This document shows, piece after piece, positions 1-64,000 of a stretch of DNA of 64,000 bases. The notes under the pieces are model-generated. The model saw only the letters and a list, made by a program, of their open reading frames with translations. It was not told where the DNA came from and did no database searches. This DNA comes from Escherichia phage KKP 3954. The translations under genes and the position numbers were made by a program. The stretch lies in the sequence record OR067838.1, one strand, 5' to 3'. Positions within the stretch are counted from its first letter, which is position 1. Each line of letters starts with the position of its first letter.

Positions 1-1224
1 AGTTGTTCCGTTGACAGTTTGATAAACAAGTTTTACGGAATACATAGCAGAGGCTCCAGGAGAGAAACGAATAATTTCTTGTCCTCCGTCTTCTGTTGTA
101 ACTGTTATGTTCGTTGTTCCATGTGTCAAAGTGTTGATTGGTTTAGTTTTATAAATAACCTCGGCAACTTCTTCAGCACTTCCTCCATAAACTATAGTCT
201 GGAAAGTCATAGCTGGAGCATGTTCTTGATCATGCAATGTAGGGTTATCATAAATCTTCACCTTGGTAACACCATCGGTAAGCAACAGTGCTTTCACAAT
301 AGCTGCACGTGTCCCTGCATTAGCTTCGTCTACGTTGTCATTGAAACGAGAACGGAATTCTGCATCTGTCTCAACGTCTCGACCAGGAGAAAATGAATAG
401 AAGTTACCACTATCAAGATAACCTGTGAAGGTAGAAGAGATACCTGTAATGGACTCTACACCCACCGGATTATATCCTTTCTCTGCTGCAACTACCGGAA
501 TTTCACTCCATTTGGTTCCAACTGGAACACTAGCATAAAATTTGATAGGAGTTACTAGTCCCACTGGAGTATCATTGGTTAAAGAAGTAAAACCAATTGA
601 CAAGTTACCAGAATCAGAAAATACAAGACTACGATCAGCCTCTGTTAAGTTTGCCTTGATAAAAGTTTCAAGATCGGCTATAAATGTAGAAGAACCAGGT
701 GCAAGTGTTTTACTGTTTAGTCCTCCATCTATCGCACTTTGTGCATAAAAGGTAATATTTGGAACACCTGTAGCAGTTGCATTAGCACGAGAAATTTGAT
801 AAGCTGCAATCTTAGCATTCAACATAGTTGGTGTGCTAACATAGTAGTTCATATCGCTATCAGAGTTGAAGTAAATATCTGTGCCTAACTCGTAAGTCCA
901 AGCTGCTTTGTTATTACTTTTAACATATGCATAACCTGTGCTTGCTGCTGCCCCTGCTCGATAGAAACCACGTTTAGAAAAGATTTCGTCAAGATAAATA
1001 CCTTCTGCACCATCCAGTGTTTGAGTATTATAAACCCCTTGCATACCTTCCCACAATGTGTAATCTGTGTATGCAATTATTCTAAACAGTTGTCCGATCA
1101 CAGTATCTTCCGAAGTGGCTGCATCTGCACCAAATGTGTTTTTTACTGCTGTCATGTAGTTGTTTAAAACATCGTCAAAAGTCGGGATTACAAATCCCGC
1201 ATCTGTCAAACCATATTCGTCCAT
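1..1224 (-). CDS. structural protein, baseplate-J-like N-terminus; C-terminus lies beyond window start
   Basis: Stop-free minus-strand frame from ATG (1224..1222) to the window edge, absent from ORF track because no stop in window. N-term MDEYGLTDAGFVIPTFDDVLNNY. Start overlaps upstream stop (TAATG). Confidence 0.4.
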   Translation of the reverse strand, partial: MDEYGLTDAGFVIPTFDDVLNNYMTAVKNTFGADAATSEDTVIGQLFRIIAYTDYTLWEGMQGVYNTQTLDGAEGIYLDEIFSKRGFYRAGAAASTGYAYVKSNNKAAWTYELGTDIYFNSDSDMNYYVSTPTMLNAKIAAYQISRANATATGVPNITFYAQSAIDGGLNSKTLAPGSSTFIADLETFIKANLTEADRSLVFSDSGNLSIGFTSLTNDTPVGLVTPIKFYASVPVGTKWSEIPVVAAEKGYNPVGVESITGISSTFTGYLDSGNFYSFSPGRDVETDAEFRSRFNDNVDEANAGTRAAIVKALLLTDGVTKVKIYDNPTLHDQEHAPAMTFQTIVYGGSAEEVAEVIYKTKPINTLTHGTTNITVTTEDGGQEIIRFSPGASAMYSVKLVYQTVNGTT

Positions 1225-1466
1225 TAGTCATCCTCTTTGGTAGATTGTGATCTGCCCCAACGTAAATCAATAAGATTTTTCATGAGGCGAGAAGGGGTTA
1301 TCATGAAAACAAAAGCCCAACCCATCCATTCAGGAATTTCTTTTTCTATTCCTAAAAAGATAAACATGCCTGTCATAACCGACATGCCTACAGCGTTCCA
1401 GACTTTAGTAGAACTGACTTTATTATCAGGATATATACAGAACATACCTATTAAAAATTTTCTCAT
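1224..1466 (-). CDS. small membrane protein, possible holin-like
   Basis: 80 aa with two to three hydrophobic segments (VGMSVMTGMFIFLGI, MGWAFVFMI). Confidence 0.25.
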   Translation of the reverse strand: MRKFLIGMFCIYPDNKVSSTKVWNAVGMSVMTGMFIFLGIEKEIPEWMGWAFVFMITPSRLMKNLIDLRWGRSQSTKEDD

Positions 1467-1768
1467 AGTGCGTTCTCATTACTTTTTAAATCACGAGATA
1501 CAGCTAATTCCCCAAGGTCTACAGAACCCGCTGAATGCACAAATACAGCAGCACTAAGACTAATGGCAGTAGTACCTGGGGCAATATCAGCAGGTAGGGA
1601 ATACGCCCTTTGCGTCTCCTTGTCATAGATAACCTTATACCCACCCAAATCCACACCAACTGAGAAATAAACAACTTCTGATTGCTTAACTCCGAAGTGA
1701 CGGGCTATAGCTTGCTTGTTAGTTTGTTTTGCTACCGAGCCTGTTGGCTGAGTAAACATTTCATTCAT
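1463..1768 (-). CDS. hypothetical protein
   Basis: 101-aa ORF, 4-nt overlap with downstream gene. Confidence 0.3.
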   Translation of the reverse strand: MNEMFTQPTGSVAKQTNKQAIARHFGVKQSEVVYFSVGVDLGGYKVIYDKETQRAYSLPADIAPGTTAISLSAAVFVHSAGSVDLGELAVSRDLKSNENAL

Positions 1769-1820
1769 GGATTAATCCTCGTGTTTTAGTTTTAAATGCC
1801 CCGCCGAAGCGGGGTTTTGT

Positions 1821-4217
1821 TTAGTCGGTTATGCTTGATATCGCTGCATACTGGTTCACGGATACAGGAGTTGCGTCTATTCTAGTGTTTCTCGATGATG
1901 ACCTAACCATCAGAAACACCATAGCGCGTCCAGATCCGTCAACATACTTGAGTATCCCTGTTGTATTTGCGGATATTTGTTGTAGGAATATCTGTCCTTG
2001 CGTTGTCGATGTAATAACAGCCGGAGTAGACACCACGGCTGAACCGATTATAAATACACTTATTTTTCCGGATAATTGATACAAAAGCGCCGCAGTTCCA
2101 GAAAACGTACCGGATGCCAATGTAACATTTATATCCCCCGACAACCGGATATACGCGCTTGGTGATGCCGTTATTGTTACGGATGAAGCGTTTATACGAA
2201 ACCCTTTATAACTGGTTACGACTCTGGTAAGTGAGACAGACCCTGTTACATTTATAACGAAGTCGCCGCGAAAACCACCTTTTTGTCTAACGATGTTTAC
2301 AATTTCTATCGCCCGCTCCAGAGATGCTACAGCCCTACCAGAAACAAATCCGGAGTTCTCATCGTTACCAGTTGCAGGGTTAACAAAGATTTCTCTCGTG
2401 AAATCCATCCCTAAATAGTTTACAGCAGACCAGTTACCAATACTTCCATAATCAGTAATAGCAGGGCTTACATTCTCTACGCGCAATGGTGCATTAGTGA
2501 ATGTTCCACCAACCATCCCATTAGAGAACCCTCCGACTGGGGGCATACCACGAGCAATAACTTTACGCTCAGTACCATCTTGACCACAGAAGAAGAACCC
2601 ATAGGAAAGACAGGTATAGTTAATTTGCGACCAGTTATCCAAATCTATATAACTGTTAGCTATCACAAAATTGTGACGCATAATCATATTGCCGCCTACA
2701 TCTTCTACGTGCGGCTTTCGTAAGTGAATGTCTGTATCGTTAAATGCGAACGCCTGCCTCCACCATTCAACGACAGGTTCGTCGATAACAAAATCACGAA
2801 CTGTATCGCAAGTTATACCAGTATTCTGATTTTTTCCTTCAGCAGTCCATGCCGTTGCTGGATAGACTAATTCTGGATTGTCGGCGTTAGCACCAACTCG
2901 TGCAACATAAGGATTGGTTATACGTAGCCCGGCGTTTGCCTTATAAAGATGGATACCCTGACGCATAGCCAGCACTTTAGGGGAACGGAAATCAGCACCC
3001 CATGACCATCTAAAATACATTCCTAACATGGGTGCTGATACCAGATTACCGCCACGTTCTGTGATTCCTATACTGGTTTTTGTACCTTTACATCCAGGGG
3101 ACATTGAGAAGTTAAGACCTATCTTGACACCGCCAGAACATGCTACTGATAGGTCGAATAGGAATCCATCTGACATCGTGATATAACCGTTCACATCGGT
3201 AATATCGTTGTCAGGCGTGCCGATTAAAGCGCCAGTTTTCCTCACATAAGAAATACCTGACAACTCAAAAACAACTGGTTCTGTAGCAGCGGTGTTTAAA
3301 TCCGTCGGAGCATAATAAAAACCAACTGGTATTTGTCTGTTGAAATAGGTCTGCGCACCAACCTGATCGTAATGTACATGACGCATAAGCAGGAGCGGAA
3401 CAGCAGACTCTACACGAGAAGTAAACACCACATGAACTGGTTTAAGGCTATATTTATATGCCTCCAAAGCTGTAGCGTTGGCGTAAGATGATGCCATACC
3501 CGCTGTGATATAAGAGTTCAGAGCGTTGATTTTTTCTGTGCCTGTTCCGGCGAAATCATCAACGTAAAGCTCATTAATCAGTTTCGCATACAATCCATTC
3601 ACGATTGGCATCGGCGTGACTTCGGAAACAATCTCCCATCTGGATCCACCAGTTGACACTTTCTGACCCAGAATAAGAGTTGCATCAGCAGCCATAGCCT
3701 GGATATTACTAAAGCCGTGCACATAACGATCTCCACCCTCACTAGAGATGTTTTCTTTAAGAGATGCATCGCCAACACTAACCCACGCTCCTAATTTAAC
3801 CTCACCTGTGCTATCTGGAGTTGAACCAGTTGGAACTATTTTTGGTAGGTCACTATCCCAAGTGTAGCACTGACCACCTGCAATATACCAAACAGCATCA
3901 GTAGATGTGGATACAGTAGCCCCCTCTTCAAAACTACCATCAACAAGTGTTAACCCCGCTTCAGCAAGACTACGACGCCACTGTTCACGATCATTAAGAA
4001 GATTGTTATTCAACTCTTCCTGAACAGTATTACCATTTGAGGATTGTATTAAATCTGCTCCATCTGTATCTTTCAACTGGGTGGCTAAAACCACCCCAGT
4101 GTCAGTAAGAAAGTTGGAAACTGTGCTTTTAACAGTTTTATCAGGTTGATCTAAAACCAGGTAATCTGAACCATTAACTTTTGATGTTTCGGGTAAATTA
4201 GTAATTGTAGTTGACAT
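1821..4217 (-). CDS. tail spike / tail fibre protein
   Basis: 798 aa, Gly/Ser/Thr/Asn-rich repetitive composition typical of beta-helix tailspikes; position in tail module. Confidence 0.45.
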   Translation of the reverse strand: MSTTITNLPETSKVNGSDYLVLDQPDKTVKSTVSNFLTDTGVVLATQLKDTDGADLIQSSNGNTVQEELNNNLLNDREQWRRSLAEAGLTLVDGSFEEGATVSTSTDAVWYIAGGQCYTWDSDLPKIVPTGSTPDSTGEVKLGAWVSVGDASLKENISSEGGDRYVHGFSNIQAMAADATLILGQKVSTGGSRWEIVSEVTPMPIVNGLYAKLINELYVDDFAGTGTEKINALNSYITAGMASSYANATALEAYKYSLKPVHVVFTSRVESAVPLLLMRHVHYDQVGAQTYFNRQIPVGFYYAPTDLNTAATEPVVFELSGISYVRKTGALIGTPDNDITDVNGYITMSDGFLFDLSVACSGGVKIGLNFSMSPGCKGTKTSIGITERGGNLVSAPMLGMYFRWSWGADFRSPKVLAMRQGIHLYKANAGLRITNPYVARVGANADNPELVYPATAWTAEGKNQNTGITCDTVRDFVIDEPVVEWWRQAFAFNDTDIHLRKPHVEDVGGNMIMRHNFVIANSYIDLDNWSQINYTCLSYGFFFCGQDGTERKVIARGMPPVGGFSNGMVGGTFTNAPLRVENVSPAITDYGSIGNWSAVNYLGMDFTREIFVNPATGNDENSGFVSGRAVASLERAIEIVNIVRQKGGFRGDFVINVTGSVSLTRVVTSYKGFRINASSVTITASPSAYIRLSGDINVTLASGTFSGTAALLYQLSGKISVFIIGSAVVSTPAVITSTTQGQIFLQQISANTTGILKYVDGSGRAMVFLMVRSSSRNTRIDATPVSVNQYAAISSITD

Positions 4218-4225
4218 TTTTACTC

Positions 4226-6379
4226 CTATATATAAAATTTTTGTGTTGTTACTAAATCTTCTCCAGATTTAGTGGCTAATGTAATTCCACTTATGGTGGC
4301 AATCTCAACATTTACCTGTTTAAGAGTGATATCCTGTAAATAAACGTTCAAAGGCACGTTACCCATATAGAAAACTTGGGATTGAGAATTAACTACCGTG
4401 ATAGAATCATGCATTATTTGAGGATAGGCCCATATATATTGTGTAAGTCCGTCAAACTTATTGGCGTTCAACACTATGTTACCTATAATCATCTTCCAAA
4501 GATATGTGCGGTAGTTTGATTTAGGATCAAAGCCATACAAAGGTGCAAGAGTAGCATCTGGAACAAAACCTGAAAGGTAGTGAATATCAGAATATTCAAA
4601 ACCTAATTTTTCATGTGGTATAGTAATTGCATCAAATGCTTTCATCATCTTACCTTCCAGAAGCCAGTCATAACACTCTGAACAGTAAAAATCAAAAGCT
4701 TCAGGAATGTAGTAATCAGACGGGAAGTTAACTTTCTCCATCAAACCGTTGCCGATAATTGATGGCAAGAACGGAAGCAATGTTACCTTGGCTCCTGGGT
4801 AAGTTGCTCTAGTATCTGTTGCAAACTTTGTAACTCTTAATCCTAGTTTACGAGACAAAAATGCATAGTATTCGTCAAACGGCGTTCCTGTTTTATAATT
4901 ATCTATTGTTCCTGCATCTTGTGCAAATAAACCTGTTTCTGTGTTGAATGCCAGTTTGGTAGTGTAATCATATATGCAAGGCATTTTACTTGCTGTATTA
5001 TACCACCACCAAGGCTCACCAATTTGAATGACAACTGGAATATTATTAGCTTGCGAAATAGATGCTATTTTATTAATAACATTTTGCAAATATTCCATAC
5101 CTTCGTCAATAGTTGGAGACAATACGTAACTAGGAGGCTCATACCCTGTTGCTGCAAGAGCATCGTTCCAATCATGCTGGACCCATTCTACAGGACAAAC
5201 TGTGCTCATCAACTCAAAACTTAAAGAGTTCATTATTGTGTAACCCTTCTCGTTCGCTATAGCATGGAAACTATTTAGCCAAGCTTCTGTAGCGGGATTC
5301 AGGAAGACAGATCTATTTAAAGCCCAAGATGTTCCGTTCCATGAGAACTCATAATAGTGAGACATTCCATTGTAATGGTTAATCATTCCACGATAACCTA
5401 GCGCATATGTATTATAAATAACTCTCTCTGGAGTCAGGTTATACATATCATCATAAGATGTGCACATGCGAATATCATGTTCAGGCTGGACAAGGTTGCT
5501 GACTTTCATCATACTATAACCAGAAGTAGGTTCAAGAAGAGTGAAAGTAAACCAAGCCTCTTGACTGTCAATAGGTACAATCTCTTCTATTTCTTCATAC
5601 CTCGTTGTAATCAAAGAGAAGAAAATATCATCTACAGCACTCATATCCAAAGGAATATCATTATTAGGACCAGAGAAGATATTACCAAAATCTAATTTGA
5701 TTGTGGCTGTTTTACCATCTTCTGAAATATCTGAAGCGTAGAATCCTAAACTGACATAATGAACACTTTTATCCAAGAGAGTTACAGTCAAAGTCGGCAC
5801 CAAAGGTTCTTCTTTAAAACCTGGCATGTTTTGACTAATTTCCATTTTAAACCAAAGTTTCTCTGAACTTAAATCTGTGTGGGGTAAATACCCAACACCT
5901 TTATGGTCATATTTGTCAACTGTGCTCCAGATAACCCCTGCCAAACCTGCTGCTGTTCTGTTTACAAATCTTGCAGTAAAAGAGTCTCCATGAGATACAA
6001 TAGAACAACTTTCCGTTGCTTGAGAATCTATTGTCCAATACATAGGAGAGAACATTTTAACGTCTTTTGTAGTCCAAGTTATTGGAGTAGTATTTTCTTG
6101 GATCGTAGTTATAATACAATTGATGGTCGTTTCAACCATCATGTTATTTTGACTAATCCCTGAAACTTGGAGGGAGAAGTTAAGATCTATTGAGTTCTTT
6201 GGTCGTTCAAATACTTCAACCACAATGGTAGCAGAATCAGCATCATCAGGGAACACAAGTGTTCCCGATTTTGCAATATAATCTCTACCAGCGACTGCTG
6301 TTCCATCAACAGTCGTGTAGTTAAATGAACTCGCATTTACTCTCTTGTCTCGCGTGACAGTAAATATAGCTTGTTTCAT
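4226..6379 (-). CDS. tail fibre / receptor-binding protein
   Basis: 717-aa ORF adjacent to other tail fibre genes. Confidence 0.4.
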   Translation of the reverse strand: MKQAIFTVTRDKRVNASSFNYTTVDGTAVAGRDYIAKSGTLVFPDDADSATIVVEVFERPKNSIDLNFSLQVSGISQNNMMVETTINCIITTIQENTTPITWTTKDVKMFSPMYWTIDSQATESCSIVSHGDSFTARFVNRTAAGLAGVIWSTVDKYDHKGVGYLPHTDLSSEKLWFKMEISQNMPGFKEEPLVPTLTVTLLDKSVHYVSLGFYASDISEDGKTATIKLDFGNIFSGPNNDIPLDMSAVDDIFFSLITTRYEEIEEIVPIDSQEAWFTFTLLEPTSGYSMMKVSNLVQPEHDIRMCTSYDDMYNLTPERVIYNTYALGYRGMINHYNGMSHYYEFSWNGTSWALNRSVFLNPATEAWLNSFHAIANEKGYTIMNSLSFELMSTVCPVEWVQHDWNDALAATGYEPPSYVLSPTIDEGMEYLQNVINKIASISQANNIPVVIQIGEPWWWYNTASKMPCIYDYTTKLAFNTETGLFAQDAGTIDNYKTGTPFDEYYAFLSRKLGLRVTKFATDTRATYPGAKVTLLPFLPSIIGNGLMEKVNFPSDYYIPEAFDFYCSECYDWLLEGKMMKAFDAITIPHEKLGFEYSDIHYLSGFVPDATLAPLYGFDPKSNYRTYLWKMIIGNIVLNANKFDGLTQYIWAYPQIMHDSITVVNSQSQVFYMGNVPLNVYLQDITLKQVNVEIATISGITLATKSGEDLVTTQKFYI

Positions 6380-6387
6380 TTTACCCC

Positions 6388-7305
6388 TTACTCGGTAACG
6401 TCCACACTAATGTTTGCCATTGTCAAAACAGTAAGTGCAGGAATATTGCTCGAATCCAAAACAGGTAATGCATTTTGGGGATTAAGTTTTTTGTATAAAG
6501 CATACAACCCAAAACCACGTAACAACTCTCCAGCGTGGAAGCCAAAGAAGACTCCGTTATCACTATCTGGTCTAGGAGCGGAACTCCAACAGCCATTCAT
6601 AACATGATTAGGACCAAGAACAATATAATTTTCCTGAATAAGTTCAAAACAGCGGTCTGCTACTATTTTAATGTTAGGAATTTCTGAATCATACCCAGCC
6701 ATCCCCATTATAGCACATCCTGCCATAAAGAGCGCAGACATGTGACTTGTAAAGTCATCTACAGGTGCTGCCACTTCTCCGTTGGGATAAAATATTGTTG
6801 GTGTTCTTCCTTCGTTGTTGTCTTGGAACCACTTTAGATAGTTGATCCAGTTTTTACAAACTGTTAAAAGTTTTTCAGGAACTTCTGCCCCTCGTTGTTT
6901 CAGTTCGTATACTGTATGACACGCACAGAAGAATGCTCGTGCTTCATAACCATCCCAAGCTTTATCGTTCCAATGATACATTGTGAACTCATTCTTGTTT
7001 CCGTATTTATGAGCATCCCAACGATCCCAAACATAAGCTTGTGCCATTGGTCCAGGCATCACAGGGGCAAACTTATTATAAAACCACATTTGTGAATCAT
7101 ATAAAAAGTCTATACTGTTGTTCATACGAACCCAATCAATATCTCTCCCTTTAAAACAATATAAGGATGGGTATTGATAACCTGGGTAAGGAATACCACG
7201 CCAACCGTCATATAAGGCTGTGTTAGGATCACTGATATTGGAAAATGGAATGATTCCTGGAGTATAATTCAAACTGTTAAGTTTGTAGTCCAGTATTGTA
7301 TACAA
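6388..7305 (-). CDS. tail-associated protein, glycoside-hydrolase-like
   Basis: 305 aa, Trp/Tyr-rich, resembles alpha/alpha-barrel glycosidase fold by composition only. Confidence 0.3.
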   Translation of the reverse strand: MYTILDYKLNSLNYTPGIIPFSNISDPNTALYDGWRGIPYPGYQYPSLYCFKGRDIDWVRMNNSIDFLYDSQMWFYNKFAPVMPGPMAQAYVWDRWDAHKYGNKNEFTMYHWNDKAWDGYEARAFFCACHTVYELKQRGAEVPEKLLTVCKNWINYLKWFQDNNEGRTPTIFYPNGEVAAPVDDFTSHMSALFMAGCAIMGMAGYDSEIPNIKIVADRCFELIQENYIVLGPNHVMNGCWSSAPRPDSDNGVFFGFHAGELLRGFGLYALYKKLNPQNALPVLDSSNIPALTVLTMANISVDVTE

Positions 7306-9266
7306 TCTCCAAGTTTTGCTGTATAAGGATTTTCAGATGAAACTGTAACCCTGAAATACATTGTGTAATCATCACCAGTGGCTGAAGAATACAAAGATGG
7401 TATATCGTTAACGCAATAAAAATCGATTGCCCCTGTCAAGCCATTTGCAGGTTCAGAATCCAATGCAATATTGATCTGATCAACAGCAGTCAGGTTTATT
7501 GACGAAGGTTTTGCCTCTGTGTCTTCGTGATTAGGTTGCCAAGTACTTAATTTGAAATCGGCAGGACTTAAAGCTTTAGTAACCCATGCAGAATTTGTTT
7601 TTTCTAACATGGCCCACCATCTCCAACCTGCGGAATCCGTAATAGTGATGTTAAAATCATCTGCGTATGAACGATACGTAATAGATTTTAAATTGGCTGT
7701 TTTAGTTGGTGTTAACCAAAACCCAACAGTAAAACCACCATCTGAATCCATATTAGCAGAAACTATCTGATCACTATTTGTCCCAGCAATACCAGTTGCA
7801 TATTTATATTGTATCACAGTATTGCTTCCCCAGTCAACAATGATTCTAGGTTCAGCAATAATATATACACCACCCCCAGGAGGTTCGGTGCGCATAAAAC
7901 TGGATAGAGGTATATCCATCTTAGTCATATTAGCTGCACCAAGAGGTAAGCCACAACGATATGTCACTGTATCTGTTTCACTCTTAGTCTTGCTTAATTC
8001 TAACTCTGGACGGAAAAGAACACCTTCCCCTGCATCATCTACACCTTGAAACTCAATACGCAGTTTTGAATTCTGATCCACTCTGAACCAAACTGCCTGT
8101 TGTTCTAGAGTTGTTTGTGCTGCAACATCTTGGCGAATTACTGTGTATCCTAACTCGTCACGAGAATATTTAGGTATTGCTGTAGATGGGTATGAGTAAT
8201 CATACGAGATACCGTCTGTAAAAGGAATTATTGCTGTAGTAGATCTACGGAAGAATTTATCAAACATATCAATGTTTGAGTAGTCTTGGCACAGCAATAA
8301 AGAAGATTGCCAGCAAAGCCAGTATTTTCTCTCTCCTGTGATCTGATACATCAGGTAGTTTGCATCACACCACCACGTTTCAGCATCGGAAGCATTATCT
8401 TGATAACCTAACTCTACCGGAACGTTTACAGGACGGTTATGCCACATCTCATTACGCTTAAGCAGATATCCACCGTGTTCTACAGGGTTGCATGTAGCGT
8501 AGTTGAATTTATAGTCACCGTTCACAGAAGCATTTTTAAGCTGCACTGTTCCATATTCTGCGAAGCTGTGACCTGTAGATAAAATGTTACCATCCCAATC
8601 AACTTTACGTCCTAGACGATCTATAATCCATTCAACGTCCCACTGATCTCCATATTCTTTCCAGTTGGTTGAACCATCTGGGTTAATTGCATAAACTGTT
8701 GCGTTAACGGAGTTCCAACCAAGATTACCATTGAAAGCAAACCAAGCTTTATCTAAGTATTCCCCCCAATGCGGTGCACCTTTAGGAATAACAGTCCTTC
8801 CGTTAATCCAAGTCATCATGCTACCTTTGAACCCGCCGTGCGTAGGATACCCATCATCTGTGAGAGGGTAATGTGCTAAACGTGGTTCTTTACCATTGAT
8901 GATCCAGTTGGGACGATATTTAGCTGGAGGATCAGGAATAGGTTGGCCCCCGAAGAAGTGATCTATATAAGCTTGCCAATACTTTTCGGCAGATTCAAGA
9001 TATTTTTTATCCCCTGTAGCCAAATATGCATAAGCAAAACCAGTGATAAGCACAGATTGACCTTCGGTAGTAGCGTCACCGTTTGGTTGCCCTTCCTGCG
9101 CTGTCCAGTTAATAAAGTGTCTGTTGTTCGCCAATACGTTTTGTGGGTTGATAATGTAGTGCTGAACCGTAGGATCTATGGTAAGCCCAGTATTTCTTTC
9201 CAAAAACTGAACCAACCCTTCAATCAACTGAAACGTGTTGTCAATATTGTGCTTAACTCTTGACAT
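7269..9266 (-). CDS. tail protein with putative polysaccharide-degrading domain
   Basis: 665 aa; segment GFAYAYLATGDKKYLESAEKYWQAYIDHF recalls alpha/alpha-toroid glycoside hydrolases; aromatic-rich. Confidence 0.35.
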   Translation of the reverse strand: MSRVKHNIDNTFQLIEGLVQFLERNTGLTIDPTVQHYIINPQNVLANNRHFINWTAQEGQPNGDATTEGQSVLITGFAYAYLATGDKKYLESAEKYWQAYIDHFFGGQPIPDPPAKYRPNWIINGKEPRLAHYPLTDDGYPTHGGFKGSMMTWINGRTVIPKGAPHWGEYLDKAWFAFNGNLGWNSVNATVYAINPDGSTNWKEYGDQWDVEWIIDRLGRKVDWDGNILSTGHSFAEYGTVQLKNASVNGDYKFNYATCNPVEHGGYLLKRNEMWHNRPVNVPVELGYQDNASDAETWWCDANYLMYQITGERKYWLCWQSSLLLCQDYSNIDMFDKFFRRSTTAIIPFTDGISYDYSYPSTAIPKYSRDELGYTVIRQDVAAQTTLEQQAVWFRVDQNSKLRIEFQGVDDAGEGVLFRPELELSKTKSETDTVTYRCGLPLGAANMTKMDIPLSSFMRTEPPGGGVYIIAEPRIIVDWGSNTVIQYKYATGIAGTNSDQIVSANMDSDGGFTVGFWLTPTKTANLKSITYRSYADDFNITITDSAGWRWWAMLEKTNSAWVTKALSPADFKLSTWQPNHEDTEAKPSSINLTAVDQINIALDSEPANGLTGAIDFYCVNDIPSLYSSATGDDYTMYFRVTVSSENPYTAKLGDCIQYWTTNLTV

Positions 9267-9739
9267 TAAATAACTCCTGCTAAAACTAAGCTACCTGTCC
9301 AAGTTGCACCATTATCATAACTGATAAACTCAAAAGTGTCTGTTGCACCTTGACGATAACTCAAAACTGGGGAACGACCAAAACTCCATTTTACAGAAGA
9401 AGGCCATACGACTTTATTTGCACCACTTCCTTGACGCAAAGATAAAGTAAAGTTTAAAACTGCATTCGTTGCTACTGGAATATTAGTAAAACTAATTGTG
9501 CACGTTGCAGAAGATAAGGTTGCCGAAAAATATTCTGCTGAACTAATATCTAATGCCAAGGTGCTAGTTACTGTTCCCCGTGCATTTAAACGGTTTCTAG
9601 TTACCCCTGCACCACTCAATAGCACTTTCAAAGAAGTCTTCTTTGTTATTCCAGCCTGATCTGTTACAAAGAAATCTGTATCAGATACAGAGGTTGTTTG
9701 TGTAAGATCAGAAACTTTGATCGTAGTTAAATCTGCCAT
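9266..9739 (-). CDS. baseplate/tail protein
   Basis: 157-aa ORF translationally coupled to gp25-like gene. Confidence 0.3.
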   Translation of the reverse strand: MADLTTIKVSDLTQTTSVSDTDFFVTDQAGITKKTSLKVLLSGAGVTRNRLNARGTVTSTLALDISSAEYFSATLSSATCTISFTNIPVATNAVLNFTLSLRQGSGANKVVWPSSVKWSFGRSPVLSYRQGATDTFEFISYDNGATWTGSLVLAGVI

Positions 9740-10365
9740 TATTCTTCTACTCCTGTCATAGCTGTTATACCGAAATTATTGTTTGTAGCTAATGCATCAC
9801 CTTTTTCGTTAACCATGATTCTTTCCCCTGCTGACTCTGTAGACCATTCATTCCACCAAGTAGAGTAGGTATCACGTGGCAAACCAACAAAGTTGATAAA
9901 GCGATAAAGTCTATTCGAATTCTCAACAATACTGTAAGCTTCACAAATGATCGCTGCATTGTCTTCACCAGCTTCAGGGTAAATAAACTCTTCAGAAGGT
10001 TGAGTATTGAATATAGATGTTACTGTATCTGCTCCAACTGTGACCATAACTGTCATTGAGTAATAACGTTGATCCATGTCATAAGCAGATTTATAACTGT
10101 TTATTGTATCTATGTAAACGTTTTTGGCAATCTCTGCTAAAAATATTCTGTCTACAATATCTTTCTTTCTGGCAACACCAATAATCTCTTGTAAGTAAGG
10201 AACACCGAAGTTAGTATTTAAAAACCACTCTCCACGATACGTGTTCAGAGTTATCCCAAGAGTTTGTGCTGCAATTTCTGTTCTGGTTGTGGTGAGGACC
10301 AAATCCCCATCATCCATGATGAGGTCGTTGTTTGGTCCAAGCTTTAAGTCAAAAGGGATTCCCAT
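9739..10365 (-). CDS. baseplate wedge protein, gp25/GPW-like
   Basis: N-term DLKLGPNNDLIMDDGDLVLTTTRTEIAAQTLGITLNTYRGEWFLNTNFGVPY matches the GPW/gp25 family pattern. Confidence 0.55.
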   Translation of the reverse strand: MGIPFDLKLGPNNDLIMDDGDLVLTTTRTEIAAQTLGITLNTYRGEWFLNTNFGVPYLQEIIGVARKKDIVDRIFLAEIAKNVYIDTINSYKSAYDMDQRYYSMTVMVTVGADTVTSIFNTQPSEEFIYPEAGEDNAAIICEAYSIVENSNRLYRFINFVGLPRDTYSTWWNEWSTESAGERIMVNEKGDALATNNNFGITAMTGVEE

Positions 10366-10366
10366 G

Positions 10367-11101
10367 TTAGGCTCCTGTTGGTTTTAAGGACTCGGCACTT
10401 GAGCTACCGCTCTGAATGTTACGAACCGTGTGCGTGTGAGTATGGAATCCGATGCCATTACCATCTGTCATCAAACCGTTCTGATCTATTTTAAGACCAT
10501 TAATATCTGCTACGCCGCCTTTGAAAGTTAAATTACCACCTTTTAGATCCAAAGTCCCTGTGCCATCTGTAATAGTAATACCAGAGGTAGTAATATCTAT
10601 TCTCATCCCTTGACTATTCCATATTGAAATATTACCTGTAGGGTCGAAAGAAGCGTATGTGTTTTTGTTATTAGAAATAACTACCTTTTCAGAATCTACG
10701 GCTTCTGTTGAATCTGTTCCTGTAGCTATTTTGGGAATAAAACAAATAGGGTATAATCCACAAGGCTGCATAAAAGTGGATGACGAAGAGGTTTCCCCAC
10801 TAGTTTGCAGTGCATTAGAAGGATCTCTTTCAGAAAATATAACAGTTCCTAAATCGCCAGCTTTAATAGGGAATGAGATTCTTCCTGTCCCACCACCATT
10901 AACCATAAAAGGAACGTCTTCAAAAGTAGGATAATCTATTTCATCTTCACTAGATCGTGTGTTTTTAACAATAGACTCTAAAGTGACAGTTTTAGCACCA
11001 TAATTAACGCCAGTCACACGGACTGGCAAGGCTGTATGGACTTCTGCTAATTGTTCTGTCATTAAGCCACGCATTGCTGTGACAAAATTCAATGCATCCA
11101 T
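10367..11101 (-). CDS. baseplate central spike (gpV/gp5-like)
   Basis: C-terminal beta-helix-like G/T repeats and HTHTH metal-binding-like tip motif. Confidence 0.5.
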   Translation of the reverse strand: MDALNFVTAMRGLMTEQLAEVHTALPVRVTGVNYGAKTVTLESIVKNTRSSEDEIDYPTFEDVPFMVNGGGTGRISFPIKAGDLGTVIFSERDPSNALQTSGETSSSSTFMQPCGLYPICFIPKIATGTDSTEAVDSEKVVISNNKNTYASFDPTGNISIWNSQGMRIDITTSGITITDGTGTLDLKGGNLTFKGGVADINGLKIDQNGLMTDGNGIGFHTHTHTVRNIQSGSSSAESLKPTGA

Positions 11102-12111
11102 TATTTCTCCTTAGTCATTATTTCAGACACGGATACACACTCCACTTCAGTAACCCACTCTTTACCCTCTTTATCACCATTGTGAGAAACAGAAACAACT
11201 TTAAATGGACCATCATAATCTCGGCTTTTTAACCAGATTGTTTTTTCTGGTAAAATTGCACCGTTCATTTGGCATTTAAATTTAACACCATCTGTAGGTT
11301 TCTTTGCCTTCTTAGAGGACTTGGTAACTTTTTTAGTAGGTTTAATATCGTTGTGGAATGGTTCTGGACTTCCTATCAGACCAGTTTCAGGGCTAATATA
11401 GGCGCTACGTGCACTAGACATTTGTGAACGAGGAGTGACATAAACAGATCCATCTTGTATTGACACATTGTGATCAATACTTTTACAAATATGTTCTAGG
11501 TAATGTGAAGTGTTTCCACACATAGCTGTTGCTGAAGATAAGGTTTGATCATTATCTACGTGTATATTACCTTCTGTAGTTCCTAAATCCTTTACCAAAT
11601 CTGTAACAACACGTTTGATTTTAGTTCCTTTTGGATAACTGCGGCTTGTTCTTGCTTCTGCAATGTTAATACCGCCATCCAAACAGTGTAAAGTGGTTTT
11701 CCTGTCTACCGAGTCAAAAGTATCACTAACCCACTGGATAGTTCCTTTGAAGACCATAACCAACTCTTCACCTTCGTATCCTACCGCTAAAGCAACAGCC
11801 AAGTTATTTCGGATACCACGGTTTATATAGTTAACAGTATCATCCGAAAGGTTATAAACTACAATCTCTGCTTGGTTAGGATCTTTGTTATTATCTTTCT
11901 TAATGCTGAAGGTTATTTGATGGTCTTGCAACAAATACAAATTAGAAGAGGATTTTTCTGTTGTCCCTAACTTGGTATCCAAATCTACCGTAGATTTAAA
12001 TGCCGAGTTCTTAGTTCTCTTCTGTATTGTGTTTGTGGCAGAACCAATTAATAATTTGTATGCCCTGTTTAAATTAGGGGCAGGAGCTTTTGTATACTCT
12101 CTTTCTGCCAT
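11101..12111 (-). CDS. baseplate hub protein (gpD/XkdQ-like)
   Basis: 336 aa, position between TMP-proximal genes and spike. Confidence 0.4.
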   Translation of the reverse strand: MAEREYTKAPAPNLNRAYKLLIGSATNTIQKRTKNSAFKSTVDLDTKLGTTEKSSSNLYLLQDHQITFSIKKDNNKDPNQAEIVVYNLSDDTVNYINRGIRNNLAVALAVGYEGEELVMVFKGTIQWVSDTFDSVDRKTTLHCLDGGINIAEARTSRSYPKGTKIKRVVTDLVKDLGTTEGNIHVDNDQTLSSATAMCGNTSHYLEHICKSIDHNVSIQDGSVYVTPRSQMSSARSAYISPETGLIGSPEPFHNDIKPTKKVTKSSKKAKKPTDGVKFKCQMNGAILPEKTIWLKSRDYDGPFKVVSVSHNGDKEGKEWVTEVECVSVSEIMTKEK

Positions 12112-12120
12112 ATTATCTCC

Positions 12121-12399
12121 TTACGCCTGATTAGGTTTGTTATCAATATAAACCAATACAAAACGTTTATCTCGACCTGTAGTTGTATACCCAGGACGAC
12201 CATTAATCTTAACTGTATCTACTATATACAATTGACCATCTGGCACACTTTCAAGATATTTATAAGGTTTAAGAAGATCTAAACCATTTGTAACTTTGAA
12301 ACTTATACTTGGATCATCTCCAGATAATCCTATCTGACATTGCCAAGACTCGTCCCTAGTGTTCCACCTTAAACGAATGTCATAATCAACTCCATCCAA
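12121..12399 (-). CDS. small tail/baseplate protein; N-terminus probably extends to ATG near 12449
   Basis: Track start is TTG; adding one A to the A4 run upstream gives MVSEKLKSIPDQTYTVTLDGVDYD in frame from ATG at about 12449..12447. Confidence 0.3.
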   Translation of the reverse strand: MDGVDYDIRLRWNTRDESWQCQIGLSGDDPSISFKVTNGLDLLKPYKYLESVPDGQLYIVDTVKINGRPGYTTTGRDKRFVLVYIDNKPNQA

Positions 12400-12537
12400 T
12401 GTAACTGTATATGTTTGATCAGGTATACTCTTCAGTTTTCAGATACCATGCAAAATAAGTAGAATGGTCCTCCAGATAAACTGCACTGTAGCCTGTATTA
12501 CTTGTAGACCTTGTTGTTTTAGAATAAGTTGTCACTA

Positions 12538-13239
12538 TTAACCTCCGTTGTTTGTTGGGGTATTAGTAGCTTCAGCAGTTCTTACTGTAATATCTGACTT
12601 AGGACCATTCGAAGCAACTTGACCTTTCACATCACCACCAGTTGACTTATTTGGTGCTGTTTTTACAGCAATAGCGTTAGTAGTGGCCTTAGAAACGAGA
12701 CGGATTTGTTCAAACTCTAAATCAAATTGCATAGCAAATTCAGATTTATAATCATACGAATAACCTTTGAGGATAACATTTTCAAAAGTTCTGTGTTCTG
12801 TCAAAAGAACTATTGGTTGTCTTGCCTCAAATATTTGGTCTAGATATTCTATTGCTTGAGAAATCCTTGCTCCATTTACACCTGCACTGTATAATTGATC
12901 TCGCATAAGCCGAATTGGTGTTTCGGTAATTATACCTGAAAGTTTAAATCTGTTGTTTTTTATTTGAACGTGGTCACTTACATCCGATCCTGATTCTACT
13001 GGAAAACTTGTAACATCTGCCTCACGAGTTACACCTACTTCAGGGACCGAATCGAAAGTAATTGCTTTAAAGTTTTGAATGTATTGATCACTTGAACTAT
13101 TATAAACACTTGCTAAAATGCAGAAACCATTATCACCCTTTACAGTAGATGCCGAGGTATTTTTATTCTCGGTAGAGTTGATTTCCTGTTCTGCCTTATA
13201 GACGGCTCTCACCGACTGTTGTGGAGTCATTGCTGCCAT
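12538..13239 (-). CDS. tail protein of unknown function
   Basis: 233-aa ORF between tape measure and baseplate genes. Confidence 0.3.
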   Translation of the reverse strand: MAAMTPQQSVRAVYKAEQEINSTENKNTSASTVKGDNGFCILASVYNSSSDQYIQNFKAITFDSVPEVGVTREADVTSFPVESGSDVSDHVQIKNNRFKLSGIITETPIRLMRDQLYSAGVNGARISQAIEYLDQIFEARQPIVLLTEHRTFENVILKGYSYDYKSEFAMQFDLEFEQIRLVSKATTNAIAVKTAPNKSTGGDVKGQVASNGPKSDITVRTAEATNTPTNNGG

Positions 13240-13365
13240 GATAACCTCGTAGTAATGATAATGCCAAAAGGAAGATGCAAGATCTTCCCATATTGATTAT
13301 TGTAACACATATAGAAACTTCGTGTCAAGGAAAACGAAAATACCCCGCCGAAGCGAGGTATTTTA

Positions 13366-14985
13366 TTAACCACCAGTGTTAGATTGTCCACTTAGAGTTG
13401 AAAGAGACAAACGTTGGAAAATACTATTTCCGCTATTTTGAATTCTTGCATCAAGAATATTTCCAAACTCGGAAGAAGGGCTGATCGTAACTTTGATAAG
13501 ATCACTTGGTATTGCTACCGTATTCTCAACAACAGGTTGATTACGAGCCAAACTTACGTTAGGTGTATAGGCTGATTCACGTAAATCTTCAAGAGGATTA
13601 CCAAATCCAAAAGCACGTGTCCTTGTTTGTTCTCCTCTCCACATACGACCAATATCTTGTGTATCAATACCTGTTAAATTATACAACCAATCTGCTACAG
13701 GATTGCTGTCTCCACTTTGCGTTGCCTCGTATGCTTTTTGTGCCAAAGATTTATTAGGATCTGTGTTGTCTCCGAAGGTATCTGGGAATGTTTCTTTAAG
13801 CCAATTGGTAAAAGATCCGAAACCATCTCCTAATTCTTTAGCAAAACCACCAAGTTGAACTGTTGTTTTACCAAGTTCTTCACCTAAATCTTTGGCGAAC
13901 TGATCTAGCACTTTAACGTTATCCAACCAAGAATCATCTTTAGGTAAAGCTTTTACAAAACCTTCTAAGAAATGGTTCTGCATACCTTGACCTACAAGCT
14001 GAACTGTTGCAGCAAAACGAGTAAACTCTTTAGAAGCATCTATTTGTTCTTGAGTTAATGTTGCACCTGTTCTTTGAAGCATTTTCAATACTTCATTATA
14101 CCCTTCGCCGTTTTTACTAAACATACGTTGGTAGTGCATAAGGTCATCACCAAGGTTTTCAAGAAGTCGCCCGATTTGAGCGGAGTTCATACCTCGACGC
14201 TCACCTTCATTAACAGTAGCCTGAATAAAAGCTAAAGGATCGTTCTGTAAAGGTTTAAGCTGTTCTGGATTCCATCCAAACAAGTTCATAATGTCAGTTA
14301 TGCCATTATCACCGCCTTTCCACTTCCCTTCTTTCTCATTCCACTTTGCAGCTAAAACTGTATTACCAAGACGTTCACGAACGTCTTTAATATTATCTAT
14401 TGATTTAATAATATTTGCAGAGTCTACACCGTTCTGTTCACCCCAAGCTGTCATTGCCAAAATAGCGTTGGCGTTTGTCTGAACGTTTTCAGCACCACGG
14501 CTTACAAGTTTAATTCTTTCGTTAGTATTCATCAACGTGTTACCAACTACAGAACCACCTGCAAACAGCCCAGCACCTATTAAAGAGGATGCAATCATGC
14601 GTGGATTAAGACCTGCCGCACCTTCTTTTAATTGTCCATATCGACGATCACGATCACGTTTTTGTTGAGCTAATTCACGCTTACGGTTGCGTTCTATATC
14701 TCTAAGTTCACGATTTCGCATACGTATACGCATTTTAGCTTCTGCTTCTAACTCTCTACGAATACGGCGACGACCGCGAACCTCGTCTTCTATTTCAGCA
14801 TTCTTTTCACGATGCGATCTGCGTAAAGCATCCAACTGGTGAGCAAGAGCTTGGTTCATACGTTGAAGAGTTATTTCACCCTTTTTGTATTGCTCTACAG
14901 CTTTACCCATAACATCTCTAGCTTCTTGCATAGCGCCAGGACTGGCTTTACTAAATGCTCTTGCTCTGTAGTTAAAGTTCTGCAA
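13366..14985 (-). CDS. tail tape measure protein, main part
   Basis: 539 aa, Arg/Glu-rich coiled-coil N-region then Gly-rich hydrophobic segment; follows tail chaperones. Confidence 0.5.
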   Translation of the reverse strand: MQNFNYRARAFSKASPGAMQEARDVMGKAVEQYKKGEITLQRMNQALAHQLDALRRSHREKNAEIEDEVRGRRRIRRELEAEAKMRIRMRNRELRDIERNRKRELAQQKRDRDRRYGQLKEGAAGLNPRMIASSLIGAGLFAGGSVVGNTLMNTNERIKLVSRGAENVQTNANAILAMTAWGEQNGVDSANIIKSIDNIKDVRERLGNTVLAAKWNEKEGKWKGGDNGITDIMNLFGWNPEQLKPLQNDPLAFIQATVNEGERRGMNSAQIGRLLENLGDDLMHYQRMFSKNGEGYNEVLKMLQRTGATLTQEQIDASKEFTRFAATVQLVGQGMQNHFLEGFVKALPKDDSWLDNVKVLDQFAKDLGEELGKTTVQLGGFAKELGDGFGSFTNWLKETFPDTFGDNTDPNKSLAQKAYEATQSGDSNPVADWLYNLTGIDTQDIGRMWRGEQTRTRAFGFGNPLEDLRESAYTPNVSLARNQPVVENTVAIPSDLIKVTISPSSEFGNILDARIQNSGNSIFQRLSLSTLSGQSNTGG

Positions 14986-15043
14986 ACGAAGATTACCTAA
15001 GTCTTCCCTACGTGCTGCTGCTTTAGCTTCGCGTTCAGCAGCT

Positions 15044-15355
15044 TTACGAGCTTTTTTCTTCTTCTCTTCCTTGCGGGGTTTTAGGAGTTCTAGGTCTGCC
15101 AGATCCGCCTACAGGAGCACCCGCTCCAGCGGGAGTAGGTGCTCGCATAGGTTTTTGACTTTGAGTTTGAGCTTTCTTAAGTTCACGCTCAATCTCTTTC
15201 ATTTGTTGTCTAAACTTGGTCATGTTCATAGTGGGTTGCATTTTATTTGCAAACTTCTGAACACTCAACACGGCATCTTTTGCTTCCTTGAGACTGTTCT
15301 TGTCCACCTTAAACGTAACCACGTTACTAATTTTGGAGGCGTTAATTTCTAACAA
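15044..15355 (-). CDS. tape measure protein N-terminal segment, separated by apparent frameshift
   Basis: Frame stays open from 15099 into the 13366..14985 ORF; deleting one A of the A6 run at 15047-15052 fuses them. Confidence 0.4.
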   Translation of the reverse strand: MLEINASKISNVVTFKVDKNSLKEAKDAVLSVQKFANKMQPTMNMTKFRQQMKEIERELKKAQTQSQKPMRAPTPAGAGAPVGGSGRPRTPKTPQGREEEKSS

Positions 15356-15375
15356 AGTATGTTCCTCGTGTTGGA

Positions 15376-15714
15376 TTAAACAAGTTTCTTAAACAAATCT
15401 GACATTTTATTTGTCTGGTTTTGATGTTTTCTCTTTATTGAAGTGTCTTTAACATACATGGCTTCAACATACTCTTCGTATGTTAAATACTCATATAGTT
15501 TTAAAAGATAATCTACACCGTAGTTATCCAATGTTTTCAGTGTTTCCGAGGTATCTTTAACGACTTTGCAAAGAATAACCTCATACCACTTCAAAGTAAG
15601 GGTTTTCGTTGCTGTGTCGATAGCATGTTCAATCGCAGGTGTTAATTTGCTGCTAAACTCGTCATCGCCTGAAGCTGTGTGAACAGTTTTCCGAAACCTC
15701 GTTTGAAAAAAGGG
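15376..15714 (-). CDS. tail assembly chaperone frameshift extension (gpGT-like)
   Basis: The -1 frame is open from the slippery site into ORF 15376..15594. Confidence 0.45.
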   Translation of the reverse strand, partial: PFFQTRFRKTVHTASGDDEFSSKLTPAIEHAIDTATKTLTLKWYEVILCKVVKDTSETLKTLDNYGVDYLLKLYEYLTYEEYVEAMYVKDTSIKRKHQNQTNKMSDLFKKLV

Positions 15715-16124
15715 CCGTAGTTTACCTCCAGAACTTTAGCAGTAAGATCTAACACTAGTTCTGGGTGAGCCATAAATAATTCATCAAAATTTTCTGCAAC
15801 GTTATAACCGTCTTGAGTATAAACCTCATCTAAAATTTTACGCAAAAAGACAGTTAAATTCTTTTCTTCCAAACCTGCAAAAAGTTGGATCAGTGCCATA
15901 GCAATACGTGACTCAAGGTCTTCGTCTGCGGACATTGTTGCTGTGCTATACATAGTCATAGGAACAACCAGAACACTACCCAATTCTGGAATCCTGTCAA
16001 ACACTTTAGATGGACTCCACTTCATAATACGGAAAGTAACAGATCTGTTTCCATCTAACGGAATCTCAACTACTTCTTCTGGTCGAGCATATTTTTGAAT
16101 TGTGTTATCTTGTTCTTGTGACAT
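15642..16124 (-). CDS. tail assembly chaperone (gpG-like)
   Basis: 160 aa between tube and tape measure; contains slippery heptamer near 3' end. Confidence 0.5.
   Translation of the reverse strand: MSQEQDNTIQKYARPEEVVEIPLDGNRSVTFRIMKWSPSKVFDRIPELGSVLVVPMTMYSTATMSADEDLESRIAMALIQLFAGLEEKNLTVFLRKILDEVYTQDGYNVAENFDELFMAHPELVLDLTAKVLEVNYGPFFKRGFGKLFTQLQAMTSLAAN
15708..15714 (-). promoter_or_regulatory. -1 ribosomal frameshift slippery heptamer C_CCU_UUU
   Basis: Minus-strand GGC CCT TTT TTC; X_XXY_YYZ in the zero frame of the chaperone gene. Confidence 0.5.
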
Positions 16125-16169
16125 ATTTTCCTCTCTAATGATAAAAAGGGCATTTCTGCCCTTTATTTA

Positions 16170-16649
16170 TTATTGAATTGTCAGAGCAGAGATTGAGTTA
16201 AGGGTGCTCAAACCTACACCAACTTCATTACGCAGAAGGCTTGCATCTTTAAGACCAATAACCCATTGGTTCTCTGTAATCATTTCGCCAATAGTATCTT
16301 CAGGCTGACTTTGAATCCATCCAATCGTGCTAATGTAATAGCCACGTGGGTCTTCCAAGTAAACACTGAATGCTACTTGACGAGTAGAATACATTGTTTG
16401 TGCATATGTTGCAAGTACTTCGTTAGCTGGAGATGTGCGTTGCAAAGACATTGTGAGTGTTCCCAAACGGTTACGACTCAAAGCTAGTGAAACGTCGCCA
16501 TCAGTCCCTGAATAAGGGTTGATAATATCGTTAGATTTAGCAATAACGATTTTAGTATCAGCCGCAAAACCCCACGGTTCCCAACCACCTAATGAAAGGA
16601 TAACTTGAGATGGGTCGTAGGCCATTACGCCAGTAAGCATTTTATCCAT
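16170..16649 (-). CDS. tail tube protein
   Basis: 159 aa directly downstream of sheath. Confidence 0.5.
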   Translation of the reverse strand: MDKMLTGVMAYDPSQVILSLGGWEPWGFAADTKIVIAKSNDIINPYSGTDGDVSLALSRNRLGTLTMSLQRTSPANEVLATYAQTMYSTRQVAFSVYLEDPRGYYISTIGWIQSQPEDTIGEMITENQWVIGLKDASLLRNEVGVGLSTLNSISALTIQ

Positions 16650-16661
16650 TATAGATCCTCT

Positions 16662-17783
16662 TTATTTTGATAACGGGGGGCTTAACCCCCGCCGTATTAG
16701 TTTGCAAGTACGGTTAGTCAGGACGTTGACCTGAACTTTAACGTAATGGAAGAAGCCAGCGTAAACATATTCAATCTTCATCCCATCAACCAGACGAGCA
16801 TTGATTTGCGCATCGGTCATATCGGCACGAGAAGGAATATAAACAATAGGTTTCAGATCGACACGCAAACCAGTCTCTTCAGAAGTAACAACTTCATTAG
16901 CGATGGAACCGTTGAGGATACCTACTTGGATCGGGTTAGCCAGAACAGCTTGTCGAATCAAAGCCAGACCGTTTGAAGTAGCACGAACACCACCACCCAG
17001 CATAGACTGTTGTTTAAACAGTGTAAACAGTGATTCTTCTGTGCGAGCTTTAAACCACAAAGCATGAACAACATAGTCAACAAAGAAACCGCTAACCATC
17101 AATCCATCACGATAGAACAGAGTTCCATGCTCTTTACGATAGATGTTACCGTTCTGTTGAACAATATTGTTTTCCGAAGTCTGATCCAGTTTCTCGATCT
17201 CTACTCCTACCAGTGTTTTACCGTGAAGGGTAGTTAAACCAGGTTGACGAGAACAGATTGCACCAACAACTGCTGCTTCTGGGAATACAGAATCTGCATC
17301 AGTCATCCACAAAGCAAAGCAAGTGTTATTATAACCGAGGTCATTCAGTCGTTCCAGAACGTTATCTTCTGCTTTCGTTTTAATTCCAGGTTCAGAGCTA
17401 GAGAAGAAGTAAACTTTATCATTCTCTTCTACCCATGCAGCCAAAGCTAGAACATCTTCTGTTTCATGGGAATCTGAAAGGGTCCAGAACCAGCTACTAT
17501 CAATATCATGCAGAGCAGCGATATCTTCCGTAATAGCATTAGCATAGACAGTTTCTTGAGTGAAACCTGTGCTGTCAATAGAACCAAACTTACCTTCTAC
17601 TGGAGTGAAAGTCATTGCAGCGCCGTTGTTAGCTACTGTAAACAGTGGGCCATAAACAAGATCTGCATTGATCATTTCAGTCAGACCAACTACAATCTCT
17701 TGTGCAGTTGCAGTGTCATCAGCAATGAATTTAAATTCTTTTTTCTTGGGTACCATTTTTGATGGTAATTGTGTAAGTTGCAC
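16662..17783 (-). CDS. tail sheath protein, C-terminal part
   Basis: 373 aa; overlaps upstream fragment in another frame at an A6/T6 run. Confidence 0.5.
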   Translation of the reverse strand: MQLTQLPSKMVPKKKEFKFIADDTATAQEIVVGLTEMINADLVYGPLFTVANNGAAMTFTPVEGKFGSIDSTGFTQETVYANAITEDIAALHDIDSSWFWTLSDSHETEDVLALAAWVEENDKVYFFSSSEPGIKTKAEDNVLERLNDLGYNNTCFALWMTDADSVFPEAAVVGAICSRQPGLTTLHGKTLVGVEIEKLDQTSENNIVQQNGNIYRKEHGTLFYRDGLMVSGFFVDYVVHALWFKARTEESLFTLFKQQSMLGGGVRATSNGLALIRQAVLANPIQVGILNGSIANEVVTSEETGLRVDLKPIVYIPSRADMTDAQINARLVDGMKIEYVYAGFFHYVKVQVNVLTNRTCKLIRRGLSPPLSK

Positions 17784-18072
17784 TATCTTCTACGATTGGA
17801 GTTAGAGTAAAGTTTGTAACTTCACGCTTACCAACCATGACTTGATCTGGTGGGAACAAACCGTTAAACAGTTTGACTGCCATAATATACGCTGGATCAT
17901 TTAATCCATAACCTGCTTCCAAAAGTGCATCGGAAGAAGAGTAATATTGAATCGCTTCGCCAGTTACGTTCTGACCTGTAAGGATCAGAGGAATATCGAA
18001 CTGGGTTTCACGAATTGATGTAGCACCATACAGTAAAGTTACGGTTGCTACCTTTTCACGAAAAGTTGCCAT
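17731..18072 (-). CDS. tail sheath protein, N-terminal part
   Basis: 113 aa; together about 486 aa, typical sheath length. Confidence 0.45.
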   Translation of the reverse strand: MATFREKVATVTLLYGATSIRETQFDIPLILTGQNVTGEAIQYYSSSDALLEAGYGLNDPAYIMAVKLFNGLFPPDQVMVGKREVTNFTLTPIVEDSATYTITIKNGTQEKRI

Positions 18073-18106
18073 TTATGCTCCTGTTAGAAACTTAATTCCA
18101 ATGAGT

Positions 18107-18766
18107 TTATTCGGTAGGGTTGTTAAATAATGATCCATTTTGATTGACTGACGAGTATTCGCCTGGAACCAAAGTAATTGCATAAACCCTGTTTAGAATT
18201 AAATCTAAAGGGATAGGATCATTGTAACTATCTCTGAATGAACGGATGTGCATGTTGATTGCTTCTATTGGTGTAGTAGCAATATCTTCAATACTCATAC
18301 GAGTGTTGAACGTCATAACCATACGCGCTCTTAATTCAGTCTTATCTCCGTCTACAATCGTATTGGCTTGAGCTATATTAGAGGCTCCTAAAAAACCAAG
18401 ACCTTTAGAATAGAGATGTTTGTATTTTAATTCCTCTGCACCACGGAGAGCAGCCAGAACATAGCTCATCAAAGTGGTAGGTCTTCCACGATAGGCTACA
18501 AGTTCAATCTCGTAGGTATTATCCATCTCGTAGGAATACATATCATTTTGAATAGAGCTTCGGTAAGACCAACCTCCAGAATCGCTGGAAGTGATAATAC
18601 GTAGTGCTAGGTAAGGAGTATCCGGTTTAATGAATGGCTTATCCATAACATAGACTGGCAACCCCACTAATTCTTGAAGGAAGCCACCTATATTTAAGTA
18701 GATGGCATTTTCGTATGCTTCTATTTGTTGGTAAATATTAGCCAAAGTTTCCTCCTTCTGTTCCAT
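18107..18766 (-). CDS. head-tail joining / tail completion protein
   Basis: 219 aa, position between head and sheath genes. Confidence 0.3.
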   Translation of the reverse strand: MEQKEETLANIYQQIEAYENAIYLNIGGFLQELVGLPVYVMDKPFIKPDTPYLALRIITSSDSGGWSYRSSIQNDMYSYEMDNTYEIELVAYRGRPTTLMSYVLAALRGAEELKYKHLYSKGLGFLGASNIAQANTIVDGDKTELRARMVMTFNTRMSIEDIATTPIEAINMHIRSFRDSYNDPIPLDLILNRVYAITLVPGEYSSVNQNGSLFNNPTE

Positions 18767-19187
18767 AAGACCAGGAGTTGTTTTGATCGTCTAATATTGC
18801 AACACAGTGATGATGGACTAAGAAAGATGTTCTGGTCCAATCTTTAAGGGAATAAACAGAATACCATTTACCATCTATCAGTATCTGATCTGATAACTGT
18901 TCTGTTCCTTGTTGTAACCCCTTCATTTCTGTTTTAGTCCAGAAACTATATTGAGCCTTAGATCTGTAACCTTCAGGTAGTGCATTCAGTGTTTTACCAG
19001 ATATCGGTTGTAAGCTTGCCGCTTCAATAGTAAATGGTTCATATTCTACACTACTTTCTAAGTTAGCAATAACTGAACCAACCGCCTCTTTGTAGACTCG
19101 TCTACGACCTTGGTATTCAGTTAGATCAAGGAGAGTAAATTGATCTAGTAACACTTGTATCTCCTTTTTAGTATACATCAAAAACAA
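18738..19187 (-). CDS. hypothetical head-tail connector protein
   Basis: 149-aa ORF in morphogenesis operon. Confidence 0.3.
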   Translation of the reverse strand: MFLMYTKKEIQVLLDQFTLLDLTEYQGRRRVYKEAVGSVIANLESSVEYEPFTIEAASLQPISGKTLNALPEGYRSKAQYSFWTKTEMKGLQQGTEQLSDQILIDGKWYSVYSLKDWTRTSFLVHHHCVAILDDQNNSWSYGTEGGNFG

Positions 19188-19199
19188 AGTTTATGCAAG

Positions 19200-19688
19200 T
19201 TATTTTTTAGACTTGCTTTTTGTGATTTTTGTTTCGATTGCATTTATCATGTATGCCGTATCTATTAAGATATGATTAGAATAGTTGCCTTTATCTTGTC
19301 GTATCTTAATTGTCACAGGAGATAAAGGACGATAACGTTGCATTGCAATCGCTTGAGCTATTCCTTCTCTAGAGGCTCTCGCTATAGGCTCAAAAACAGC
19401 TAACCCAACATTATTCATTAAGTAATTTGCAAACACCTGCTTCATCTTTTTAGCGATATTGTTCTGTGAGATAACAGCACCATCTGTTATAAAAGGGCGA
19501 GCAGGTATGTTATTTGTTTCATTACCATATTGTTGAATAGCTGCTATTGCAGGAATAGTGAGATCTGATTCAGGATGCCTTTTGTTTGTTAAAAAACCAG
19601 CTTCGATTTGAACTTGTTCAAGGTCCATCATCTTTTTGATAATGGTTTCCCAATCCGTATCATCACCTGGTAAGATCTCACTTTCCAT
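19200..19688 (-). CDS. hypothetical head-tail connector protein
   Basis: 162-aa ORF in morphogenesis operon. Confidence 0.3.
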   Translation of the reverse strand: MESEILPGDDTDWETIIKKMMDLEQVQIEAGFLTNKRHPESDLTIPAIAAIQQYGNETNNIPARPFITDGAVISQNNIAKKMKQVFANYLMNNVGLAVFEPIARASREGIAQAIAMQRYRPLSPVTIKIRQDKGNYSNHILIDTAYMINAIETKITKSKSKK

Positions 19689-20236
19689 TATTTGTCCCTA
19701 CGATAAAAAGAAACAGGTCCATAATTTCGCAAATAATTAACGTTGCGTGTATTACGATCAACACTTGCAACATTACCAAGACCATTTACAGAGTTAGGAT
19801 CGCTGTTTACTCGATCAATCTCACGAGCATCAACACCACCAATAAGAACTTTACTGGTTGCTCCTCGTCCTGCCATGCACCCAGGAATAACCATAAGACC
19901 ATTTAAATAGTTATGATAAATATCTTCCCACGGAGACTTATAAGTTACTTGACCGTTGTTAAATTTAACTTCAACTTCGACTTCACCCATCTTTTCTCTG
20001 CGGGACATAGCTCCTCCTGTTTGAGTATTGTTATTAAGAACATCGTTGTTCCATAAATACTCTAAAACAGAAATCAAGCTGTTCCACAATACTGCACACT
20101 TATCCTTATCTTCATTCCCTATAATATCAATCCAAGTCTGGATGATCTGAATCAGCATTGCATCTGGCAATACTTCTTGAGAAGGGTTATAAACAAGAAT
20201 TCGGATCAGTGGTGCCAACTCTACCGCATTCAGCAT
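19688..20236 (-). CDS. hypothetical head completion protein
   Basis: 182-aa ORF, start/stop overlap with neighbour. Confidence 0.3.
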   Translation of the reverse strand: MLNAVELAPLIRILVYNPSQEVLPDAMLIQIIQTWIDIIGNEDKDKCAVLWNSLISVLEYLWNNDVLNNNTQTGGAMSRREKMGEVEVEVKFNNGQVTYKSPWEDIYHNYLNGLMVIPGCMAGRGATSKVLIGGVDAREIDRVNSDPNSVNGLGNVASVDRNTRNVNYLRNYGPVSFYRRDK

Positions 20237-20245
20237 AAGCCCACC

Positions 20246-20644
20246 TTATTTTTTACGAAGGGAACGTTTTTTAGCTGGAGTGTCTACCGCTTCTACTTTT
20301 AAAACTTCTTCTTTGATTTTTACAGGTGCATAGTCTTCGTAACTTACAAGATAGTAACCCATGTGTTCTTCACTTGCAAAAGGATGCACAAGAATACCTG
20401 TTTCTTCTCTCAAACGCGTGAGGAAGTGAATGAAGTTTCCACCTAATGCAATACGACCATCTTTCAGATAGAAAGACATTGGTGGCGCAGATACTAATGT
20501 TTTATCAGCATCAATCAGTGGTGAAAGCGATTCGAAATCACGAATCATTTCGTGATAACTAAAGTAACGTTTCAATTCTGGGTTTGACATATCAATCTCC
20601 TCATTGTAAACTCTTGTTGTAAACAGAAAAGGCTCGCCCATCAC
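20246..20644 (-). CDS. hypothetical protein
   Basis: 132-aa ORF downstream of major capsid. Confidence 0.3.
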   Translation of the reverse strand: MMGEPFLFTTRVYNEEIDMSNPELKRYFSYHEMIRDFESLSPLIDADKTLVSAPPMSFYLKDGRIALGGNFIHFLTRLREETGILVHPFASEEHMGYYLVSYEDYAPVKIKEEVLKVEAVDTPAKKRSLRKK

Positions 20645-20674
20645 GGACGAGCCTCTAATATTAACAGAGTTCTG

Positions 20675-21676
20675 TTAAGCCGTAGTCAGTTTAACTACCA
20701 GTTCTGGACGGGTGTTAACTGCGAGCAGCGAGAATTCAGACTGAAGCTGAATGGTGCGGTGCTGGCTGATCATGAAGGTATACAGTTCACGAGCCTGGGT
20801 GTTAGCCAGTTCTGGAGTATCCGCAGGAGCGTAGTGCGCCTGGAACATACCTTCGATACCCATAGGCAGAACATATGCTTCACCAGCAGGGATGTTACCG
20901 TGGATATCTTCAATGTAAGTTACACCGTTCCATTCGAACACCTGAACATCCATGTTACCGCTAAGGCGGTCACGCAGAAGGTTAGGAGTTCCCTGGAAAT
21001 ACTGATATGCCTGGCGAACAAATGGAGAGTTAACCAGAGATGCGAAAAATTCACGAGAACACAGAGCTACGATACGGGTAGCGGTAGAGCCATCTTGTTT
21101 AGTATCGATGATGTAAGCACGAGCTTCTTGTTCGATAGTGGCTGCTGGAGAAACAGTGGTAGAAGCAAAGTCTACAGCAACAGATTTCTGGGTAGCACCC
21201 CATTCGGTATACCAGTTGTATGCAGAGTTAGCTGCACCACCTACGCCGTTATAGGCACGACCCATAACTGCTTCTGCAAAGATTTTCTCTTTGGTTTTTG
21301 CTACGTCACGCAGAATCTGGGACATATAGCGGTTAACAACTTCAGCGTCTGTGCGCAGAGAGTCATTGATTCCTGCCATCGCAAAGCTACGGAAAGATTG
21401 AATATCTTGAGCTTTGATGTTTTTATCCAGAGGGAAGAACGGAATACGGAACGCTTTCAGTTCTGGATTTTTCATGGTCAGGAAGTTACGCTCACCACCA
21501 CGCTCACGAGCGGAGATCAGAGCATCTTCAGCTTTTTCTTTACCGATTTCAATAGCGGTAGTTGAATGATAGTCAACGCTGAACAGATTCAGGCTGGCAA
21601 TCAGTGTATCAGGGGAATCCTGAAGTTCGATCATAGGGCTGAAATCTACAACCTGATCTAAAATTACTGCTGGCAT
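20675..21676 (-). CDS. major capsid protein, lambda gpE-like family
   Basis: 333 aa; C-terminal block PMGIEGMFQAHYAPADTPELANTQARELYTF resembles lambda E (NTQAR). Confidence 0.65.
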   Translation of the reverse strand: MPAVILDQVVDFSPMIELQDSPDTLIASLNLFSVDYHSTTAIEIGKEKAEDALISARERGGERNFLTMKNPELKAFRIPFFPLDKNIKAQDIQSFRSFAMAGINDSLRTDAEVVNRYMSQILRDVAKTKEKIFAEAVMGRAYNGVGGAANSAYNWYTEWGATQKSVAVDFASTTVSPAATIEQEARAYIIDTKQDGSTATRIVALCSREFFASLVNSPFVRQAYQYFQGTPNLLRDRLSGNMDVQVFEWNGVTYIEDIHGNIPAGEAYVLPMGIEGMFQAHYAPADTPELANTQARELYTFMISQHRTIQLQSEFSLLAVNTRPELVVKLTTA

Positions 21677-21697
21677 TATATTAATCTCCTATTAAAA

Positions 21698-21973
21698 TTA
21701 AGAAGTGAAAACGACTTTTTCGGTCAGTTTCAGATCATGTGTTTCCAGTGCTGCTACGCCAGCGTCATCTACCAGGGAGCCATCTTTGTAGTATACTGCA
21801 AAGCGGTTCAGAGTAAGATCACGTACGCCAACAACTGCGGTGAAAGTGTCACCTACTGCTACATCATCAATACCGAACAGAGCATCAGTCCAAATCAGAA
21901 CTTTAGCAGCATCGGCAGCTTCAGCTTTAGCAGCTTCAGTGTTGTCAGCTTTCAGGATAGAACCAATTTTCAT
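21698..21973 (-). CDS. small head protein (decoration-like)
   Basis: 91 aa between scaffold and capsid. Confidence 0.3.
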   Translation of the reverse strand: MKIGSILKADNTEAAKAEAADAAKVLIWTDALFGIDDVAVGDTFTAVVGVRDLTLNRFAVYYKDGSLVDDAGVAALETHDLKLTEKVVFTS

Positions 21974-22117
21974 GGTTGCTGTTTTAACCAGGTTAACTTC
22001 ACGTATACACAGTGTCCAAGGTCAGAGCTAAACACTCCACCCAGAACCAGGTGTCCGAATTCCTGGCGAGAGTTAGATAAAGTAATTCCTTTAGCCATTT
22101 AATTTAATCTCCTAAGA

Positions 22118-23233
22118 TTATTGTTTCTGGGCTTTTTTAAGTTCAGCAGCTTTCTGACTAATCAGTTCAGAAGAAGATTTAGCTACAGGTTGAGTATTGA
22201 TCACATCAACACCACGTTCTGCTCCAAATTCTTTCTTAACTGCGTCCACTTCTGCACGTGCTTTTTCGAATGCTTTGACGATAGTTTCAGCGATATCTTT
22301 ATTATCTACCAGATATTTAACGAGAGCTTCAACTTTGTCTTCTTCTACGAAAGAATAGGATTTAACAACAGTTGTATATTCTTCTTCGATACGAGCTTGT
22401 TCAGCTTTACGAAGTTCTTCTGCTTCCTGTTCTGCCTTAGCGATTTTTTCCTGTGCTTCAAGTTCTGCGGCTGCACGTGCATCTGCGGCTGCTTTTTCTA
22501 CAGCTTCAGCGATCTGTGCTTTCATCAGTTCTTGGAATTCAGCAGATTTCAGGAATTCTTCTTTGTTGATATTTTCCAAAGGGGTTTCTCCTTTATTGAT
22601 TCCAGTTGTGTTTGCAGATTTATCACCTGCGGGGTTAGCCTCTGCATCCACAGAGTTTGTATTAGCTTTAGCGTGAGCTTTCACTAAATAATCTTTAACT
22701 TGACTTTGTTTCAAGGAACTCTTAACGAGATTACTCAAAGCATCGTCTAAAACGTCCTCAAAGAAATCAATGGAGATCATTACATCACCATCAACAACTT
22801 GATAATCAGTAACACGAACAACAGGTTTAGCAACCTCTTCAACTTCAACATTCAGTCCGTCAACTTTAAAGCCAACAGAGAACATACCGTTATCTGAACA
22901 GAAAATTGCAACGTTCGCATCGAAGTCAGCATCAATAACGTAAACCCAATCCCAACCAGCTTCAAATTTTTCACGCACTTTTTCAGAGATGCGATCCATC
23001 ACTTGTTGAATATAGCTTTTACGTAACTCTGTAACATCTTCTCCCATTTTAGTGAGAGCTTCTAACTTTTCAAAAGTTATGTCTGGAGATCCGTCTGACT
23101 TAAATAAAAGGGGGGTATTATAACCAGATGCCGCTCCACCTTGAAAATCAAAAGTGTAAGCAATATGAGCACCTAGTGACTCTTCCGTAGCTTTTCCTGA
23201 AAAGTCTACGTTAGTTAAATATGTATTTGCCAC
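22118..23233 (-). CDS. capsid scaffolding protein
   Basis: 371 aa, acidic, long Ala/Glu/Lys coiled-coil C-region. Confidence 0.5.
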   Translation of the reverse strand: MANTYLTNVDFSGKATEESLGAHIAYTFDFQGGAASGYNTPLLFKSDGSPDITFEKLEALTKMGEDVTELRKSYIQQVMDRISEKVREKFEAGWDWVYVIDADFDANVAIFCSDNGMFSVGFKVDGLNVEVEEVAKPVVRVTDYQVVDGDVMISIDFFEDVLDDALSNLVKSSLKQSQVKDYLVKAHAKANTNSVDAEANPAGDKSANTTGINKGETPLENINKEEFLKSAEFQELMKAQIAEAVEKAAADARAAAELEAQEKIAKAEQEAEELRKAEQARIEEEYTTVVKSYSFVEEDKVEALVKYLVDNKDIAETIVKAFEKARAEVDAVKKEFGAERGVDVINTQPVAKSSSELISQKAAELKKAQKQ

Positions 23234-23235
23234 GA

Positions 23236-23715
23236 TTAGTCCTTCTTGACTTTAACGCCCATTGCGCCTATACTCAAACCTTTAAGAACGCCGTCTTTAC
23301 GAGCTTGATATAATTCAGGGTCGTTGAATTGGATTTTAACGAGGGGAGTTCCTTCCACAACGAGTTCGTCACCAATGTAACAATCGACTTCATTTACCCA
23401 AGCTTTAATTGGAGAAAACTTATCGGTGTTCTTCATGTGACCAAGATTACCACTAATGTTGGTAATATTCTCATTGAAGTTGTCAACCATCTTCCTGATT
23501 TCCAAATCAGACATGCGCTCTCCGTGGAGATCGTCTTCTTCAGGTGGACAATACAAGACCTCAATAACCTGCATCTTTTCTTCATCAAATTTATTTTGTT
23601 TGACTAAAGTTTCAGGTTTTTGAGATGGTATAGAATCTTGTTGGGATTCAGAATTCTCTTTAAAACCAGCGAAGGTTTTGAAGAGTTCCCACAGTGTATC
23701 TTTATTGAGTTCCAT
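23236..23715 (-). CDS. head morphogenesis protein
   Basis: 159-aa ORF between portal and scaffold. Confidence 0.3.
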   Translation of the reverse strand: MELNKDTLWELFKTFAGFKENSESQQDSIPSQKPETLVKQNKFDEEKMQVIEVLYCPPEEDDLHGERMSDLEIRKMVDNFNENITNISGNLGHMKNTDKFSPIKAWVNEVDCYIGDELVVEGTPLVKIQFNDPELYQARKDGVLKGLSIGAMGVKVKKD

Positions 23716-23808
23716 TTGAAACCTCTTAAAAACAGATATCCCATAAATCTTAGTCTACAGGATATTTGTTGTTTTGTCAATAGAAAAATTAAAAAATATT
23801 AAATATTT

Positions 23809-25374
23809 TTAATTCGACAGGTTTTGTGCTGAAGGATCTAAAGCAGAAACAGTATCAGATGTTCCAGTCCCTGCTGTAGCTAAACCATCTCCTGATCGTG
23901 AAGTTTTGTCAGGCATATAGTTATCCATGAATTCAAAGAATTTCTCTTTATTGGCAACAATATCGTCAGGGATGCGATATTCAAAACCAATTTTTTCAAG
24001 GAACTCGTTAATAACTTCTGGGGTTAAAGGTATTGCACCAGAGGCTACCAACTGTTGAATAGCTTTAGCATTTACTTCAATATCAGGATCACCCATTTCA
24101 CCACTGACAAACTTAGGCATATCTTCATCAGAAAGGAAGATATTGTTTAGTCGTAGTGTTTGAGGGATTAGTTGAGAGTTTATAGCTTCTACAACAATAT
24201 CTACATCTCGCTCAATAAAATGAGACAATAGTGTTTGTTTGTTGTCAGAAAGCGCAAAACTTCCTGCATCACCATCACCCATAATCAACACACCCGCACC
24301 AAAGCGGTTATAAATATCTAGTTTGCGTTGTTTGATTAGTGCTTGAGTGTCAAACTGTTTACCCGTGCCATCAACACCTTGGAATACAAGATCGTATTGA
24401 CGCATCACTGTACCTTCATAAACGTCTGAAGGCAATACCATGTAGGCTTGCTCACCAGAGTGCAGGTTAGCGATGTTGGCTTGGAGAACTCGAAGAGATT
24501 GTGCTTCATCCCCAGCAGGATCTAAAGATGCCCTGTTTAGAATGTCACTTGGAACCTTAAGAACTGGCATACCGCCTAAATCTTTAGATACCCCAATAAC
24601 CTCAAATTCCTGAATAAGAGATTTTTCACGCCAGCTACGATATACAGCTAAAAGCGGACTAACTCCTAGTGGGTTATTCTCTGTAATGTTGCTACCAACA
24701 AATAAAACTTTACTGAAAGGAATTTCTTTAATACCCGTTTCTAAAGTTGTATTACCTGGGGCTAACATTGTATTGGTGATATTCTGGTTAACAGACAAGA
24801 TAGAACGTCCGTCTGCCGAATATGTAAAAGGTTGAGCCATGTGAAGAGTATCTTGTGGTCTAAAAGCCAGCTTAGTTAATCGCCAATACCCAAAGTAAGG
24901 ACTCTTAGGATCTTCATCCAACTCATAAACTTTTTCTGCGAATGCAAACCCGTATTGCTTATATGTCAAAAGTGATCTAACATATTGACGTAGAGGGGCT
25001 TGCATATTACGTAACATATAATCAATAAACTTAGCAGCTTTTCTTGACTTTGCCGAGCTTACATTGTATTTTATCTTAAAATCAAAGAATGCTCTATCTA
25101 CAAAGATATACGTAGCATCAAGAGCAGTAGCTACATCAGGGTCTTCACCCATCTCTTTAAAAGTTCGAATACATTCTGGGAAACGAGTCTCATAAGGCTG
25201 CATGAAATTCGTAAATGCTTTGATTGAGTTTAATCCGATCGTTCCTATTTCAGGTGACAGGAGTAACGTTTTCTCTTTCTCTGCTTCTTTTGTTGGAGAG
25301 AGAGCAGCTTTATTTGCAGCACCTTTGTCCCAGTATTCTGACTTTTTAGTATACGTTCTTTTTCCTGTTGACAC
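23809..25374 (-). CDS. portal protein
   Basis: 521 aa immediately downstream of terminase large subunit. Confidence 0.65.
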   Translation of the reverse strand: MSTGKRTYTKKSEYWDKGAANKAALSPTKEAEKEKTLLLSPEIGTIGLNSIKAFTNFMQPYETRFPECIRTFKEMGEDPDVATALDATYIFVDRAFFDFKIKYNVSSAKSRKAAKFIDYMLRNMQAPLRQYVRSLLTYKQYGFAFAEKVYELDEDPKSPYFGYWRLTKLAFRPQDTLHMAQPFTYSADGRSILSVNQNITNTMLAPGNTTLETGIKEIPFSKVLFVGSNITENNPLGVSPLLAVYRSWREKSLIQEFEVIGVSKDLGGMPVLKVPSDILNRASLDPAGDEAQSLRVLQANIANLHSGEQAYMVLPSDVYEGTVMRQYDLVFQGVDGTGKQFDTQALIKQRKLDIYNRFGAGVLIMGDGDAGSFALSDNKQTLLSHFIERDVDIVVEAINSQLIPQTLRLNNIFLSDEDMPKFVSGEMGDPDIEVNAKAIQQLVASGAIPLTPEVINEFLEKIGFEYRIPDDIVANKEKFFEFMDNYMPDKTSRSGDGLATAGTGTSDTVSALDPSAQNLSN

Positions 25375-25475
25375 TTGTTCCTCCAGTCAGGTATAAAATC
25401 GTTAAGGCAAGGCTGTATTATATACAACCTCACCTATCTAGTTATAATACACTTTAAAGTGACTTTTGTCAACAA

Positions 25476-27551
25476 TTATCTTTTACGGACACTATACGGT
25501 TGGTGAAATCCGCTGTTCATTCTACTGTATCCTGTAGGAGCATTTGTTGTTGTAGGAATAGCTACTGCCTTGAAAGTATTCTCTTTTGACAGAGTATTGA
25601 AACAAGAAGCAGCAGCATCGGGAATGTCATCTTTAATAGTGGCTGTAGATCTTTCACCATTGAAAGATTCCAATTCTTTATAAAAGTGGGTTAGAGTTTC
25701 CACATTAGGGAAAGAATCTTCAACAATATAAACAAAACCATTTTGACACGCACTACTAAAAGGCATAAAACGCTGAAGCTTTTTCTTGTTGCCTGGCATA
25801 GCATCTGGTTTAACAACAAAACCTTCTAGAATAAGTTTCTTTGCAGACTCTGTATATTCTATTGTTCCAGCACCAGATGGGTCTTTAGGAAGCACTACTG
25901 TAACTTCTGGTCCATCAATCTTACATTGATTAAGAATCAGATTATCCCTTTCCCCAGGTAGTCTTCTAAACCTTCCGAAAATTTTACTTTTCTCATCCAC
26001 AGCGTCATAGTCATAGTCACCAAAGATGTAGATATTACCATCCTGATCTTTACCCATTTTGACAGACGTTGTATAGTCTGGATAACGATAAGTTTCTGTA
26101 GGAACTGAAACAGCTTTATCCCAGGCTCGCATTAGTTTAAGATTGTTAGGAACATCTTTATAAGATATTTTATGTAACCATTCACGTTGAAAGAAAGATT
26201 CTTTCTGAATACGTGCAAACCAACAACCATCCAGAAGCTGTGCTCTTTTAATTGCTGTTTGTGATTTAAGCTGTGCTAAGTAATTAGGGTTAAGCCTAAT
26301 CAGTTCTGGGTTATCAAATATTGTCCCACCAATAAATACGAAAGTTTGTGGTTCAATAACAACTGTCTCCCCTGTATTAGGGTTTTCCATGAAACAGTTT
26401 TCTGGATATTTTTCTTTCAGTTCTTCAGGTGTGTCAGCAAAAACAGGTTCATCGTTAACAATGATGAAATATTTTTGTTTACCACACATATCTTCTCTAG
26501 GATAACCACCCTCATCAAGATAAGGTAACACCCAATTCAAAACCCAACTATCTGCATCGGGGTTACATGTGCACAACATGAAGCTTGTTTCTGATTCTGA
26601 ACGCATACGTCCCAGAAGATAGAGCATTTCATATTGCGTGAAGTGGGTTAACTCGTCAAAACCTACCATTGAATACTGTATACCCTGATGGTTTGTTTCT
26701 GCTGTTACGTTATCATTTTCCAAATGGTCGAATTTGAGGGTTCCACCACCAGTGGCTTCAAAAATGATATCCATTGTACTTTCTTTTACGTGCGGTTGTA
26801 AAGGAAGATACAAACGTTTTGCTTCTGTAAACAGACCACCTGGTTTACGGTGAGCAGTGGTGTTCTTACGAAAAAGTATTCCACCAAACAAAGGATCTTT
26901 GTAGGCGTATTTTAAAGCTTTCAGCAATAGCAGACGAGACTTGCCGCTATTCCCAGTAACGAAGCAGTGATCGCCACGTCTAAAGACAATATAGCTGCTT
27001 GGAGTCTCAAAACAATATTTCTTATCATCTGTTGAAATAACCTCGTGTATTTTTAAGTAAGTGCTCTTTTTACCAGGTATGTTAAAAGGAACACGTTTAC
27101 CGAATGGATTTTCTACATAACCTTGAAGGGGTTTTCCTATTTGCTGTAATGCAATAAGATCTCCTACAAGAATCTCGAAATGTTTCTTTGATTTCTTTTT
27201 CTTATAGAATACAAAACGGTGTTCCATACTAAGTTCTTGGAACAATCCTACACCATTTGTTATTCTGTATAGGTTATCTCCATTTAAATCGTATTCTACA
27301 AAATAAGGTGTTACCAATTCTAAACGCTTATTCTTAGGATTGTATTGGTAAATATCCTCTCCTGAATATTCACTAATCTGTCTCCAACCATCTTTTGTAA
27401 GATATTCCGTTTCAGCAGAAACACATCCAGCGGCACCACCATAAATCATAACTTCTGGCATTAAATCCATTGCAAGAGTCTGTTTACCTGGTTGAGCCTT
27501 TACTTCAATATCTACTCCAGCTAAACTACCTGCTGCCTTTTTCTTTGCCAC
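25476..27551 (-). CDS. terL: terminase large subunit with in-frame intein
   Basis: 691 aa; Walker A is split (YGGAAG / SGKSRLL) by a 159-aa Hint-like insert; C-terminal nuclease region. Confidence 0.75.
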   Translation of the reverse strand: MAKKKAAGSLAGVDIEVKAQPGKQTLAMDLMPEVMIYGGAAGCVSAETEYLTKDGWRQISEYSGEDIYQYNPKNKRLELVTPYFVEYDLNGDNLYRITNGVGLFQELSMEHRFVFYKKKKSKKHFEILVGDLIALQQIGKPLQGYVENPFGKRVPFNIPGKKSTYLKIHEVISTDDKKYCFETPSSYIVFRRGDHCFVTGNSGKSRLLLLKALKYAYKDPLFGGILFRKNTTAHRKPGGLFTEAKRLYLPLQPHVKESTMDIIFEATGGGTLKFDHLENDNVTAETNHQGIQYSMVGFDELTHFTQYEMLYLLGRMRSESETSFMLCTCNPDADSWVLNWVLPYLDEGGYPREDMCGKQKYFIIVNDEPVFADTPEELKEKYPENCFMENPNTGETVVIEPQTFVFIGGTIFDNPELIRLNPNYLAQLKSQTAIKRAQLLDGCWFARIQKESFFQREWLHKISYKDVPNNLKLMRAWDKAVSVPTETYRYPDYTTSVKMGKDQDGNIYIFGDYDYDAVDEKSKIFGRFRRLPGERDNLILNQCKIDGPEVTVVLPKDPSGAGTIEYTESAKKLILEGFVVKPDAMPGNKKKLQRFMPFSSACQNGFVYIVEDSFPNVETLTHFYKELESFNGERSTATIKDDIPDAAASCFNTLSKENTFKAVAIPTTTNAPTGYSRMNSGFHQPYSVRKR
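26949..27425 (-). mobile_element. mini-intein in the terminase P-loop
   Basis: Insert begins CVSAETEYLTKDGWRQI, ends FVTGN followed by Ser+1; splicing restores GAAGSGKS. No endonuclease domain. Confidence 0.6.
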
Positions 27552-27560
27552 ATTTCCTCC

Positions 27561-27905
27561 TTATTCAGCAATAATACCTTTTTCTTGCAGTGTTTTAATA
27601 TATGTTTGTAAACCTAAAACCTTTCGTCTATCTTGCTCCCAAAGAGCGTTGTTTTGAGTTTGGTTGTTAACAACTTCAGATCTACTGACCCCTTTTGCAA
27701 TTTGATTTTTAGTGTATGGCACAGGTGTCGATACTTTATCCATCAAGTCTGAATCTGGACCTTTAACCTTTTCTATGGCTACAGCCTTACACTCATCAAT
27801 AAGAACTGGGGAAACTTTTGTTGATGATGAACAACCCGTCATCATTAGGGGCAAAGCAAGACATACTGCCAGAATTAGTTTTTGCATAATTCGTTGTATC
27901 CTCAT
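27561..27905 (-). CDS. o-spanin (Rz1-like outer-membrane lipoprotein)
   Basis: Signal peptide with lipobox LMMTGC; overlaps i-spanin gene. Confidence 0.55.
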   Translation of the reverse strand: MRIQRIMQKLILAVCLALPLMMTGCSSSTKVSPVLIDECKAVAIEKVKGPDSDLMDKVSTPVPYTKNQIAKGVSRSEVVNNQTQNNALWEQDRRKVLGLQTYIKTLQEKGIIAE

Positions 27906-28206
27906 TGATCGTTTGTTTCTTCTTCTCTAAATCTGCTTTTAATTGTGCATTGTTTTTAGACAAGTTGTTTATTTGAGTATTTAATAATGCTCTTTCTTCA
28001 TCGGCTCTTTTTTGAAGAACATCAAAATCCTGTTTTGCTTTTGCTTGGGCTGCTTGATATAATTGCGTTTGATAGGCAACACCATCTTTGTAGCCAGACT
28101 CACGTATCTTGTTATAAGCAAACATTCCGGTAAGAATAAGAACAACAATTAAAACAAAACCTAATACAGTTTTAGTCTTTAGATTCATTATCTTCTGCTT
28201 CCTCAT
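27796..28206 (-). CDS. i-spanin (Rz-like)
   Basis: N-terminal TM helix then coiled coil; overlaps o-spanin in another frame. Confidence 0.5.
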   Translation of the reverse strand: MRKQKIMNLKTKTVLGFVLIVVLILTGMFAYNKIRESGYKDGVAYQTQLYQAAQAKAKQDFDVLQKRADEERALLNTQINNLSKNNAQLKADLEKKKQTINEDTTNYAKTNSGSMSCFAPNDDGLFIINKSFPSSY

Positions 28207-28387
28207 AAAATTTTATTTTAGGAAGAGAAGGGGCATTATTAACTATCTTCTTCACTTCCATTGGTTGAGCCTCCACTAGGATCTCTTCCCACGTCTTCTC
28301 TGTCATCATAAAGTTCTTCCTCCAAGTTCCAAGCCCGTGTGTAATCATTCTTTTTATCTTTATGATAAGAAGAACGGTTAAAATCAT
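28172..28387 (-). CDS. hypothetical protein
   Basis: 71-aa ORF upstream of spanins. Confidence 0.2.
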   Translation of the reverse strand: MILTVLLIIKIKRMITHGLGTWRKNFMMTEKTWEEILVEAQPMEVKKIVNNAPSLPKIKFYEEAEDNESKD

Positions 28388-28464
28388 TTTTAACTACAAA
28401 ATTGCGCATATTTTATCCTCCTCATATCTGATCTTATCACAAAAGGATATACAATTGCAAGCAT

Positions 28465-28500
28465 TAAAAATAAAAAAGCCCCTAACCTTTCGGAGAGGGG
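28465..28500 (-). terminator. rho-independent terminator
   Basis: GC hairpin followed by a U-tract on the minus strand. Confidence 0.4.
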
Positions 28501-28549
28501 TGTTAAAAATAACAAGGAGGAGGGCCAAAGCCCCAAGAGAGGAGAGGGA

Positions 28550-28846
28550 TTAGATTACGATCTTTTTAGGAACGTCATCTGTATTCTGCACGGCAGGGGT
28601 TTCTTCTTCCATAGCTTCATAATGTTCTTCTAACCATTCTTCTACTTGCTCTTTAATAGCTTTAGCTGCTTGGAAGCGGAGAGGTTTTGCTGCATCCTTA
28701 TCATTAACAAGTTCAACAATATACCGCATAGCTTCTAAATAATGCTCTGCAAATAATTCTTTTACACTTGCTTGCGCCGCATCCATTGCGTAAATCTGTT
28801 GCATTTCGGCTGTTGGTCTTCCACGACCACGTTTTAGTTTAGGCAT
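28550..28846 (-). CDS. small DNA-binding protein, possible terminase small subunit
   Basis: 98 aa with N-terminal KRGRGRP basic motif, acidic C-terminus. Confidence 0.25.
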   Translation of the reverse strand: MPKLKRGRGRPTAEMQQIYAMDAAQASVKELFAEHYLEAMRYIVELVNDKDAAKPLRFQAAKAIKEQVEEWLEEHYEAMEEETPAVQNTDDVPKKIVI

Positions 28847-28914
28847 AATAAAATCCTCCTAAACTTTATCTTAACATATAAAAAATAATAAGTCAAGTTT
28901 TATTCAATAGATAG

Positions 28915-28937
28915 CAAAAAGCCTCCAATAAGGAGGC
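28915..28937 (-). terminator. rho-independent terminator downstream of tRNA cluster
   Basis: GCCTCC-AATAA-GGAGGC hairpin with U-tract on minus strand. Confidence 0.45.
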
Positions 28938-29053
28938 CAATAAATACTGTTAATTTGAAATGCTTTATTATGATTGTGCGTTAAGGAGTCGCACCCCTCC
29001 ATCTTAGAAGGAACCAGGCAAGGTCTTCAAAGATACCGCTGGCAAGCGATATT

Positions 29054-29132
29054 TGGAGGCGGGAATTGGATTTGAACCAATGATCTCCAGCATATGAAAC
29101 TGGCGAGGACGACCAGACTCCTCTATCCCGCT
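29054..29132 (-). tRNA. tRNA-Met (CAU), CCA encoded
   Basis: Manual fold: acceptor AGCGGGA/UCCCGCC, D-stem GAGG/CCUC, anticodon loop UUCAUAU, T-arm AUUGG-UUCAAAU-CCAAU. Confidence 0.6.
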
Positions 29133-29139
29133 ATCATGT

Positions 29140-29208
29140 ATCCCGTGCTGGATTCGAACCAGCGTCACAATAAATTGTGGATCTCTTATCCTGTAAGTCT
29201 AACGGGAA
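29140..29208 (-). ncRNA. tRNA-like RNA with aberrant anticodon arm
   Basis: Canonical T-arm GCUGG-UUCGAAU-CCAGC and 6-bp acceptor, but the middle folds only as CACAA-UUUA-UUGUG; 69 nt. Confidence 0.35.
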
Positions 29209-29210
29209 AC

Positions 29211-29284
29211 TGGTTGTTTCGACAAGAATCGAACTTGTGTCTCACGATTATCAGTCGTGGGTTCTACCATTGAACTACGAAACA
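29211..29284 (-). tRNA. tRNA-Ile (GAU)
   Basis: Perfect 7-bp acceptor, D-arm GUUC/GAAC, anticodon loop CUGAUAA, T-loop UUCGAUU, CCA encoded. Confidence 0.7.
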
Positions 29285-29290
29285 TTTAAT

Positions 29291-29367
29291 TGGTCGGAAT
29301 TGCAGGATTCGAACCTGCGACCCTACGCTCCCAAAGCGTATGCTCTACCAAACTGAGCTAAATTCCG
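29291..29367 (-). tRNA. tRNA-Pro (UGG)
   Basis: 7-bp acceptor, D-arm GCUC/GAGC, anticodon stem UACGC/GCGUA, loop UUUGGGA. Confidence 0.7.
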
Positions 29368-29372
29368 TTATA

Positions 29373-29448
29373 TGGCTGGTCTGTCTGGATTTGAACCAAA
29401 CCTACGACAGTCAAAGTGTCGTGTGCTACCGGACTACACTACAAACCA
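29373..29448 (-). tRNA. tRNA-Gln (UUG)
   Basis: Acceptor with one G-U, anticodon stem CGACA/UGUCG, loop CUUUGAC. Confidence 0.65.
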
Positions 29449-29546
29449 ATAAATCATTTAATGAAGGGCAACCAGAAGAAGTGTGAGAGAAGGAGAAAAC
29501 CATGAGTAAAAGAGAAAGTTTTCTGGCAACCCTTTATTAAATAATT

Positions 29547-29620
29547 TGGAGCGTTCTACGAGGATCGAACTCGTGCCGCCGACTTGGAAGGACGGAATGC
29601 TACCGCTACACCAAGAACGC
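29547..29620 (-). tRNA. tRNA-Gly (UCC)
   Basis: 7-bp acceptor, T-arm ACGAG-UUCGAUC-CUCGU, anticodon loop CUUCCAA. Confidence 0.65.
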
Positions 29621-29933
29621 CCTATATATTTACTATACTACATTTTACTATTTGTTGTCAAGACTTTTATTGATTGGGACAGTGACGAGTATCCCGTTGG
29701 GTGACTAGCCCTACGTTCGGTAAGCTAACTTAAAATAATACAAAACCAAAGTCAAATATTATTCTTCGTTGCTGTCGATGGGAGAGCCGCTTCTCATTTT
29801 GCCCCATCCAACCCTACTCCGGTCAAGTTTCGGGTGACTCTTTTTGTGATCAACACAATACTAAGAACACTGTCTTTCGAGCAGACCTTGTGCACAGGAA
29901 CGACGATCAATCACAATGCTCTTAATGTTGTGT

Positions 29934-30008
29934 TGGTGCTCCCACACTGAATCGAACAGAGATCCACGGATTACAAAACCGTTGTAATAGCCATTATACT
30001 ATAGGAGC
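29934..30008 (-). tRNA. tRNA-Thr (UGU)
   Basis: Acceptor GCUCCUA/UGGGAGC, anticodon loop UUUGUAA; D-stem weak. Confidence 0.5.
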
Positions 30009-30015
30009 AATGCTG

Positions 30016-30091
30016 GGACTCGGCAGGATTCGATACCTGCAATTCCAGAAGCCTATTGGCGACTGGGGGTTTACCTTAACTCTACAAGTCC
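30016..30091 (-). ncRNA. tRNA-like RNA with 8-nt T-loop and no canonical anticodon arm
   Basis: Perfect 7-bp acceptor and T-stem GCAGG/CCUGC with loop UAUCGAAU; interior gives only short tetraloop hairpins. Confidence 0.3.
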
Positions 30092-30098
30092 ATAATTC

Positions 30099-30184
30099 TG
30101 GCGATGAGTATAGGATTCGAACCTATATTGTTCTTTCGAACACGGATTAACAGTCCGCCGCTTAAACCGTTCAGCCAACTCATC
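30099..30184 (-). tRNA. class-II-shaped tRNA with anticodon GUU (Asn anticodon on Ser-like body)
   Basis: 7-bp acceptor, G73, anticodon stem GCGGA/UCCGU, loop CUGUUAA, long variable arm GUUC-GAAA-GAAC. Confidence 0.45.
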
Positions 30185-30190
30185 TTAATT

Positions 30191-30278
30191 TGGTGGTGAG
30201 TGATGGAGTCGAACCACCCGAATCGCAATGATAACAGATTTACAGTCTGCCCCGCTACCCCTACGGAATTAACTCACC
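30191..30278 (-). tRNA. tRNA-Tyr (GUA)
   Basis: 88 nt with long variable arm, anticodon loop CUGUAAA, A73, CCA encoded. Confidence 0.6.
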
Positions 30279-30409
30279 TAAATACTAATATTTAAATTCT
30301 TTTTAAAATAGCCAGTGTTCGCACCACTAACTATGAGTTATCGGTAAGATGGTGGGGGGCTATCTTCCGAAAGTTTACTCTATTAAAGTAAGCTACATTA
30401 AAAAGAACT

Positions 30410-30495
30410 TGGCGGTAGATGTAGGACTCGAACCTACACGCCGTTTCCGACTACAGTTTAGCAAACTGTCGTGGCTACCATTTCACCAATCTACC
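30410..30495 (-). tRNA. tRNA-Ser (GCU)
   Basis: Long variable arm GUCG-GAAA-CGGC, anticodon loop UUGCUAA, G73. Confidence 0.65.
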
Positions 30496-30500
30496 TAATC

Positions 30501-30591
30501 TGGCGGAAGGAGGGAGAGTCGAACTCCCAAGGCTCTTTCAAGCTCGGCGGTTTTCAAGACCGTTTTCGTCGCCACATCGATTTGCCCTTCC
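30501..30591 (-). tRNA. tRNA-Ser (UGA)
   Basis: 91 nt, long variable arm, anticodon loop CUUGAAA, T-arm GGGAG-UUCGACU-CUCCC; position 8 is C. Confidence 0.5.
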
Positions 30592-30825
30592 ATACTTATA
30601 ATCTAACATAAAATAATGATTGTTGTCAATACTTTTTTAAAACATTTTACCATGAATGGTGACTCCACCAACCCCCGTTCTCCACGAACGGTGCTCTTCG
30701 AGCATTTATGTCTTCTAATATAACCGTGGCCTTTGTTTATAATGTCTGACATACTTGCCTCATTCTCTGCCACCATGATCAGTAGTGGGTTCAAATCACT
30801 TGAGCTAATTCATGTTAAAATGTTC

Positions 30826-30900
30826 TGGTGTCTTTACAAGGAATCGAACCTTGACTAAGAGTTTAGAAGACTCCTGTGCTATCCATTACACCATAAAGAC
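30826..30900 (-). tRNA. tRNA-Arg (UCU)
   Basis: Perfect acceptor, D-arm GUGU/GCAC, anticodon loop CUUCUAA. Confidence 0.7.
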
Positions 30901-30902
30901 GT

Positions 30903-30977
30903 TGGTGGCCCTGGCTGGTTTCGATCCAGCTACCTATCGGTTATGAGCCGACAGCTCTCCCATTGAGCTACAGGGCC
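30903..30977 (-). tRNA. tRNA-Met or Ile2 (CAU)
   Basis: Perfect acceptor GGCCCUG/CAGGGCC, D-arm GCUC/GAGC, anticodon loop CUCAUAA. Confidence 0.6.
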
Positions 30978-31224
30978 ATAAATGTGGTAACAGAGACGCT
31001 GACGATTGTAGAGAACCGCTACATTCTCTAAGACCAAGCCCAACTTTCAGCGTAAAAGTTCTTGAGCCGAGACTATTCCTTTTCCTCTTTGGTAGCTAAC
31101 CTCTGAAGAAGTAGTCTCTAACACTATCCGCAGTGCAAGCCCCTCTTAACAAAAGTCAACGACCCTGTTACCACACTTGATGAACGTATCCTAACATATG
31201 AAGGATACGTTTGTCAATAGTTAT

Positions 31225-31539
31225 TTAAGCATATTCTGCTACTTCTTCACTATCTTTCTTTTCCAGAAGAGCAACAACCAAAGCTTCTGCGTTAAAAGTA
31301 TTAATTTCAAGATCCATCTCTCGCATCAGAGCCAAGAAATCAATAACTTTAACATCTTTAGTGATTACAATAGAAGTTGTACCATTGTTTTCAGATGTGT
31401 ATTTTTCTGGATGGAAAAGAAAAACTGCATTGCCGTTACCATCTTCAAACACGTGTTTTTCTAATAGAGACATTGTTCCTCCTAATCTGTTAGTTGTTCG
31501 TCCTCTACCAAGTTTGACACGAGAACGTCTGTTATACAT
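31225..31539 (-). CDS. hypothetical protein
   Basis: ORF with probable true start at internal ATG near 31472 preceded by GGAGGA. Confidence 0.25.
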   Translation of the reverse strand: MYNRRSRVKLGRGRTTNRLGGTMSLLEKHVFEDGNGNAVFLFHPEKYTSENNGTTSIVITKDVKVIDFLALMREMDLEINTFNAEALVVALLEKKDSEEVAEYA

Positions 31540-31733
31540 TGATGCTGATAAACCCTTTCGGGACTATCATCAAAAGCCAAACCTGTGCAAATAGAACAGA
31601 GGTCTGATTCCTTGATGACTCCATTTTTATCACGTCTGGAGTGGTTTGTCAAATGCCTATTACAAGCACGGCACCTAAAATAAAAGCTATTTTGCATATA
31701 TCCTTCGAACCCCAAATGGGGAGTGATCGGCAT
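31482..31733 (-). CDS. zinc-ribbon protein
   Basis: 83 aa with CRACNRH and CSICTG cysteine pairs. Confidence 0.3.
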   Translation of the reverse strand: MPITPHLGFEGYMQNSFYFRCRACNRHLTNHSRRDKNGVIKESDLCSICTGLAFDDSPERVYQHQCITDVLVSNLVEDEQLTD

Positions 31734-31770
31734 CTCCTCACTTCTAGTTTAGCACGAAGGATATCTTAAG

Positions 31771-31956
31771 TCAACTAGGAATAATTTTATCCCTTTTGGT
31801 TTCATAACCAGTCCAATCTAAATCCTCCCAGCCTTCATCATCGTCTAACACATTGTCATCGTCATAAGATGCAATGTTATAAATAGAACGTGGATTACAA
31901 GACATACAATCTTTAATAGGCACATGATGCCATTTGCACGGATTATCACTAATCAT
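31771..31956 (-). CDS. small Cys-rich acidic protein
   Basis: 61 aa, CKWHH and CMSCNP motifs. Confidence 0.25.
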   Translation of the reverse strand: MISDNPCKWHHVPIKDCMSCNPRSIYNIASYDDDNVLDDDEGWEDLDWTGYETKRDKIIPS

Positions 31957-32433
31957 TGCACACCTCCATTCTTGTTAAGATGTTTCATGTATTGTACTTC
32001 ATACTAATCTATAGATCAAGTATTATTTATAATAATTTATTATTTTAATTGATAGAAGTTGATCTATACATACCAGTTCTGATACACTGTACCTGTTTGT
32101 TAGATCTAATAATTATTTATTATTAATATTTAATAATTATTAATCTAATACGAATGACAATATTTGAGTATGAGAGTACTACATCAACAACCTAAAACCT
32201 TAACTCGCTGCGCTCGTTAATAGATTTCTAGGGTAGCATACTTCGAACACAAAAGTCAAGTGTTTTATTAAAATTATTTTCTGTGTGCAAAAACCTTGCT
32301 TAAACAGGTAGCAATAGTATAGCCTATAACATAAGCTTCATAAGAGGCTCGTAGAGCAAGTTTACTTACTAGGTAAGGTGATTTATCATCTTATATATAA
32401 AAAGTGCGTCAGAGACGCGTTTAGGAGGCTAGA
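31957..32433. promoter_or_regulatory. AT-rich divergent control region
   Basis: About 480 bp without ORFs between minus and plus gene blocks; TAATAATTATTTATTATT-type repeats, palindrome GATCTATAGATC, inverted repeat GCGTCAGAGACGC before first RBS. Confidence 0.4.
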
Positions 32434-32757
32434 ATGAGATTTACAAGACAAGAGGTGGTTGTGCTGGACGAAGCAATGACAATGATCGTCTTTTACTATG
32501 AGGATATCTTCTGTGCAGCATATCATTTAAATGACATTCAGATTGAATGGCAGCAGATAGCATTCCTGTTGGACAAGAGTAATCATTTAGATGGCTTTGA
32601 GTATTTGGAGTGGGATGGTGCAAAGGAAGTTAAAATTGTAGGGTTAAATCACGATCAGATTGTTGACATGCAATGTAAGTTGTGTCATTATCAGTTCTCA
32701 AATAAAGTTAAACTCGAAAGGCAACTGGAGGTAGTTAAAGATGATAGCACTAATTAG
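32434..32757 (+). CDS. hypothetical early protein
   Basis: 107-aa ORF with AGGAGG RBS. Confidence 0.3.
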   Translation: MRFTRQEVVVLDEAMTMIVFYYEDIFCAAYHLNDIQIEWQQIAFLLDKSNHLDGFEYLEWDGAKEVKIVGLNHDQIVDMQCKLCHYQFSNKVKLERQLEVVKDDSTN

Positions 32758-32853
32758 TGAGCATCCAATCCTGGCAACAATTGTTCTGATTTTCGCCATT
32801 TGTGTGGTTCACGATGTTCTGGTAAGCTATTTTGACAACAAAGGAGGTAAGAA

Positions 32854-33048
32854 ATGAAAGACGTTATTCAAATGGTATTCCGTGTCACCCTGGATGATAT
32901 TCATGTTGTTAAAGGCACCCAGAACTACACAGAAGCGAAAGAACATTTCCTGGAATGGGTTGAGACGTTGAAGACACAAAACGTTTCCTACAACCGTGTG
33001 ACGCTCACTGGCGACCATACCCCAATCATGGAGTACGTAAAGAAATGA
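32854..33048 (+). CDS. hypothetical early protein
   Basis: 64-aa ORF with RBS. Confidence 0.3.
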   Translation: MKDVIQMVFRVTLDDIHVVKGTQNYTEAKEHFLEWVETLKTQNVSYNRVTLTGDHTPIMEYVKK

Positions 33049-33284
33049 GCAAATATCCAATTACAGGTGTAACCTATTCTTGTGTATCCAAAGGTGGCTT
33101 ATATACGGTCGTGGAATTTCCAAAACCTGCCGGAATATCTAAAGTGTTTGATCCTGTTGTTATCTATGAAGATCTTAGAACAGGTCAACGTTATTGGAGA
33201 TTTGTGAATGACTTTTTAGATCGTATGGAGGTAGTAAGTGGCGAAAACACCGAAGAAGTTATCAAAGCCAAAGAACGTTACTAA
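33045..33284 (+). CDS. hypothetical early protein
   Basis: 79-aa ORF, translationally coupled. Confidence 0.3.
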   Translation: MSKYPITGVTYSCVSKGGLYTVVEFPKPAGISKVFDPVVIYEDLRTGQRYWRFVNDFLDRMEVVSGENTEEVIKAKERY

Positions 33285-33591
33285 GAAACCGAAAAACGAG
33301 GTTCTCAAAGTAGCCAAATCAGTTCCTAAGAAAGATAAATTTGATACGGAGGCATTCGTCTTTGACACACCAATCGAGAAGATTGAAGAAGCGTTGCAAC
33401 GTCTTGAGGAGCAGGAGGCAGATCCAATGGCTGAACCACTCACGGCAGACCAAATTTATTGGTGGGGAATATGGACTTTGCAACTACCAGAAGCAAAAAG
33501 AAGAGGAATGACTTCAGTTCCTACTTGCGCAAAAGAAGCGGCTGTGTTAGGTTTGTATGAGAAATCTAAAAAGAGGAGCAAAAAGAAATGA
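33238..33591 (+). CDS. lysine-rich basic protein, possible nucleic-acid binder
   Basis: 117 aa, Lys-rich at both termini. Confidence 0.3.
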   Translation: MAKTPKKLSKPKNVTKKPKNEVLKVAKSVPKKDKFDTEAFVFDTPIEKIEEALQRLEEQEADPMAEPLTADQIYWWGIWTLQLPEAKRRGMTSVPTCAKEAAVLGLYEKSKKRSKKK

Positions 33592-33869
33592 TCAAGACTT
33601 TCCTGAAGTGTGTAAAAGCAACAGATAATGAGTGGTACTCTGGATTATTCACTGCTGGCAAGAAATACGAGATCCTCAACGGGACAGGCAAGAAGTTTTC
33701 TCTCGTTATAAACGATGAAGGCACGAAGCAAATGGTATTTGCTGAAAGTTCTGTTTATGGTATTTTTGAAGTAGTGCAAGAAGGCTCTCCAATGATTCTG
33801 GAGTATCATGGCACTAATAAACCATATACTGCTATGGATGTTATCAACAATAAGAGGAATGCAAAATGA
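33588..33869 (+). CDS. hypothetical early protein
   Basis: 93-aa ORF. Confidence 0.3.
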   Translation: MIKTFLKCVKATDNEWYSGLFTAGKKYEILNGTGKKFSLVINDEGTKQMVFAESSVYGIFEVVQEGSPMILEYHGTNKPYTAMDVINNKRNAK

Positions 33870-34048
33870 TTTTACTTTATTCCGGTAAGGCGAAATACAT
33901 GCAAGGTGTTAAACGTGTAGAGGTTACTAAGACAGTAACAATCGGAAAATCTTTTATAGTTTATTATTTCATTATTAATGGGAAGGAGTATGCTGTAGCA
34001 AAGACCTTGGTTGATAATGGTAAAACGTGGAAAGTGGAGGCACTATGA
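33866..34048 (+). CDS. hypothetical early protein
   Basis: 60-aa ORF. Confidence 0.25.
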   Translation: MILLYSGKAKYMQGVKRVEVTKTVTIGKSFIVYYFIINGKEYAVAKTLVDNGKTWKVEAL

Positions 34049-34251
34049 TCCCTGTAGCTGGGTGGGTGGTATTGGCAACACTTAATGGGAATGTTACTGT
34101 GGAGACTAAAACCATCTTCAAAGCACCAGAAGATTGCTATAACTCCTTGGTAACTTGGCCTCGTGACGAGGATGATAAGGCAGAGTATCAGTGTTTTTAC
34201 ATTGAGGGTAAGCCTGTAGAATTTGAGGTTAAAGTGAAGGAGGAAAAATGA
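34027..34251 (+). CDS. hypothetical early protein
   Basis: 74-aa ORF. Confidence 0.3.
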   Translation: MESGGTMIPVAGWVVLATLNGNVTVETKTIFKAPEDCYNSLVTWPRDEDDKAEYQCFYIEGKPVEFEVKVKEEK

Positions 34252-34718
34252 GAATTAAAGTAACTAAAGCTTACGATGATAACCCGAAGTTTATCTCTTT
34301 GAATAAGAGTTATGGTGTCGAAAACGGCGATGAGTTCGAGGTTATCGATCTTTTTGAGGACCACGGTTATATTGTCAAAGCCCCAATCACAGAGCAGGCT
34401 ATTATCATCTTACGCACAGAGGCTGTTGAGGTAGGTTCTGATGAGCCTCAATATGACAGCCCATACATGACAGAGTGGATTGTGGCTGTAGATGTTGGAG
34501 GCAGGGTTTCTGTATTGAAAGCTCCTAATCTCCATCCTAGTTTTACAGAGAACGGTAAGACAGCTTTGGATTATGGGTTGCCAGAAGATGTTGAGAATAC
34601 ACCGCCAGGTATGTACCGTTGGATTTGCTCTTTCCATGAAGAGAAGGATTGGGAATCAGGGCTTGTTGATGATTGGCATTTTGAAGTGGAAAGTTCTTTT
34701 TTAATCATGCCAGCTTAA
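34248..34718 (+). CDS. hypothetical early protein
   Basis: 156-aa ORF. Confidence 0.3.
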   Translation: MRIKVTKAYDDNPKFISLNKSYGVENGDEFEVIDLFEDHGYIVKAPITEQAIIILRTEAVEVGSDEPQYDSPYMTEWIVAVDVGGRVSVLKAPNLHPSFTENGKTALDYGLPEDVENTPPGMYRWICSFHEEKDWESGLVDDWHFEVESSFLIMPA

Positions 34719-34728
34719 AGGAGGTTAT

Positions 34729-35073
34729 ATGAAAGTTTGGATAGATGATATGCGGAACCCAGCCGACTATGGACAGGAAGATGCAATTTGGTTTAAAACG
34801 TCACAAGAAGCTATGGCCTTTCTCAATGATCCTGCTAAACTGTATCGAAGAGTAACCGAGTGGTCTTTTGACAATGATTTAGGTATGGAGTCAGACCAAG
34901 ATGGGTATGATGTTTTCCTGCACCTGGAAGAACTTCTGGCGTTTGGTAAACCTTGCTTTGGTTCACCTACCATTTTCGTGCATACTTCTAATCCCGCCGC
35001 TGGGGATAAATTCATGCTTGCAAAAGAATCCATGCTGCGTTATGGTATTAAAATGATTCGTGTGCACTACTAA
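34729..35073 (+). CDS. hypothetical early protein
   Basis: 114-aa ORF. Confidence 0.3.
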   Translation: MKVWIDDMRNPADYGQEDAIWFKTSQEAMAFLNDPAKLYRRVTEWSFDNDLGMESDQDGYDVFLHLEELLAFGKPCFGSPTIFVHTSNPAAGDKFMLAKESMLRYGIKMIRVHY

Positions 35074-35232
35074 GGAGAGAACATGCATCATTTGGTTTGG
35101 TCGGAACAAGAAGAGGACGAAGGTTACTTTATCTACCGAGAAGAAGAGGATTGGCCCGACACAAGTAATGATCTTTTACTTCCAGACACTAGTTTTTTCG
35201 AGGATAACTTAAGAGAGGAGGATTAGGAAACA

Positions 35233-35589
35233 ATGAGTGGTATTGAAAACAACATTTGTTACCAACCTCTTACCTGGATGGGTGAGGGTCATTATGCGCA
35301 ACGTGTTATCGTCTGTGCTGCAAATAAGTATATTTTGAATAATGGTGAAGAGTTAATTATTCCTTGTGTTCGACATGCAAATCCTGTACTATATGCACAG
35401 TTAAACGTGTTGAAAGAAGCAGGTGTAATCAACAAAACTTTGTGCACACCAGATAATCAAGGCTTTATCGATCAGTATTACAATTGGTGGAGTCGTGCGG
35501 ATGCTTACATCATCGCGGAAAATGCTGACCAGATCGACCATGAGCGTAATGGTCACGACCATGAATTATTTAGCGAGGGATTATACTAA
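35233..35589 (+). CDS. hypothetical protein
   Basis: 118-aa ORF with RBS GGAGGA. Confidence 0.3.
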   Translation: MSGIENNICYQPLTWMGEGHYAQRVIVCAANKYILNNGEELIIPCVRHANPVLYAQLNVLKEAGVINKTLCTPDNQGFIDQYYNWWSRADAYIIAENADQIDHERNGHDHELFSEGLY

Positions 35590-36140
35590 TGTTTATTACA
35601 AGCGATTTGCATTTTATGCATAAACGTATTCGAGAGTTTGCTCCTGAATATCGTCCCTGGGAAGATATGGACCACATGACAGAAGCCTTGATCGAAGCAT
35701 GGAACAAATGTGCTACTACTCCTGGTGTTAAGATGTGGCATTTGGGCGACTTCTGTTTCGGAACTGAAGAAGATACCCGTAAAATTGCTTCCCGTCTCCA
35801 AGGAGATATCACCTACTGTGTTGGGAACCATGACTACAGCAAACACCGAGAAGTGCTTGCAGAGTATGGAGAAGTGGTGTATTATGACGAAGTGAAATAT
35901 CAGAAGCTGTTCTTCGTCTTAAGCCATTACCCTATGGCCTCCTGGAATAAACAAGGTCGTGGATCAATCATGCTACACGGGCATTCCCACGGATCTTTCC
36001 CTGATGAAGCTTATGGTAAAATGTTAGATGTGGGTTGGGATGCACACGGAAAAATCTTGCATTTTGATGAGATAATTTCTATGATGAGTAAACGAGATAT
36101 CGTGACTGTAGACCATCACAAAATAATCAAAGGAGAGTAA
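35589..36140 (+). CDS. calcineurin-like metallophosphoesterase
   Basis: Motifs SDLHF, GDFCFG, GNHD, GHSHG. Confidence 0.6.
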   Translation: MFITSDLHFMHKRIREFAPEYRPWEDMDHMTEALIEAWNKCATTPGVKMWHLGDFCFGTEEDTRKIASRLQGDITYCVGNHDYSKHREVLAEYGEVVYYDEVKYQKLFFVLSHYPMASWNKQGRGSIMLHGHSHGSFPDEAYGKMLDVGWDAHGKILHFDEIISMMSKRDIVTVDHHKIIKGE

Positions 36141-36141
36141 T

Positions 36142-37074
36142 GTGACTAAATTTAATTGCGACGATTTGGTTGAAAAAGGTTTAGTTCATAAGAAAACATA
36201 TAAAGAAGGAGAGTATTCTGGTCTATCTGTTCTTAAGTATAAGAACAAAGTTTTCTGGGATAACTTATGGAGCATTGATTCTCGTCTTCTAGAATGTCGC
36301 GGAATCGTTGTTGATGCTGATGACAATGTTGTTATTTGGCCTTTCACTAAGATTTTTAATCGTTTTGAGAATGGCACAGATCTACCATTGGATGAACTTG
36401 TAGATGTGGTTCGTAAAGTAAATGGTTTTATGGCCTCTGTAGGTGTATATAAAGGTCAACTTATTGTATCGACAACAGGAAGCCTTGAATCAGATTTTGC
36501 AAGTATTGCAAAGAATCGTATTGTTTCAGAGTGTGATGACATAGAACATTTCATCAAATGGACAGAGAGTGCAAAAGCAACTTTCCTTTTTGAAATCTGT
36601 GATCCTTCTGATCCGCATATTGTCGAAGAAGAACCAGGTGCATACTTAATTGGTGCCAGAATTCAAAATCCTGATGGGACAAGTTTTATGTTACCTGAAG
36701 GTGCTCTTGATGGAATTGCTTCTGTCACCAAATTTAAGCGTCCTGAAGTTCATCCAATGGTTAAGTTTTCAGATGTTGTTGAAATGTCTAAACATTGTAA
36801 ACACGAAGGGTTTATTGTTCGTGAAACAAACTGTCCGTTTAACTTACTTTTAAAGATTAAGTCACCATACTATCTTACTAAGAAGTTTCTTATGCGTGGT
36901 GGAGATAAGAAGTGGGATCTTATTTGGGATAATCCAAAAAATGCCAAACAAATTGTTGACGAAGAATATTACACTTTGTTAGAATGGATTCGAAATAATT
37001 TTACGAAGACTCAATGGGCTGCTTTAAATCAGCAAGAGCGACGTGAAGAAATCGAAAACTTCTTTGGAGGATAA
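36142..37074 (+). CDS. RNA ligase, T4 Rnl1-like
   Basis: LLECRGIVVD and motif I KVNG, EGFIVRE, LLLKIKSPYY parallel T4 RnlA blocks. Confidence 0.6.
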   Translation: MTKFNCDDLVEKGLVHKKTYKEGEYSGLSVLKYKNKVFWDNLWSIDSRLLECRGIVVDADDNVVIWPFTKIFNRFENGTDLPLDELVDVVRKVNGFMASVGVYKGQLIVSTTGSLESDFASIAKNRIVSECDDIEHFIKWTESAKATFLFEICDPSDPHIVEEEPGAYLIGARIQNPDGTSFMLPEGALDGIASVTKFKRPEVHPMVKFSDVVEMSKHCKHEGFIVRETNCPFNLLLKIKSPYYLTKKFLMRGGDKKWDLIWDNPKNAKQIVDEEYYTLLEWIRNNFTKTQWAALNQQERREEIENFFGG

Positions 37075-37479
37075 ATGAAACAACTTATCATTTTACGTGG
37101 TGTTTCAGGTGCTGGTAAATCTACAGTAGCAGAAATTATTTCTGAAGGTTATTGGCCTATCTGCGAGGCAGATCAATATCATTACACAGAAAGTGGTGTT
37201 TACGATTGGAAGCCAGAAAATGTAGGTAAAGCACACGCATGGTGTCAGAGTATTGTTCGTGATGCTATGGCGTCTAATCTTAACAAGATTATTGTTTCTA
37301 ACACTTCAACCACAGAGAAAGAACTTAAACCTTATCTAGCTCTTGCTGAAGAGTTTGGTTATCAAGTTATCTCTTTAGTTGTTGAAAATAGGCACGGTAA
37401 TGATTCAATTCACGAGGTTCCACAATATATCCGTGATCAGCAAGAGAAACGTCTTCGTGGTTCACTTAAACTTCAATAA
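37075..37479 (+). CDS. polynucleotide 5'-kinase (P-loop)
   Basis: Walker A GVSGAGKST, IVSNTS block like T4 Pnk kinase domain. Confidence 0.55.
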   Translation: MKQLIILRGVSGAGKSTVAEIISEGYWPICEADQYHYTESGVYDWKPENVGKAHAWCQSIVRDAMASNLNKIIVSNTSTTEKELKPYLALAEEFGYQVISLVVENRHGNDSIHEVPQYIRDQQEKRLRGSLKLQ

Positions 37480-37488
37480 GGAGAAATA

Positions 37489-37815
37489 ATGCAGATTTAT
37501 ACAGATGATCGTAAATATGAGACAATTTTAGATGAAGATACTGGACGAATTACCGTTCTCCGTCACGGTGAAGAGTGGCGTGATGAAACGGGAGACAATT
37601 ATATCTTGTCTCTGATTCATCTTATTGAACAAATGCGTGATGATTACGCTGAACTGCATTATGAAAATGAGGCGAATAAAGTAAAATTTGAAAATGAATT
37701 AGAAGAGAAAGAATCTGAAATGGTATATCTAAAAGAAGAGATCTCCCGTTTGGAGGAAGAGATTGATGCTCTTCAGGAAGAGATTTACGAACTCAACAGC
37801 GAACTGAATGCTTAA
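37489..37815 (+). CDS. coiled-coil protein
   Basis: 108 aa, Glu-rich heptad C-terminus. Confidence 0.3.
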   Translation: MQIYTDDRKYETILDEDTGRITVLRHGEEWRDETGDNYILSLIHLIEQMRDDYAELHYENEANKVKFENELEEKESEMVYLKEEISRLEEEIDALQEEIYELNSELNA

Positions 37816-37824
37816 GGATGAATT

Positions 37825-38013
37825 ATGAAAAAAGATATCGTTGTTGATTGGCTGACTTGTCCTTGTGGCAGTCATGAAATCTCTGTAAACACAGAAGGTG
37901 ATAAACATTATTTGTTCTATGGTGATAAAATCACTTGCCTTTCTTGCGGACGCATTGGTATTATAGAAACAGATGATTGCTGTGTTTTTGAATCTTGGGA
38001 TGAAGATGAATGA
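37825..38013 (+). CDS. zinc-ribbon protein
   Basis: CPCG and CLSCG pairs in 62 aa. Confidence 0.3.
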   Translation: MKKDIVVDWLTCPCGSHEISVNTEGDKHYLFYGDKITCLSCGRIGIIETDDCCVFESWDEDE

Positions 38014-38231
38014 GTACTGCATTTTATGTTCGTAGCGGAGACGAGGATTTTCTAGCTACTTTTGATGACGGTGATCTTGAAGATATGTATGAAGATATGC
38101 TTGACTATGCCAAAGGGCAAGGTTTCACAAGCATTGATTATATGTTGGCAACATCTACAACGTTACTCGACGCAGATTTGGATGAAGTGTGTAACAGATT
38201 GAAAATTTCAGTTTTTAAATGGGAGGACTAA
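38010..38231 (+). CDS. acidic small protein
   Basis: 73-aa Asp/Glu-rich ORF. Confidence 0.25.
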   Translation: MSTAFYVRSGDEDFLATFDDGDLEDMYEDMLDYAKGQGFTSIDYMLATSTTLLDADLDEVCNRLKISVFKWED

Positions 38232-39346
38232 TGCAACAAACAAATCAAACGCTGTATGGTAAAGATTCAAAAGGAAAACTTAAACAGTGGACAGTGTATA
38301 CAGATGGTGCAGTTGTTACTGTAGCTCATGGAAGGGTAGGTGGAAAAATCACAGAAAAATCTTATACAGCAGAAGCAAAAAACATTGGTCGTTCCAATGA
38401 AACAACACCGGAAGAACAAGCTGAACTTGAAGCTTTTGCCAAATGGACAAAACAGTTAAAGAATGGCTATTATAAAACAAAAGAAGAAGCTGAAAACCAT
38501 GTTCCTTCTACACCAATGAAATGCCAGGATTATAAAGATTATCCTGAAAGGGTTGTGTTCCCTGGTTATGCACAATACAAACTGAACGGGTTACGTTCTA
38601 TGATTAACATGAAAGGGGAGTGTTTATCAAAAGCTGGGGAAGTGTATAACCTGCCACCTCATTGGGAAGGTATTCCAAACTTTATTAGTGAAGTTGTTGG
38701 TCATCCTCTTGATGGTGAAGTGTTTGCTGGGTTAGGTGTCCTTAGTCTGCAACAAATTAACAGTGCCTGGAAGAAGCATAATGCAAATACACCTTTGCTG
38801 AATTATTACGTATACGATATTCCAGTTCCAGATCTACCGTTTGAAAAACGTGTTGATGTTCTGGCTGCTCTTAAGGCAGTAGTGGAAGATTATGGTCTTG
38901 ATGAGCTTATTTGTGTAGTTCATACAGAGTATATTGAAAACCAAGAACAGTTTGATGCTTTCTATGAAAAAGCTTTACTTGAAAAGGCTGAAGGTGTAGT
39001 ATATCGTAATGCTCGCGGAGTTTACGAATTTGATAAACGTTCTTATGACGTTATTAAACGTAAGCCTCGCCACACCCTTGAAGTTAAAGTAACAAATTCA
39101 AAAAGTGATAAAAATGGCGATGGAGTGTTGACAGGTGAGATGGAAAATGGTAAAGTAGTCGAATTCTTAATGCGTAAAGATGCTCATGAGACTATCAATT
39201 ATCGTAAAGCAGAGAATGCTTCTACCTTGATTAATCAGTTCGTTGAAATAGAGTATGAAGAATTTTCAGATGAAGGTATTCCAACAAAACCTGTTGGTGT
39301 TCGTATTCGAGAAATGATCCCAGGCACTTGGGAACCAGCAGAATAA
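38219..39346 (+). CDS. ATP-dependent DNA ligase
   Basis: Motif I KLNGLR, motif IV EGVVYR, downstream KRK. Confidence 0.55.
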   Translation: MGGLMQQTNQTLYGKDSKGKLKQWTVYTDGAVVTVAHGRVGGKITEKSYTAEAKNIGRSNETTPEEQAELEAFAKWTKQLKNGYYKTKEEAENHVPSTPMKCQDYKDYPERVVFPGYAQYKLNGLRSMINMKGECLSKAGEVYNLPPHWEGIPNFISEVVGHPLDGEVFAGLGVLSLQQINSAWKKHNANTPLLNYYVYDIPVPDLPFEKRVDVLAALKAVVEDYGLDELICVVHTEYIENQEQFDAFYEKALLEKAEGVVYRNARGVYEFDKRSYDVIKRKPRHTLEVKVTNSKSDKNGDGVLTGEMENGKVVEFLMRKDAHETINYRKAENASTLINQFVEIEYEEFSDEGIPTKPVGVRIREMIPGTWEPAE

Positions 39347-39355
39347 GGAGGAAAA

Positions 39356-39550
39356 ATGTTCTTAGCCATTCTAATCGTTTTCAGTGTGCTTTCTTTTTAT
39401 TGTATGAATGCTTCTGAAAACTTTCCTAAGAATTCAAAGAAAAGAACCGTATGTATTGCGATTGATTCATGTATGTCTGGAGTTGGGTATGCGGTAGTTT
39501 CTTGTTTCTTAGCTTATCATTGTGCAAAATACCTGGAGGCATTTTTATGA
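39356..39550 (+). CDS. small membrane protein
   Basis: 64 aa, hydrophobic. Confidence 0.25.
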   Translation: MFLAILIVFSVLSFYCMNASENFPKNSKKRTVCIAIDSCMSGVGYAVVSCFLAYHCAKYLEAFL

Positions 39551-39729
39551 TAATTTTAGCAACAATTCTTATGATGTTGATAGCCATTGCTATTGTAATT
39601 CTGGCATCTTTTCCGGCGGATAAATGGTATTTCAATATTCCACGTATGCTTGTTTTCGGTTTCGCAGGAATTTACATGGGTGAGACTGTAGTAAATATTA
39701 GCAACTTTCTAGAAAGCTATTTTAAATAA
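39547..39729 (+). CDS. small membrane protein
   Basis: ATG overlaps previous stop (ATGA); two hydrophobic helices. Confidence 0.3.
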   Translation: MIILATILMMLIAIAIVILASFPADKWYFNIPRMLVFGFAGIYMGETVVNISNFLESYFK

Positions 39730-39738
39730 GGAGTTATA

Positions 39739-40464
39739 ATGATCGAGAATTTTTTTAAAGATATTAAATTCGATACTGAATTTTTCAAAAATGCAGCAAA
39801 GCACGTGATTGACTGGAATGCCAAAGCACGAGGTGGTGAACAACCGGAATTCACTCAAGAGCTATTTATGTCCCAAATCGGGTTCGTTCGTGAAGAGCTT
39901 AAAGAGTATGAAACAGCCGCGAAAGTAAACGATCATGTAGAACTCTTGGATGCAGCAGCGGATATTTTTGTAGTATCAAGTTATCTGACTTACATGTTCT
40001 TTGGTGAAGAACATACGATGAATTTCTTGGACTATGCTGTAGGCGATGTTTTTACTCCAACTGTGTATACTGATTTTGATGCTTTGGAACAAACATTTAC
40101 AGAGCCAGTTCAAATGGCACTAATGGCTGCTGGTATTATGCGTATGTCTCGTGACACTCTAATCCGTTCAAAATATCCAGAAAAGAAAGTTATTAAAGAG
40201 GTATTGAAAAGTAATGATTCCAAGTATCCAACTAAACAACAGTTGCTGAAAACTTGGAAAACTTCAGATATCGATTCAGCCATTGCACAAGAATGCACTG
40301 CAATTGAAGAACGAAATGCCAATCGTCCAGAAGGAGCATACACTGGTGTTCATGCTGTTTATAATGAAAAACAGAAAGTGTATGTGTTCTTTGATGATAA
40401 AGGTAAGATCATGAAACCATCGACCTTTGTCAAACCTAATATTGCAGGTATTATTAATAAGTAA
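39739..40464 (+). CDS. MazG-like NTP pyrophosphohydrolase
   Basis: EELKEYETAAKVNDHVELLDAAADIFVV resembles the MazG EExxE...D motif. Confidence 0.35.
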   Translation: MIENFFKDIKFDTEFFKNAAKHVIDWNAKARGGEQPEFTQELFMSQIGFVREELKEYETAAKVNDHVELLDAAADIFVVSSYLTYMFFGEEHTMNFLDYAVGDVFTPTVYTDFDALEQTFTEPVQMALMAAGIMRMSRDTLIRSKYPEKKVIKEVLKSNDSKYPTKQQLLKTWKTSDIDSAIAQECTAIEERNANRPEGAYTGVHAVYNEKQKVYVFFDDKGKIMKPSTFVKPNIAGIINK

Positions 40465-40520
40465 TGTTGTAAGCCGCCCTTTATGGGCGGTAATGTGAGA
40501 TGTATTAAATAGGAGGAAAC

Positions 40521-41399
40521 ATGTTTGTAAAATCTTTTAAATCCGCTCTGCCTATGGTTGTTGGTGACAATGCTTCTGTAGCATCCCTTAACAGCATTAC
40601 AGATATTCCTCTGGAATTTGTAACAGCAGAAGGCTCCCAGTCACACACTATCGGTCTTGTTCGTTTCGAAGATGACTCTAAATTTGTAAAAGAGTTTTCA
40701 GATCTTGAACTGCTTAATGTAGGTCAATCTGTGAAGAAGGTAGATAAAAAGAAAGTTAAACGTATTCTGAATGAACGTCTAGAAGAAATGCGTCAGGACA
40801 TGGAGAGCGAAGGTAAAGAGTTTTATGTCGATAAAGAAGTAGTCAAAGCAATGAAGGAAGATATTGAATTTGCACTATTGCCTGAAACAGAACCTGAAGA
40901 TTTCTTTAACTATGTTGTCTTGGATAAAACTACGAATCTTCTTTATGTTCTTAATGGAAGTAAAAAGGTTGCAGAAGAGATTACTTCTTTCCTCCGTTCC
41001 GTTCTGGGGACTTTCCCTTCGGTAGGTTTTAGTGTGCACGAAGAAGCTATTGTAAAAGGTTTTGGTGAATTGCTGGAGAATCACGAAGCAGATCGTATTA
41101 CTCTCGGAAATTATATCAAAATGGAGGATAGCGAGGGCGTTGTTGTTTGGAGTAAAGAATCTCTATACGAGTCTAAAGCTGTCGAACTAAAAGAAGATGG
41201 TAAAGATGTGGTTGCAATTGGTCTTGAATATGACGGTGTTGTAGATTTTGTAGTGGATAAAGAGTTTAAACTTTCTAAACTACGTTTTCCGAAATATTTT
41301 GCAGACGAAGAAGGTAGTATTGAAGCTTCAGTTCTTCTGTGCTTCAATGAGATTCGAGGTCTGATGGAAGATTTAACCAAAGCAACAATCCTTAAATAA
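40521..41399 (+). CDS. RdgC-like recombination-associated protein
   Basis: LLYVLNGSKKVAEEITSFLRSVLGTFP parallels RdgC; about 300 aa, acidic. Confidence 0.4.
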   Translation: MFVKSFKSALPMVVGDNASVASLNSITDIPLEFVTAEGSQSHTIGLVRFEDDSKFVKEFSDLELLNVGQSVKKVDKKKVKRILNERLEEMRQDMESEGKEFYVDKEVVKAMKEDIEFALLPETEPEDFFNYVVLDKTTNLLYVLNGSKKVAEEITSFLRSVLGTFPSVGFSVHEEAIVKGFGELLENHEADRITLGNYIKMEDSEGVVVWSKESLYESKAVELKEDGKDVVAIGLEYDGVVDFVVDKEFKLSKLRFPKYFADEEGSIEASVLLCFNEIRGLMEDLTKATILK

Positions 41400-41403
41400 G
41401 TTC

Positions 41404-41432
41404 TTGACTTGCGGGATTAGTTATGATATTAT
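41404..41432 (+). promoter_or_regulatory. sigma70-like promoter
   Basis: TTGACT, 17-nt spacer, TATTAT. Confidence 0.45.
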
Positions 41433-41461
41433 GCCTACCTACTTAATGAGGTAGGCTTTTT
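41433..41461 (+). terminator. rho-independent terminator
   Basis: GCCTACCT/AGGTAGGC hairpin plus TTTTT. Confidence 0.45.
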
Positions 41462-41471
41462 AGGAGGCGTT

Positions 41472-41681
41472 ATGAAAAAGATTCTGACAGTCGTTCTTTT
41501 AGCTTTTAGTTTCACAGTAGCAGCAGGTCAAATTACTTTAATCTTGTCTGATTCTGAAGTTAATGGCAACACAAAATATTGCTACTATTCTAACGCTAAC
41601 CAAGATGAAGTTATAGCAATCCCGAAAAGTCGTCAATGTCCGTATACTAAAACATTCTCAACAGAGGATGACGATGAATAA
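41472..41681 (+). CDS. small secreted protein
   Basis: N-terminal signal-like MKKILTVVLLAFSFTVAAG. Confidence 0.3.
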   Translation: MKKILTVVLLAFSFTVAAGQITLILSDSEVNGNTKYCYYSNANQDEVIAIPKSRQCPYTKTFSTEDDDE

Positions 41682-42122
41682 TTAGGGGGAAATATTAGCG
41701 GTTATATTTTAATTAAACCTGAAGATCTTCATTTATATGTCAACGAAGAAACAATAGCTGCAATTGATTATGATCAGATCGCTTTCCAAGCAGCGTCTGC
41801 ATTAGAGAAAAGAACAATCATTGCGAAGCACATCCCTTCGGGTGCTCAAAAGGAATTTAAAAATAAGACAGAGTTTTGGGGTAAAAGCAAGACTAAAATT
41901 GGAGGTTGGCTAGGAGATACAAATGCAGAAAGAGCCTCCAAAAACAAACGTCCCTTCACAAAGGAAGAGTTCGAAATCATTGATAAGCAATACCCGCCAG
42001 AAGATATCGGACACACCTTCCAAGCAGCTAAAACAAAAGTCTTAGGTATTCTAAAACATCTACGTTTAGAAAAATATTGCGGAGTTATTGGCGTAGGAAA
42101 AACTTTCAGACACGCCTTCAAA

Positions 42123-42812
42123 ATGCCCGTAGAATATAAATCTGAACGGTTAGATATCAAACCACTTCAGCTTTCAGAAACCAAAGATTATCTTGTGGAA
42201 TTCCACAATGGTGATGTTGTTACTGTAATAGAGGCTGACGATGAGTTGGAGAAATATGGTTTCCAGGGTTATAAAGATTATAAAAGGACGGGTAAATTTT
42301 CTTATATCGTAGTGTCTATCGATAAAGATAGTTTACATACTCCTAGTATCCTTTTTAATTTCTACAAAGAAGATGGAGTCTTTAAAAACCCAGATATAAT
42401 TCTTATTGATGAATCTATTGGCGACATATGGATCGTAGATAAAGGTAAAAAGAAAGAAGTTAAAGGTTGGGGCAGTTACTGGTTAGCATATCAAATGCTA
42501 ATGGGAGATAAAACAGATAGTATCCGACCTTATCAAGATTTTGATATTAAGTTTGGAGATATTACTTGTTTTAATCTTCTTTCAGCTTGTAAAACTCAAG
42601 CAGAGCTTTTCCAAACAGTTAAAGATACTTACTACTCATGGTTCCCAGATGGTGTTAATTTTACTTCTTGGGATGGAGAAGAAGTCCATATGACAACAGA
42701 TGAATGGATAGAAACAATTTTCCAGTTGGTATACATGAAACGCTGGGATAATGACGATACAACATTTGAGAGTATGCTTCAGTCATACATCTCACAACAG
42801 GAGGCAGAGTGA
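42123..42812 (+). CDS. hypothetical protein; open frame extends upstream to 41682 without canonical start
   Basis: Same frame is stop-free for 377 codons from 41682; strong SD AGGGGGA at 41683-41689. Confidence 0.35.
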   Translation: MPVEYKSERLDIKPLQLSETKDYLVEFHNGDVVTVIEADDELEKYGFQGYKDYKRTGKFSYIVVSIDKDSLHTPSILFNFYKEDGVFKNPDIILIDESIGDIWIVDKGKKKEVKGWGSYWLAYQMLMGDKTDSIRPYQDFDIKFGDITCFNLLSACKTQAELFQTVKDTYYSWFPDGVNFTSWDGEEVHMTTDEWIETIFQLVYMKRWDNDDTTFESMLQSYISQQEAE

Positions 42813-43459
42813 GCAGATTAACAGAAGAGCAGAAAGCAGATATCCTTAGTATGAGTGCAGAGGGTATGTCTTCTCGCAATATTGCAGCAATTGTTTTAGG
42901 TAGTCCAACAAGAAAAAGCACAGTAAATGATTTCCTTGCACGTTTCGGTGCAAGTAAACAAGAGCCAGTTAAAAAGAAACAACCAGTTATTAAAATTATT
43001 GATGTTGAAACTGCACCAGAGATTGCATATACTTTCCGTCGATTCAAAGCCTTCATTTCTCCAGACCAGGTAATTCGTAGGGGTTATTTGTTATCTTACT
43101 CTTCTGCTGATTTGTATACAGGTGAAGTAGAAGGTAAGAACTTATCTTCTTATCCTCTTTTCGATATCGATCATACAGACGATTGGGAGCTTTGCCAAGA
43201 TCTTTGGAACCTTCTGAATGAGGCAGATGTAGTTGTGGCACACAACGGGTATAAGTTTGACCGTGCATACATTAACCAACGATTTGCATATCACGATATG
43301 GCTCCTCCTTCTAATTATGTAGTTGTTGATACATTGAAGGCAGCTAAGAAACAATTTGCACTTCCTTCCAACTCCCTTAAAGAAATGGGAGCATATTTCG
43401 AAACAGAAAGTGAAAAACTGGATAACGAGGGGTTCCCCTTTATGGAAAGCATGTTGTGA
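42809..43459 (+). CDS. DnaQ-like 3'-5' exonuclease, N-terminal part
   Basis: Exo I IDVETAP, Exo II AHNGYKFD; N-terminal HTH-like segment. Confidence 0.5.
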   Translation: MSRLTEEQKADILSMSAEGMSSRNIAAIVLGSPTRKSTVNDFLARFGASKQEPVKKKQPVIKIIDVETAPEIAYTFRRFKAFISPDQVIRRGYLLSYSSADLYTGEVEGKNLSSYPLFDIDHTDDWELCQDLWNLLNEADVVVAHNGYKFDRAYINQRFAYHDMAPPSNYVVVDTLKAAKKQFALPSNSLKEMGAYFETESEKLDNEGFPFMESML

Positions 43460-43769
43460 AGGTGATCGTGATGCTTTTGAACGTATGCAGATTTACAATG
43501 ATGGCGATGTTGTTTCACTCCGTGATTTGTATATGAAAATCCTTCCGTGGATTCCACAGCATCCTAACTTATCCGCTTATTACCCAGATGAGAAGGTCCG
43601 TTGTTCTCGTTGTGGCAGTGATCACGTTCACGTTGTTACTGGTAAACAATACCACACTGCGGTAAGTTCTTTCGATATCATTCGTTGTGAATCTTGCGGA
43701 GGTTTGTCACGTAGTAGAGCAAACACCAGATCCAAGGATAAACGAGCAGCAACTATCATCGGAATCTAA
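43356..43769 (+). CDS. DnaQ-like exonuclease, C-terminal part after frameshift
   Basis: Exo III YNDGD then Cys4 zinc ribbon; frames meet at GGGG/CCCC runs near 43420-43430. Confidence 0.45.
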   Translation: MHFLPTPLKKWEHISKQKVKNWITRGSPLWKACCEGDRDAFERMQIYNDGDVVSLRDLYMKILPWIPQHPNLSAYYPDEKVRCSRCGSDHVHVVTGKQYHTAVSSFDIIRCESCGGLSRSRANTRSKDKRAATIIGI

Positions 43770-43775
43770 TAATAA

Positions 43776-43798
43776 GGGAGCTTCTTGCTCCCTTTTTT
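43776..43798 (+). terminator. rho-independent terminator
   Basis: GGGAGC-TTCTT-GCTCCC plus TTTTTT. Confidence 0.6.
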
Positions 43799-43799
43799 A

Positions 43800-43828
43800 T
43801 TGACAAAAATTTGATATTAGTGTATACT
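43800..43828 (+). promoter_or_regulatory. consensus sigma70 promoter
   Basis: TTGACA, 17-nt spacer, TATACT. Confidence 0.55.
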
Positions 43829-43855
43829 CTGCTAACCACAATAAAAGGAGGAAAT

Positions 43856-44083
43856 ATGAGCATTACATTAACAGGTAACGAAATTTTCGAACTGTTTGAA
43901 ATGTTAGGTTTGAACTATACCATCGAGAAAGACCCAGATTTACTTGACGTTGAAATAACAATTCAAGAAGATACAGCAATCTACAATGACGATGGTGATG
44001 TTATCTATCAAGGTAGGGTAGCTTATTATACAGACTACCCAGAAGAAGGCGCAGTAGGAATTCAGGAGGAAAATTATGTCTAA
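43856..44083 (+). CDS. hypothetical protein
   Basis: ATG after GGAGGA RBS. Confidence 0.3.
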   Translation: MSITLTGNEIFELFEMLGLNYTIEKDPDLLDVEITIQEDTAIYNDDGDVIYQGRVAYYTDYPEEGAVGIQEENYV

Positions 44084-44471
44084 TGCTTTTGATAATCAGG
44101 TTGACGGTGATCACTACACAAAAATGGCAATGCAACCTATCGAATTAGCTTATTTGGTTGGTGGCACACCTTGTTTTTGCAAATTGGCAAAATACGCAAC
44201 ACGTATTAAAGGTGAGCGTCAGATTAACCTGGATAAAGCTATCCATTGTATTGAACTGGAAAGAACGCTCATGGAAAATAACACGTATATGGTTCGTGAA
44301 AATTATCCGTCTATGACTAGTGCAGCTAAACATGATCAAGCTATGCTTCTTATCGATTTCTTCACAAAAGATCCTTTAATCCGAGTAGCACTGAAACACA
44401 TGTATAACTCTTCTTATGTAGATGCAATCGAAGCTATTAAACAACTTAAGGAACGTATTAGTGGCGAGTAA
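44076..44471 (+). CDS. phage protein, DUF3310-like
   Basis: VDGDHY ... MQPIELAY ... AKYATRIKG pattern. Confidence 0.3.
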   Translation: MSNAFDNQVDGDHYTKMAMQPIELAYLVGGTPCFCKLAKYATRIKGERQINLDKAIHCIELERTLMENNTYMVRENYPSMTSAAKHDQAMLLIDFFTKDPLIRVALKHMYNSSYVDAIEAIKQLKERISGE

Positions 44472-44644
44472 TACTAAACAATATGGAGCAGGAGAAGTTT
44501 ATAAAATATTCAACCGCAAAGGTGATAAACTTTTACTAACTTTGACTATTCCAGAAACAATGTGCAAGGCGGGGTTAGACCGCCTTTTGTTTTTTAAACA
44601 TAATATCCCACCAGGGGAATATACAGCTAAAAAGGTGAGCAATA

Positions 44645-45220
44645 TTGGCAGGTGAACCAAAAATAATGTGGGGTGAAGGAACACCCTGGAAAACACAAGC
44701 TGAATTTTATACTTATCTTAGGGGATGTTTTAGAAAAGCATGGATGAGACACCCTAATAAAATTAAGGTTATCAATGCAAGGCGTTTTAAAGTTGATCGT
44801 GTAGATAAAGACGGCAATGTAATGATAGACAAGAAAACTGGAAAACCAAAACAAGTTTGGAATTGTGAGTGTGAAATATGTGGACATAGAGGAGGAATGA
44901 AAGACTTCCAAGTGGATCATATTCACGCAGCAAAACAACTTCAATGTTTTGATGATATTCCTCTTTTTGTTTTCCGTTTAATCTATGTGAAAGAAGAAGA
45001 TTTGCGCATGGTTTGTAAATTGTGCAACTCTATTCTTGCTTATGCAGACAAACAAGGTATATCTTTTGAAGAAGCGAAAGCTGAAAAAGAGGCGATAGCT
45101 TTGTGTAGAGCTAAGAAAGATAAAGCTTGGTTGAAGAAGCGTAAAATAGAACCTGAAAGCACAGTAGCAAAACGCCGTAAACAAATAGTCAAAATCCTAT
45201 TGCAGGAAATTGAAAGTTAG
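44645..45220 (+). CDS. HNH endonuclease
   Basis: CECEICGH, VDHIHA, CKLCN arrangement. Confidence 0.5.
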   Translation: MAGEPKIMWGEGTPWKTQAEFYTYLRGCFRKAWMRHPNKIKVINARRFKVDRVDKDGNVMIDKKTGKPKQVWNCECEICGHRGGMKDFQVDHIHAAKQLQCFDDIPLFVFRLIYVKEEDLRMVCKLCNSILAYADKQGISFEEAKAEKEAIALCRAKKDKAWLKKRKIEPESTVAKRRKQIVKILLQEIES

Positions 45221-45256
45221 TATAAGATAACTATACTAAAAGAGAGAGGAGGTTTT

Positions 45257-45865
45257 ATGCAGATAGTATGTGATTGGGATTTAGTTGTGGCTCCGTTAGA
45301 TGTTGCTTGGTTAGAATGGTTGAATAAGATTAGTGGCCTTGGTGTTAAAATCGACACATTCACAAAAAATGCAGATTATGATCTTACCAACTATTTTCCT
45401 GGTTTCAGGGAAGAGTTCAACATAGATCCTTACGGATTTCTGGATAATCCTCATCTCTACGATACAATGGGTTTTGTTCCAGGTATGCCAGATTTCTTAA
45501 AGTATGTTTCAAGGAAAGGTAGCAATCTTTTGATCGCGAGTGTGACAAAAGGTGGTCACTTAAGTTCTAAACATAAACATGTTTTAAGAACATTAGATAC
45601 GATTGATTTTAGCAAAGGATCTGGTAACGGCTTTTTTGCTACGAAAGAAAAATACTTATTACCTTGTGATATAGCAATAGATGACAGGGCTGATAACCTA
45701 TTATATTTTCCAGATGAAGTAGTTAAAATATATTTTAATACACCTTATAAAGATAACCATCTAGAAGAACTAAAGAAAAAACCAAATGTTGTGATCACAG
45801 GTTTAGAAGATCAGTGGCTAACATGTTTGGATGTTTTTAACACTTTGAACAATTTTAAAAACTAA
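45257..45865 (+). CDS. HAD-like hydrolase, possible 5'-deoxynucleotidase
   Basis: N-terminal CDWDLV and later IAIDDRADN; sits upstream of thyX-like. Confidence 0.3.
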   Translation: MQIVCDWDLVVAPLDVAWLEWLNKISGLGVKIDTFTKNADYDLTNYFPGFREEFNIDPYGFLDNPHLYDTMGFVPGMPDFLKYVSRKGSNLLIASVTKGGHLSSKHKHVLRTLDTIDFSKGSGNGFFATKEKYLLPCDIAIDDRADNLLYFPDEVVKIYFNTPYKDNHLEELKKKPNVVITGLEDQWLTCLDVFNTLNNFKN

Positions 45866-45875
45866 GGAGAAAAAA

Positions 45876-46289
45876 ATGACAAAACAGATTTCGGCTAGTA
45901 TTATTGCACATTCCATCACTGAAGACGGAAAAGAGATTGTAACTTTCGAACTTGAATATCCACGTATTATTCATTCAGAACTGATGACTCACCGCCTGTT
46001 CAGTCGTAACGCTGCTTCTAGCCGTGCTATACCTGTTAAAACACTGATCGAAATGGTGCGAAATCAGCCTGCTCGTCCTTATCGTTTTGGTGCTAACCAA
46101 CCTGGTATGCAGGACAAAGGTGTTGACCATGATGCTCTTATTGATGCAGGTTATACTGCTCAAGAGTGGTGGGATCTTGCCGCGCTTAGCGCAGCACGTT
46201 TTGCAGAAGAATTCTCTTTGGCAGGGAATACCACAAACAAGTTGCAAACCGTCTTCTGGAACCTTTCCAACGAATTAAAACAGTTCTGA
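45876..46289 (+). CDS. thyX: flavin-dependent thymidylate synthase ThyX-like, N-terminal part
   Basis: THRLFSRNAASSR fits ThyX (R)HR-x7-S-x-R with Thr for the first Arg. Confidence 0.5.
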   Translation: MTKQISASIIAHSITEDGKEIVTFELEYPRIIHSELMTHRLFSRNAASSRAIPVKTLIEMVRNQPARPYRFGANQPGMQDKGVDHDALIDAGYTAQEWWDLAALSAARFAEEFSLAGNTTNKLQTVFWNLSNELKQF

Positions 46290-46357
46290 CAGCAACAGAA
46301 TATGAAAATTTCTGGTGGCTACGTGATGACAAAGAAGCCGATCCTACTATCGAAGCT

Positions 46358-46876
46358 TTGGCTAAAGAGATGCACAAAGAGTATGAAGAATCTACACCAG
46401 AAGTGCTGAAACCAGGGCAATGGCACACACCTTATGTAGACCATTTCTATGATAATATTGGCACAGAAGGTGACGATCATTTTGTTTTTGGTGGATACTA
46501 CGTTCAAGATGAATCTGGAGAAGTTGTTGTGCTTACTTTGGAAGAAGCTAAAGCTATTTCAGCTTCGTGTTGTGCACAGGTTAGCTATCGTCGTTTGAAT
46601 GCAACTAAAGATAAAGCTTTAGATATTTATGGTCGTTTGCTAACTGGGCGCAAGGTTCATGCTTCTCCATTTGAACATCAAGCCACCCCAATGCAAGAAA
46701 CATGCGAACAATACGGAGAGAACTGTTTTGAAGATTTGTTTATCAATGCTCCTTGGGATTTTAACTCTTGGGAACCAGGTATTACCCATGTAGATCGTAA
46801 TGGTAAGTTTTGGTCTGGCAATTTCAAAGGTTGGATTCAACATCGTCAACTTTTAACAAATCATACTAAATGGTGA
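46358..46876 (+). CDS. thyX: ThyX-like, C-terminal part after frameshift
   Basis: Frame open from 46190; ANRLLEPF...TATEYENFWWLRDDKEADPTI matches ThyX NF-x-LR-xD block. Confidence 0.45.
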   Translation: MAKEMHKEYEESTPEVLKPGQWHTPYVDHFYDNIGTEGDDHFVFGGYYVQDESGEVVVLTLEEAKAISASCCAQVSYRRLNATKDKALDIYGRLLTGRKVHASPFEHQATPMQETCEQYGENCFEDLFINAPWDFNSWEPGITHVDRNGKFWSGNFKGWIQHRQLLTNHTKW

Positions 46877-46892
46877 TCTGTTTAAATAGTTA

Positions 46893-46920
46893 TTGACTTT
46901 AGTATTAGTTTTAGTATAAT
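46893..46920 (+). promoter_or_regulatory. sigma70-like promoter
   Basis: TTGACT, 16-nt spacer, TATAAT. Confidence 0.5.
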
Positions 46921-46941
46921 ATAGCACAATACTGGGAGGAG

Positions 46942-47385
46942 GTGAGTCCTCCCATTCAAAACGAAGGAGAAAATATGTCATTAGTAAATACTACAACTTG
47001 GGCTACCGTAAGCATGTCTACTGTAATGTCTACCCCTATCTGGAAACTAGAATCAAATAAACACAATGGCAATATCCCACACGAGAAACAAAATGCTGTT
47101 ATTAGAGCGTCGCTTGTAATGCTGGGTATGGCTGAAGATTCACACTATTCTGTTGAGCGTAATGTGAATATCCGAAGCAATAACGATAAGCGAGTAGTGT
47201 TTGCAAATACAACGCTTTTCACTTTCCCTGTTTCACCTAATTGTGGTTTTAAACGAATCTATCAAGAAAATGATATTTTTCATTTTGGTGATGAAGAATT
47301 TACAGGTTGGGGTGCGTCACATATTAAGATGGATGATTTCGGTAACTCTTATGATCCTGCGAAAGCAGATGATACTAATCAATGA
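46942..47385 (+). CDS. hypothetical protein
   Basis: 147-aa ORF with RBS AAGGAG. Confidence 0.3.
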   Translation: MSPPIQNEGENMSLVNTTTWATVSMSTVMSTPIWKLESNKHNGNIPHEKQNAVIRASLVMLGMAEDSHYSVERNVNIRSNNDKRVVFANTTLFTFPVSPNCGFKRIYQENDIFHFGDEEFTGWGASHIKMDDFGNSYDPAKADDTNQ

Positions 47386-47636
47386 GAGGGACAATGACTG
47401 ATAATAAATATGAAGGCTGTGAAATCGAAGTCTATTTTGATGAAACTGTTGGTTGTAATGTAACTGTAATTCTAGACACTTCAAAACGTTTATCTCCTAA
47501 AAGACAAGAAGCAGATCGTCGAGCAAAAGCAAAAGGGTTTGATGACATAACTCATTTTGAAGGTTTTCTATATGCTAATGGACTTTTTAATGAAATGAAG
47601 TTCGGTTATGATGTAGATGTTTTGAATATGCATTAA
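47382..47636 (+). CDS. hypothetical protein
   Basis: 84-aa ORF. Confidence 0.3.
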   Translation: MRGTMTDNKYEGCEIEVYFDETVGCNVTVILDTSKRLSPKRQEADRRAKAKGFDDITHFEGFLYANGLFNEMKFGYDVDVLNMH

Positions 47637-47652
47637 TAATAGGGAGGAGAAG

Positions 47653-49893
47653 TTGATTCGTTTTGTAACTAAATCTAATGGTAAGACAGAGGAGTTTAAC
47701 CCAGAAAAACTTCGCAAGTGGTCTGAATTTGCAGCAGGTAAACTAAACTGGTCTGAAATTGAATTAGAAGCTGTGAAGCGGTGTTATGACGGTGTGTCTA
47801 CACGTGATCTGCATAAAGCAATGATTGCAGCGTGTATTGACAAGAAAACACAAGCTTACAGTGATATGGCAGGAAGACTTCTTCTAGGTATGATTTACAA
47901 ACAGGCTCATGGGGGATACCACAGTATCCCTTCACTGAATACCTTTTATCATGATATGGTAGAACGTGGACACTGGGCTAAAATGGATTATACTGATGAA
48001 GAGATCAAAGAAATCGGTAAGATTGTAAAGCATAATAAAAATCTAACTTATGGTTATTCTGTTTTACGTCAGATGGTAGATAAATATCTTATTCGAGATG
48101 CAGTAAACGATGTGGTGCATGAGTCTCCACAGTTTCTTTTCATTGGTATCGCAATGAAGGTTATGGAGATCCAACCAAAAGAACGCCGTATAGAAGATAT
48201 TAAAAAACTTTATACTTATGTTAGCGATCTTAAGATTAATCTGCCATCGCCGTATCTGACAACTCTACGAACTCCAATCAAAGGAAGTGCGTCTTGTTGT
48301 TTATTCCGTGCAGATGATACGGCAGAGTCTTTAGCCATTGCTAATTACTTAGCTCATGAGTATACATTGAATAACGCAGGTATTGGTGTTAATCTTCAAA
48401 CTCGTGCCACAGGTCAAGGTGTTAAGAATAATCGTATTATTCACGGTGGTCTTCTTCCGTATCTGAAATGGATGGAAGATAGTGTTGGAGCTTCAAAGCA
48501 AGCAAGCCGTGGAGGTAGTGCTACAGTTACCTTTACCATACTTGAACCAGACTTCGACGATCTGATTCGACTGAAGAATCCAACAACACCTATAGATAAA
48601 CGAGTGGATAAACTAGATTATTCTATTGTTGTTAACCGTTCGTTCTTGCGTCGAGCAGCAAAAAACGAAGACTGGATGTTAGTTAGTTGTGATGATGCTC
48701 CTGAACTTTATGAAGCTTTATATAAAAGTGAAGAAGAGTTTGATGCAGTTTATGACAAAGTAAGTCGTCGTCGCATTAAGAAAAAATTTGTTAAGGCTCG
48801 TGATCTTCTGACAGAGATTATTGTTCAACGTGCAGAAACAGGACGTATTTACATGTTCTTTGCTGACAACGTTAACAACCATACACCTTTCTTGGATACG
48901 GTGTATCAATCAAACCTGTGTCAAGAGATCTTCTTGCCAACTAAAGCTTTCCACAGTATGCCGGATCTCTTTACTGGTGAGAATACAGAAGATCAAGAAT
49001 TGGCTTTATGCTTCTTATCTTCTATTGTTGCTGGTCGTGTATTACCTGAAGAATATGAGGATGTTGCATACTACACTGTATTGACAATTGACAACGTTAT
49101 TGAAACAATGGATTATCCATTTAAACATAACGAAATAACTGCTAAAGCACGTAGATCTATTGGTGTAGGTATTACAAACTTAGCGCATTACTTGGCAAGT
49201 AATTTTGTAAATTATTCAGATGCTTATGCTAAAAAATTAATGCATGAACTTGCAGAACGTCATTACTTTTGGTTGGCAAAAGCCTCTCTGCGTCTGGCTA
49301 AGGAAAAAGGTAATGCGGAATGGATCGATAAGACAAAATGGCCTCAAGGTTGGCTACCAATTGACACCTATGCTAAAACAGTAGATAGTATCGGTAATTT
49401 TGATCTTAAAATGGACTGGGAAGGCTTACGTGCTGAAATCATTGAACAAGGTGGTATCCGTAACAGTGTATTGGCTGCTATTGCACCTAATGAGTCCAGC
49501 AGTTTGGTAAGCAATACTACTAACTCTCTGTATCCTGTTCGTGATACCATTATGTATAAACAAAGTCAGAAAGGTAGTGTATTATTTATTGTTCCAGACT
49601 ACGAAAAACTGAAAATGTTCTACCAATCTGCCTGGGATACTCCGGCTAAAGACCTTGCAGAAATGTATGGTATCTTTACCAAGTTTACTGACCAAGGAAT
49701 TTCTTGTGATTCTTGGCTAGATTATTCTAAATTGGTAGGTGGACGTTTATCCGTGAAAGCTGAGATGCAGTTTATTTTGAATTTTGCTAGACTGGGTGGC
49801 AAATCATTGTATTACCTTAATAGTAGAACAAAATCAGCAGACTCTTTAGCACAAGAAGATTCTGATGGTGGTTGTGAAGCTTGCAAGATGTGA
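47653..49893 (+). CDS. nrdA: ribonucleoside-diphosphate reductase alpha subunit
   Basis: 746 aa, N-terminal ATP-cone, class I RNR large-subunit length and C-terminal Cys pair. Confidence 0.9.
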   Translation: MIRFVTKSNGKTEEFNPEKLRKWSEFAAGKLNWSEIELEAVKRCYDGVSTRDLHKAMIAACIDKKTQAYSDMAGRLLLGMIYKQAHGGYHSIPSLNTFYHDMVERGHWAKMDYTDEEIKEIGKIVKHNKNLTYGYSVLRQMVDKYLIRDAVNDVVHESPQFLFIGIAMKVMEIQPKERRIEDIKKLYTYVSDLKINLPSPYLTTLRTPIKGSASCCLFRADDTAESLAIANYLAHEYTLNNAGIGVNLQTRATGQGVKNNRIIHGGLLPYLKWMEDSVGASKQASRGGSATVTFTILEPDFDDLIRLKNPTTPIDKRVDKLDYSIVVNRSFLRRAAKNEDWMLVSCDDAPELYEALYKSEEEFDAVYDKVSRRRIKKKFVKARDLLTEIIVQRAETGRIYMFFADNVNNHTPFLDTVYQSNLCQEIFLPTKAFHSMPDLFTGENTEDQELALCFLSSIVAGRVLPEEYEDVAYYTVLTIDNVIETMDYPFKHNEITAKARRSIGVGITNLAHYLASNFVNYSDAYAKKLMHELAERHYFWLAKASLRLAKEKGNAEWIDKTKWPQGWLPIDTYAKTVDSIGNFDLKMDWEGLRAEIIEQGGIRNSVLAAIAPNESSSLVSNTTNSLYPVRDTIMYKQSQKGSVLFIVPDYEKLKMFYQSAWDTPAKDLAEMYGIFTKFTDQGISCDSWLDYSKLVGGRLSVKAEMQFILNFARLGGKSLYYLNSRTKSADSLAQEDSDGGCEACKM

Positions 49894-49900
49894 TGAAACT

Positions 49901-49922
49901 AGGGGCTTCGGCCCCTTTTTAT
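49901..49922 (+). terminator. rho-independent terminator
   Basis: AGGGGC-TTCG-GCCCCT plus TTTTT. Confidence 0.6.
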
Positions 49923-49937
49923 TGAGGAGAATTTTAA

Positions 49938-51026
49938 ATGGCAGCAATTAATTTACACAATGAAGTTTACAAAACAGGAAAATATCCAGTATTTTTAGGG
50001 GAACAATTAGGGATCTTTGATTCTGTTAACGTAACTTATCCAGAGATGCACAAACTCTACAAACTTCAAAAAGCACAAGATTGGGATGAGAATGAAGTCA
50101 ATCTGGATCAGACACGTAAAGATTTCGTAGCTTGTTCTAAAAACAACTATGATGTTATGATTAAAAACTTATCGTTCCAATGGGAAAATGATTCTCTTGC
50201 AAAATCAATCATCACTTTGTTCTCTCCATTCTTGAGTAACAATGAAGCCTGTGCTATGATGATGAAGCAGAGTGAAATGGAAGTTCTCCATGCGTTAACG
50301 TATTCTGAAATAATCCGTCAATGTACTCCAGATCCAATCGAAGTCATCAATCAGATTATGATTAATGATAAAATTTTCAATCGTATGGGTATCATTGCTG
50401 ATATCATGGGTCAGTTGGAAGAAGCTGGTCATAAGTATGCTCTAGGATTGATTGAAGCTAACGATGAACTTCGACTGCTGATTCTTAAAGGGATGGTAGC
50501 CCTGATTGGATTAGAAGGTATTCAGTTTATATCTTCCTTCTCTGCTACTTTTGCTATGGCAGAACAACAACTGTTTGTTGGGGCTTGTAAACTGATCCAG
50601 AAAATTATGCTAGATGAAATCTTGCATGTTAAGATGGATTATGCTGTAATTGATGCATTGATGCATGACCCAATTTGGCGTAAAATTTACGAAGACAATA
50701 TTGAAGAGTTGACTTTGATCCTCGACACTGTTGTTGAACAAGAGGAACAGTGGTGTGACTACCTGTTTAGTGAAGGTCGTTTTATTGTAGGTCTTAACGC
50801 CGAATTGTCTAAACAGTGGGTTTATTTCAATGCTGCTCCTATTTATCGTCGATTGAAAATGAAAGCCAAGTTTAAAGCACCTAAACATAGCCCTTTAGCT
50901 TGGATGGAAAAATGGTTGAATCCTGATTTGATTCAGTCAGCAGCCCAAGAGATTCAGTTAACTAACTACAAATTGAATTCAGCTAACAAAGATCTCTCTG
51001 ATGATGAGGAGCTTGACTTCGAATGA
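49938..51026 (+). CDS. nrdB: ribonucleoside-diphosphate reductase beta subunit
   Basis: 362 aa directly after nrdA, diiron/tyrosyl-radical subunit architecture. Confidence 0.85.
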   Translation: MAAINLHNEVYKTGKYPVFLGEQLGIFDSVNVTYPEMHKLYKLQKAQDWDENEVNLDQTRKDFVACSKNNYDVMIKNLSFQWENDSLAKSIITLFSPFLSNNEACAMMMKQSEMEVLHALTYSEIIRQCTPDPIEVINQIMINDKIFNRMGIIADIMGQLEEAGHKYALGLIEANDELRLLILKGMVALIGLEGIQFISSFSATFAMAEQQLFVGACKLIQKIMLDEILHVKMDYAVIDALMHDPIWRKIYEDNIEELTLILDTVVEQEEQWCDYLFSEGRFIVGLNAELSKQWVYFNAAPIYRRLKMKAKFKAPKHSPLAWMEKWLNPDLIQSAAQEIQLTNYKLNSANKDLSDDEELDFE

Positions 51027-51232
51027 TTTTGAAATGTGTTGGTATAATCGACACATTCAAAGACGTTTTTGATAAAGGGGCTTCTTATGAAGCCTCTGAA
51101 ATGAAGAATGGTTTTTGTGATGTATTCGGTAAACGCCTGAAGAAAAACGGCGATCCTTGGCTAGGAGTTATGTCTTGTGGTCATATTATTGTAAATGGTG
51201 TTGCCAAATTTGAAATAATTAAGGAGGAATAG
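51023..51232 (+). CDS. hypothetical protein
   Basis: 69-aa ORF. Confidence 0.3.
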   Translation: MILKCVGIIDTFKDVFDKGASYEASEMKNGFCDVFGKRLKKNGDPWLGVMSCGHIIVNGVAKFEIIKEE

Positions 51233-51384
51233 TGGCTGAAAAACTTATTTTTTGTCCTGTGTGCGGTGGGACGGGACAGATGGAAGTGGAAATTATGGTA
51301 ACATTTCCTTGCCTGAATTGTCATGGTGAGGGACGAGTAGTAGTCTTTGAAAAAGAAGGGTTGGAGGTAGAAGATGGAGAGTGA
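51232..51384 (+). CDS. zinc-ribbon small protein
   Basis: GTG start after AAGGAGG; CPVCGG and CLNCHG; below track cutoff. Confidence 0.3.
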   Translation: MAEKLIFCPVCGGTGQMEVEIMVTFPCLNCHGEGRVVVFEKEGLEVEDGE

Positions 51385-51527
51385 AAAAGAGTATGTCCGC
51401 ATTCCACGAGAATTAACAGATCACATTGCAGAAGCAATAGCTTTCGAAGCTAGATGTTGTGGAGGTATTGCTTACGATATTTATGAAGCAATTATTAAAG
51501 CTGCTCAAGAAGAGGAGGAGATGAATA

Positions 51528-51854
51528 ATGGGTATTGATATCGAATGGCGTATGTTACAGGGTGCACCATATGATAAATGGAAAGAAATATTTGGAGACG
51601 ACCCACAAGTTGAAGACCAGTTCGATGGGGACTTTAATTGGTTTCTCTGCGAAGGTTTGGGCTTGGAAAACATTTCCCCGTGGTACGATGCAGATCCTGA
51701 AGATTGTGTCTTCGGTGTCAAGCTGTGTAGCGGTTGTGGTGCTTGTGCCATAGACCTCACAAGCTTAAATAAAAAAGCAAATGAGATCTATTTTGAACTA
51801 CTTAATAAGTATAATATTGAAACTGAAACATTAGTGTCACAAAACGTCTGGTAA
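51528..51854 (+). CDS. hypothetical protein
   Basis: 108 aa with CSGCGAC motif. Confidence 0.3.
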   Translation: MGIDIEWRMLQGAPYDKWKEIFGDDPQVEDQFDGDFNWFLCEGLGLENISPWYDADPEDCVFGVKLCSGCGACAIDLTSLNKKANEIYFELLNKYNIETETLVSQNVW

Positions 51855-51863
51855 GGAGAACTG

Positions 51864-52349
51864 ATGCGCTATCTGGTAACAGGTGGTCTTGGTTTTATTG
51901 GGAGCGCCGTGGTGCGCTCTCTTTGTCAAGATCCTAATAACGAAGTTTTTATCATTGATAAAATGGGTTATGCAGCAGACATTGAGAATGTAGGTGATAT
52001 CACTCACGCTAAACTAAGCATGACAGATTTGGCAAACGAAGCCCAGGTCAAAAGTTTAGTAGTAGAGTGCAATCCCGATTTCATCATTCACTTAGCGGCA
52101 GAGAGCCATGTGGATAATTCTATCAAGAATCCACGAGCTTTCATCGACTCCAATATTATTGGTACATACAATTTATTGGAAGCTGCAAGGCTCCTCCCAA
52201 AGAATAAACTGAAGATGTTCATACACGTCTCCACAGACGAAGTGTATACGGTGATATGGCAGACTCTGGCGTTCCCTTTACCGAAGAGACAGCTTATGCC
52301 CCTTCAAGCCCGTACAGTGCGTCTAAGGCAGCATCTGACCATCTTGTGA
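51864..52349 (+). CDS. rmlB: dTDP-glucose 4,6-dehydratase, N-terminal fragment
   Basis: Rossmann GGLGFIGS; reads through HVSTDEVY then leaves frame. Confidence 0.75.
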   Translation: MRYLVTGGLGFIGSAVVRSLCQDPNNEVFIIDKMGYAADIENVGDITHAKLSMTDLANEAQVKSLVVECNPDFIIHLAAESHVDNSIKNPRAFIDSNIIGTYNLLEAARLLPKNKLKMFIHVSTDEVYTVIWQTLAFPLPKRQLMPLQARTVRLRQHLTIL

Positions 52350-52858
52350 AAGCTTGGCACCGTACCTACGATTTACCTGTTGTGATAACCAACTGCTCCA
52401 ATAACTTTGGACCCTATCAACATCCAGAAAAGCTGATCCCAAAAATCATCACAAGTATCTTGACGAATAAAGAGATTCCGGTGTATGGTAAAGGCGATCA
52501 GGTGCGAGACTGGCTTTTTGTTGAGGATCATGCGCGAGCTATTCTTCAAGTGGCAACAGGTGGAGAACCAGGTAAAACGTATAATGTGGGAACACGTAAT
52601 CCCAAAACCAATATGGAGATCATCTATATGGTTTGTGACTACATGGATGCTGTACATCCAGAAGCAGGAACCTACCCTTCTTCCAACTTGATAACTTTTG
52701 TTGAAGATCGTAAAGGGCATGACTTGCGTTATGAAATCAATCCTTCTAAGATAGAGTTTGAACTGGGTTGGAGTGCAAACTCTACATTTGAACAAGATCT
52801 CTACTCAACGATTGAATGGTACTTAAACAACCCTCAATGGTGGAGTGGGAAGATTTAA
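52256..52858 (+). CDS. rmlB: dTDP-glucose 4,6-dehydratase, C-terminal fragment
   Basis: Continues VYGDMADSG...[13 protein letters not shown] (YxxxK) in shifted frame. Confidence 0.75.
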
Positions 52859-52866
52859 GGAGGGCT

Positions 52867-53745
52867 ATGAAAGGTATTATTTTGGCGGGAGGAAGTGGAA
52901 CCCGCCTTCATCCGGTAACACGCAGTGTGAGCAAGCAATTGCTCCCTGTGTATGACAAACCCATGATCTACTACCCTTTATCGGTATTGATGTTGGCTGA
53001 CATTAAGGATATCTTAATCATTACCACACCAGGCGATCAGGAAGACTTTGAGTATCTTCTCGGAGATGGGTCTATGTTTGGGATAAAACTCACTTACGCA
53101 ATCCAATCCGAGCCACGAGGTCTTGCGGACGCTTTCATCATCGGTAAAGATTTTATCGGAGAAGACTCTGTTGCTCTTATTTTAGGTGACAACCTATTCT
53201 TCGGACAAAGCTTTGGTAAACTACTGATTAACGCCAGTGAGATGGTAGATGTTTGTGGCGGAGCTTGTATCTTCGGGTATTTGGTGAAAGATCCTGAACG
53301 ATTCGGTGTGGTTGAATTTGGGAGTAATCGTCAAGCTATTTCTATTGAAGAGAAACCTGAAAATCCTAAATCAGATTATGCTGTCACAGGTTTGTATTTC
53401 TATGATAACTCTGTTGTTCAACGTGCATTAGAAGTAACCCCTTCCGCGCGTGGAGAACTGGAGATCACAGATATCAATCGCAGCTACCTCGAAGACAGGA
53501 AGTTACAAGTGGAAGTTCTCGGACGAGGATTTACTTGGCTTGACACAGGAACACACGCCAGTCTGATGGAAGCTGGTCAATTCGTGCAGACTATTGAGAA
53601 CCGTCAAGGATTGAAGATTGCGTGCCTGGAAGAAATTGCTTTCAAAAAAGGGTGGATTTCTTTAGAGACTTTGTTGTATCATGGAAACTCACTGAAGAAA
53701 ACAGAATACGGGCAATACCTACTCAAATTAGCGGAGAGAAAATGA
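52867..53745 (+). CDS. rmlA: glucose-1-phosphate thymidylyltransferase
   Basis: [32 protein letters not shown], near-identical blocks to enterobacterial RfbA. Confidence 0.9.
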
Positions 53746-54308
53746 AAGTAGAAAAAACAAAAATTGAAGGTGCGGTAATTATCAAACCAGACGTTTATAA
53801 AGATGATCGTGGTTTCTTTTTAGAAACATATAATGAACAAAAATACGAAGATATCATTGGTAGACAAACTTTCGTTCAAGATAACATGTCTAAATCAAAC
53901 TTCGGTGTTTTGCGAGGAATGCACTTTCAAACAAATAATCCGCAAGGTAAGCTTGTTCGTTGTGTAAGTGGGGAAGTATTGGATTTCGCTGTAGACCTAC
54001 GTAAAGATAGTCCTACTTACGGTGCTTGGGACGGTGTTGTTCTTCGTGCACGACACCATACACAGTTCTGGCTTCCACCTGGTTTGGCACATGGTTTTAT
54101 AGTGCTGAGTATGGATGCTATCTTCGAATACAAATGCACAACTCCATACGACCCTTCCAGCGAACAAAGTTTACGTTGGGATGATCCTGATATAGGGATT
54201 GATTGGGGCTTCGATATGATTTTTGACGAAGATTTTAAACCTATCTTATCAACAAAAGATGCAATGGCTAAGTCTTTTCAACAGCTACGTAGCGAGGGTG
54301 TATGCTAA
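53742..54308 (+). CDS. rmlC: dTDP-4-dehydrorhamnose 3,5-epimerase
   Basis: ATG overlaps rmlA stop; RGMHFQ cupin motif. Confidence 0.8.
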
Positions 54309-55144
54309 CATATCTGGTATTGGGTGGTAATGGACAACTGGGACAAGCTTTACGTAAAGTGGCTCCTTCAAATGTGTCTTTAATTTATCCTAAAGAACGT
54401 GTAGATATTACAAATTTTGAAGCTGTGCGAAACGCTATTGTTGAAGATTATGTAGATGGTGTTATTAATTGCGCTGCTTATACGGCTGTAGATAAAGCAG
54501 AACATGATTTTGCTACTGCTTTGGCTGTTAATGCCTATGGCCCTGCAAATACTGCGGCAGTGTGCAGCAAACTTAAAATTGATTTTGTGCATATTTCTAC
54601 AGACTATATTTTTAATTATTCTCATCCTATTTTTGAAGATACTACACCTAACCCAATAAACAATTATGGGTATACGAAAGAACTTGGTGAAAAAATGGTG
54701 CGAGGAGTTAACCCAAATGCATATATTATTCGAACAGCCTCGGTATATAGCGAATTTGGAAATAACTTTCTAAAAACCATGTTGTCTCGCTATAATGATG
54801 GACAACGTGATTTTATTATTGTTGCTGATCAGTTCTCTTGTCCAACATATGCCCCAGATTTAGCAGAAGCTATTTTTGAAGTATTAAAAACAGGTTGGTC
54901 AAGATCTGTAAAGACTTACCATTTTGCAGGAAGCCATCTTATTTCTTGGGCGGAGTTTGCGGAAAAGATCTTGACACAGATGCCAGAACCTGTTAAGATA
55001 TCGGCGGTATCAGCTTCAACCTATAATGCTCCAGCAGCACGTCCGGTGAAGTCACAATTAGTAACCAGTCACTATCTTACAAAATCAGATTTAAATAAAG
55101 GTATTGAACGGTCTTTAGCAGTATTACTTAATAAGGAGAGGTAA
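54302..55144 (+). CDS. rmlD: dTDP-4-dehydrorhamnose reductase
   Basis: 280 aa, N-terminal GGNGQLG Rossmann motif, operon position. Confidence 0.75.
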   Translation: MLTYLVLGGNGQLGQALRKVAPSNVSLIYPKERVDITNFEAVRNAIVEDYVDGVINCAAYTAVDKAEHDFATALAVNAYGPANTAAVCSKLKIDFVHISTDYIFNYSHPIFEDTTPNPINNYGYTKELGEKMVRGVNPNAYIIRTASVYSEFGNNFLKTMLSRYNDGQRDFIIVADQFSCPTYAPDLAEAIFEVLKTGWSRSVKTYHFAGSHLISWAEFAEKILTQMPEPVKISAVSASTYNAPAARPVKSQLVTSHYLTKSDLNKGIERSLAVLLNKER

Positions 55145-55404
55145 TGGAATTTGTAATTTTTGGTAAACCTAACTGTCAATTTTGCGAAATGTCAAAACAA
55201 CTATTAACCATGCGCAATAAACAGTTTGAATATTTAAGTCTTGACCAAGACTACGATTTAGAATCAATGACTAAAACAGTTGTTGATCTTACCGGAGTTC
55301 CTCCACGCACATTTCCACAAATTCTGTCTGAAGTGAACGGGGAGGTAACATACGTAGGCGGTTTTACCGAACTGCGTGATCTCATGGCTCAAATTGCGGA
55401 GTAA
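55144..55404 (+). CDS. glutaredoxin-like protein (NrdH/NrdC type)
   Basis: 86 aa with CQFC active site. Confidence 0.7.
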   Translation: MEFVIFGKPNCQFCEMSKQLLTMRNKQFEYLSLDQDYDLESMTKTVVDLTGVPPRTFPQILSEVNGEVTYVGGFTELRDLMAQIAE

Positions 55405-55409
55405 CAATT

Positions 55410-55559
55410 ATGAAAAGTAAACAGAAACGTAAGATCTTTTCTCGTGCTTTGGCAAATGAGCTGAAGTCCAACATAAAGAAAACGAAACCAAAACGTGAAA
55501 CTTCTCCAGAACACCTGTTGTTTAACGAGTTGGATCACGGAGTAGGAGACGACGAATAG
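55410..55559 (+). CDS. small basic protein
   Basis: 49-aa Lys/Arg-rich ORF, below track cutoff. Confidence 0.2.
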   Translation: MKSKQKRKIFSRALANELKSNIKKTKPKRETSPEHLLFNELDHGVGDDE

Positions 55560-55566
55560 GAAGTAA

Positions 55567-56067
55567 ATGGCTAAAGTAGTAGATGAGTTTGATATGCTAC
55601 GAGTCGATGAAGGACTGAAGCTTACTGTTTATCAAGACCATCTTGGTTATTGGACAGTCGGCATAGGACACCTTCTGACTAAAATAAAAGATAAAGCAAA
55701 GGCTATTCAAATCTTAGATAATCTCCTTGGTCGTAAGACCAATGGAGTTATCACAGAAAAAGAAGCCCGTCAAATCTTTGCTGACGATGTTGCAAAAGTG
55801 AAGAGAGACATAAAAAACAGTGCTATCTTATCACCAATCTATGATAAGGTGAGTGATACTCGTAAATTGGGAATAATCAACATGGTTTTCCAGTTGGGGT
55901 TAAAAGGTGCTGAAGGGTTTCAAAATAGCTTGACTTTAATCAGCAATGCATATTATACTCAAGCAGGTAAAAACATGCGTAAAAGCCGATGGTATAGCCA
56001 GACGCCAAACCGTGCTGAACGAGTAATTAAAGTTCTGACTTCTGGAACTTTAGATGCTTACAACTAA
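55567..56067 (+). CDS. endolysin, T4 lysozyme (gpe) family
   Basis: DEGLKLTVYQDHLGYWTVGIGHLL matches T4 lysozyme catalytic region. Confidence 0.85.
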   Translation: MAKVVDEFDMLRVDEGLKLTVYQDHLGYWTVGIGHLLTKIKDKAKAIQILDNLLGRKTNGVITEKEARQIFADDVAKVKRDIKNSAILSPIYDKVSDTRKLGIINMVFQLGLKGAEGFQNSLTLISNAYYTQAGKNMRKSRWYSQTPNRAERVIKVLTSGTLDAYN

Positions 56068-56104
56068 TAAAGGGGCTTCGGCCCCTTCTAAAAGGAGTGC
56101 TACT

Positions 56105-56863
56105 ATGGGAAATAAAACCGCAGCTAAAACACAACGGCAGAAACTGGCTAATTCAGCAAAGATTGAAAGCCGTTATGCAGCAAAAGCGGTAGGTAATGAC
56201 GATTACCGTTTAGATGAATTTATGCCTGAAGGGGACCAAAATAAGATTGTTCAAAGCATGATTTGGAATGATCTGACTGTTGTAAATGCTCCGGCAGGGA
56301 CTGGTAAAACCTCTGTTGCTTTATGGAAAGCTTTGCAGATGCTTCGTTCAGGAGACTTCCGTAAACTACTTTTTATCAAGAACCCTACTGAAGTCGGAGA
56401 TGATCAGATTGGTTTCTTGTCTGGGGATAAAACAGATAAACTAGCAGCACACTATGAATCTACAAAACGTATTTTCCAGCAATTCATGACAGCCAACAAA
56501 TTGGAAAACGATATTGGATCAGGTAAGATCGAATTGAATATTCCTAACTATTTGTTGGGAGCTACCCTGGATAATACAATTGTCATTATTGACGAAGCAC
56601 AACTTATGTCAACAGAAACACTTAAACTTCTTATTGAACGTGCAGGTATTAATACGCATGTTATTGTATTAGGCGATGTTCGCCAGACATATGCAATTAA
56701 AAAACGTAGCAATGGTCTGCATCAAATTTTGGAACTTTTATATCCAGAAAATGAAGAAGGTGTTCGTGAGCCAATTGTAGATTTTATTGGATATGTTGAA
56801 CTGACAACGGACGATAATAAACGTGGACGTTTGTCTAAACTGATTACTGAAGTGTTTATTTAA
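56105..56863 (+). CDS. phoH: PhoH-like ATPase
   Basis: Walker A APAGTGKT and Walker B IIDEAQ; ATG with RBS (track uses upstream alt start 56054). Confidence 0.8.
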   Translation: MGNKTAAKTQRQKLANSAKIESRYAAKAVGNDDYRLDEFMPEGDQNKIVQSMIWNDLTVVNAPAGTGKTSVALWKALQMLRSGDFRKLLFIKNPTEVGDDQIGFLSGDKTDKLAAHYESTKRIFQQFMTANKLENDIGSGKIELNIPNYLLGATLDNTIVIIDEAQLMSTETLKLLIERAGINTHVIVLGDVRQTYAIKKRSNGLHQILELLYPENEEGVREPIVDFIGYVELTTDDNKRGRLSKLITEVFI

Positions 56864-56898
56864 TAACGTGGCAGGGAAGCCATTTATAAGGAGGATTG

Positions 56899-57399
56899 AT
56901 GGGTGTAGCAACAATAGCTATCGGAAGAAGCGGTATAGATGAGTGCTATCAAACGGGACTCGTAAAACCTAACGAATTTCGTCAAATTTGTGTAAACCAT
57001 ATTGAAAAAGAGATTGCTCTTACTTTAGAGAATATGACCCTCCGAGATAAACTGGAAATGTTTAAATGTTGGTGTCTAGGAGAAGATTGGCTTTTAAACC
57101 ATTTTCAAGAACTTTCTGATAGTAAAGAAAGCTTGTTTGATTGTATAATAGGAATAGCTGGCTCCGATCCTAGCCTTCTGCACATAACAGAAGAAGAGGC
57201 GAAGTTACTGTTCTTAAGTAATTTGTTTAATAAGAAAGCACTGCTTGTTCGTGATTGCAGTGATCTTCTTAATAACCCGCTCGCAACGTCTGATCAAATT
57301 TTTGTTGACAAAGAGACACTACGTGCGATAGAATACATCTGCAAATATGTGAATGGCGGGAAAGCGGTTCTTAAAACATTAACAGAGGAGGAAGAATAG
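56899..57399 (+). CDS. hypothetical protein upstream of HslV-like gene
   Basis: 167 aa, translationally coupled to next gene. Confidence 0.3.
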   Translation: MGVATIAIGRSGIDECYQTGLVKPNEFRQICVNHIEKEIALTLENMTLRDKLEMFKCWCLGEDWLLNHFQELSDSKESLFDCIIGIAGSDPSLLHITEEEAKLLFLSNLFNKKALLVRDCSDLLNNPLATSDQIFVDKETLRAIEYICKYVNGGKAVLKTLTEEEE

Positions 57400-58091
57400 T
57401 GACGACAATTATTGCAACCAAAAATAAGATTTTGAGTGACGGTAAGGTAACTTTTGGTGGACGTGTAGATTCTATTAATTTCAAAAAGGTCCGAAAAATT
57501 GGAGATTACCTTGTAGGTGGTGCTGGTCGTCTGACCTCCGTGCTTTCTTTCTTTCAATGGTTTGAACAAAATCTACAGTGCGAAGCAGCACGTGATGCTG
57601 TCCCTGGTTTGATGATTCACTCTGATCCAGATAAAGAAGATGAAGAGTTTATTGCACTTGTTGTTCATCCTGACGGACGTATTTTCCTGCACGAAGGTAA
57701 CAACCCAACACGTGCATATCCGATTGATGAAGAATATTATGCGGTAGGAAGCGGGTCAGACTTTGCTTTAGCTGCTCTTGATGCAGGGGCAACACCAGAA
57801 CAGGCTATGGAAGTAGCTAAAAAGCGAGATGCTTTTTCTGGTGGTGAAACATTTGTTGAAGAACAAGATGAGATTATTGAATTAACAGACGATGATTTAG
57901 AAAACTTCTCCAAAGAAGAATTGATCAATCTTTTGAAATTCGGTAATCCCTACGGTGAAGAAGAACCTCGTAACGTGGCAGGTAACGAGGCGGATACTGA
58001 AGAAAAATCTGTTGCAGAAAACAACTTGACTTCTAAATCTGAAAATATTAATCTCGTAAATGTGGCGGATTTCGAAGGAACCGCTATTTAA
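57399..58091 (+). CDS. HslV/ClpQ-like Ntn-hydrolase peptidase
   Basis: MTTIIA N-terminus, KKVRKI, GGAGRLTSVLSFFQWFE and YAVGSGSDFALAA parallel E. coli HslV; acidic C-terminal tail. Confidence 0.6.
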   Translation: MTTIIATKNKILSDGKVTFGGRVDSINFKKVRKIGDYLVGGAGRLTSVLSFFQWFEQNLQCEAARDAVPGLMIHSDPDKEDEEFIALVVHPDGRIFLHEGNNPTRAYPIDEEYYAVGSGSDFALAALDAGATPEQAMEVAKKRDAFSGGETFVEEQDEIIELTDDDLENFSKEELINLLKFGNPYGEEEPRNVAGNEADTEEKSVAENNLTSKSENINLVNVADFEGTAI

Positions 58092-58096
58092 CAAAC

Positions 58097-58118
58097 TGCC
58101 CCTTCGGGGGCATTTCTT
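58097..58118 (+). terminator. rho-independent terminator
   Basis: TGCCCC-TTCG-GGGGCA plus TTTCTT. Confidence 0.5.
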
Positions 58119-58218
58119 AAACATAGGAGATTAATAATGTTACAAGTTCCTGCTAAGTTTGTTGAAGGCGCTATCCACTCTTACCGTCAAACATGTAAGA
58201 GGGCAAGAAACTGTTTAG

Positions 58219-58572
58219 ATGGTCTGGTGGCAAAAACCTATACTGTTGAAAAAGAAAAAACGTTGGTTTGGCAAAGATGTTTACGAAGTTAATATTTTTG
58301 GTGAACATAAACTAAACCACGATACTCCTGAAAACATGTTAGAAATATTTCTAAGAGATGACAAAATATCTCCTATGGATTACCAACTTTTAAAATTTTA
58401 TGATTCTTCTTTGGCTATTGATAAGTTTGTTGAAGATATTCTGTCTAGAAAAACAGATAAAAACACTTATCCTCTAGAGGCTGATCAAATAGGATTATTA
58501 AACGAGATTTCATCCTTTAAAGAGTTGGATAATATTACAAAAGAGGAGATTTTAGATGGCATTAGATTATGA
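58219..58572 (+). CDS. hypothetical protein; probably starts at ATG 58137 before a frameshift
   Basis: ORF from 58137 (RBS AGGAG) joins this frame at an A6 run near 58250. Confidence 0.3.
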   Translation: MVWWQKPILLKKKKRWFGKDVYEVNIFGEHKLNHDTPENMLEIFLRDDKISPMDYQLLKFYDSSLAIDKFVEDILSRKTDKNTYPLEADQIGLLNEISSFKELDNITKEEILDGIRL

Positions 58573-59065
58573 TCGCCCAACGAGCGATTATTATCCGACA
58601 CCGCAAAAAGCAATCAACAGTTTGTTTAGTGTTATAGATTTCAAAAATCTAAAGGAAGAAGGTTGGGTTTTTGCAGAACCTTGTAGAGGTGAAGCTGAAG
58701 CGATTTATCGCCATTTTCCTGAAGGTTCAGAATATTGTGAACTTGAAGAAGGTAAAGATTATTTTAGTCATGAATGGGAAAATCGTCCCGACATTATAAT
58801 CACAAATCCTCCATTCAAGTTAGCAATGGAGTTCTTGGAAAAGAGCTTAAAAGAGGCGGATGTTTGTATTTATCTTCTTCGGTTGGGCTTCTTGGAGTCA
58901 AAGAAACGACGAGAGTTCCATCAAAAGAATCCACCAACAAACCTTATAGTCCTTTCAGAACGGCCTTCGTTTGTTGCAGGTGGAACAGATAAGACAGCAT
59001 ACGCTTGGTATGTATACGACCCAAAGAATCGTTTGGGCCTCTCTCAACCATTTTATTTTGTTTAA
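58556..59065 (+). CDS. N6-adenine DNA methyltransferase, phage Dam-like
   Basis: DYYPTP and IITNPPF motifs in 169 aa. Confidence 0.55.
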   Translation: MALDYDRPTSDYYPTPQKAINSLFSVIDFKNLKEEGWVFAEPCRGEAEAIYRHFPEGSEYCELEEGKDYFSHEWENRPDIIITNPPFKLAMEFLEKSLKEADVCIYLLRLGFLESKKRREFHQKNPPTNLIVLSERPSFVAGGTDKTAYAWYVYDPKNRLGLSQPFYFV

Positions 59066-59077
59066 GGAGTGTGAACT

Positions 59078-59314
59078 ATGGGTAAACTAATTATGACAGT
59101 GGCTATTGATTTTGATGAAGTAGATGAAAGCCTCAACCTTTCACTTTCTACTGATGTAGAGGGTGAAATGGATAATATTGAAGCAGCTACTGCTCTTTTC
59201 TTCAAAAAGGCCATTGAAGTTTATGCCGAACATGCTGCAAATCAGGCAGTAGATTACGGTGGTATCGTGCGAGCTTTGGTTCACTCTACCGAGGACAATG
59301 ACTGGGAAGACTAA
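59078..59314 (+). CDS. hypothetical protein
   Basis: 78-aa acidic ORF. Confidence 0.3.
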   Translation: MGKLIMTVAIDFDEVDESLNLSLSTDVEGEMDNIEAATALFFKKAIEVYAEHAANQAVDYGGIVRALVHSTEDNDWED

Positions 59315-59517
59315 TGGCTTACAATTATTACTGCATTTATGCACATGAAAAGAAGAAAGGTGACACTGGGACTAACGTTTATGCGGAGTCTGAATCTCAT
59401 GCAAAAGAGATTGGTGCTATCCTTTTATCACGCTGGACTGGAAATAATTACAGTGCAGAAGATATGTTTGCAGAAGTGGATTCTAGTATCCAAGAAGGCA
59501 ACATAACAACTACGTGA
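59314..59517 (+). CDS. hypothetical protein
   Basis: 67-aa ORF. Confidence 0.3.
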   Translation: MAYNYYCIYAHEKKKGDTGTNVYAESESHAKEIGAILLSRWTGNNYSAEDMFAEVDSSIQEGNITTT

Positions 59518-59525
59518 TATACTTA

Positions 59526-59552
59526 TACTCCCTTCTCGGAGGGAGTATTTTT
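59526..59552 (+). terminator. rho-independent terminator
   Basis: TACTCCC / GGGAGTA hairpin plus TTTTT. Confidence 0.5.
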
Positions 59553-59563
59553 AAGGAGGGATT

Positions 59564-59758
59564 ATGCAGAGCGGAGAAGAACTTTTAGAGAAACAATTCT
59601 CAACGCGTCAACAAGCTTTAAGTTATATGGTTTTTCTAAGCAATCTTGATGTGAATGAGATACTTTTACGGCGCGAAGGTAATTTCTGGAGCGTTAAATA
59701 CCATGCAACAAGATCTGTAATCTACCTAGAAGAGGCGGAATTCTCTTTGGTAGAATGA
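59564..59758 (+). CDS. hypothetical protein
   Basis: 64-aa ORF. Confidence 0.3.
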   Translation: MQSGEELLEKQFSTRQQALSYMVFLSNLDVNEILLRREGNFWSVKYHATRSVIYLEEAEFSLVE

Positions 59759-60345
59759 TCCGAGGAGTAGTTATGCGTTCAACTTTCACTGGCAAAATAA
59801 ACGCTGGTTTAATTTTTACCGCAGTAAGCATTCTTAGCAAAAAGTTTAAAGTTGTTAACTTACCTGTGTGTGTCGATTTCGATCATGTCTTTGATCCTTC
59901 GAACCCCACTCGTTGCATAGTAAGGAGTAATGTTGAAAACCCAACAGAAAATCTTTTTTATGTAACAAAACCATCTCAAAGCATACTTAACCAGGTTGAG
60001 GCGAAATTGATACCTAACGGTAAATATTACTCCTTTTTACCTTGCAAGTCGGTTGAAGTAGAGAATAGCAATACTTTCGCTAACAACTTGTCTGTATTCG
60101 TTTTCTTTGTTTCGCACGAAGATGAAACAGATGAAATGGTAGCAACAGTGAGATCACTTTATGACTCTTTAGGGGTTGTTTATAGACAACAAGTGTGCGA
60201 AAATAATAAAGCTTGTGTAGATTTCATTATCAACGGTATTTGTGTTTGTAGAGTAGAATCTTTTTGGCTGCACGATACATATGTGACTGTAGCAGAGGTT
60301 ATATCTGAACCAAAATTTAGTCATGCGGTTTCGTTAATAATTTGA
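59755..60345 (+). CDS. hypothetical protein
   Basis: 196-aa ORF. Confidence 0.3.
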   Translation: MIRGVVMRSTFTGKINAGLIFTAVSILSKKFKVVNLPVCVDFDHVFDPSNPTRCIVRSNVENPTENLFYVTKPSQSILNQVEAKLIPNGKYYSFLPCKSVEVENSNTFANNLSVFVFFVSHEDETDEMVATVRSLYDSLGVVYRQQVCENNKACVDFIINGICVCRVESFWLHDTYVTVAEVISEPKFSHAVSLII

Positions 60346-60355
60346 GGAGGAAGGA

Positions 60356-60685
60356 ATGGAAATTACTACAGAACAAGCCCTTATCGACGAGGGTCGTAAA
60401 ATCTTAGAAAAGCATTTAGGGGAGATTCATAAAACTCCTGGCTATTTGGGTTGGAGAATTGTTGAAGCTGTAGATTTCCTTCCTCGTAACAGTAAAAGCG
60501 TCGAAATGCGATCTCTTTTCTTATTAGTAAAGGTGGATGGGGATACACCTTTTAAAGATGCCGCAGAGCATATTGAAAAAGTTGAAGAGAAAGCTTATGC
60601 AGAATTTGCCGATCTTGTTTTAGAACAAAAGATTGAAGGAAAGGTGAATATTTTTATTTTCTTAGATTTTGAGGAGGATAAGTGA
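60356..60685 (+). CDS. hypothetical protein
   Basis: 109-aa ORF. Confidence 0.3.
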   Translation: MEITTEQALIDEGRKILEKHLGEIHKTPGYLGWRIVEAVDFLPRNSKSVEMRSLFLLVKVDGDTPFKDAAEHIEKVEEKAYAEFADLVLEQKIEGKVNIFIFLDFEEDK

Positions 60686-61425
60686 TCATACATAGAGAAA
60701 TTACTGTTAAAAGCGATCAAGATCTTTTTATAATTGGAGATCTACACGGTTGTTATAATTTGTATGAAAAAGGAAAGGCAAAGTTAGGTATCCGAGATAC
60801 AGATGTAGTTGTATCTTTAGGAGATCTTACTGACCGTGGAAAGCAAAACTTTCGTTGTGTTTTAGAATTTACTCGTAAACACAATCGCTACGCTATTCGT
60901 GGAAATCATGAAGACATGATGATTAAAGGTATGCTGGAAGGAGATCGTAGCTACTTCGAGTGTTGGTATCAAAATGGAGGATATACAGTCCTTGAAGAAT
61001 GTGGTGAAGAAGGAGCTACAGCCTTAGCAATGATGACAGAAGATTTACCTGTTGTTCTCATTGTTAACTACAGAGGCATGAAACTTGCGTTTATTCATGG
61101 TGGGTATCCATCTTCTTTGGAATATCTCCCTGTAACAGATATTCCAGAATACACTTTGAAGATGACAAAAACACAGGAAAACCGTTTTGCTGAAGCACTT
61201 ATGTGGGACAGAGATATGGTGGACTGTGCTAAAGAGGGAATGAAACTTCCTGTTGTGATGGGTGTGGACTATGTGTTTCATGGACACTCTTATGTAAAAA
61301 CACCTATTATCAATGCGAATCGTGTTTATATGGATACTGGATCTGTGTTCAATAATAACTTAACATTTGCTTATTTCGATATGGACGGTGGTCTTCAATT
61401 TTATTCAACTCTTGAGGAGGATTAA
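60682..61425 (+). CDS. PPP-family Ser/Thr protein phosphatase
   Basis: GDLHG, GDLTDRG, GNHE motifs. Confidence 0.65.
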   Translation: MIIHREITVKSDQDLFIIGDLHGCYNLYEKGKAKLGIRDTDVVVSLGDLTDRGKQNFRCVLEFTRKHNRYAIRGNHEDMMIKGMLEGDRSYFECWYQNGGYTVLEECGEEGATALAMMTEDLPVVLIVNYRGMKLAFIHGGYPSSLEYLPVTDIPEYTLKMTKTQENRFAEALMWDRDMVDCAKEGMKLPVVMGVDYVFHGHSYVKTPIINANRVYMDTGSVFNNNLTFAYFDMDGGLQFYSTLEED

Positions 61426-61733
61426 TGTATAAGATTACAATTATTCAAAGTGTAGGTAATATCCGTAAAGAAGTTATCTTAGAAACAGAAGATGTTAATC
61501 TTGTTCGTGAGATTGTTTTTAAGGAAGATAACCTGCAAGCTGTAGAATCGGATGCACCGAATCTTATGGTGGATCAAGAATATTCTGAACTTCGTCGTAT
61601 TTTTGAAGAGATTCAGAAGAAAGAAACACAACCTACCATAAAACCTTTTGGTCCTTATGATCCGAGCAATCCTAGCAGTCCTTGGATCATGAGAAATACA
61701 GAACCATATACACCTTTTGAAATTACTTGCTGA
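61425..61733 (+). CDS. hypothetical protein
   Basis: 102-aa ORF. Confidence 0.3.
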   Translation: MYKITIIQSVGNIRKEVILETEDVNLVREIVFKEDNLQAVESDAPNLMVDQEYSELRRIFEEIQKKETQPTIKPFGPYDPSNPSSPWIMRNTEPYTPFEITC

Positions 61734-61740
61734 GGTGTTT

Positions 61741-62322
61741 ATGGCAGAATTGTTTTATACGGGAGTTGGAAGTAGAGACATCTCCGAAGAAGAGTGGGCT
61801 TTGATGGTAGGCATAGGGAAATGGCTTTCCAACCTTGGGTTTAAATTAAGGTCTGGGAAGGCAGAGGGTAGTGATTCTGCTTTTGAAACAGGTGTCCAAG
61901 AGTCTGAAAATCCTACTAACAAGGAGATTTATGTTCCTTGGGAAAATTTCAAAGGTAATCAGATTCCAGGTGATGTTATTGTTCTTGCAAAACCAGATAC
62001 AATGAACTATGCTATCTCTGTGCAATGGATCAAAGATGTTCACCCAGCTTATGAAAAGCTTAAGCAGGGTGCTAGAAAATTGCACCAACGTAATGTGCAT
62101 CAGGTGTTAGGTAAAGATTTGGAGAATCCTGCTCCATCATGTTTCTTGTTGGCTTGTGCCGATACTGATAAACACGGAGATGCAAAAGGCGGAACAGCTA
62201 CGGCTTGGAAGATAGCTAAAGCAAATAATGTTCCTTGTTTAAACATTCGTGGGAGAACAAAACAAGAGATTTATGATTTTCTACGACCTTTGGTAATGAG
62301 GGCAATAACAAGTGATTCCTAA
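61741..62322 (+). CDS. Rossmann-like SLOG/DprA-like protein
   Basis: YTGVGSRD and SGKAEGSDSAFE motifs. Confidence 0.3.
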   Translation: MAELFYTGVGSRDISEEEWALMVGIGKWLSNLGFKLRSGKAEGSDSAFETGVQESENPTNKEIYVPWENFKGNQIPGDVIVLAKPDTMNYAISVQWIKDVHPAYEKLKQGARKLHQRNVHQVLGKDLENPAPSCFLLACADTDKHGDAKGGTATAWKIAKANNVPCLNIRGRTKQEIYDFLRPLVMRAITSDS

Positions 62323-62824
62323 ACGTAAACGTGGTGAACAAAGAACAAACTTGGCAGAAATCTTAGATTACAACATGGTTAATGATGTGACAAAAGAAAT
62401 TCTCCCTGTTGTAGAAGATATTCTTCGTAGAGGGTTACGATTCTGCTCGGATCGGGTGCATTTCATGTGGACACATAAAAGTGATTCCGCTTTGAATTTC
62501 TATCCTTTAGACTACACTCTGAACAATGCAGAGATGAAAGATATTAACAAATATTTAATGGGGTATAAAGATATAACCGAAACTGTTCTTGGAGAATTGG
62601 CAGAAATCTTGGCTAACGATATCCTTAGAAATATTAATAAGGCTCTTGACAGAAGCCCAGAAGGAGTAGTAGTATCTTTTGCTGTGCCAGATATGGTTAA
62701 ATATGAGTCTACAATACCTAATAAAGCTTATGCCTTTCTTCGGAGAGACGTTCGTGGAAATGTGTTGGAGATGGAGTCAAACTACAAGATTGAGGAGGTT
62801 TTATGGCAGAGTTCGGATCAGTAA
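62312..62824 (+). CDS. hypothetical protein
   Basis: 170-aa ORF. Confidence 0.3.
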   Translation: MIPKRKRGEQRTNLAEILDYNMVNDVTKEILPVVEDILRRGLRFCSDRVHFMWTHKSDSALNFYPLDYTLNNAEMKDINKYLMGYKDITETVLGELAEILANDILRNINKALDRSPEGVVVSFAVPDMVKYESTIPNKAYAFLRRDVRGNVLEMESNYKIEEVLWQSSDQ

Positions 62825-63093
62825 CAAGTTTTGAAAGTAACTTCGTTACAGCTTGGGAAGCTTGGGATGAAATGGGTGTTGGGGAACTTTATTTTTACAA
62901 TGTAACATTACGTCCAGAGTATGCTTACCTGGTACCAGAAGGAACAGTTCAAATTGGCATGTATTTGTCTTCTCAAGACGGTGTTGTTCAATTTGAGTTT
63001 TATTCGAACACAACGGACAACGAATTTACATATCGTGCATTTCATGTCACCATGTCTTTAGGAGAGGAGAAATTTTATGACGACCAAGTTTAA
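62803..63093 (+). CDS. hypothetical protein
   Basis: 96-aa ORF. Confidence 0.3.
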   Translation: MAEFGSVTSFESNFVTAWEAWDEMGVGELYFYNVTLRPEYAYLVPEGTVQIGMYLSSQDGVVQFEFYSNTTDNEFTYRAFHVTMSLGEEKFYDDQV

Positions 63094-63274
63094 AACAGTA
63101 GAAGAAGCCGTAAAAGCAGCTTATGAGGCTTTAGCGGAAGCAGAGCAGTTAGCAGATGAGACTGGTAAAGGTTTCCGTTTCTCCCCTGAATATGGGATGG
63201 GTGGCTATTATGATCCAGAAGATGAAAATGAGAATACTGGAACAAATTGGCATCCATCTTCTTTAAGTTGTTAA
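63077..63274 (+). CDS. hypothetical protein
   Basis: 65-aa ORF. Confidence 0.3.
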   Translation: MTTKFKTVEEAVKAAYEALAEAEQLADETGKGFRFSPEYGMGGYYDPEDENENTGTNWHPSSLSC

Positions 63275-63561
63275 TAGGAGGTAAAGTGGGAATCGAAGAT
63301 ATCAAAGGTTATAAGGCGCATACTGACGATAAGATTGGCAAGGTTAACGCTATTAAAGATGCAGAAGAGCGTTTAGGTTTAATCTTCAAAGCTTTAGAGG
63401 AAGAGTATTGTGAAGCATATCATGGGTCTTTTGACGGCACAGAAAAAGAATTAGATCTTGCATACGAACGTATTGATCAAATCCGTTGTGCTATTAAACA
63501 TTTAAAAGAAGCTAGTATGTGGGCTTGTCGTTCAGTTTTCCAACCAGAGGAGAAATACTAA
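63247..63561 (+). CDS. hypothetical protein
   Basis: 104-aa ORF. Confidence 0.3.
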   Translation: MASIFFKLLIGGKVGIEDIKGYKAHTDDKIGKVNAIKDAEERLGLIFKALEEEYCEAYHGSFDGTEKELDLAYERIDQIRCAIKHLKEASMWACRSVFQPEEKY

Positions 63562-63779
63562 TGAGTGATCGTAATGTTGAAGAATTAACTGAAAAAGCCC
63601 AAGCTATTATGGCTTTAGTGGACGAACTTACAAAAGAAGCTGAAGATGCTGGTTTTGGTCTTAGTTTAGAAAATGACGCAATCTGTTTTGAAGATTGGCA
63701 ATCCTCTTCTTGTTATGGTGAAGGTGATGATGGTTTCGTCGTTAATTCTCAAGGCGTTTGGCACAGTAGTAGCTGTTAA
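63561..63779 (+). CDS. hypothetical protein
   Basis: ATG after GAGGAG; acidic, Cys-containing. Confidence 0.3.
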   Translation: MSDRNVEELTEKAQAIMALVDELTKEAEDAGFGLSLENDAICFEDWQSSSCYGEGDDGFVVNSQGVWHSSSC

Positions 63780-63788
63780 GGAGAGATT

Positions 63789-64000
63789 GTGGAGTCTGAA
63801 GGCGAACTGCTGATAAAAAAGAAAGTTAAAGAGATGGAACAAGCACAAAGAAAGTTTCGTAAGGAGATTGAAGAACTTTGTGAACAGTTTCAGGAACAAG
63901 CTTGGATAGGTGACTACGGTAACGGAGAAACTTATTACCCTACAGGAACGCCAGCCGCAGATCACTATATTGATTTCATTTGTGAAGATTATGGTGTAGA
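63789..64000 (+). CDS. hypothetical protein, 3' end beyond window
   Basis: GTG after AAGGAGAG; open to window edge. Confidence 0.3.
   Translation, partial: MESEGELLIKKKVKEMEQAQRKFRKEIEELCEQFQEQAWIGDYGNGETYYPTGTPAADHYIDFICEDYGV

Follow-up and report, generated by a model that had tools for sequence, protein, structure and literature searches.

The window analyzed here is a 64,000-nucleotide stretch of the genome of Escherichia phage KKP 3954 (OR067838.1). On its plus strand, an open reading frame spanning 41682-42812 comprises 376 sense codons followed by a TGA stop at 42810-42812, with no interior stop. The opening of the frame adjoins the TAA (41679-41681) of an upstream 69-aa ORF (41472-41681, plus strand), which encodes a small, signal-peptide-like protein (phrog_4641). 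The earliest in-frame ATG, GTG or TTG is the ATG at 42123-42125 (plus strand), which lies 147 codons into the frame and is the start used by gene callers. An earlier note on this DNA, made from the letters alone, had described the frame as free of stops back to 41682 and free of ATG, GTG and TTG before 42123, and our reading of 41682-42812 bears out both statements. After the TAA, the sequence reads TT-AGGGGG-AAAT-ATT, in which AGGGGG (41684-41689, plus strand) is a Shine-Dalgarno (SD) sequence and ATT (41694-41696, plus strand), separated from the TAA by 12 nt, is the putative near-cognate initiation codon. The same note had recognized the motif AGGGGGA but placed it at 41683-41689, one base away from its true position at 41684-41690.

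Counted from the ATT, the coding sequence (41694-42812, plus strand) has 372 codons plus TGA and is assigned to the FEN family of 5'-3' exonucleases/flap endonucleases by phrog_107, AF2 and Foldseek. Its stop overlaps the GTG start of the next gene (42809-42811, plus strand) as GTGA, which is a typical coupled junction. An RdgC-like gene lies upstream of the small ORF and a gene resembling a DNA-polymerase exonuclease subunit lies downstream, and the FEN gene belongs to this replication and recombination module. In the window, an extra C (CCCC at 43435-43438, compared with CCC in seven relatives) breaks the downstream polymerase-exonuclease-subunit gene in two; deleting one C from this run restores a 319-aa ORF.

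Based on base composition, the probability that a random 147-codon stretch stays open is ~4e-5. The start-free lead of this frame is also the longest in the window: of the 100 open frames with 100 or more codons, the next has a lead of 68 codons. ATG, GTG and TTG together account for 4.9% of the codons in 33 proxy genes, a frequency at which 143 codons would be without all three with P ~7e-4, and the longest run free of these codons within any other gene is 103 codons. Approximately one such 143-codon run is expected per 150-kb genome; thus, the missing internal canonical codons are unremarkable on their own, and the remarkable part is the lack of a canonical codon at the real N-terminus. No other near-cognate start was found in the window, where the remaining long start-free leads are antisense, noise, or the frameshifted part of thyX (46190-46876). 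Relative to ESCO5, thyX (45876-46876) has an additional AA at 46227-46228 that splits the gene.

Initiation signals at the candidate starts

The SD ahead of ATT 41694 pairs with the 3' end of 16S rRNA at -9.3 kcal/mol; in most relatives the corresponding sequence is AGGAGG. Its 4-nt spacer is identical to the spacers found at the starts of both neighboring genes, namely ATG 41472 (TAGGAGG-CGTT-ATG, -10.2 kcal/mol) and GTG 42809 (AGGAGG-CAGA-GTG, -10.3 kcal/mol). Of the candidate codons, ATT 41694 alone has an SD at working distance. Two further ATT codons, at 41706 and 41712, were rejected as starts, being at least 14 nt from the SD (14 nt for 41706). The mRNA around the SD and AUU has a predicted fold no different from that of shuffled sequences (z = -0.86). 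Upstream of ATG 42123, no SD is detectable (0 kcal/mol; context CACGCCTTCAAAATG).

Conservation ahead of the internal ATG

A tblastn search with residues 1-143 alone, which include the peptide PEDLHLYVNEETIAAIDYDQIAFQAASALEK, returned 672 phage records. Compared with close relatives, this N-terminal part has pN = 0 and pS = 0.045-0.056, whereas across genera pN is 0.16-0.40 and pS is saturated at 0.66-0.90, values comparable to those of the C-terminal part. The pattern of substitution shows that the 143 N-terminal codons are under purifying selection, and the earlier impression that the upstream codons look coding holds up well, with pN = 0 and pS ~0.05 in close relatives. No stop codon or frameshift occurs in the disputed part in any of ~40 loci. 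We also considered a pseudogene or a degraded 5' end, which was rejected on the basis of pN = 0 among near relatives, pN well below pS across genera, and the lack of stops and frameshifts.

Identity and predicted fold of the protein

The phrog_107 family, annotated as 'exonuclease', matches amino acids 14-371 of the protein (E = 1e-55), and the N-terminal 147 residues alone match the same family (E = 5e-7). A Pfam search with the window protein produced no family at E <= 0.01; at this threshold, PF02739 (5'-3' exonuclease N-terminal domain) is matched by 13 of the 36 aligned homologs. PF01367 is matched by one of the 36. The AF2 model, built with the 36-sequence alignment, has a mean pLDDT of 95.5 over its full length and a pTM of 0.89. 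The best Foldseek matches are the T5 D15 FEN, E. coli ExoIX, and the mycobacterial Pol I 5'-nuclease domain, with probabilities of 0.93-1.0 (1.0 for 5hp4, 5hmm and 3zdc); TM-scores against solved FENs are just 0.3-0.6, because the window protein has a large insertion. When the family profile was compared with the PDB, a single weak FEN match was obtained, to the 5'-3' exonuclease 9l56, in an alignment that spans the motifs FR..YK..R, G-EADD and DKD.

Residues D25, F55, F138, R139, Y148, K149, E180, D182, D183, D210, K211, D212, D272 and D275 are invariant among the 36 homologs, and D27 is conserved in at least 90% of them. The clustered carboxylates of the PIN-like N-terminal domain are found as D25, E180, D182, D183, D210 and D212. 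In T5 FEN, the second N-terminal Asp is D68; an equivalent of this residue was not identified in the window protein. The helical-arch motif F-R-x(n)-Y-K-x-x-R is present as KTFRHAFKMPVEYKSER, with R152 at least 90% conserved, and aligns to TFRHML..YKSNR of PDB 9l56. The segment MGDKTDSIRPY, which carries the invariant D272 and D275, gives a weak, non-significant alignment (domain 2 of the match) to GDKADNIPG of 9l55.

The window protein resembles T5 D15, T4 RNase H, ExoIX and the Pol I 5'-nuclease in its predicted fold and in the motifs FR..YK..R, G-EADD, DKD and GD..D, and its gene resembles those of known FENs in having replication/recombination neighbors, here the RdgC-like gene and the DNA-polymerase exonuclease subunit. 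It differs from known FENs in ~80-90 extra residues, inserted after the first strand and ahead of the FR motif (at about residues 38-125). By fold model and motifs, the protein is a member of a divergent FEN subfamily with a large insertion, for which enzyme activity is predicted.

The part of the protein encoded ahead of the internal ATG holds the invariant D25, 119 codons before that ATG, together with strands 16-25, 39-46, 93-100 and 127-137 of the model, and Met144 itself sits within the hallmark motif KTFRHAFK-M-PVEYKSER. The model and alignment show that without this N-terminal part the protein would lose its predicted fold and at least one invariant Asp of catalytic type (D25). A 229-aa product beginning at Met144 would, according to the model, be a decapitated FEN.

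Start codons in related loci

Homologous loci were drawn from phage records, IMG/VR, metagenomes, and Logan/ENA contigs. The profile locus search used a 10-sequence alignment, the 36-sequence alignment being without a sufficiently conserved stretch, and the start of each locus was called at whichever codon had the best SD in the interval from the in-frame stop to the IDYDQ motif. This produced 27 distinct contexts of 50-100% protein identity, in which the start is ATT (10 contexts), ATC (9), ATA (6) or CTG (2); ATG, GTG and TTG were found at the homologous start codon in none of the 27. Each context has an SD (AGGAGG, AGGGGG, or a close variant, -7.3 to -12.6 kcal/mol), a start codon 4-5 nt past the SD hexamer, and then the conserved N-terminus (I/L)-(S/T/G)-G-Y/F. 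The upstream stop in relatives falls just before or inside the SD, whether the preceding gene is the small ORF, a methyltransferase, or an HNH gene.

ATT, ATC, ATA and CTG encode Ile or Leu, and the codon pattern alone could represent a conserved hydrophobic residue. The answer to this objection lies solely in the missing upstream start and in the stops that abut the codon. In four loci (L035, L036, L038 and L051), the ATC follows immediately on an in-frame TAA; thus, the frame opens exactly at the ATC. In 16 of the 24 surveyed contexts, no canonical codon occurs between the in-frame stop and the indispensable conserved residues, and the canonical codons that do occur before D25 in other contexts have no good SD (0 to -3.8 kcal/mol). 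The first canonical codon in sister lineages falls at arbitrary positions (codons 6, 10, 12, 16, 29, 45 and others), which identifies these positions as gene-caller artefacts.

Six outgroup contexts at 30-42% identity (Certrevirus, Vequintavirus, and others) start the same N-terminus with ATG or TTG, and the Certrevirus ATG sits one codon downstream (M-G-Y as opposed to I-S-G-Y). The near-cognate contexts are monophyletic in a neighbor-joining tree of 24 of the 27, three later-added contexts being left out, and Fitch parsimony indicates at least eight start-codon changes within the clade, all of which stay among ATT, ATC, ATA and CTG, with no canonical codon gained. Of the ~7-8 changes at the third position, none is to G, for which a naive model gives roughly P = 0.06; this is no more than suggestive of active avoidance of ATG at the start position.

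The earlier note had offered the ATT at 41694 as one of two explanations for the frame, and this option is strongly supported by the SD, by the codons of the relatives, by the abutting stops, by the Certrevirus ATG one codon downstream, and by the annotation of phage ESCO13 (see below). The comparisons show that the gene is intact and that its N-terminus lies at or adjoining 41694, and we infer that translation initiates at the ATT. We estimate a probability of roughly 85% that the locus holds an intact 372-codon FEN gene whose weak start codon is the ATT, preceded by a strong SD.

Alternative readings of the locus

Among the alternatives, the one that survives best is the production of two forms: the AUU would give the full-length enzyme, and the internal AUG a shorter isoform comprising the C-terminal part. 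Initiation without an SD is known from E. coli, and the context of the internal AUG is A/U-rich and probably unstructured; however, this AUG is without an SD, Met144 is not conserved beyond the close clade (the family consensus is Leu or other residues), and the short fragment would be without part of the PIN-like core. A second form is unlikely, and Met144 is most likely an ordinary internal Met codon of the full-length enzyme.

We regard it as very unlikely that the 229-aa protein from ATG 42123 is the only product and that the 147 codons ahead of it are never translated, being left over from a once longer gene. This short ORF is the one that most gene callers choose and most public records show, and its ATG is the sole canonical start in the frame, yet the codons that would have to be a relic have pN = 0 among near relatives and show strong constraint against a background of saturated synonymous sites across genera. 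They also encode the invariant D25, as well as four strands in the core of a fold that is predicted with confidence. The ATG is without an SD and splits the FR..YK..R motif, and in sister lineages the first canonical codon falls at arbitrary positions. We take the 229-aa product listed in most genomes to be an artefact of gene calling.

Readthrough of the upstream stop codon, or frameshifting from the upstream ORF, would give a fusion protein. The 69-aa ORF and the FEN frame do share a frame here, with one TAA between them, and a database protein of 444 aa (P0005) resembles such a fusion, but the DNA encoding P0005 has a TAG at which the 'fusion' was created by a caller reading TAG as Gln. The frame relation between the upstream ORF and the FEN gene is not conserved: it differs between genera, with the two ORFs in different frames in Justusliebigvirus, and the upstream gene itself is not conserved, being a methyltransferase or HNH endonuclease in other lineages. 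Moreover, the signal-peptide-like N-terminus of the upstream product would be implausible on a DNA nuclease, and a dedicated SD precedes the near-cognate start in every lineage, which makes a fusion highly improbable. The second option of the earlier note, that a canonical start was lost here through an indel or sequencing error, is rejected: although the window has private frameshifting indels elsewhere (43435-43438 and 46227-46228), the examined relatives from among 64 Phapecoctavirus records and metagenomic contigs all have this very start region, and the architecture is kept across genera, with the same SD and near-cognate layout in Justusliebigvirus (56 records) and in uncultivated relatives down to 50% identity.

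Annotation in public records

Across this region, identity to 64 Phapecoctavirus records (phAPEC8-like myoviruses, Stephanstirmvirinae) is 95-99%, and the window belongs to a phAPEC8-like coliphage of this genus. Among the 60 of these records that were listed, the first 400 nt of the frame are unannotated in 41 and covered by small 'hypothetical proteins' in 12 (in phAPEC8, a 40-aa off-frame ORF), and five records have no annotation whatsoever. Only ESCO13, in its GenBank and RefSeq copies, has a 'putative exonuclease' over this part. The ESCO13 record (KX552041.2, protein AQM50955.1) gives a CDS from the codon homologous to 41694, together with an RBS feature. This is the same gene, at 98-99% DNA identity, known there as an annotation alone; the ESCO13 genome announcement makes no mention of an ATT start. 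The annotation was copied into vB_Eco_PATM. In Justusliebigvirus (phi92 and relatives), an equivalent lead of 84 nt is common to 56 records and is annotated in one of them, by transfer from ESCO13.

Our literature search found no paper that describes this start or near-cognate starts in phage FEN genes, and no proteomic or ribosome-profiling data for this N-terminus. Near-cognate initiation is already known as a phenomenon, as is this ATT start in one GenBank record. Conservation of the near-cognate start throughout a clade, with repeated switching among four near-cognate codons, appears to be new, as does the systematic mis-annotation of the gene in >100 genomes. In these Phapecoctavirus and Justusliebigvirus genomes, RefSeq copies and the type phages phAPEC8 and phi92 among them, the exonuclease is entered in truncated or N-terminally clipped form, or a spurious small ORF is shown. 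In metagenomes, callers cut the gene back to arbitrary internal codons or even switch the genetic code. The annotations can be corrected by a simple rule, namely an SD followed by ATT, ATC, ATA or CTG at the conserved N-terminus. As a lesson in method, a 'missing start' in one genome is resolvable by comparative analysis alone.

Discussion

In the mechanism we propose, the 30S subunit would bind the SD and initiator fMet-tRNA would pair imperfectly with the AUU, with a mismatch in the third position, to give a product that would begin fMet-Ser-Gly-Tyr. IF3 discriminates against AUU complexes, and the output would be low and sensitive to IF3, temperature and ppGpp (PMC5499595). Given weak near-cognate initiation and discrimination by IF3, the nuclease is probably made at a low or IF3-sensitive level. 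Ribosomes that terminate on the upstream 69-aa ORF, 12 nt away, may re-initiate at the AUU, and this ORF may be the translational-coupling partner of the FEN gene; re-initiation is also IF3-sensitive (PMC2268962).

The window also contains a tRNA cluster at 29054-30977, which includes an initiator-like tRNA(CAT) at 29054-29132. This tRNA has a 1x72 mismatch and A11:U24, and is without the three anticodon-stem G-C pairs checked by IF3. Relatives of it occur in many unrelated phages; thus, tRNA(CAT) does not track the near-cognate clade. We found no phage tRNA that combines an Ile anticodon with initiator features, the tRNA-Ile(GAT) being an ordinary elongator. Participation of tRNA(CAT) in the decoding of near-cognate starts is a more remote possibility than the regulatory role considered below.

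The product of pcnB, poly(A) polymerase I, like a FEN acts on nucleic acids and does harm when overproduced. AUU has been reported in E. coli as the start of pcnB and of infC, the gene for IF3, only, and AUA, AUC, AUU and CUG form a near-cognate class at 1-2% of AUG in one E. coli reporter context (PMC5499595). The AUU/AUC of infC is conserved and IF3-regulated (PMC5499595). The FEN gene is similar to infC and pcnB in that its putative near-cognate AUU start (infC orthologs having AUU or AUC) is evolutionarily conserved, not accidental, and stands behind an RBS that looks functional; in those two genes, discrimination by IF3 lets the weak codon set or regulate expression (PMC5499595), as may by analogy be the case for FEN. 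The likeness has its limits, as infC is autoregulated by its own product, a feedback neither conceivable nor shown for a nuclease. In contrast to infC and pcnB, moreover, the FEN gene is a phage gene, is possibly coupled to an upstream ORF, and has a start codon that wanders among AUU, AUC, AUA and CUG.

We hypothesize that the weak codon has been kept since excess FEN is harmful or since its timing needs control. It is possible, though on balance doubtful, that the weak start does more than damp expression and is a selected regulatory device by which FEN synthesis is tied to the initiation state of the host (IF3, ppGpp, temperature) or to translation of the upstream ORF. If so, the nuclease would be made only at a set stage or level of infection, and phages would have in this gene their own version of infC-type control, one that has outlasted at least eight codon switches. 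Conserved near-cognate starts are very rare in E. coli, and within its clade this phage gene has kept one through extensive divergence, changing among all four codons of the 1-2% class but never to ATG. It offers a clean natural system for studying what selects for weak starts and how IF3 discriminates between starts during infection.

Structure and annotation of the FEN gene

The flap endonuclease (FEN) protein contains an insertion at residues ~38-125 (window ~41805-42068), which separates the first strand from the FR..YK motif. Relative to the phrog_107 profile and to solved FENs, the insertion in this protein's family amounts to ~55-90 residues. In the protein studied here it is confidently predicted to form a small beta/alpha module, which is kept in phages ranging from rV5-like to ICP1-like.

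Within the N-terminal region of the FEN gene lie two short off-frame ORFs, at 41923-42045 (+ strand) and 41846-42160 (- strand), to which phAPEC8, the WPEC phages, and further records assign the label "hypothetical protein". These are most likely spurious gap-fillers, called because the FEN gene itself was truncated in annotation. The 444-amino acid protein P0005, from a homologous locus (L024) on a contig of the Logan SRR30397360 assembly, resembles a fusion of FEN with the small protein encoded upstream; however, we rejected it as a gene-calling artefact. At the junction the L024 DNA reads TAG, whereas the stored protein has Gln; thus, the gene caller evidently applied a genetic code in which TAG is recoded, a choice that may have been prompted by the absence of a canonical FEN start.

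A promoter-like match and a terminator-like hairpin upstream of the small ORF

A sigma-70-like promoter match and a terminator-like hairpin lie together at 41404-41456, in the interval separating the RdgC-like gene from the small ORF upstream of FEN. The promoter match (TTGACT-17 nt-TATTAT, including a TG element) agrees at 10 of 12 positions and was rated good. It is directly followed by the hairpin, GCCTACCT...AGGTAGGC, and a T-run; in one relative, a terminator is annotated in the equivalent region.

Frameshifts in two downstream genes

Downstream of the FEN gene, the "DNA polymerase exonuclease subunit" gene (42809-43769) is broken into ORFs 42809-43459 and 43356-43769, whereas it is a single ORF of 319 amino acids in relatives. 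The split is caused by one surplus C in the run at 43435-43438, which reads CCCC in the window and CCC in seven relatives; removal of one C from this run recovers the 319-amino acid ORF. The surplus C reflects either a sequencing error in a homopolymer or a private mutation that inactivates the gene. Separately, a second private frameshift was observed in thyX (45876-46876), which encodes an FAD-dependent thymidylate synthase. Here, a surplus AA at 46227-46228 (window GGGAATACC, versus GGG--TACC in ESCO5) divides the gene into ORFs 45876-46289 and 46358-46876, whereas its ESCO5 counterpart is one uninterrupted CDS of 999 nt. In addition, the A-run between the thyX Shine-Dalgarno sequence and ATG (45870) exceeds its ESCO5 counterpart by one A.

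Host labels of related records

Several related records (MG065650.1, MG0656xx, OP562383.1, and MH252123.1) are named as phages of Campylobacter, Acinetobacter, Klebsiella, or Serratia, despite being 98-99% identical to the coliphages across the region. Contamination or broad naming, and not true host range, may account for these labels.

An initiator-like tRNA

ARAGORN identified a cluster of 10 tRNA genes on the minus strand (29054-30977), comprising Met (two genes), Ile, Pro, Gln, Gly, Thr, Asn, Ser, and Arg. Rfam gave an eleventh tRNA-like match (30194-30278; 39 bits) that is absent from the ARAGORN calls. Judged from its GGCCC acceptor stem, the "Met" tRNA at 30903-30977 looks like a tRNA-Ile2. 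The other, tRNA(CAT) at 29054-29132 (minus strand), shows hallmarks of bacterial initiators in the ARAGORN fold, namely an unpaired A1 x C72, the pairs G2-C71, C3-G70, and G4-C69, and A11:U24. It lacks three consecutive G-C pairs in the anticodon stem, having A29-U41, G30-C40, and U31.G39 instead, and it has a U73 discriminator and a long D-loop. This tRNA is kept in 128 Phapecoctavirus and Justusliebigvirus records, mostly labelled tRNA-Met (tRNA-fMet in two BASEL-collection records), and related tRNAs are carried by many other phage groups. More speculatively, it could be connected with the near-cognate start of the FEN gene.

Follow-up and report, generated by a model that had tools for sequence, protein, structure and literature searches.

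The DNA analysed here, referred to as the window, is a stretch of 64,000 nucleotides from a Phapecoctavirus (phAPEC8-like, Stephanstirmvirinae), and it is about 98% identical to known phages. When the locus itself and the window segment 40000-60000 were used as megablast queries, Phapecoctavirus genomes were returned at 95-99% identity, none of them identical to the window, with vB_EcoM-Ro121c4YLVW at the top (98.6%). The plus strand carries at 45876..46876 a ThyX-family gene (flavin-dependent thymidylate-synthase-like), which starts with the ATG at 45876, preceded just 5' by AAGGAG, and is closed by the TGA at 46874-46876. It encodes 332 amino acids if nucleotides 46227-46228 are left out; as written in the window, the expected uninterrupted 332-codon ORF is split by this 2-nt insertion. 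What remains is an ORF of 137 amino acids (45876..46289, plus strand), the first 117 of which are authentic while the last 20 form an out-of-frame tail, followed by the rest of the gene, aa 118-332, in a shifted frame (46229..46876, plus strand). Accordingly, tblastn placed aa 1-117 and aa 118-332 in different frames, the latter at 46229-46873. The downstream part lies in the -1/+2 frame, open from about 46190 to 46876, so that the two frames overlap across 46190-46289.

The neighbourhood is that of a nucleotide-metabolism module, in which an NT5C-like nucleotidase, the ThyX-like gene, two small ORFs, NrdA and NrdB follow one another. The upstream neighbour (45257..45865, plus strand) encodes an NT5C-like (HAD-family) 5'-deoxynucleotidase of 202 amino acids, recognized by PF06941 at 26.1 bits against a cut-off of 24.8 and belonging also to PHROG 420 (function unknown); an HNH endonuclease gene lies further upstream, before the NT5C-like gene. 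Downstream, the large subunit of a class I ribonucleotide reductase (NrdA) is encoded at 47653..49893 on the plus strand, as indicated by the Pfam Ribonuc_red_lgC match (E=2.9e-97) and the annotation of relatives. A search by name through 146.6 of the 151 kb of the well-annotated relative NC_052661.1 turned up no second thymidylate synthase, and neither a dCMP deaminase nor a dUTPase or DHFR. The locus would thus hold the only gene of the thymidylate synthase type in a phAPEC8-like phage.

In all 64 of 64 close relatives the gene is a single intact ORF of 999 nt (332 aa), as against 1001 nt in the window, and it is labelled ‘putative thymidylate synthase’, ‘FAD-dependent thymidylate synthase’ or ‘ThyX’. 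The window gene shares 97-99% nucleotide identity with these 64 related records, the neighbours being conserved as well, and its protein is otherwise 99-100% identical to those of the intact relatives, with no further decay. Alignment with three relatives revealed that the only difference causing the frame shift is an ‘AA’ inserted at 46227..46228 of the plus strand (GCAGGG[AA]TACCAC), which breaks the frame and at the same time destroys a GTAC/GGTACC site: positions 46224-46232 read GGGAATACC in the window, and GGGTACC once the AA is taken out. The two inserted bases did not arise by slippage in a homopolymer. A 76-nt query spanning the site matched 64 records, every one at 97.3% (with the 2-nt gap) and none at 100%, which means that the AA is absent from 64 of 64 related phage records; likewise, the truncated 137-aa product has no record in the public gene index.

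Family membership was assessed with the repaired protein and with its 99%-identical database twin, P0001, as queries. Its identity as a ThyX-like protein, proposed earlier from the sequence only, was upheld by the Pfam, PHROG and Foldseek searches. Pfam Thy1 (PF02511) scored 35 bits against a cut-off of 24.8 (E=1.6e-8), the match being limited to profile positions 59-191 of 191, covered by aa 22-175; PHROG 85, ‘thymidylate synthase’, was matched at E=1.6e-108. The NCBIfam thyX equivalog model TIGR02170 gave 31.1 bits, below its cut-off of 87.9, and a single-sequence phmmer search of the PDB yielded no ThyX match, a family profile being required for that. Such a profile was available from an alignment of 122 diverse members with 37-75% identity to the query (alignment A2). 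The AF2 model built on this alignment reached a pLDDT of 94.6 and a pTM of 0.92, and when it was compared with the PDB by Foldseek, the top 50 hits were all ThyX structures (probability 1.0, TMt 0.45-0.54, about 155-217 columns); in BFVD, the matches were phage entries named thymidylate synthase. With these Pfam, PHROG and Foldseek results, the gene product is a ThyX-fold protein and not a chance match. The family is large: 6908 matches were obtained among the candidates scored in 90% clusters, the clusters at 50% identity numbered 5002 at E<=0.001, of which 1637 reached E<=1e-30, and its named members come almost throughout from phages. The product is one member of a very large and divergent phage-borne ThyX (Thy1) clade.

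The order of structural modules in this protein is not the canonical one. When the A2 profile was searched against the PDB, Thermotoga maritima (Tm) ThyX was found at E=1.6e-6, in three pieces which are out of order: profile positions 217-261 correspond to Tm 19-61, positions 27-56 to Tm 61-90, and positions 139-178 to Tm 160-199 (the Tm ThyX sequence that we used was confirmed against PDB 1kq4). Comparison by hhalign in the native order split the match in two, one part pairing aa 21-174 with Tm 61-199 (E 2.8e-5) and the other pairing aa 226-268 with Tm 20-60 (E 6.7e-4). After aa 215-268 had been moved in silico ahead of aa 20-175, these two parts were replaced by one colinear hit over Tm 20-199, at E 3.4e-9 and 96% probability. 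The relocated helical module, aa 226-268 (46553..46681, plus strand), ends with H261-A-S263-P-F-E266-H267 and equals Tm 20-60, including H53-E-T55-P-F-E58-H59. In canonical enzymes, the order is beta1, alpha1-alpha2 with HxS/TxxEH, beta2 and RHR, while here the HxSPFEH module comes after the core. Thus, the alpha1-alpha2/HxS/TxxEH module, whose motif belongs to the flavin/folate site, is shifted from its place between beta1 and beta2 to the C-terminal extension.

The sequence-only reading had drawn attention to a THR-x7-S-x-R motif in the N-terminal part, in which Thr stands where the RHR signature of ThyX has its first Arg. This motif is indeed present as M37-T38-H39-R40-LFSRNAA-S48-S49-R50 (aa 38-50 for the motif proper, 45987..46025 on the plus strand), and it is equivalent to R78-H79-R80...S88-G89-R90 of Tm ThyX. 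Both the PDB profile search and hhalign put T38, H39 and R40 on Tm R78, H79 and R80, and S48 and R50 on S88 and R90. Alignment to ThyX structures, which had been proposed as a check, therefore indicates that the motif assignment is not offset, and that it is only the first Arg of the RHR-x7-S(-x-R) signature which has become Thr, the other motif positions being kept. The downstream block was likewise found in the shifted frame, as N144-F-W-W-L148-R149-D-D151 (46307..46330, plus strand), although its spacing is NF-x2-LR-xD and not NF-x-LR-xD as had been suggested; its counterpart is NFLNLRAD in Tm (N169...L173-R174). Ahead of the N144 block lies T140, equivalent to Tm R165 (46295..46330 together with the block, plus strand).

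We counted residues at the key positions across the 122 diverse clade representatives, taking the Tm numbers from the verified sequence. The residues kept in the N-terminal motif are H79 (H39, 121 of 122), R80 (R40, 99 of 122, plus 7 with K), S83 (S43, 110/122), N85 (N45, 117/122), S88 (S48, 120/122) and R90 (R50, 121/122). Further along the core, R147 (R125) and N169 (N144) are each retained in 121 of the 122, L173 (L148) in 120 and R174 (R149) in all 122, and in the relocated module H53 (H261) is invariant (122/122), with T55 as S263 in 120, E58 as E266 in 117 and H59 as H267 in 121 of 122. Four positions are changed: Tm R78 is replaced by T38 (Thr in 117/122, Arg in 2, Lys in 2), R165 by T140 (119/122) and N163 by Thr or Ser at position 138 (90 and 30 members, respectively), and the ‘lid’ position of Tm Y91 is lost, with A51 in 121/122. 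The THR motif is common to all close relatives examined, and with 117 of 122 clade representatives having Thr as well, the idea that this one phage has an unusual enzyme could not be maintained. Thr is a clade trait, and resequencing will not bring back RHR. The rare members with Arg or Lys at position 38 are the same as the others at every other key position, which suggests that this position tolerates Thr, Arg or Lys.

What these replacements may mean depends on the roles of the residues concerned. According to a structural review of ThyX, the RHR motif forms hydrogen bonds with the phosphates and the ribityl of FAD, its first Arg is hydrogen-bonded to the isoalloxazine as well and counts among the residues that stabilise dUMP, and Arg190 of the Mtb enzyme (Arg165 of Hp) is an additional FAD phosphate/ribityl ligand (PMC6514825). 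The proposal that the first Arg normally contacts the dUMP phosphate is thus imprecise: the review lists this residue with several others that stabilise dUMP and describes its flavin/FAD contacts, but does not single it out as the ligand of the dUMP phosphate. From its spacing from R174 (Mtb R199), Mtb R190 would correspond to Tm R165, and so both FAD-contacting arginines, the first of RHR and Mtb R190 (Hp/Tm R165), are Thr in the phage protein. On the other hand, the dUMP-binding and uracil-activating set of Tm S88, R90, R147 and R174 is retained as S48, R50, R125 and R149, which speaks against the altered specificity that had been suspected. Across the clade, Thr has thus taken the place of both FAD-anchoring arginines, while the dUMP/uracil-activation set is retained.

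A different kind of evidence for the importance of the conserved motifs comes from inteins, which tend to settle in the conserved stretches around the active sites of important enzymes. Members of the family that are 520-680 aa in length could be taken for domain fusions, an idea that we rejected, as inteins bearing HNH or LAGLIDADG endonucleases are present in them. The insertion sites follow aa 33, about 42-53, 149-152 and 262, and they adjoin the THR, SSR and LR motifs, one of them lying inside H-A|S-P-F-E-H. Because inteins sit at them, the view that the THR, SSR, LR and HASPFEH motifs are functional is supported.

The frame break in the window needs to be considered together with others. 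The window was aligned to a 98%-identical relative and the proteins of this relative were run by tblastn, which revealed at least 7 further conserved genes to be frame-broken in the window. Insertions of 2 nt internal to GTAC break the genes for a 958-aa tail protein and a head decoration protein, and 1-nt indels break those for a 624-aa protein at the tape-measure position and for the 457-aa tail sheath; the remaining ones encode a DNA polymerase exonuclease subunit, an RmlB-like dehydratase and a 144-aa protein. The capsid, terminase and ligase genes were unbroken in the same search. The 1-nt indels of the window are located in homopolymer runs. As a viable phage cannot have all these conserved genes broken, the assembly must carry indel errors, and the frame shift in thyX, seen in this assembly only, most likely arose as an error during sequencing or assembly and is no part of the biology of the gene.

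Such an error need not have been a random one. All four 2-nt insertions of the window relative to the 98%-identical phage fall inside GTAC, three of them as G[TA]TAC (7299, 22004, 52245) and the one in thyX as G[AA]TAC (46227), and two 1-nt events (12424 and 17748) touch GTAC. With GTAC sites covering about 0.3% of positions, simple arithmetic gives a chance of about 4e-11 for four of four, and thus the insertions are non-random with respect to GTAC. Of all 4-bp palindromes, moreover, GTAC is the one most strongly depleted in the genus. It occurs 30 times in the window against 168±13 expected from dinucleotide-preserving shuffles, and its observed/expected ratio amounts to 0.16 there, versus 0.34 in a relative, phage ukendt. 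Of the 53 aligned GTAC sites of the relative, 30 are altered in the window, mostly by G>A at the first or C>T at the fourth base. Some of these differences are natural polymorphism, as part of them are common to a second relative; between 29.4 and 64 kb, however, 11 GTAC sites kept by both relatives are missing from the window, which has 0 private sites there. Natural purging of GTAC would predict mostly synonymous changes, and for this reason we compared the substitutions, which are synonymous to non-synonymous in a ratio of 8:7 at GTAC versus 710:152 elsewhere, a result compatible with strong selection as well as with error. The genes of the relatives include one for an N6-adenine methyltransferase and others annotated as DNA methyltransferases; a literature search returned nothing specific on GTAC methylation in Phapecoctavirus. 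Two readings fit this pattern: a technical artefact tied to the motif, e.g. base-calling at a modified site, or a lineage-specific purging of GTAC with errors overlaid. Whichever of them holds, the frame-breaking insertions within structural genes cannot be functional. The GTAC-linked indels also point to a systematic fault of the assembly, or else to a signal of DNA modification in it, with at least 4 genes affected.

Taking all this together, we consider it probable that the locus encodes an ordinary, clade-typical phage ThyX-type enzyme, making dTMP via flavin and CH2-H4folate, and that its frame is broken in the window by an assembly error. Homology, fold, residue mapping, the clade-wide Thr and the gene context form the observed side of this assessment; the cofactor, substrate and product are predictions, of which flavin-dependent dTMP synthesis is most likely the function. 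In the proposed mechanism, the reduced flavin would relay the methylene of CH2-H4folate to C5 of dUMP, where it would then be reduced to give dTMP for phage DNA synthesis, and the flavin would probably be anchored in a manner unlike that of canonical enzymes. With the two FAD-contacting arginines replaced and the Tyr91 lid position lost, the cofactor or the kinetics could differ from those of canonical ThyX; K120, R238 and R323, each conserved at 93% or more, are candidates for the residues that would reach the flavin phosphates. A stronger version of this idea, to which we would give limited credence, is that the THR-type phage proteins form a distinct structural class of ThyX, not simply equivalent to the canonical one, in which the flavin is anchored differently (FMN, or a loose or exchangeable flavin) or the substrate or product is shifted. 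Further still would go a neofunctionalised ThyX-like enzyme, with another flavin or cofactor arrangement, another nucleotide or another C5 product, acting in the supply of a modified pyrimidine or in a non-DNA pathway. The clade-wide Thr at both the first RHR Arg and the R165 equivalent, the lost Y91 position, the rearranged topology and the score under the TIGR02170 equivalog cut-off are all compatible with it, as is the existence of ThyX paralogues with altered specificity, e.g. PolB (PMC5954106). The NT5C-like deoxynucleotidase encoded immediately upstream might be counted in its favour too. Enzymes of this kind are carried by phages that replace a canonical nucleotide. Nevertheless, S48, R50, R125 and R149 are all conserved, the members with Arg or Lys at position 38 are otherwise identical at key positions, and this is the only thymidylate-synthase-type gene annotated in the relative's genome (146.6 of 151 kb). 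Moreover, Vequintavirinae and their relatives have been reported as exceptionally susceptible to restriction-modification (RM) systems (PMC8594841), and the rV5-like phages, which are in this RM-sensitive group, carry the same clade, with an enzyme that is 72% identical (P0050). That phages sharing the enzyme are so sensitive argues against a bulk modified pyrimidine or replacement of thymidine, and the earlier suggestion of a modified pyrimidine is thus left unsupported. We therefore regard neofunctionalisation as unlikely.

The frame break itself may also be read in other ways. If the insertion of 2 nt were real, the gene would be a genuine pseudogene, its ThyX function lost and the host ThyA relied on instead. 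E. coli has its own ThyA, and the phage gene may be dispensable in the laboratory for that reason; besides, the insertion does not look like a homopolymer slip, and it removes a GTAC site in a genus where, among 4-bp palindromes, GTAC is most depleted, a loss that could be selected. It seems quite improbable to us, however, that this is what happened, since similar GTAC-internal insertions break the 958-aa tail protein and the head decoration protein, 1-nt indels break others, the truncated product lacks a second sighting, and the rest of the gene retains 99-100% protein identity with no trace of further decay. A programmed -1 ribosomal frameshift joining both frames is scarcely conceivable. 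A -1 shift within the overlap at 46190-46289 would give the full-length protein, but in 64 of 64 relatives, which lack the two additional bases, a single frame spans the gene, and no X XXY YYZ slippery heptamer occurs at the junction (GCAGGGAATACC); we rejected this explanation on both grounds. An assembly error in an otherwise ordinary thyX-type gene thus remains the reading that we prefer, and the window gene may be regarded as the standard thymidylate-synthase-type gene of the genus, whose frame break is best corrected before annotation.

As for known systems, the gene is not new in itself: GenBank has listed it under the name ‘putative thymidylate synthase’ ever since phAPEC8. The phAPEC8 gene product (AFU62686.1) bears that name, its gene has 97-99% nucleotide identity to the window gene, with the same THR motif, an NT5C-like gene upstream and NrdAB downstream, and orthologues occur in Phapecoctavirus, Vequintavirus (rV5), Seunavirus (PVP-SE1) and others (PHROG 85). 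The genes of phAPEC8 and the orthologues are intact 332-aa ORFs, whereas the window gene has the insertion at 46227-46228. In the searchable literature we found no assay of any clade member, no described permuted or THR-type phage ThyX, and no description of the clade-wide Thr for Arg at two FAD contacts, of the relocated module or of the failure of the equivalog model. The label ‘FAD-dependent thymidylate synthase’ given to the clade rests purely on homology.

The reference enzyme, Tm ThyX (TM0449; PDB 1kq4, 1o26 and others), has the same fold (Foldseek probability 1.0), at only about 18% identity; from it the phage protein differs in module order, in its C-terminal extension of about 150 aa, and in the replacement of R78 by T38, R165 by T140, N163 by T/S and H178 by D/A/E, together with the loss of Y91 (A51). 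A viral flavin-dependent enzyme is known from PBCV-1 (PDB 2cfa, 4fzb), and it was matched by the family profile (E 0.007-0.011) and by Foldseek; it has the canonical motif and module order, and its similarity is far below that found within the phage clade. PolB of Streptomyces, a ThyX paralogue of polyoxin biosynthesis, methylates both UMP and dUMP (PMC5954106); it offers a precedent for a shift in substrate range, and it belongs to bacterial secondary metabolism and not to a phage replication module. ThyX serves both as a target for antibacterial drugs and, mechanistically, as a model of methylene transfer mediated by a flavin. Against this background, a huge phage clade which lacks the two FAD-site arginines of the Tm enzyme and has a re-wired topology may be seen as a natural experiment on which contacts are needed.

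The ThyX-like gene (45876-46876, plus strand), whose frame is broken by an AA insertion at 46227-46228, is not the only conserved gene of the window split between frames. Comparison of the whole window with the genome of the 98% relative reveals seven others, encoding a tail protein (6391-9266), a tape-measure-region protein (13369-15241), the tail sheath (16704-18072), a head decoration protein (21701-22098), the DNA polymerase exonuclease subunit (42851-43766), an RmlB-like dehydratase (51864-52855) and a 144-aa protein (58137-58569). As these seven genes are split and the 1-nt indels are located in homopolymer runs, the comparison indicates that the window's assembly is error-prone. Small compensating indels relative to the same genome are also present in the tRNA-Pro gene (29303-29325), which belongs to a minus-strand cluster of 10 tRNA genes at 29054-30977 (two for Met and one each for Ile, Pro, Gln, Gly, Thr, Asn, Ser and Arg). 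The thymidylate-synthase gene of Escherichia phage vB_EcoM-ECP26 is itself annotated in BFVD as two fragments, A0A4Y5TVX3 (245 aa) and A0A4Y5TVY4 (97 aa), so this gene is called in pieces outside the window too.

Compared with the 98% relative, the window has four 2-nt insertions, and every one of them falls inside the palindrome GTAC, three in the form G[TA]TAC and one as G[AA]TAC (inserted bases in brackets), and two 1-nt indels touch GTAC as well; these GTAC-linked indels are found at 7299, 12424, 17748, 22004, 46227 and 52245. Of the 53 GTAC sites of the 98% relative, 30 are different in the window, mainly at an outer base (G>A or C>T). Between 29.4 and 64 kb, 11 GTAC sites common to two relatives are absent from the window, and no site private to the window was found in comparison with these two relatives. 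On one hand, this pattern might reflect errors made systematically at a motif that may be modified; on the other hand, it might result from lineage-specific purging of GTAC. It can also be seen that, in a short and apparently intergenic stretch at 31985-32175 where relatives carry a GTAC cluster (GTACGTAC, GTACAGTAC), every GTAC of that cluster is changed in the window, via G>A or C>T.

The ThyX-like gene is directly preceded, on the plus strand, by a gene for an NT5C-like (HAD-family) 5'-deoxynucleotidase (45257-45865), labeled 'hypothetical' in relatives. A dNMP phosphatase placed beside a thymidylate synthase could serve to regulate the pyrimidine pool. Inteins of the phage ThyX clade (carried by P0128, P0136, P0144, P0155, P0170, P0200, P0221, P0254, P0265 and other members) contain HNH or LAGLIDADG homing endonucleases and occupy four different sites, after aa 33, after about 42-53, after 149-152 and after 262, each of them at a conserved motif. 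Farther along the plus strand, downstream of NrdAB, relatives' annotation places a dTDP-rhamnose-type operon with RmlB, RmlA, RmlC and RmlD homologues (about 51864-55144), and glutaredoxin comes next. In the BASEL paper (PMC8594841), putative dTDP glycosylation machinery is mentioned for the phi92-like phages of this wider group.

Among 4-bp palindromes, GTAC stands out as by far the most depleted, both in the whole window, with 30 occurrences against 168 ± 13 expected (ratio 0.16), and in the related phage ukendt (L006-L008; ratio 0.34), while GGCC, CCGG and CTAG are depleted as well, at ratios of 0.4-0.55. Several DNA methyltransferase genes are annotated in relatives (in phage ukendt, L006 30550-31059 and 37477-38160, and L008 4312-4791 and 45449-46243), including a putative N6-adenine methyltransferase gene adjoining that of DNA polymerase, and these enzymes are relevant to the GTAC question. 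Restriction systems known to target GTAC, going by the titles of two papers (PMC2588503, PMC5388411), include HpyAXII and the restriction glycosylases of the R.PabI family.

Follow-up and report, generated by a model that had tools for sequence, protein, structure and literature searches.

The dTDP-L-rhamnose gene cluster of Escherichia phage KKP 3954 and its two-module structure

Genes of the rml locus

We analyzed a window of 64,000 nucleotides from Escherichia phage KKP 3954 (OR067838.1). It derives from a Phapecoctavirus, a phAPEC8-like E. coli myovirus, and has 98.6% identity to phage Ro121c4YLVW; its major capsid protein matches the solved phi92 chain 21uy (Phi92_gp124). Four consecutive plus-strand genes, rmlB, rmlA, rmlC and rmlD, were found between nrdAB and a glutaredoxin gene, in the same block as a ThyX-like gene and DNA ligase. 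This setting had been described in an earlier note made from the sequence alone, and the coordinates agree with it. The features are as follows:

38219-39346: DNA ligase
45876-46876: ThyX-like gene
47653-49893, plus strand: nrdA
49938..51026, plus strand: nrdB, ribonucleotide reductase small subunit, the upstream neighbor
51528..51854, plus strand: small conserved ORF, function unassigned (phrog_15453)
51864..52858, plus strand: rmlB, dTDP-glucose 4,6-dehydratase, split by a frameshift
52245..52246, plus strand: insertion of TA that changes GTAC of relatives to GTATAC and breaks rmlB
52867..53745, plus strand: rmlA, glucose-1-phosphate thymidylyltransferase, 292 aa, intact
53742..54308, plus strand: rmlC, dTDP-4-dehydrorhamnose 3,5-epimerase, 188 aa, intact
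54302..55144, plus strand: rmlD, dTDP-4-dehydrorhamnose reductase, 280 aa, intact
55144..55404, plus strand: glutaredoxin (NrdC-like)

The glutaredoxin is a member of the nrd module and not of the sugar pathway. A MazG-like pyrophosphohydrolase is also encoded. A terminator-like hairpin lies 5' of nrdB (49901-49916), and on the plus strand no further one was detected after nrdB until past the lysozyme gene. A promoter scan performed no better than chance (35 sites versus 29 ± 6 in shuffled sequence). Translational coupling had been proposed for all four genes, but overlaps were found at three junctions out of four (rmlA/rmlC, 4 nt, ATGA; rmlC/rmlD, 7 nt; and 1 nt between the rmlD stop and glutaredoxin); rmlB and rmlA are 8 nt apart, with an AGGAGG site in the gap. 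Full coupling is thus not supported.

To assign the enzymes, we used curated NCBIfam equivalog cut-offs, and all four genes scored above them: RmlB, in its frameshift-repaired form, against TIGR01181 (428 bits, cut-off 365.1), RmlA against TIGR01207 (468.4, cut-off 360.65), RmlC against TIGR01221 (225.4, cut-off 155.75) and RmlD against TIGR01214 (234.7, cut-off 224.05). The last pass is narrow (235 versus 224 bits), so L-rhamnose, as opposed to its C4 epimer 6-deoxy-L-talose, is a predicted product. The catalytic residues, whose absence had been named as a reason for doubt, are conserved in all four proteins on alignment with solved structures. RmlB has TGGLGFIGS (GxxGxxG), STDEVYG (Thr-Asp-Glu) and YSASK (YxxxK) aligned to Salmonella RmlB (1G1A); RmlA retains GGSGTRL, SKQLL, GDN, EEKP and WLDTG and aligns over its full length with 4HO0, 1LVW, 1MC3 and 1H5R; the equivalents of His63, Lys73, Tyr133 and Asp170 of RmlC (Salmonella numbering) all align with 1DZR; and STDY and YGYTK (YxxxK) of RmlD align with 3SC6 and 1VL0. 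With dN/dS of 0.04-0.27, all four genes are under purifying selection. These identities bear out the route from glucose-1-phosphate and dTTP to dTDP-L-rhamnose.

The pathway had also been called complete, but one of its four genes is broken. The TA insertion, located immediately 3' of the STDEVY motif, splits rmlB into an ORF at 51864-52349 (161 aa), which carries the Rossmann motif and the T-D-E residues, and an ORF at 52256-52858 (200 aa), which carries YxxxK. Therefore, the pathway is not complete in the window as written. The repaired RmlB has 330 aa and shares 97% identity with its counterpart in the closest relative. Only the window has the insertion: the region spans 4001 nt here and 3999 nt in every full-length relative listed. 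A programmed frameshift was considered and rejected because every relative encodes a single frame. The tail sheath gene and other structural genes of this sequence are also frameshifted, suggesting that the sequence is probably error-prone. Where the sequence departs from the closest relative, it does so mainly at GTAC sites, and these differences, the rmlB insertion included, may have arisen through sequencing error or through genuine loss of sites under restriction. Artefact or real, the frameshift would not put an end to the pathway during infection because the host makes dTDP-4-keto-6-deoxyglucose via RffH/RffG.

The cluster consists of two evolutionary modules

The locus is the rml cluster typical of phages of the phAPEC8/phi92 type (Stephanstirmvirinae) and as such is already known. 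The same synteny was found in 124 phage records, the region has 95-99% DNA identity to 63 Phapecoctavirus records, and in phi92 (gp067-gp064) nrdB and grx likewise flank the genes in the order B-A-C-D. Genes, order and position are shared with the phAPEC8 and phi92 clusters, from which the present one differs by its 2-nt rmlB insertion. The cluster itself adds nothing new: over 100 GenBank phage genomes have it annotated (as rfbB/rffH/rfbC/rmlD), Olsen et al. already pointed out its oddity and raised rhamnosylated DNA in 2020 (PMC7552041), and it is also discussed in PMC8594841. New here are its two-module structure and the findings below on host redundancy, on host capture and on the transferases.

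One module, rmlC-rmlD, is a vertically inherited core, kept in every Stephanstirmvirinae genus and record examined, down to 54% protein identity. RmlD falls in a phage-specific clade. The other module, rmlB-rmlA (51864-53741), is a dispensable booster cassette that has been cleanly lost from some phages and swapped among phage lineages. Of the 64 Phapecoctavirus genomes, as many as 23 lack it, Nepoznato and ESCO37 being confirmed cases (PMC10269720). In phages without the cassette, the small ORF at 51528..51854 directly abuts rmlC, and the junction falls at a ribosome-binding microhomology, GGAGA, that is shared. Comparison with phiWec179 separates the modules: identity is 95% for RmlB and 97% for RmlA (dS 0.5-0.7), whereas NrdB (88%), RmlC (63%), RmlD (65%) and Grx (76%) have diverged to saturated dS. 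GC content is 0.43 in rmlB-rmlA versus 0.37-0.39 in rmlC, rmlD and grx, and six of the rare GTAC sites fall within rmlB.

It might be argued that the rml genes are decaying baggage of no use to the phage, as rmlB is frameshifted in the window and rmlB-rmlA is absent from many related genomes. We regard this as very improbable: the dN/dS values and intact catalytic residues of all four genes and the retention of rmlC-rmlD in all records examined speak against it, and the frameshift occurs, among the relatives listed, in this probably error-prone sequence alone.

The earlier note also suggested capture from a host O-antigen locus, on the basis of the collinearity of RmlA with enterobacterial RfbA. 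This collinearity is real on alignment, but it is not diagnostic because archaeal and Firmicute enzymes are also collinear and score higher. Protein identities to E. coli are 50% (RmlB), 63-65% (RmlA), 48% (RmlC) and 30% (RmlD), the phage order B-A-C-D differs from rfbB-D-A-C, and the enterobacterial-specific models were missed (PRK10084, 399 vs. 649 bits; PRK15480, 418 vs. 588; PRK09987, 117 vs. 308), all of which argue against such capture. The nearest non-phage homologs of RmlD are ~42% identical and mostly from Bacteroidota. Nor is the contig a chimera of phage and host DNA, as had been raised in the earlier note: besides the identical synteny in 124 phage genomes, the best DNA match among 5,426 complete E. 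coli genomes had ~64% identity over 45% of the cluster, and no part of it exceeded 64-67%. In spite of the collinear RmlA and a GC content of rmlB-rmlA slightly above that of its flanks, the idea that the cluster is an assembly artefact joining phage and host, or was recently captured from host rfb genes, has thus almost no chance of being correct.

The phage cluster has the same four enzyme families and catalytic residues as the bacterial rfbBDAC and rffG-rffH genes, and its B-A adjacency resembles rffG-rffH. It differs from them in its location in a nucleotide-metabolism operon and in having neither galF/gnd flanks nor O-unit transferase, flippase and polymerase genes. Adjacent rffG-rffH genes matching rmlB-rmlA were present in all 5,426 complete E. 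coli genomes, whereas the rmlC-rmlD half gave only weak rfbC matches, in 125 of them.

Glycosyltransferases and candidate acceptors

No glycosyltransferase was detected with Pfam among the unassigned ORFs at 32-64 kb, including 51023-51854, 59078-60685 and 62312-63561; the earlier observation that the window has no recognizable glycosyltransferase therefore holds for the plus-strand half of the window. In the closest relative, four tandem glycosyltransferase genes occur beyond the extent of the window, and in relatives this block adjoins the primase and DNA polymerase genes. As it lies outside the window, we infer the transferase block of KKP 3954 from these relatives. All four were found in 64 Phapecoctavirus records, and Justusliebigvirus has them at 70-75% protein identity. 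The records that carry them are approximately the same set as those with RmlD, and phages without rmlB-rmlA keep them. This co-occurrence is seen at the subfamily level only and thus could reflect shared ancestry rather than coupling.

Homologs were also detected in small temperate prophages, with a gp027-gp028-gp029 module in Enterobacter, accompanied by its own RmlB-like 4,6-dehydratase, and a gp028-gp029 pair in Pseudomonas. Both are located in a late operon, between lysis genes and terminase. The GT-A enzyme had weak matches to Pfam TAGT (E 1.3e-3) and to the PHROG beta-glucosyl-HMC-alpha-glucosyltransferase (E 4e-6). Outside the subfamily, its only phage homologs were glycosyltransferases of 348 mycobacteriophages, including Cheoctovirus, for which Pacc40, of the same genus as Che8, was used as the representative; the similarity is remote (tblastn, ~28% identity over 130 residues, E 1e-5 to 3e-7). 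A sequence search of two of the glycosyltransferases against PDB gave no meaningful match. The transferase folds match, among others, the envelope-glycan enzymes RmlT, TarP, WaaG, PglA and PimA, and the T4 DNA glucosyltransferases were not among the top structural matches.

Three purposes had been proposed for the rhamnose: a hypermodified DNA base, a glycosylated virion protein and remodeling of the host surface. The first, in which phage transferases would place rhamnose on a modified base for nuclease evasion as in T4, was the proposal of Olsen et al. (PMC7552041), and several observations are consistent with it. The rml genes are in a nucleotide-metabolism block and the transferases are beside primase and DNA polymerase, the usual location of DNA-modification genes; the GT-A enzyme is weakly similar to TET-associated and T-even DNA glycosyltransferase families; a divergent ThyX-like enzyme and the MazG-like protein are present; and the differences concentrated at GTAC are possibly base-calling errors at a modified motif. 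However, exceptional sensitivity to restriction of types I, II and III is reported for phi92-like phages and their relatives (PMC8594841). Restriction sites are also strongly avoided, with palindromes far below expectation (CTGCAG, 0 observed vs. 15 expected; CAGCTG, 0 vs. 9.6; GGATCC, 1 vs. 8.4; GTAC, 30 vs. 182), which implies that the DNA is exposed to nucleases. Moreover, no enzyme was found that would create an acceptor hydroxyl: neither a ThyA-type hydroxymethylase nor a TET/JBP enzyme was detected when the window was scanned with Pfam, neither is annotated in the closest relative, and only the divergent ThyX-family protein was present. The late head-gene operon that holds the homologous prophage module and the fold comparison with the T4 enzymes also speak against DNA as the acceptor.

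T4 itself uses host UDP-glucose and requires dCMP hydroxymethylase and dCTPase. The likeness to T4 is a phage-encoded route for a nucleotide sugar onto a phage product, with GT-B fold transferases in both, whereas the present phages are restriction-sensitive and no hydroxymethylase was found in them. DNA glycosylation is disfavored and, of the three purposes, is the least supported; we consider it unlikely.

Alternatively, the phage might raise dTDP-rhamnose and its transferases might modify a surface glycan of the infected cell, such as the O-antigen or LPS core, thereby blocking superinfection or adsorption of progeny to debris. The receptors of these phages are surface glycans (ECA, LPS core and capsule; PMC10844046), E. 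coli K-12 can place rhamnose on its LPS core (Klein 2011, as cited in PMC12548472), and the envelope-glycan enzymes matched by the transferase folds point in the same direction. On the other hand, no flippase, polymerase or membrane-anchored transferase was recognized beside either cluster, the phage is strictly lytic and so would have little time for surface turnover, and the prophage homologs occupy a late structural operon rather than the attachment-site moron position of seroconverting gtr genes. Remodeling of the host envelope is, in our judgment, also improbable.

A possible route to virion glycosylation

The explanation that we lean toward, on balance, joins the two modules, the host and the transferases. 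The locus encodes the enzymes for converting glucose-1-phosphate and dTTP to dTDP-L-rhamnose. Every E. coli supplies dTDP-4-keto-6-deoxyglucose through RffH/RffG, for enterobacterial common antigen, and the last two steps are present only in strains with rhamnose O-antigens. The two-module split makes sense on these terms, since the first two steps would be available in any E. coli and the last two in rhamnose-O-antigen strains only. Given host RffH/RffG, phage RmlC and RmlD alone would guarantee dTDP-rhamnose in any host. The activated sugar would then be used by the four glycosyltransferases of the phage's conserved block. It would end up not on DNA but on a protein or a glycan, with a virion protein the likeliest acceptor; this is the most speculative step.

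A virion protein is our leading guess for the acceptor, and it would parallel the capsid and tail glycosylation of mycobacteriophages and chloroviruses. The likeness to virion glycosylation in mycobacteriophages (Che8, Corndog and Myrna) and chloroviruses (PBCV-1) is remote (~28% identity over 130 residues). In Cheoctovirus, the capsid and the tail tube are both glycosylated (Freeman 2023, as cited in PMC11256854 and PMC12363180). Our literature search turned up neither experiments on the rml genes of these phages nor a phi92 structural paper mentioning glycans. We know of no glycosylated virion protein demonstrated in any Stephanstirmvirinae phage. A more specific version, that a host-complemented pathway (phage RmlC and RmlD, in some phages also RmlA and RmlB) and a portable three- or four-gene transferase module put a rhamnose-containing glycan on virion proteins, is put forward tentatively and may well be incorrect. 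If true, this would be, to our knowledge, the first such system among phages that infect Gram-negative bacteria, and the same transferase module in lambdoid Enterobacter and Pseudomonas prophages would make virion glycosylation widespread.

Our analysis narrows the question of rhamnose use in these phages: the indispensable part of the cluster is rmlC-rmlD, the likely consumers of dTDP-rhamnose are four named glycosyltransferase genes, and DNA is the least likely acceptor. These coliphages are widely used therapy candidates, and if their virions are glycosylated, this would bear on how the immune system recognizes them in therapy and on their pharmacokinetics.

The rml genes and their surroundings

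A megablast search of positions 51500-55500 against GenBank phages matched 124 records. The top match was Escherichia phage vB_EcoM-Ro121c4YLVW (98.6% identity, full length), followed by ukendt, nieznany, phAPEC8, ESCO13 and other members of the genus Phapecoctavirus (Stephanstirmvirinae). The window corresponds to ~36.8-100.8 kb of the 151.7-kb Ro121c4YLVW genome, and its main features are:

up to ~28 kb, minus strand, structural genes
29054-30977, minus strand, cluster of ten tRNA genes (Met x2, Ile, Pro, Gln, Gly, Thr, Asn, Ser, Arg)
after the tRNA genes, plus strand, long block of replication and nucleotide-metabolism genes
51864-52858, rmlB
52867-53745, rmlA
53742-54308, rmlC
54302-55144, rmlD
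55144-55404, glutaredoxin

Many of the insertions and deletions that distinguish the window from its closest relative fall within the tRNA region. Two small proteins elsewhere in the window gave Pfam matches. A 104-aa protein (63247-63561) matched the Acb2/Tad1 hairpin domain (E 8e-15) and is probably an anti-CBASS/anti-Thoeris signal sponge, and a 114-aa protein (34729-35073) matched cREC_REC, a cyclic-phosphate processing receiver domain (E 1.5e-15).

The four rml genes lie where the earlier note had placed them. Their products exceeded the NCBIfam equivalog cut-offs (bits, score/cut-off: RmlB 428/365 with the frame repaired, RmlA 468/361, RmlC 225/156 and RmlD 235/224), and alignment to solved structures found the catalytic residues of all four in place. 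With dN/dS of 0.04-0.27 across the genes, all four are under purifying selection. The description of consecutive, translationally coupled genes fits the rmlA/rmlC, rmlC/rmlD and rmlD/glutaredoxin junctions, which overlap, but not rmlB/rmlA, where an 8-nt gap contains an AGGAGG site. The claim of a complete pathway did not hold, as rmlB is broken by a TA insertion in this sequence; the original observation is therefore real but overstated.

Frame breaks, GTAC and restriction sites

The TA insertion (52245-52246) turns the GTGTACGG of relatives into GTGTATACGG directly 3' of the STDEVY motif, and splits rmlB into ORFs 51864-52349 and 52256-52858. The region spans 3999 nt in every full-length relative versus 4001 nt in the window query, and the insertion is therefore private to this sequence. 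Other genes are also broken by small insertions relative to Ro121c4YLVW, several of which are one-base homopolymer changes: a 958-aa tail protein (6388-9266, minus strand), the tail sheath (16662-18072, minus), the head decoration gene (~21700-22100, minus), an exonuclease subunit (42809-43769, plus) and a hypothetical gene (58137-58572, plus). Numerous 1-base homopolymer insertions relative to this phage, including the one at 17748 that splits the tail sheath gene, suggest that the window assembly is error-prone. An AA insertion (46227-46228) at a GTAC site divides a ThyX-like gene (45876-46876), which is a single 999-nt gene in relatives, into ORFs 45876-46289 and 46358-46876.

The GTAC motif occurs at 30 sites in the window, versus 182 expected from a Markov model and 225 from base composition (~6-7 times rarer). 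The closest relative has 52 GTAC sites, and at 29 of them (56%) the motif is altered in the window, compared with a median of 7% and a maximum of 20% for other tetramers. Among 28 substitutions, 19 are G>A at position 1 or its opposite-strand equivalent, C>T at position 4. TA duplications at 7298, 22003 and 52244 give GTATAC, related insertions occur at 12424 and 46227, and a further altered site lies at 52221. GTAC-associated coding substitutions comprise 11 synonymous and 7 non-synonymous changes, against a background of 814 and 178. These changes could be base-calling errors at a modified motif, or they could represent real purging of sites by an enzyme that restricts GTAC; if a G^TAC cut were filled in and religated, GTATAC would result. 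Two small DNA methyltransferase genes were detected, one (58556-59065) carrying NPPF, a motif characteristic of N6-adenine enzymes, and the other (23236-23715, minus) within the head-gene module, and either could be responsible for motif-specific modification.

Several six-base palindromes are also nearly absent: CTGCAG was counted 0 times versus 15 expected, CAGCTG 0 versus 9.6 and GGATCC once versus 8.4. Across the window and 122 kb of the relative, the counts range over 0 versus 15-25, 0-1 versus 10-13 and 0-1 versus 8-21, respectively, and CGATCG, GCATGC and GGCGCC have zero sites in the relative. Such a pattern marks DNA that has long been exposed to type II restriction.

Origin and two-part structure of the cluster

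The earlier note suggested that the genes were taken from the O-antigen locus of a host; a recent transfer of this kind was not borne out. Relative to their E. coli counterparts, the proteins are 50% (RmlB, against RffG or RfbB), 63-65% (RmlA), 48% (RmlC) and 30% (RmlD) identical, and scores against the enterobacterial-specific NCBIfam models fall far below their thresholds. The best DNA match among 5,426 complete E. coli genomes has ~64-67% identity. Homologs of RmlD with >50% identity are mainly on phage-sized contigs, after which identity falls to ~42%, mostly in Bacteroidota, and its closest solved structures come from Bacillus and Clostridium rather than Salmonella. The gene order in the E. 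coli rfb locus is rfbB-D-A-C, whereas that of the phage is B-A-C-D, and phage phi92 has the same order in the same location. The cluster is therefore an old acquisition, inherited within the phage subfamily. A chimera of phage and host DNA was rejected on account of the shared synteny in 124 phage records and the low DNA match to E. coli.

The cluster itself consists of two modules. Coverage of the region reaches 80% or more in 41 of 64 Phapecoctavirus records; most of the others show ~56% coverage in two pieces, with ~1.88 kb missing. Phage ukendt is an example with all four genes. In one such phage, nepoznato, a small upstream ORF directly abuts rmlC and the junction is the pentamer GGAGA, common to the rmlB and rmlC ribosome-binding sites. 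The loss of rmlB-rmlA is thus a clean microhomology deletion in which rmlC keeps its start signal. ESCO37 was also reported to lack the thymidylyltransferase and dehydratase (2023 study, PMC10269720). Comparison with phiWec179 reveals a mosaic: identity is 95% for RmlB and 97% for RmlA (dS 0.5-0.7), versus 88% for NrdB, 63% for RmlC, 65% for RmlD and 76% for glutaredoxin, with saturated dS. The GC content of rmlB-rmlA is 0.43 versus 0.37-0.39 in rmlC, rmlD and the glutaredoxin gene, and rmlB contains six sites of the otherwise rare GTAC. Together with the coverage gaps and the GGAGA junction, these observations show that phages can dispense with the rmlB-rmlA cassette and exchange it among themselves, and that rmlC-rmlD forms the conserved core.

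All 5,426 E. coli genomes carry rffG and rffH side by side in the common-antigen locus, as a pair that matches rmlB-rmlA, whereas the rmlC-rmlD half gave only faint rfbC matches, in 125 of them. RffH and RffG supply every E. coli with dTDP-4-keto-6-deoxyglucose; RmlC and RmlD are known only from strains whose O-antigen contains rhamnose. With the first steps supplied by the host, only RmlC and RmlD would be needed from the phage, and these two alone would guarantee dTDP-rhamnose in any host. Phage RmlA and RmlB would merely raise flux, so that the rmlB frameshift would be tolerable even if real.

Candidate glycosyltransferases and the acceptor

No glycosyltransferase had been recognized in the window, and our Pfam search likewise found none in its plus-strand half, including the unassigned ORFs singled out in the earlier note. 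Such genes were found elsewhere in the genome of the closest relative, outside the window:

13401-16545 of L003 (NC_052654.1), gp027-gp030, four tandem genes annotated as glycosyltransferases

They lie directly upstream of primase-helicase and DNA polymerase, with the endolysin/Ter-gene region on the other side. This region includes a tellurite-resistance-type set (TerC, TelA, vWA-TerF-like and TerD; ~4400-12100), conserved in the phage group and in metagenomic relatives (L005, L006). The block encodes one small unassigned protein, one GT-A enzyme and two paralogous GT-B enzymes, and all four were placed in glycosyltransferase families by PHROGs. In Pfam, gp029 and gp030 gave sub-threshold GT-B matches and gp028 a weak TAGT match. 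A family model of gp028 (pLDDT 87) adopts a GT-A fold and carries a DDD motif; its structural neighbors are GlfT2, polypeptide GalNAc-T1, the Listeria rhamnosyltransferase RmlT and SpsA. The gp029 model (pLDDT 94) has a GT4-like GT-B fold, with T4 DNA glucosyltransferases just mid-list among its matches.

The block is present in 64 Phapecoctavirus records at identity of at least 95% and in Justusliebigvirus at 70-75% protein identity, and is retained in phages without rmlB-rmlA; Vequintavirus-type relatives were absent among gp028 and gp029 matches. The order Ter genes, endolysin, transferases, primase, polymerase is kept in metagenomic relatives (53-57% identity). An Enterobacter huaxiensis prophage has a compact module of gp027, gp028 and gp029 homologs (38-46% identity) and also encodes its own RmlB-like 4,6-dehydratase, which supports the use of a deoxyhexose nucleotide by the transferase module. 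In a Pseudomonas silvicola prophage, gp028 and gp029 homologs are adjacent. Both modules lie in the late operon, between lysis genes and terminase/head genes, a position from which they would be expressed alongside virion proteins.

Olsen et al. (PMC7552041) described it as 'peculiar' that the rml genes lie in the DNA-metabolism region, and proposed that hydroxymethylated nucleotides are glycosylated with rhamnose. The sole candidate for unusual pyrimidine chemistry is the ThyX-like protein, which when intact is a long (332 aa), divergent member of Pfam Thy1 (33 bits) with no sequence match in PDB. Against a DNA acceptor, neither the Pfam scan of the window nor the annotation of the closest relative revealed a hydroxymethylase or TET/JBP enzyme, CTGCAG, CAGCTG, GGATCC and GTAC are strongly avoided, and these phages were reported to be exceptionally susceptible to restriction-modification systems (Maffei et al. 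2021, PMC8594841). The evidence for a protein acceptor is suggestive: besides the late-operon position in prophages, outside the subfamily gp028 has phage homologs only among the glycosyltransferases of mycobacteriophages (348 phages), one of which is the genus Cheoctovirus, reported to glycosylate its capsid and tail tube (Freeman 2023, as cited in PMC11256854 and PMC12363180). Envelope remodeling is also possible. The major capsid protein (20678-21676, minus) matches the solved chain Phi92_gp124 (21uy; E 1e-201), and a high-resolution phi92 structure therefore exists.

The interpretation in the earlier note was partly right. The rml cluster of this phage group is already known, its genes being annotated as rfbB, rffH, rfbC and rmlD in dozens of GenBank records, and a literature search found no experimental work on the function of phage rml genes. 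Among these phages the cluster is an ordinary feature.

Follow-up and report, generated by a model that had tools for sequence, protein, structure and literature searches.

RmlB (dTDP-glucose 4,6-dehydratase) is represented by the NCBIfam profile TIGR01181, with a curated equivalog cut-off of 365.1 bits, and by the Salmonella enterica enzyme (PDB 1g1a/1keu). Two further described systems bear on the phage rmlB locus studied here. In nanopore assemblies, methylation induces strand-specific miscalls, which appear as A/G and C/T ambiguities at pairs of reverse-complement motifs and leave an assembly partly wrong (Lohde et al. 2024, PMC11610573; Liu et al. 2024, PMC11610603). Restriction-site avoidance is known from the depletion of EcoRI and EcoRV sites (Maffei et al. 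2021, PMC8594841); the same study reports a high sensitivity of Phapecoctavirus phages to restriction and also remarks on phage glycosyltransferases.

The window, the stretch of 64,000 nucleotides analysed here, belongs to a Phapecoctavirus, an E. coli myovirus of the phAPEC8 type. Its identity to the phages vB_EcoM-Ro121c4YLVW, ukendt, nieznany and others is 98.3-98.5%. The best matches in the phage collection lie at 97.4-98.5%, none reaching 100%, and the E. coli genomes gave no full match either.

The split rmlB gene and its counterparts in relatives

We found that the rmlB gene of the window is 995 nt long, against 993 nt (330 aa) in relatives, and that the difference is a TA dinucleotide lying within a GTAC site. 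The features of the locus are as follows.

51864..52858, plus strand: rmlB, identified by the annotation of relatives and by the profile and PDB matches of the repaired protein
51864..52349, plus strand: N-terminal reading frame as written, 161 aa, made of 128 RmlB residues and 33 out-of-frame residues
52221..52224, plus strand: second damaged GTAC site in rmlB, reading ATAC (apparent V120I), with GTAC in 15/15 relatives
52245..52246, plus strand: extra bases TA, by which the GTAC of relatives becomes GTATAC at 52244-52249
52256..52858, plus strand: C-terminal reading frame as written, 200 aa from the first ATG past the break, containing YSASK
52867-53745, plus strand: rmlA, intact (TIGR01207, 468 bits, above cut-off)
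53742-54308, plus strand: rmlC, intact (TIGR01221, 225 bits, above cut-off)
54302-55144, plus strand: rmlD, intact (TIGR01214, 235 bits, above cut-off)

Read directly, positions 52240-52252 are AAGTGTATACGGT. The frame opening at 51864 runs to MFIHVSTDEVY, continues out of frame as TVIWQTLAF and stops at 52349, while the +2 frame carries the rest of RmlB up to 52858. RmlB as written is thus split after Tyr128, inside the STDEVYG motif, as an earlier note on this DNA had described. That note had also held that the break cuts the NAD-binding part from the catalytic YxxxK, and the Rossmann part and YSASK do lie in separate frames. Its proposal that removal of the TA restores STDEVYGD was borne out in silico: without 52245-52246, the gene encodes 330 aa, and the product reaches 428 bits with TIGR01181 over profile positions 1-319 of 321 and can be aligned over its full length with RmlB of Salmonella (PDB 1g1a; E=2e-111), including HxSTDEVYGD and YSASK. 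The motifs GGLGFIG, STDEVY|GD and YSASK are all present, but they are spread over two frames as written and fall into one polypeptide only after the TA deletion. With rmlA, rmlC and rmlD directly downstream, the repaired gene agrees with the S. enterica enzyme (1g1a/1keu) and TIGR01181 in its full-length match, its motifs and its place in an rmlB-A-C-D cluster; the gene as written differs in the split after Tyr128.

The comparison with related phages that the earlier note had called for gave a uniform result. The window reads GTGTATACGGT at the rmlB site, whereas about 45 GenBank relatives and more than 15 other contigs read GTGTACGGT. The rmlB region is 2 nt shorter in all 30 GenBank records among the matches listed, the alignment places the gap at GTG--TACGG, and 15/15 aligned relatives read GAAGTGTACGG. 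All relatives are annotated with one 993-nt rfbB/rmlB gene. A search for the TA-insertion allele in viral, genome and metagenome contig collections did not find it, and exact look-up of the 161-aa N-terminal and 200-aa C-terminal frameshift products in public records found neither.

The gene itself is lost in some members of the genus. The relative MN850571.1 (17700-17800 of L033) has a clean rmlB-rmlA deletion, with rmlC directly after the upstream 108-aa gene, and the Logan contig SRR36243278_2491 (18109-19101 of L030) encodes RmlB Q228* (CAA to TAA at codon 228). Some lineages thus seem able to do without the rml pathway, and because of this natural loss a true inactivation is not implausible in principle.

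Two classes of error in the window assembly

We listed all indels of the window against its closest relative. Nine of the 22 events fall at GTAC (binomial p=1e-14). Besides the rmlB insertion, they include the following.

7299..7300: GTAC to GTATAC, breaking a minus-strand gene for a structural (tail fibre-like) protein of 958 aa
12424: extra T within a GTAC site
16706: extra A adjoining GTAC
17748: extra G adjoining GGTACC, breaking the 457-aa tail sheath gene
22004..22005: GTAC to GTATAC, breaking the minus-strand gene for the head decoration protein (132 aa); 15/15 relatives read CACGTACACA
46227..46228: GTAC to GAATAC, breaking ThyX (332 aa)

Substitutions follow the same motif. They affect 13.5% of positions within GTAC and 1.7% elsewhere, an 8-fold difference (Fisher p=9e-17), and of the 52 GTAC sites in the closest relative, 29 read differently in the window. 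GTAC occurs 30 times in the window and 58 times in the closest relative, the sole one of the 16 four-base palindromes to differ. When a site is counted as family-conserved if 90% or more of the relatives have GTAC there, the window has lost 18/34 and the relatives 8/443 (p=1e-17). The losses private to the window at these conserved sites are mostly to ATAC (9) and GTAT (2). More generally, most GTAC substitutions are GTAC to ATAC or GTAC to GTAT, which is one change viewed from either strand (the reverse-complement pair RTAC/GTAY). Some GTAC-free variants of the window are common to relatives and are therefore true polymorphisms. In coding sequence, all but one of the GTAC substitutions are transitions, and their 10 synonymous to 7 non-synonymous changes, compared with 805:161 elsewhere, do not tell errors from positive selection.

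Multi-base garbling is seen near dense GTAC clusters, and also where GAAGTG has become GGGGTA. In the intergenic region 31980-32180, between divergent gene blocks, the window is garbled at seven GTAC sites, with a GT to TG swap and changes in neighbouring bases, and this garbling is not explained by point mutation. Relatives carry 8-9 GTAC sites in about 200 bp here (GTACTGTAC, GTACGTAC, AGTACGGAGTACAGTACTTGAGTACAGAGTAC), arranged around AT-rich sequence, and this cluster could be a regulatory or origin-like element; in the rest of the genome, GTAC is avoided three- to fourfold.

A second set of indels consists of single-base insertions in short runs of 3-6 nt.

15052 (15052/15057): frameshift in a 624-662-aa tail protein
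43435: frameshift in a DnaQ-like exonuclease (319 aa)
58249: frameshift in a 144-aa protein
16675, 28472, 45870 and 59548: further homopolymer insertions of one base

The homopolymer indels of the window are insertions only, with no case in the opposite direction. Insertion-only errors in short homopolymers are not the commonest nanopore profile, and this counts against reading these changes as an artefact of that platform. Compared with the closest relative, eight genes of the window are frameshifted. Every frameshift site is uninterrupted, with GTAC, in 15-25 further relatives, and a viable phage cannot carry these eight frameshifts, which include the tail sheath and structural genes. The window assembly thus has two error classes, namely an added base in short homopolymers, and substitutions or insertions of 1-2 nt at GTAC. 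The earlier note was right that the TA is not a homopolymer indel, but the contrast that it drew with the other frame breaks does not hold, as the GTAC class breaks other genes as well. It had missed that the TA lies inside GTAC and that GTAC is damaged systematically across the window.

A second assembly of the same phage

Exact look-up of window proteins in public assemblies led to three Logan contigs from the run SRR24296944, which cover parts of the window.

Window 4365-16679: contig L050
Window 34632-46225: contig L035, ending exactly at the ThyX site 46227
Window 51687-53762: contig L016

Over about 26 kb, these contigs are 99.6-99.97% identical to the window and have its private natural SNPs in common with it; judged by their sequences, the contigs and the window are the same phage. 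Differences between the two assemblies are confined to 13 GTAC sites and three homopolymer bases present only in the window. At the 13 sites, the window reads GTAC or GTATAC, and the contigs read GTAT or ATAC. GTAC is absent from the SRR24296944 contigs altogether, always being replaced by GTAT or ATAC, so that 11/11 conserved sites are lost. The insertions at 15052/15057, 43435 and 45870 are missing from the contigs, in which the exonuclease (319 aa) and the 662-aa gene have full-length calls.

At the rmlB site, L016 reads GACGGGGTATACGG, a sequence of wild-type length, and the RmlB call in this contig is 330 aa long. The contig is garbled here as well (GGGGTATACGG, giving STDGVYG), and so it shows the wild-type length and not the wild-type sequence. 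At 7299, L050 reads TTGTATAATC, again of wild-type length, and the 958-aa gene is intact. A look-up of the 22004 site for the SRR24296944 assembly returned matches from other relatives only, and a literature search found no paper mentioning this run. Among five contig ends, three lie at GTAC or within about 20 nt of it, and two lie at homopolymers, one of them (L050) 28 nt from GTAC. Contig breaks at homopolymers and GTAC are an indirect hint of a nanopore platform.

If two assemblies of one phage differ nowhere but at homopolymers and a single motif, at least one of them misrepresents the DNA, and the disagreement must arise at the level of reads or consensus. The changes show the features of an error: they are concentrated in one motif, they form a transition pair, and independent processing gives a different result only at these places. 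We consider it very likely that the TA is absent from the phage DNA and is a consensus error at GTAC, rmlB being most likely an intact 330-aa gene that reads GTGTACGGT.

The error could arise as follows. GTAC in this DNA preparation would be base-modified on both strands, most likely by a GTAC-specific methyltransferase belonging to a restriction-modification system of the propagation host. Such a host enzyme would fit the genus-wide avoidance of GTAC and the high sensitivity to restriction (PMC8594841). A modification-naive basecaller, which we infer to be of the nanopore type, would then misread GTAC as GTAT (C to T) on either strand, so that the motif would appear as GTAT in plus-strand reads and as ATAC in minus-strand reads. 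From such a pile-up, the consensus might become GTAC, ATAC, GTAT or ATAT, roughly at random, and an alignment with a 2-nt offset (GTAT-- over --ATAC) would yield GTATAC. The sequence GAAGTGTATACGG of the window is exactly GAAGTGTAT merged with ATACGG. If the two strands are read as GTAT and ATAC, a k-mer assembly without GTAC is expected, as seen in the SRR24296944 contigs.

This pattern resembles the reported nanopore methylation errors (Lohde et al. 2024, PMC11610573; Liu et al. 2024, PMC11610603) in being bound to a short motif that forms a reverse-complement pair (RACG/CGTY there, RTAC/GTAY here). As in those reports, only some sites are wrong, and reprocessing changes just those bases (PMC11610573, PMC11610603). 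The present case differs in that the motif is the palindrome GTAC, the genome is that of a phage, insertions of 1-2 nt shift the frame, and the platform and strand bias are presumed from the pattern (compare PMC11610573, PMC11610603).

The rmlB frameshift is thus almost certainly no real feature but one case of a GTAC-bound class of artefact, and the dTDP-rhamnose pathway of the phage is probably intact. As to biology, the pattern implies no more than a probable GTAC-specific modification of the DNA in the phage preparation, most likely made by the host. The earlier note had left three possibilities for the split gene, and we retain mis-sequencing: inactivation is at odds with the wild-type length in the second assembly, and phase variation with a tract of (TA)2 found in no relative.

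Other possible origins of the TA insertion

A real +2 frameshift, in which a TA duplication inactivated rmlB and left the dTDP-rhamnose pathway as a pseudogene remnant, is unlikely. The step from TA to TATA is plausible as slippage, and rmlB is dispensable in some relatives, namely MN850571.1, which lacks rmlB and rmlA, and the SRR36243278 contig with the stop at codon 228. Against this, the second assembly has the wild-type length with a 330-aa RmlB, and the allele is in no other collection that we searched. In addition, the identical change from GTAC to GTATAC disrupts the genes for the head decoration protein and for the essential 958-aa structural protein, and the insertion in the 958-aa gene is also missing from the second assembly.

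The misreading of GTAC might instead stem from a sequence-specific modification made by the phage itself, which we regard as quite improbable. Candidates would be the annotated methyltransferases, or four glycosyltransferases fed by the dTDP-sugar of the rml pathway.

Window 58556-59062, plus strand; NC_052661.1 58550-59233 and 142148-142942: DNA methyltransferases by annotation (three in phage ukendt)
NC_052661.1 145545-148689 (ukendt), outside the window: four adjacent glycosyltransferase genes, near primase/helicase and DNA polymerase genes

The three putative methyltransferases have strong matches to PHROGs 799, 757 and 5172, and none has a Pfam or NCBIfam match at E<=0.001. The glycosyltransferases and rmlBACD are a putative dTDP-sugar glycosylation machinery. 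If the mark were made by the phage, the GTAC sites of Phapecoctavirus would bear an undescribed modification.

We give very little weight to the idea that the GTAC changes, the TA included, are real mutations selected by GTAC-cutting restriction enzymes. The genus does show signs of such pressure. By a Markov expectation for the window and the relatives L005-L010, the observed/expected ratio of GTAC is 0.30, lower than for any other of the 16 palindromes of four bases, so that GTAC is the most avoided of them in the family. Polymorphism of GTAC among relatives is above background as well, with 4-15 of about 45 sites differing per pair at 1.1-1.9% divergence. Avoidance and turnover together suggest a long-term pressure from GTAC-specific restriction, resembling in depletion and fast site turnover the EcoRI/EcoRV case (Maffei et al. 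2021, PMC8594841); a literature search found no paper linking Phapecoctavirus with GTAC. Several variants of the window are common to relatives, and the 10:7 ratio and near-exclusive transitions of the coding GTAC substitutions also fit selection. However, the further halving of GTAC in the window differs from the avoidance described in PMC8594841: it is not evolutionary, as it vanishes or changes form in the second assembly. A true loss cannot be GTAC in only one of two assemblies of one phage. The private losses of the window at conserved sites (18/34) are far above those of any relative, and frameshifts in the sheath and structural genes would kill the phage. Moreover, 7/8 clustered intergenic GTAC sites are garbled together, with the GT to TG swap and changed neighbouring bases.

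Enzymes of the CviQI/Csp6I type cut G^TAC and leave a 5'-TA overhang, and fill-in followed by blunt religation turns the site into GTATAC. That the TA is a scar of this kind is hardly credible. The insertions at 7299, 22004 and 52245 are exactly the predicted 2-nt duplication, giving the same product as the fill-in frameshift known as a cloning artefact, and a DNA ligase is among the genes of the phage. The mechanism does not account for the remaining insertions linked to GTAC (AA at 46227 and single bases at 12424, 16706 and 17748). Nor is the change reproduced between the assemblies, as two of the three insertions (7299 and 52245) are missing from the second, and a phage with such scars in its structural genes would not survive.

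A programmed ribosomal frameshift or a phase-variable switch is as good as negligible: the second frame lies in the -1 frame of the first, so that a -1 slip could in principle join both, but a slippery heptamer was looked for at GTGTATACGG and none was found, the slip would insert a residue into the invariant STDEVYG, the repeat tract is (TA)2 only, and the site is split in no relative (about 45 GenBank records and more than 15 contigs).

On the preferred reading of a consensus error at modified GTAC, no fewer than eight frameshifts and about a dozen GTAC-tied amino-acid changes in the genome record would be spurious, and so would part of the near-absence of GTAC in the window. Until data from amplified DNA have been used to polish this genome, its gene calls, its count of pseudogenes and its restriction-site statistics would then be unreliable. 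The same pattern would mark the phage preparation as fully GTAC-modified, which fits the genus-wide avoidance and points to GTAC-specific restriction-modification in the hosts.

We also noted a 131-aa protein at 44076-44471 that stops two codons before the end of its 133-aa homologue in the closest relative (after RISGE). As the 131-aa form is identical in about 21 other contigs, it represents natural variation rather than an error.
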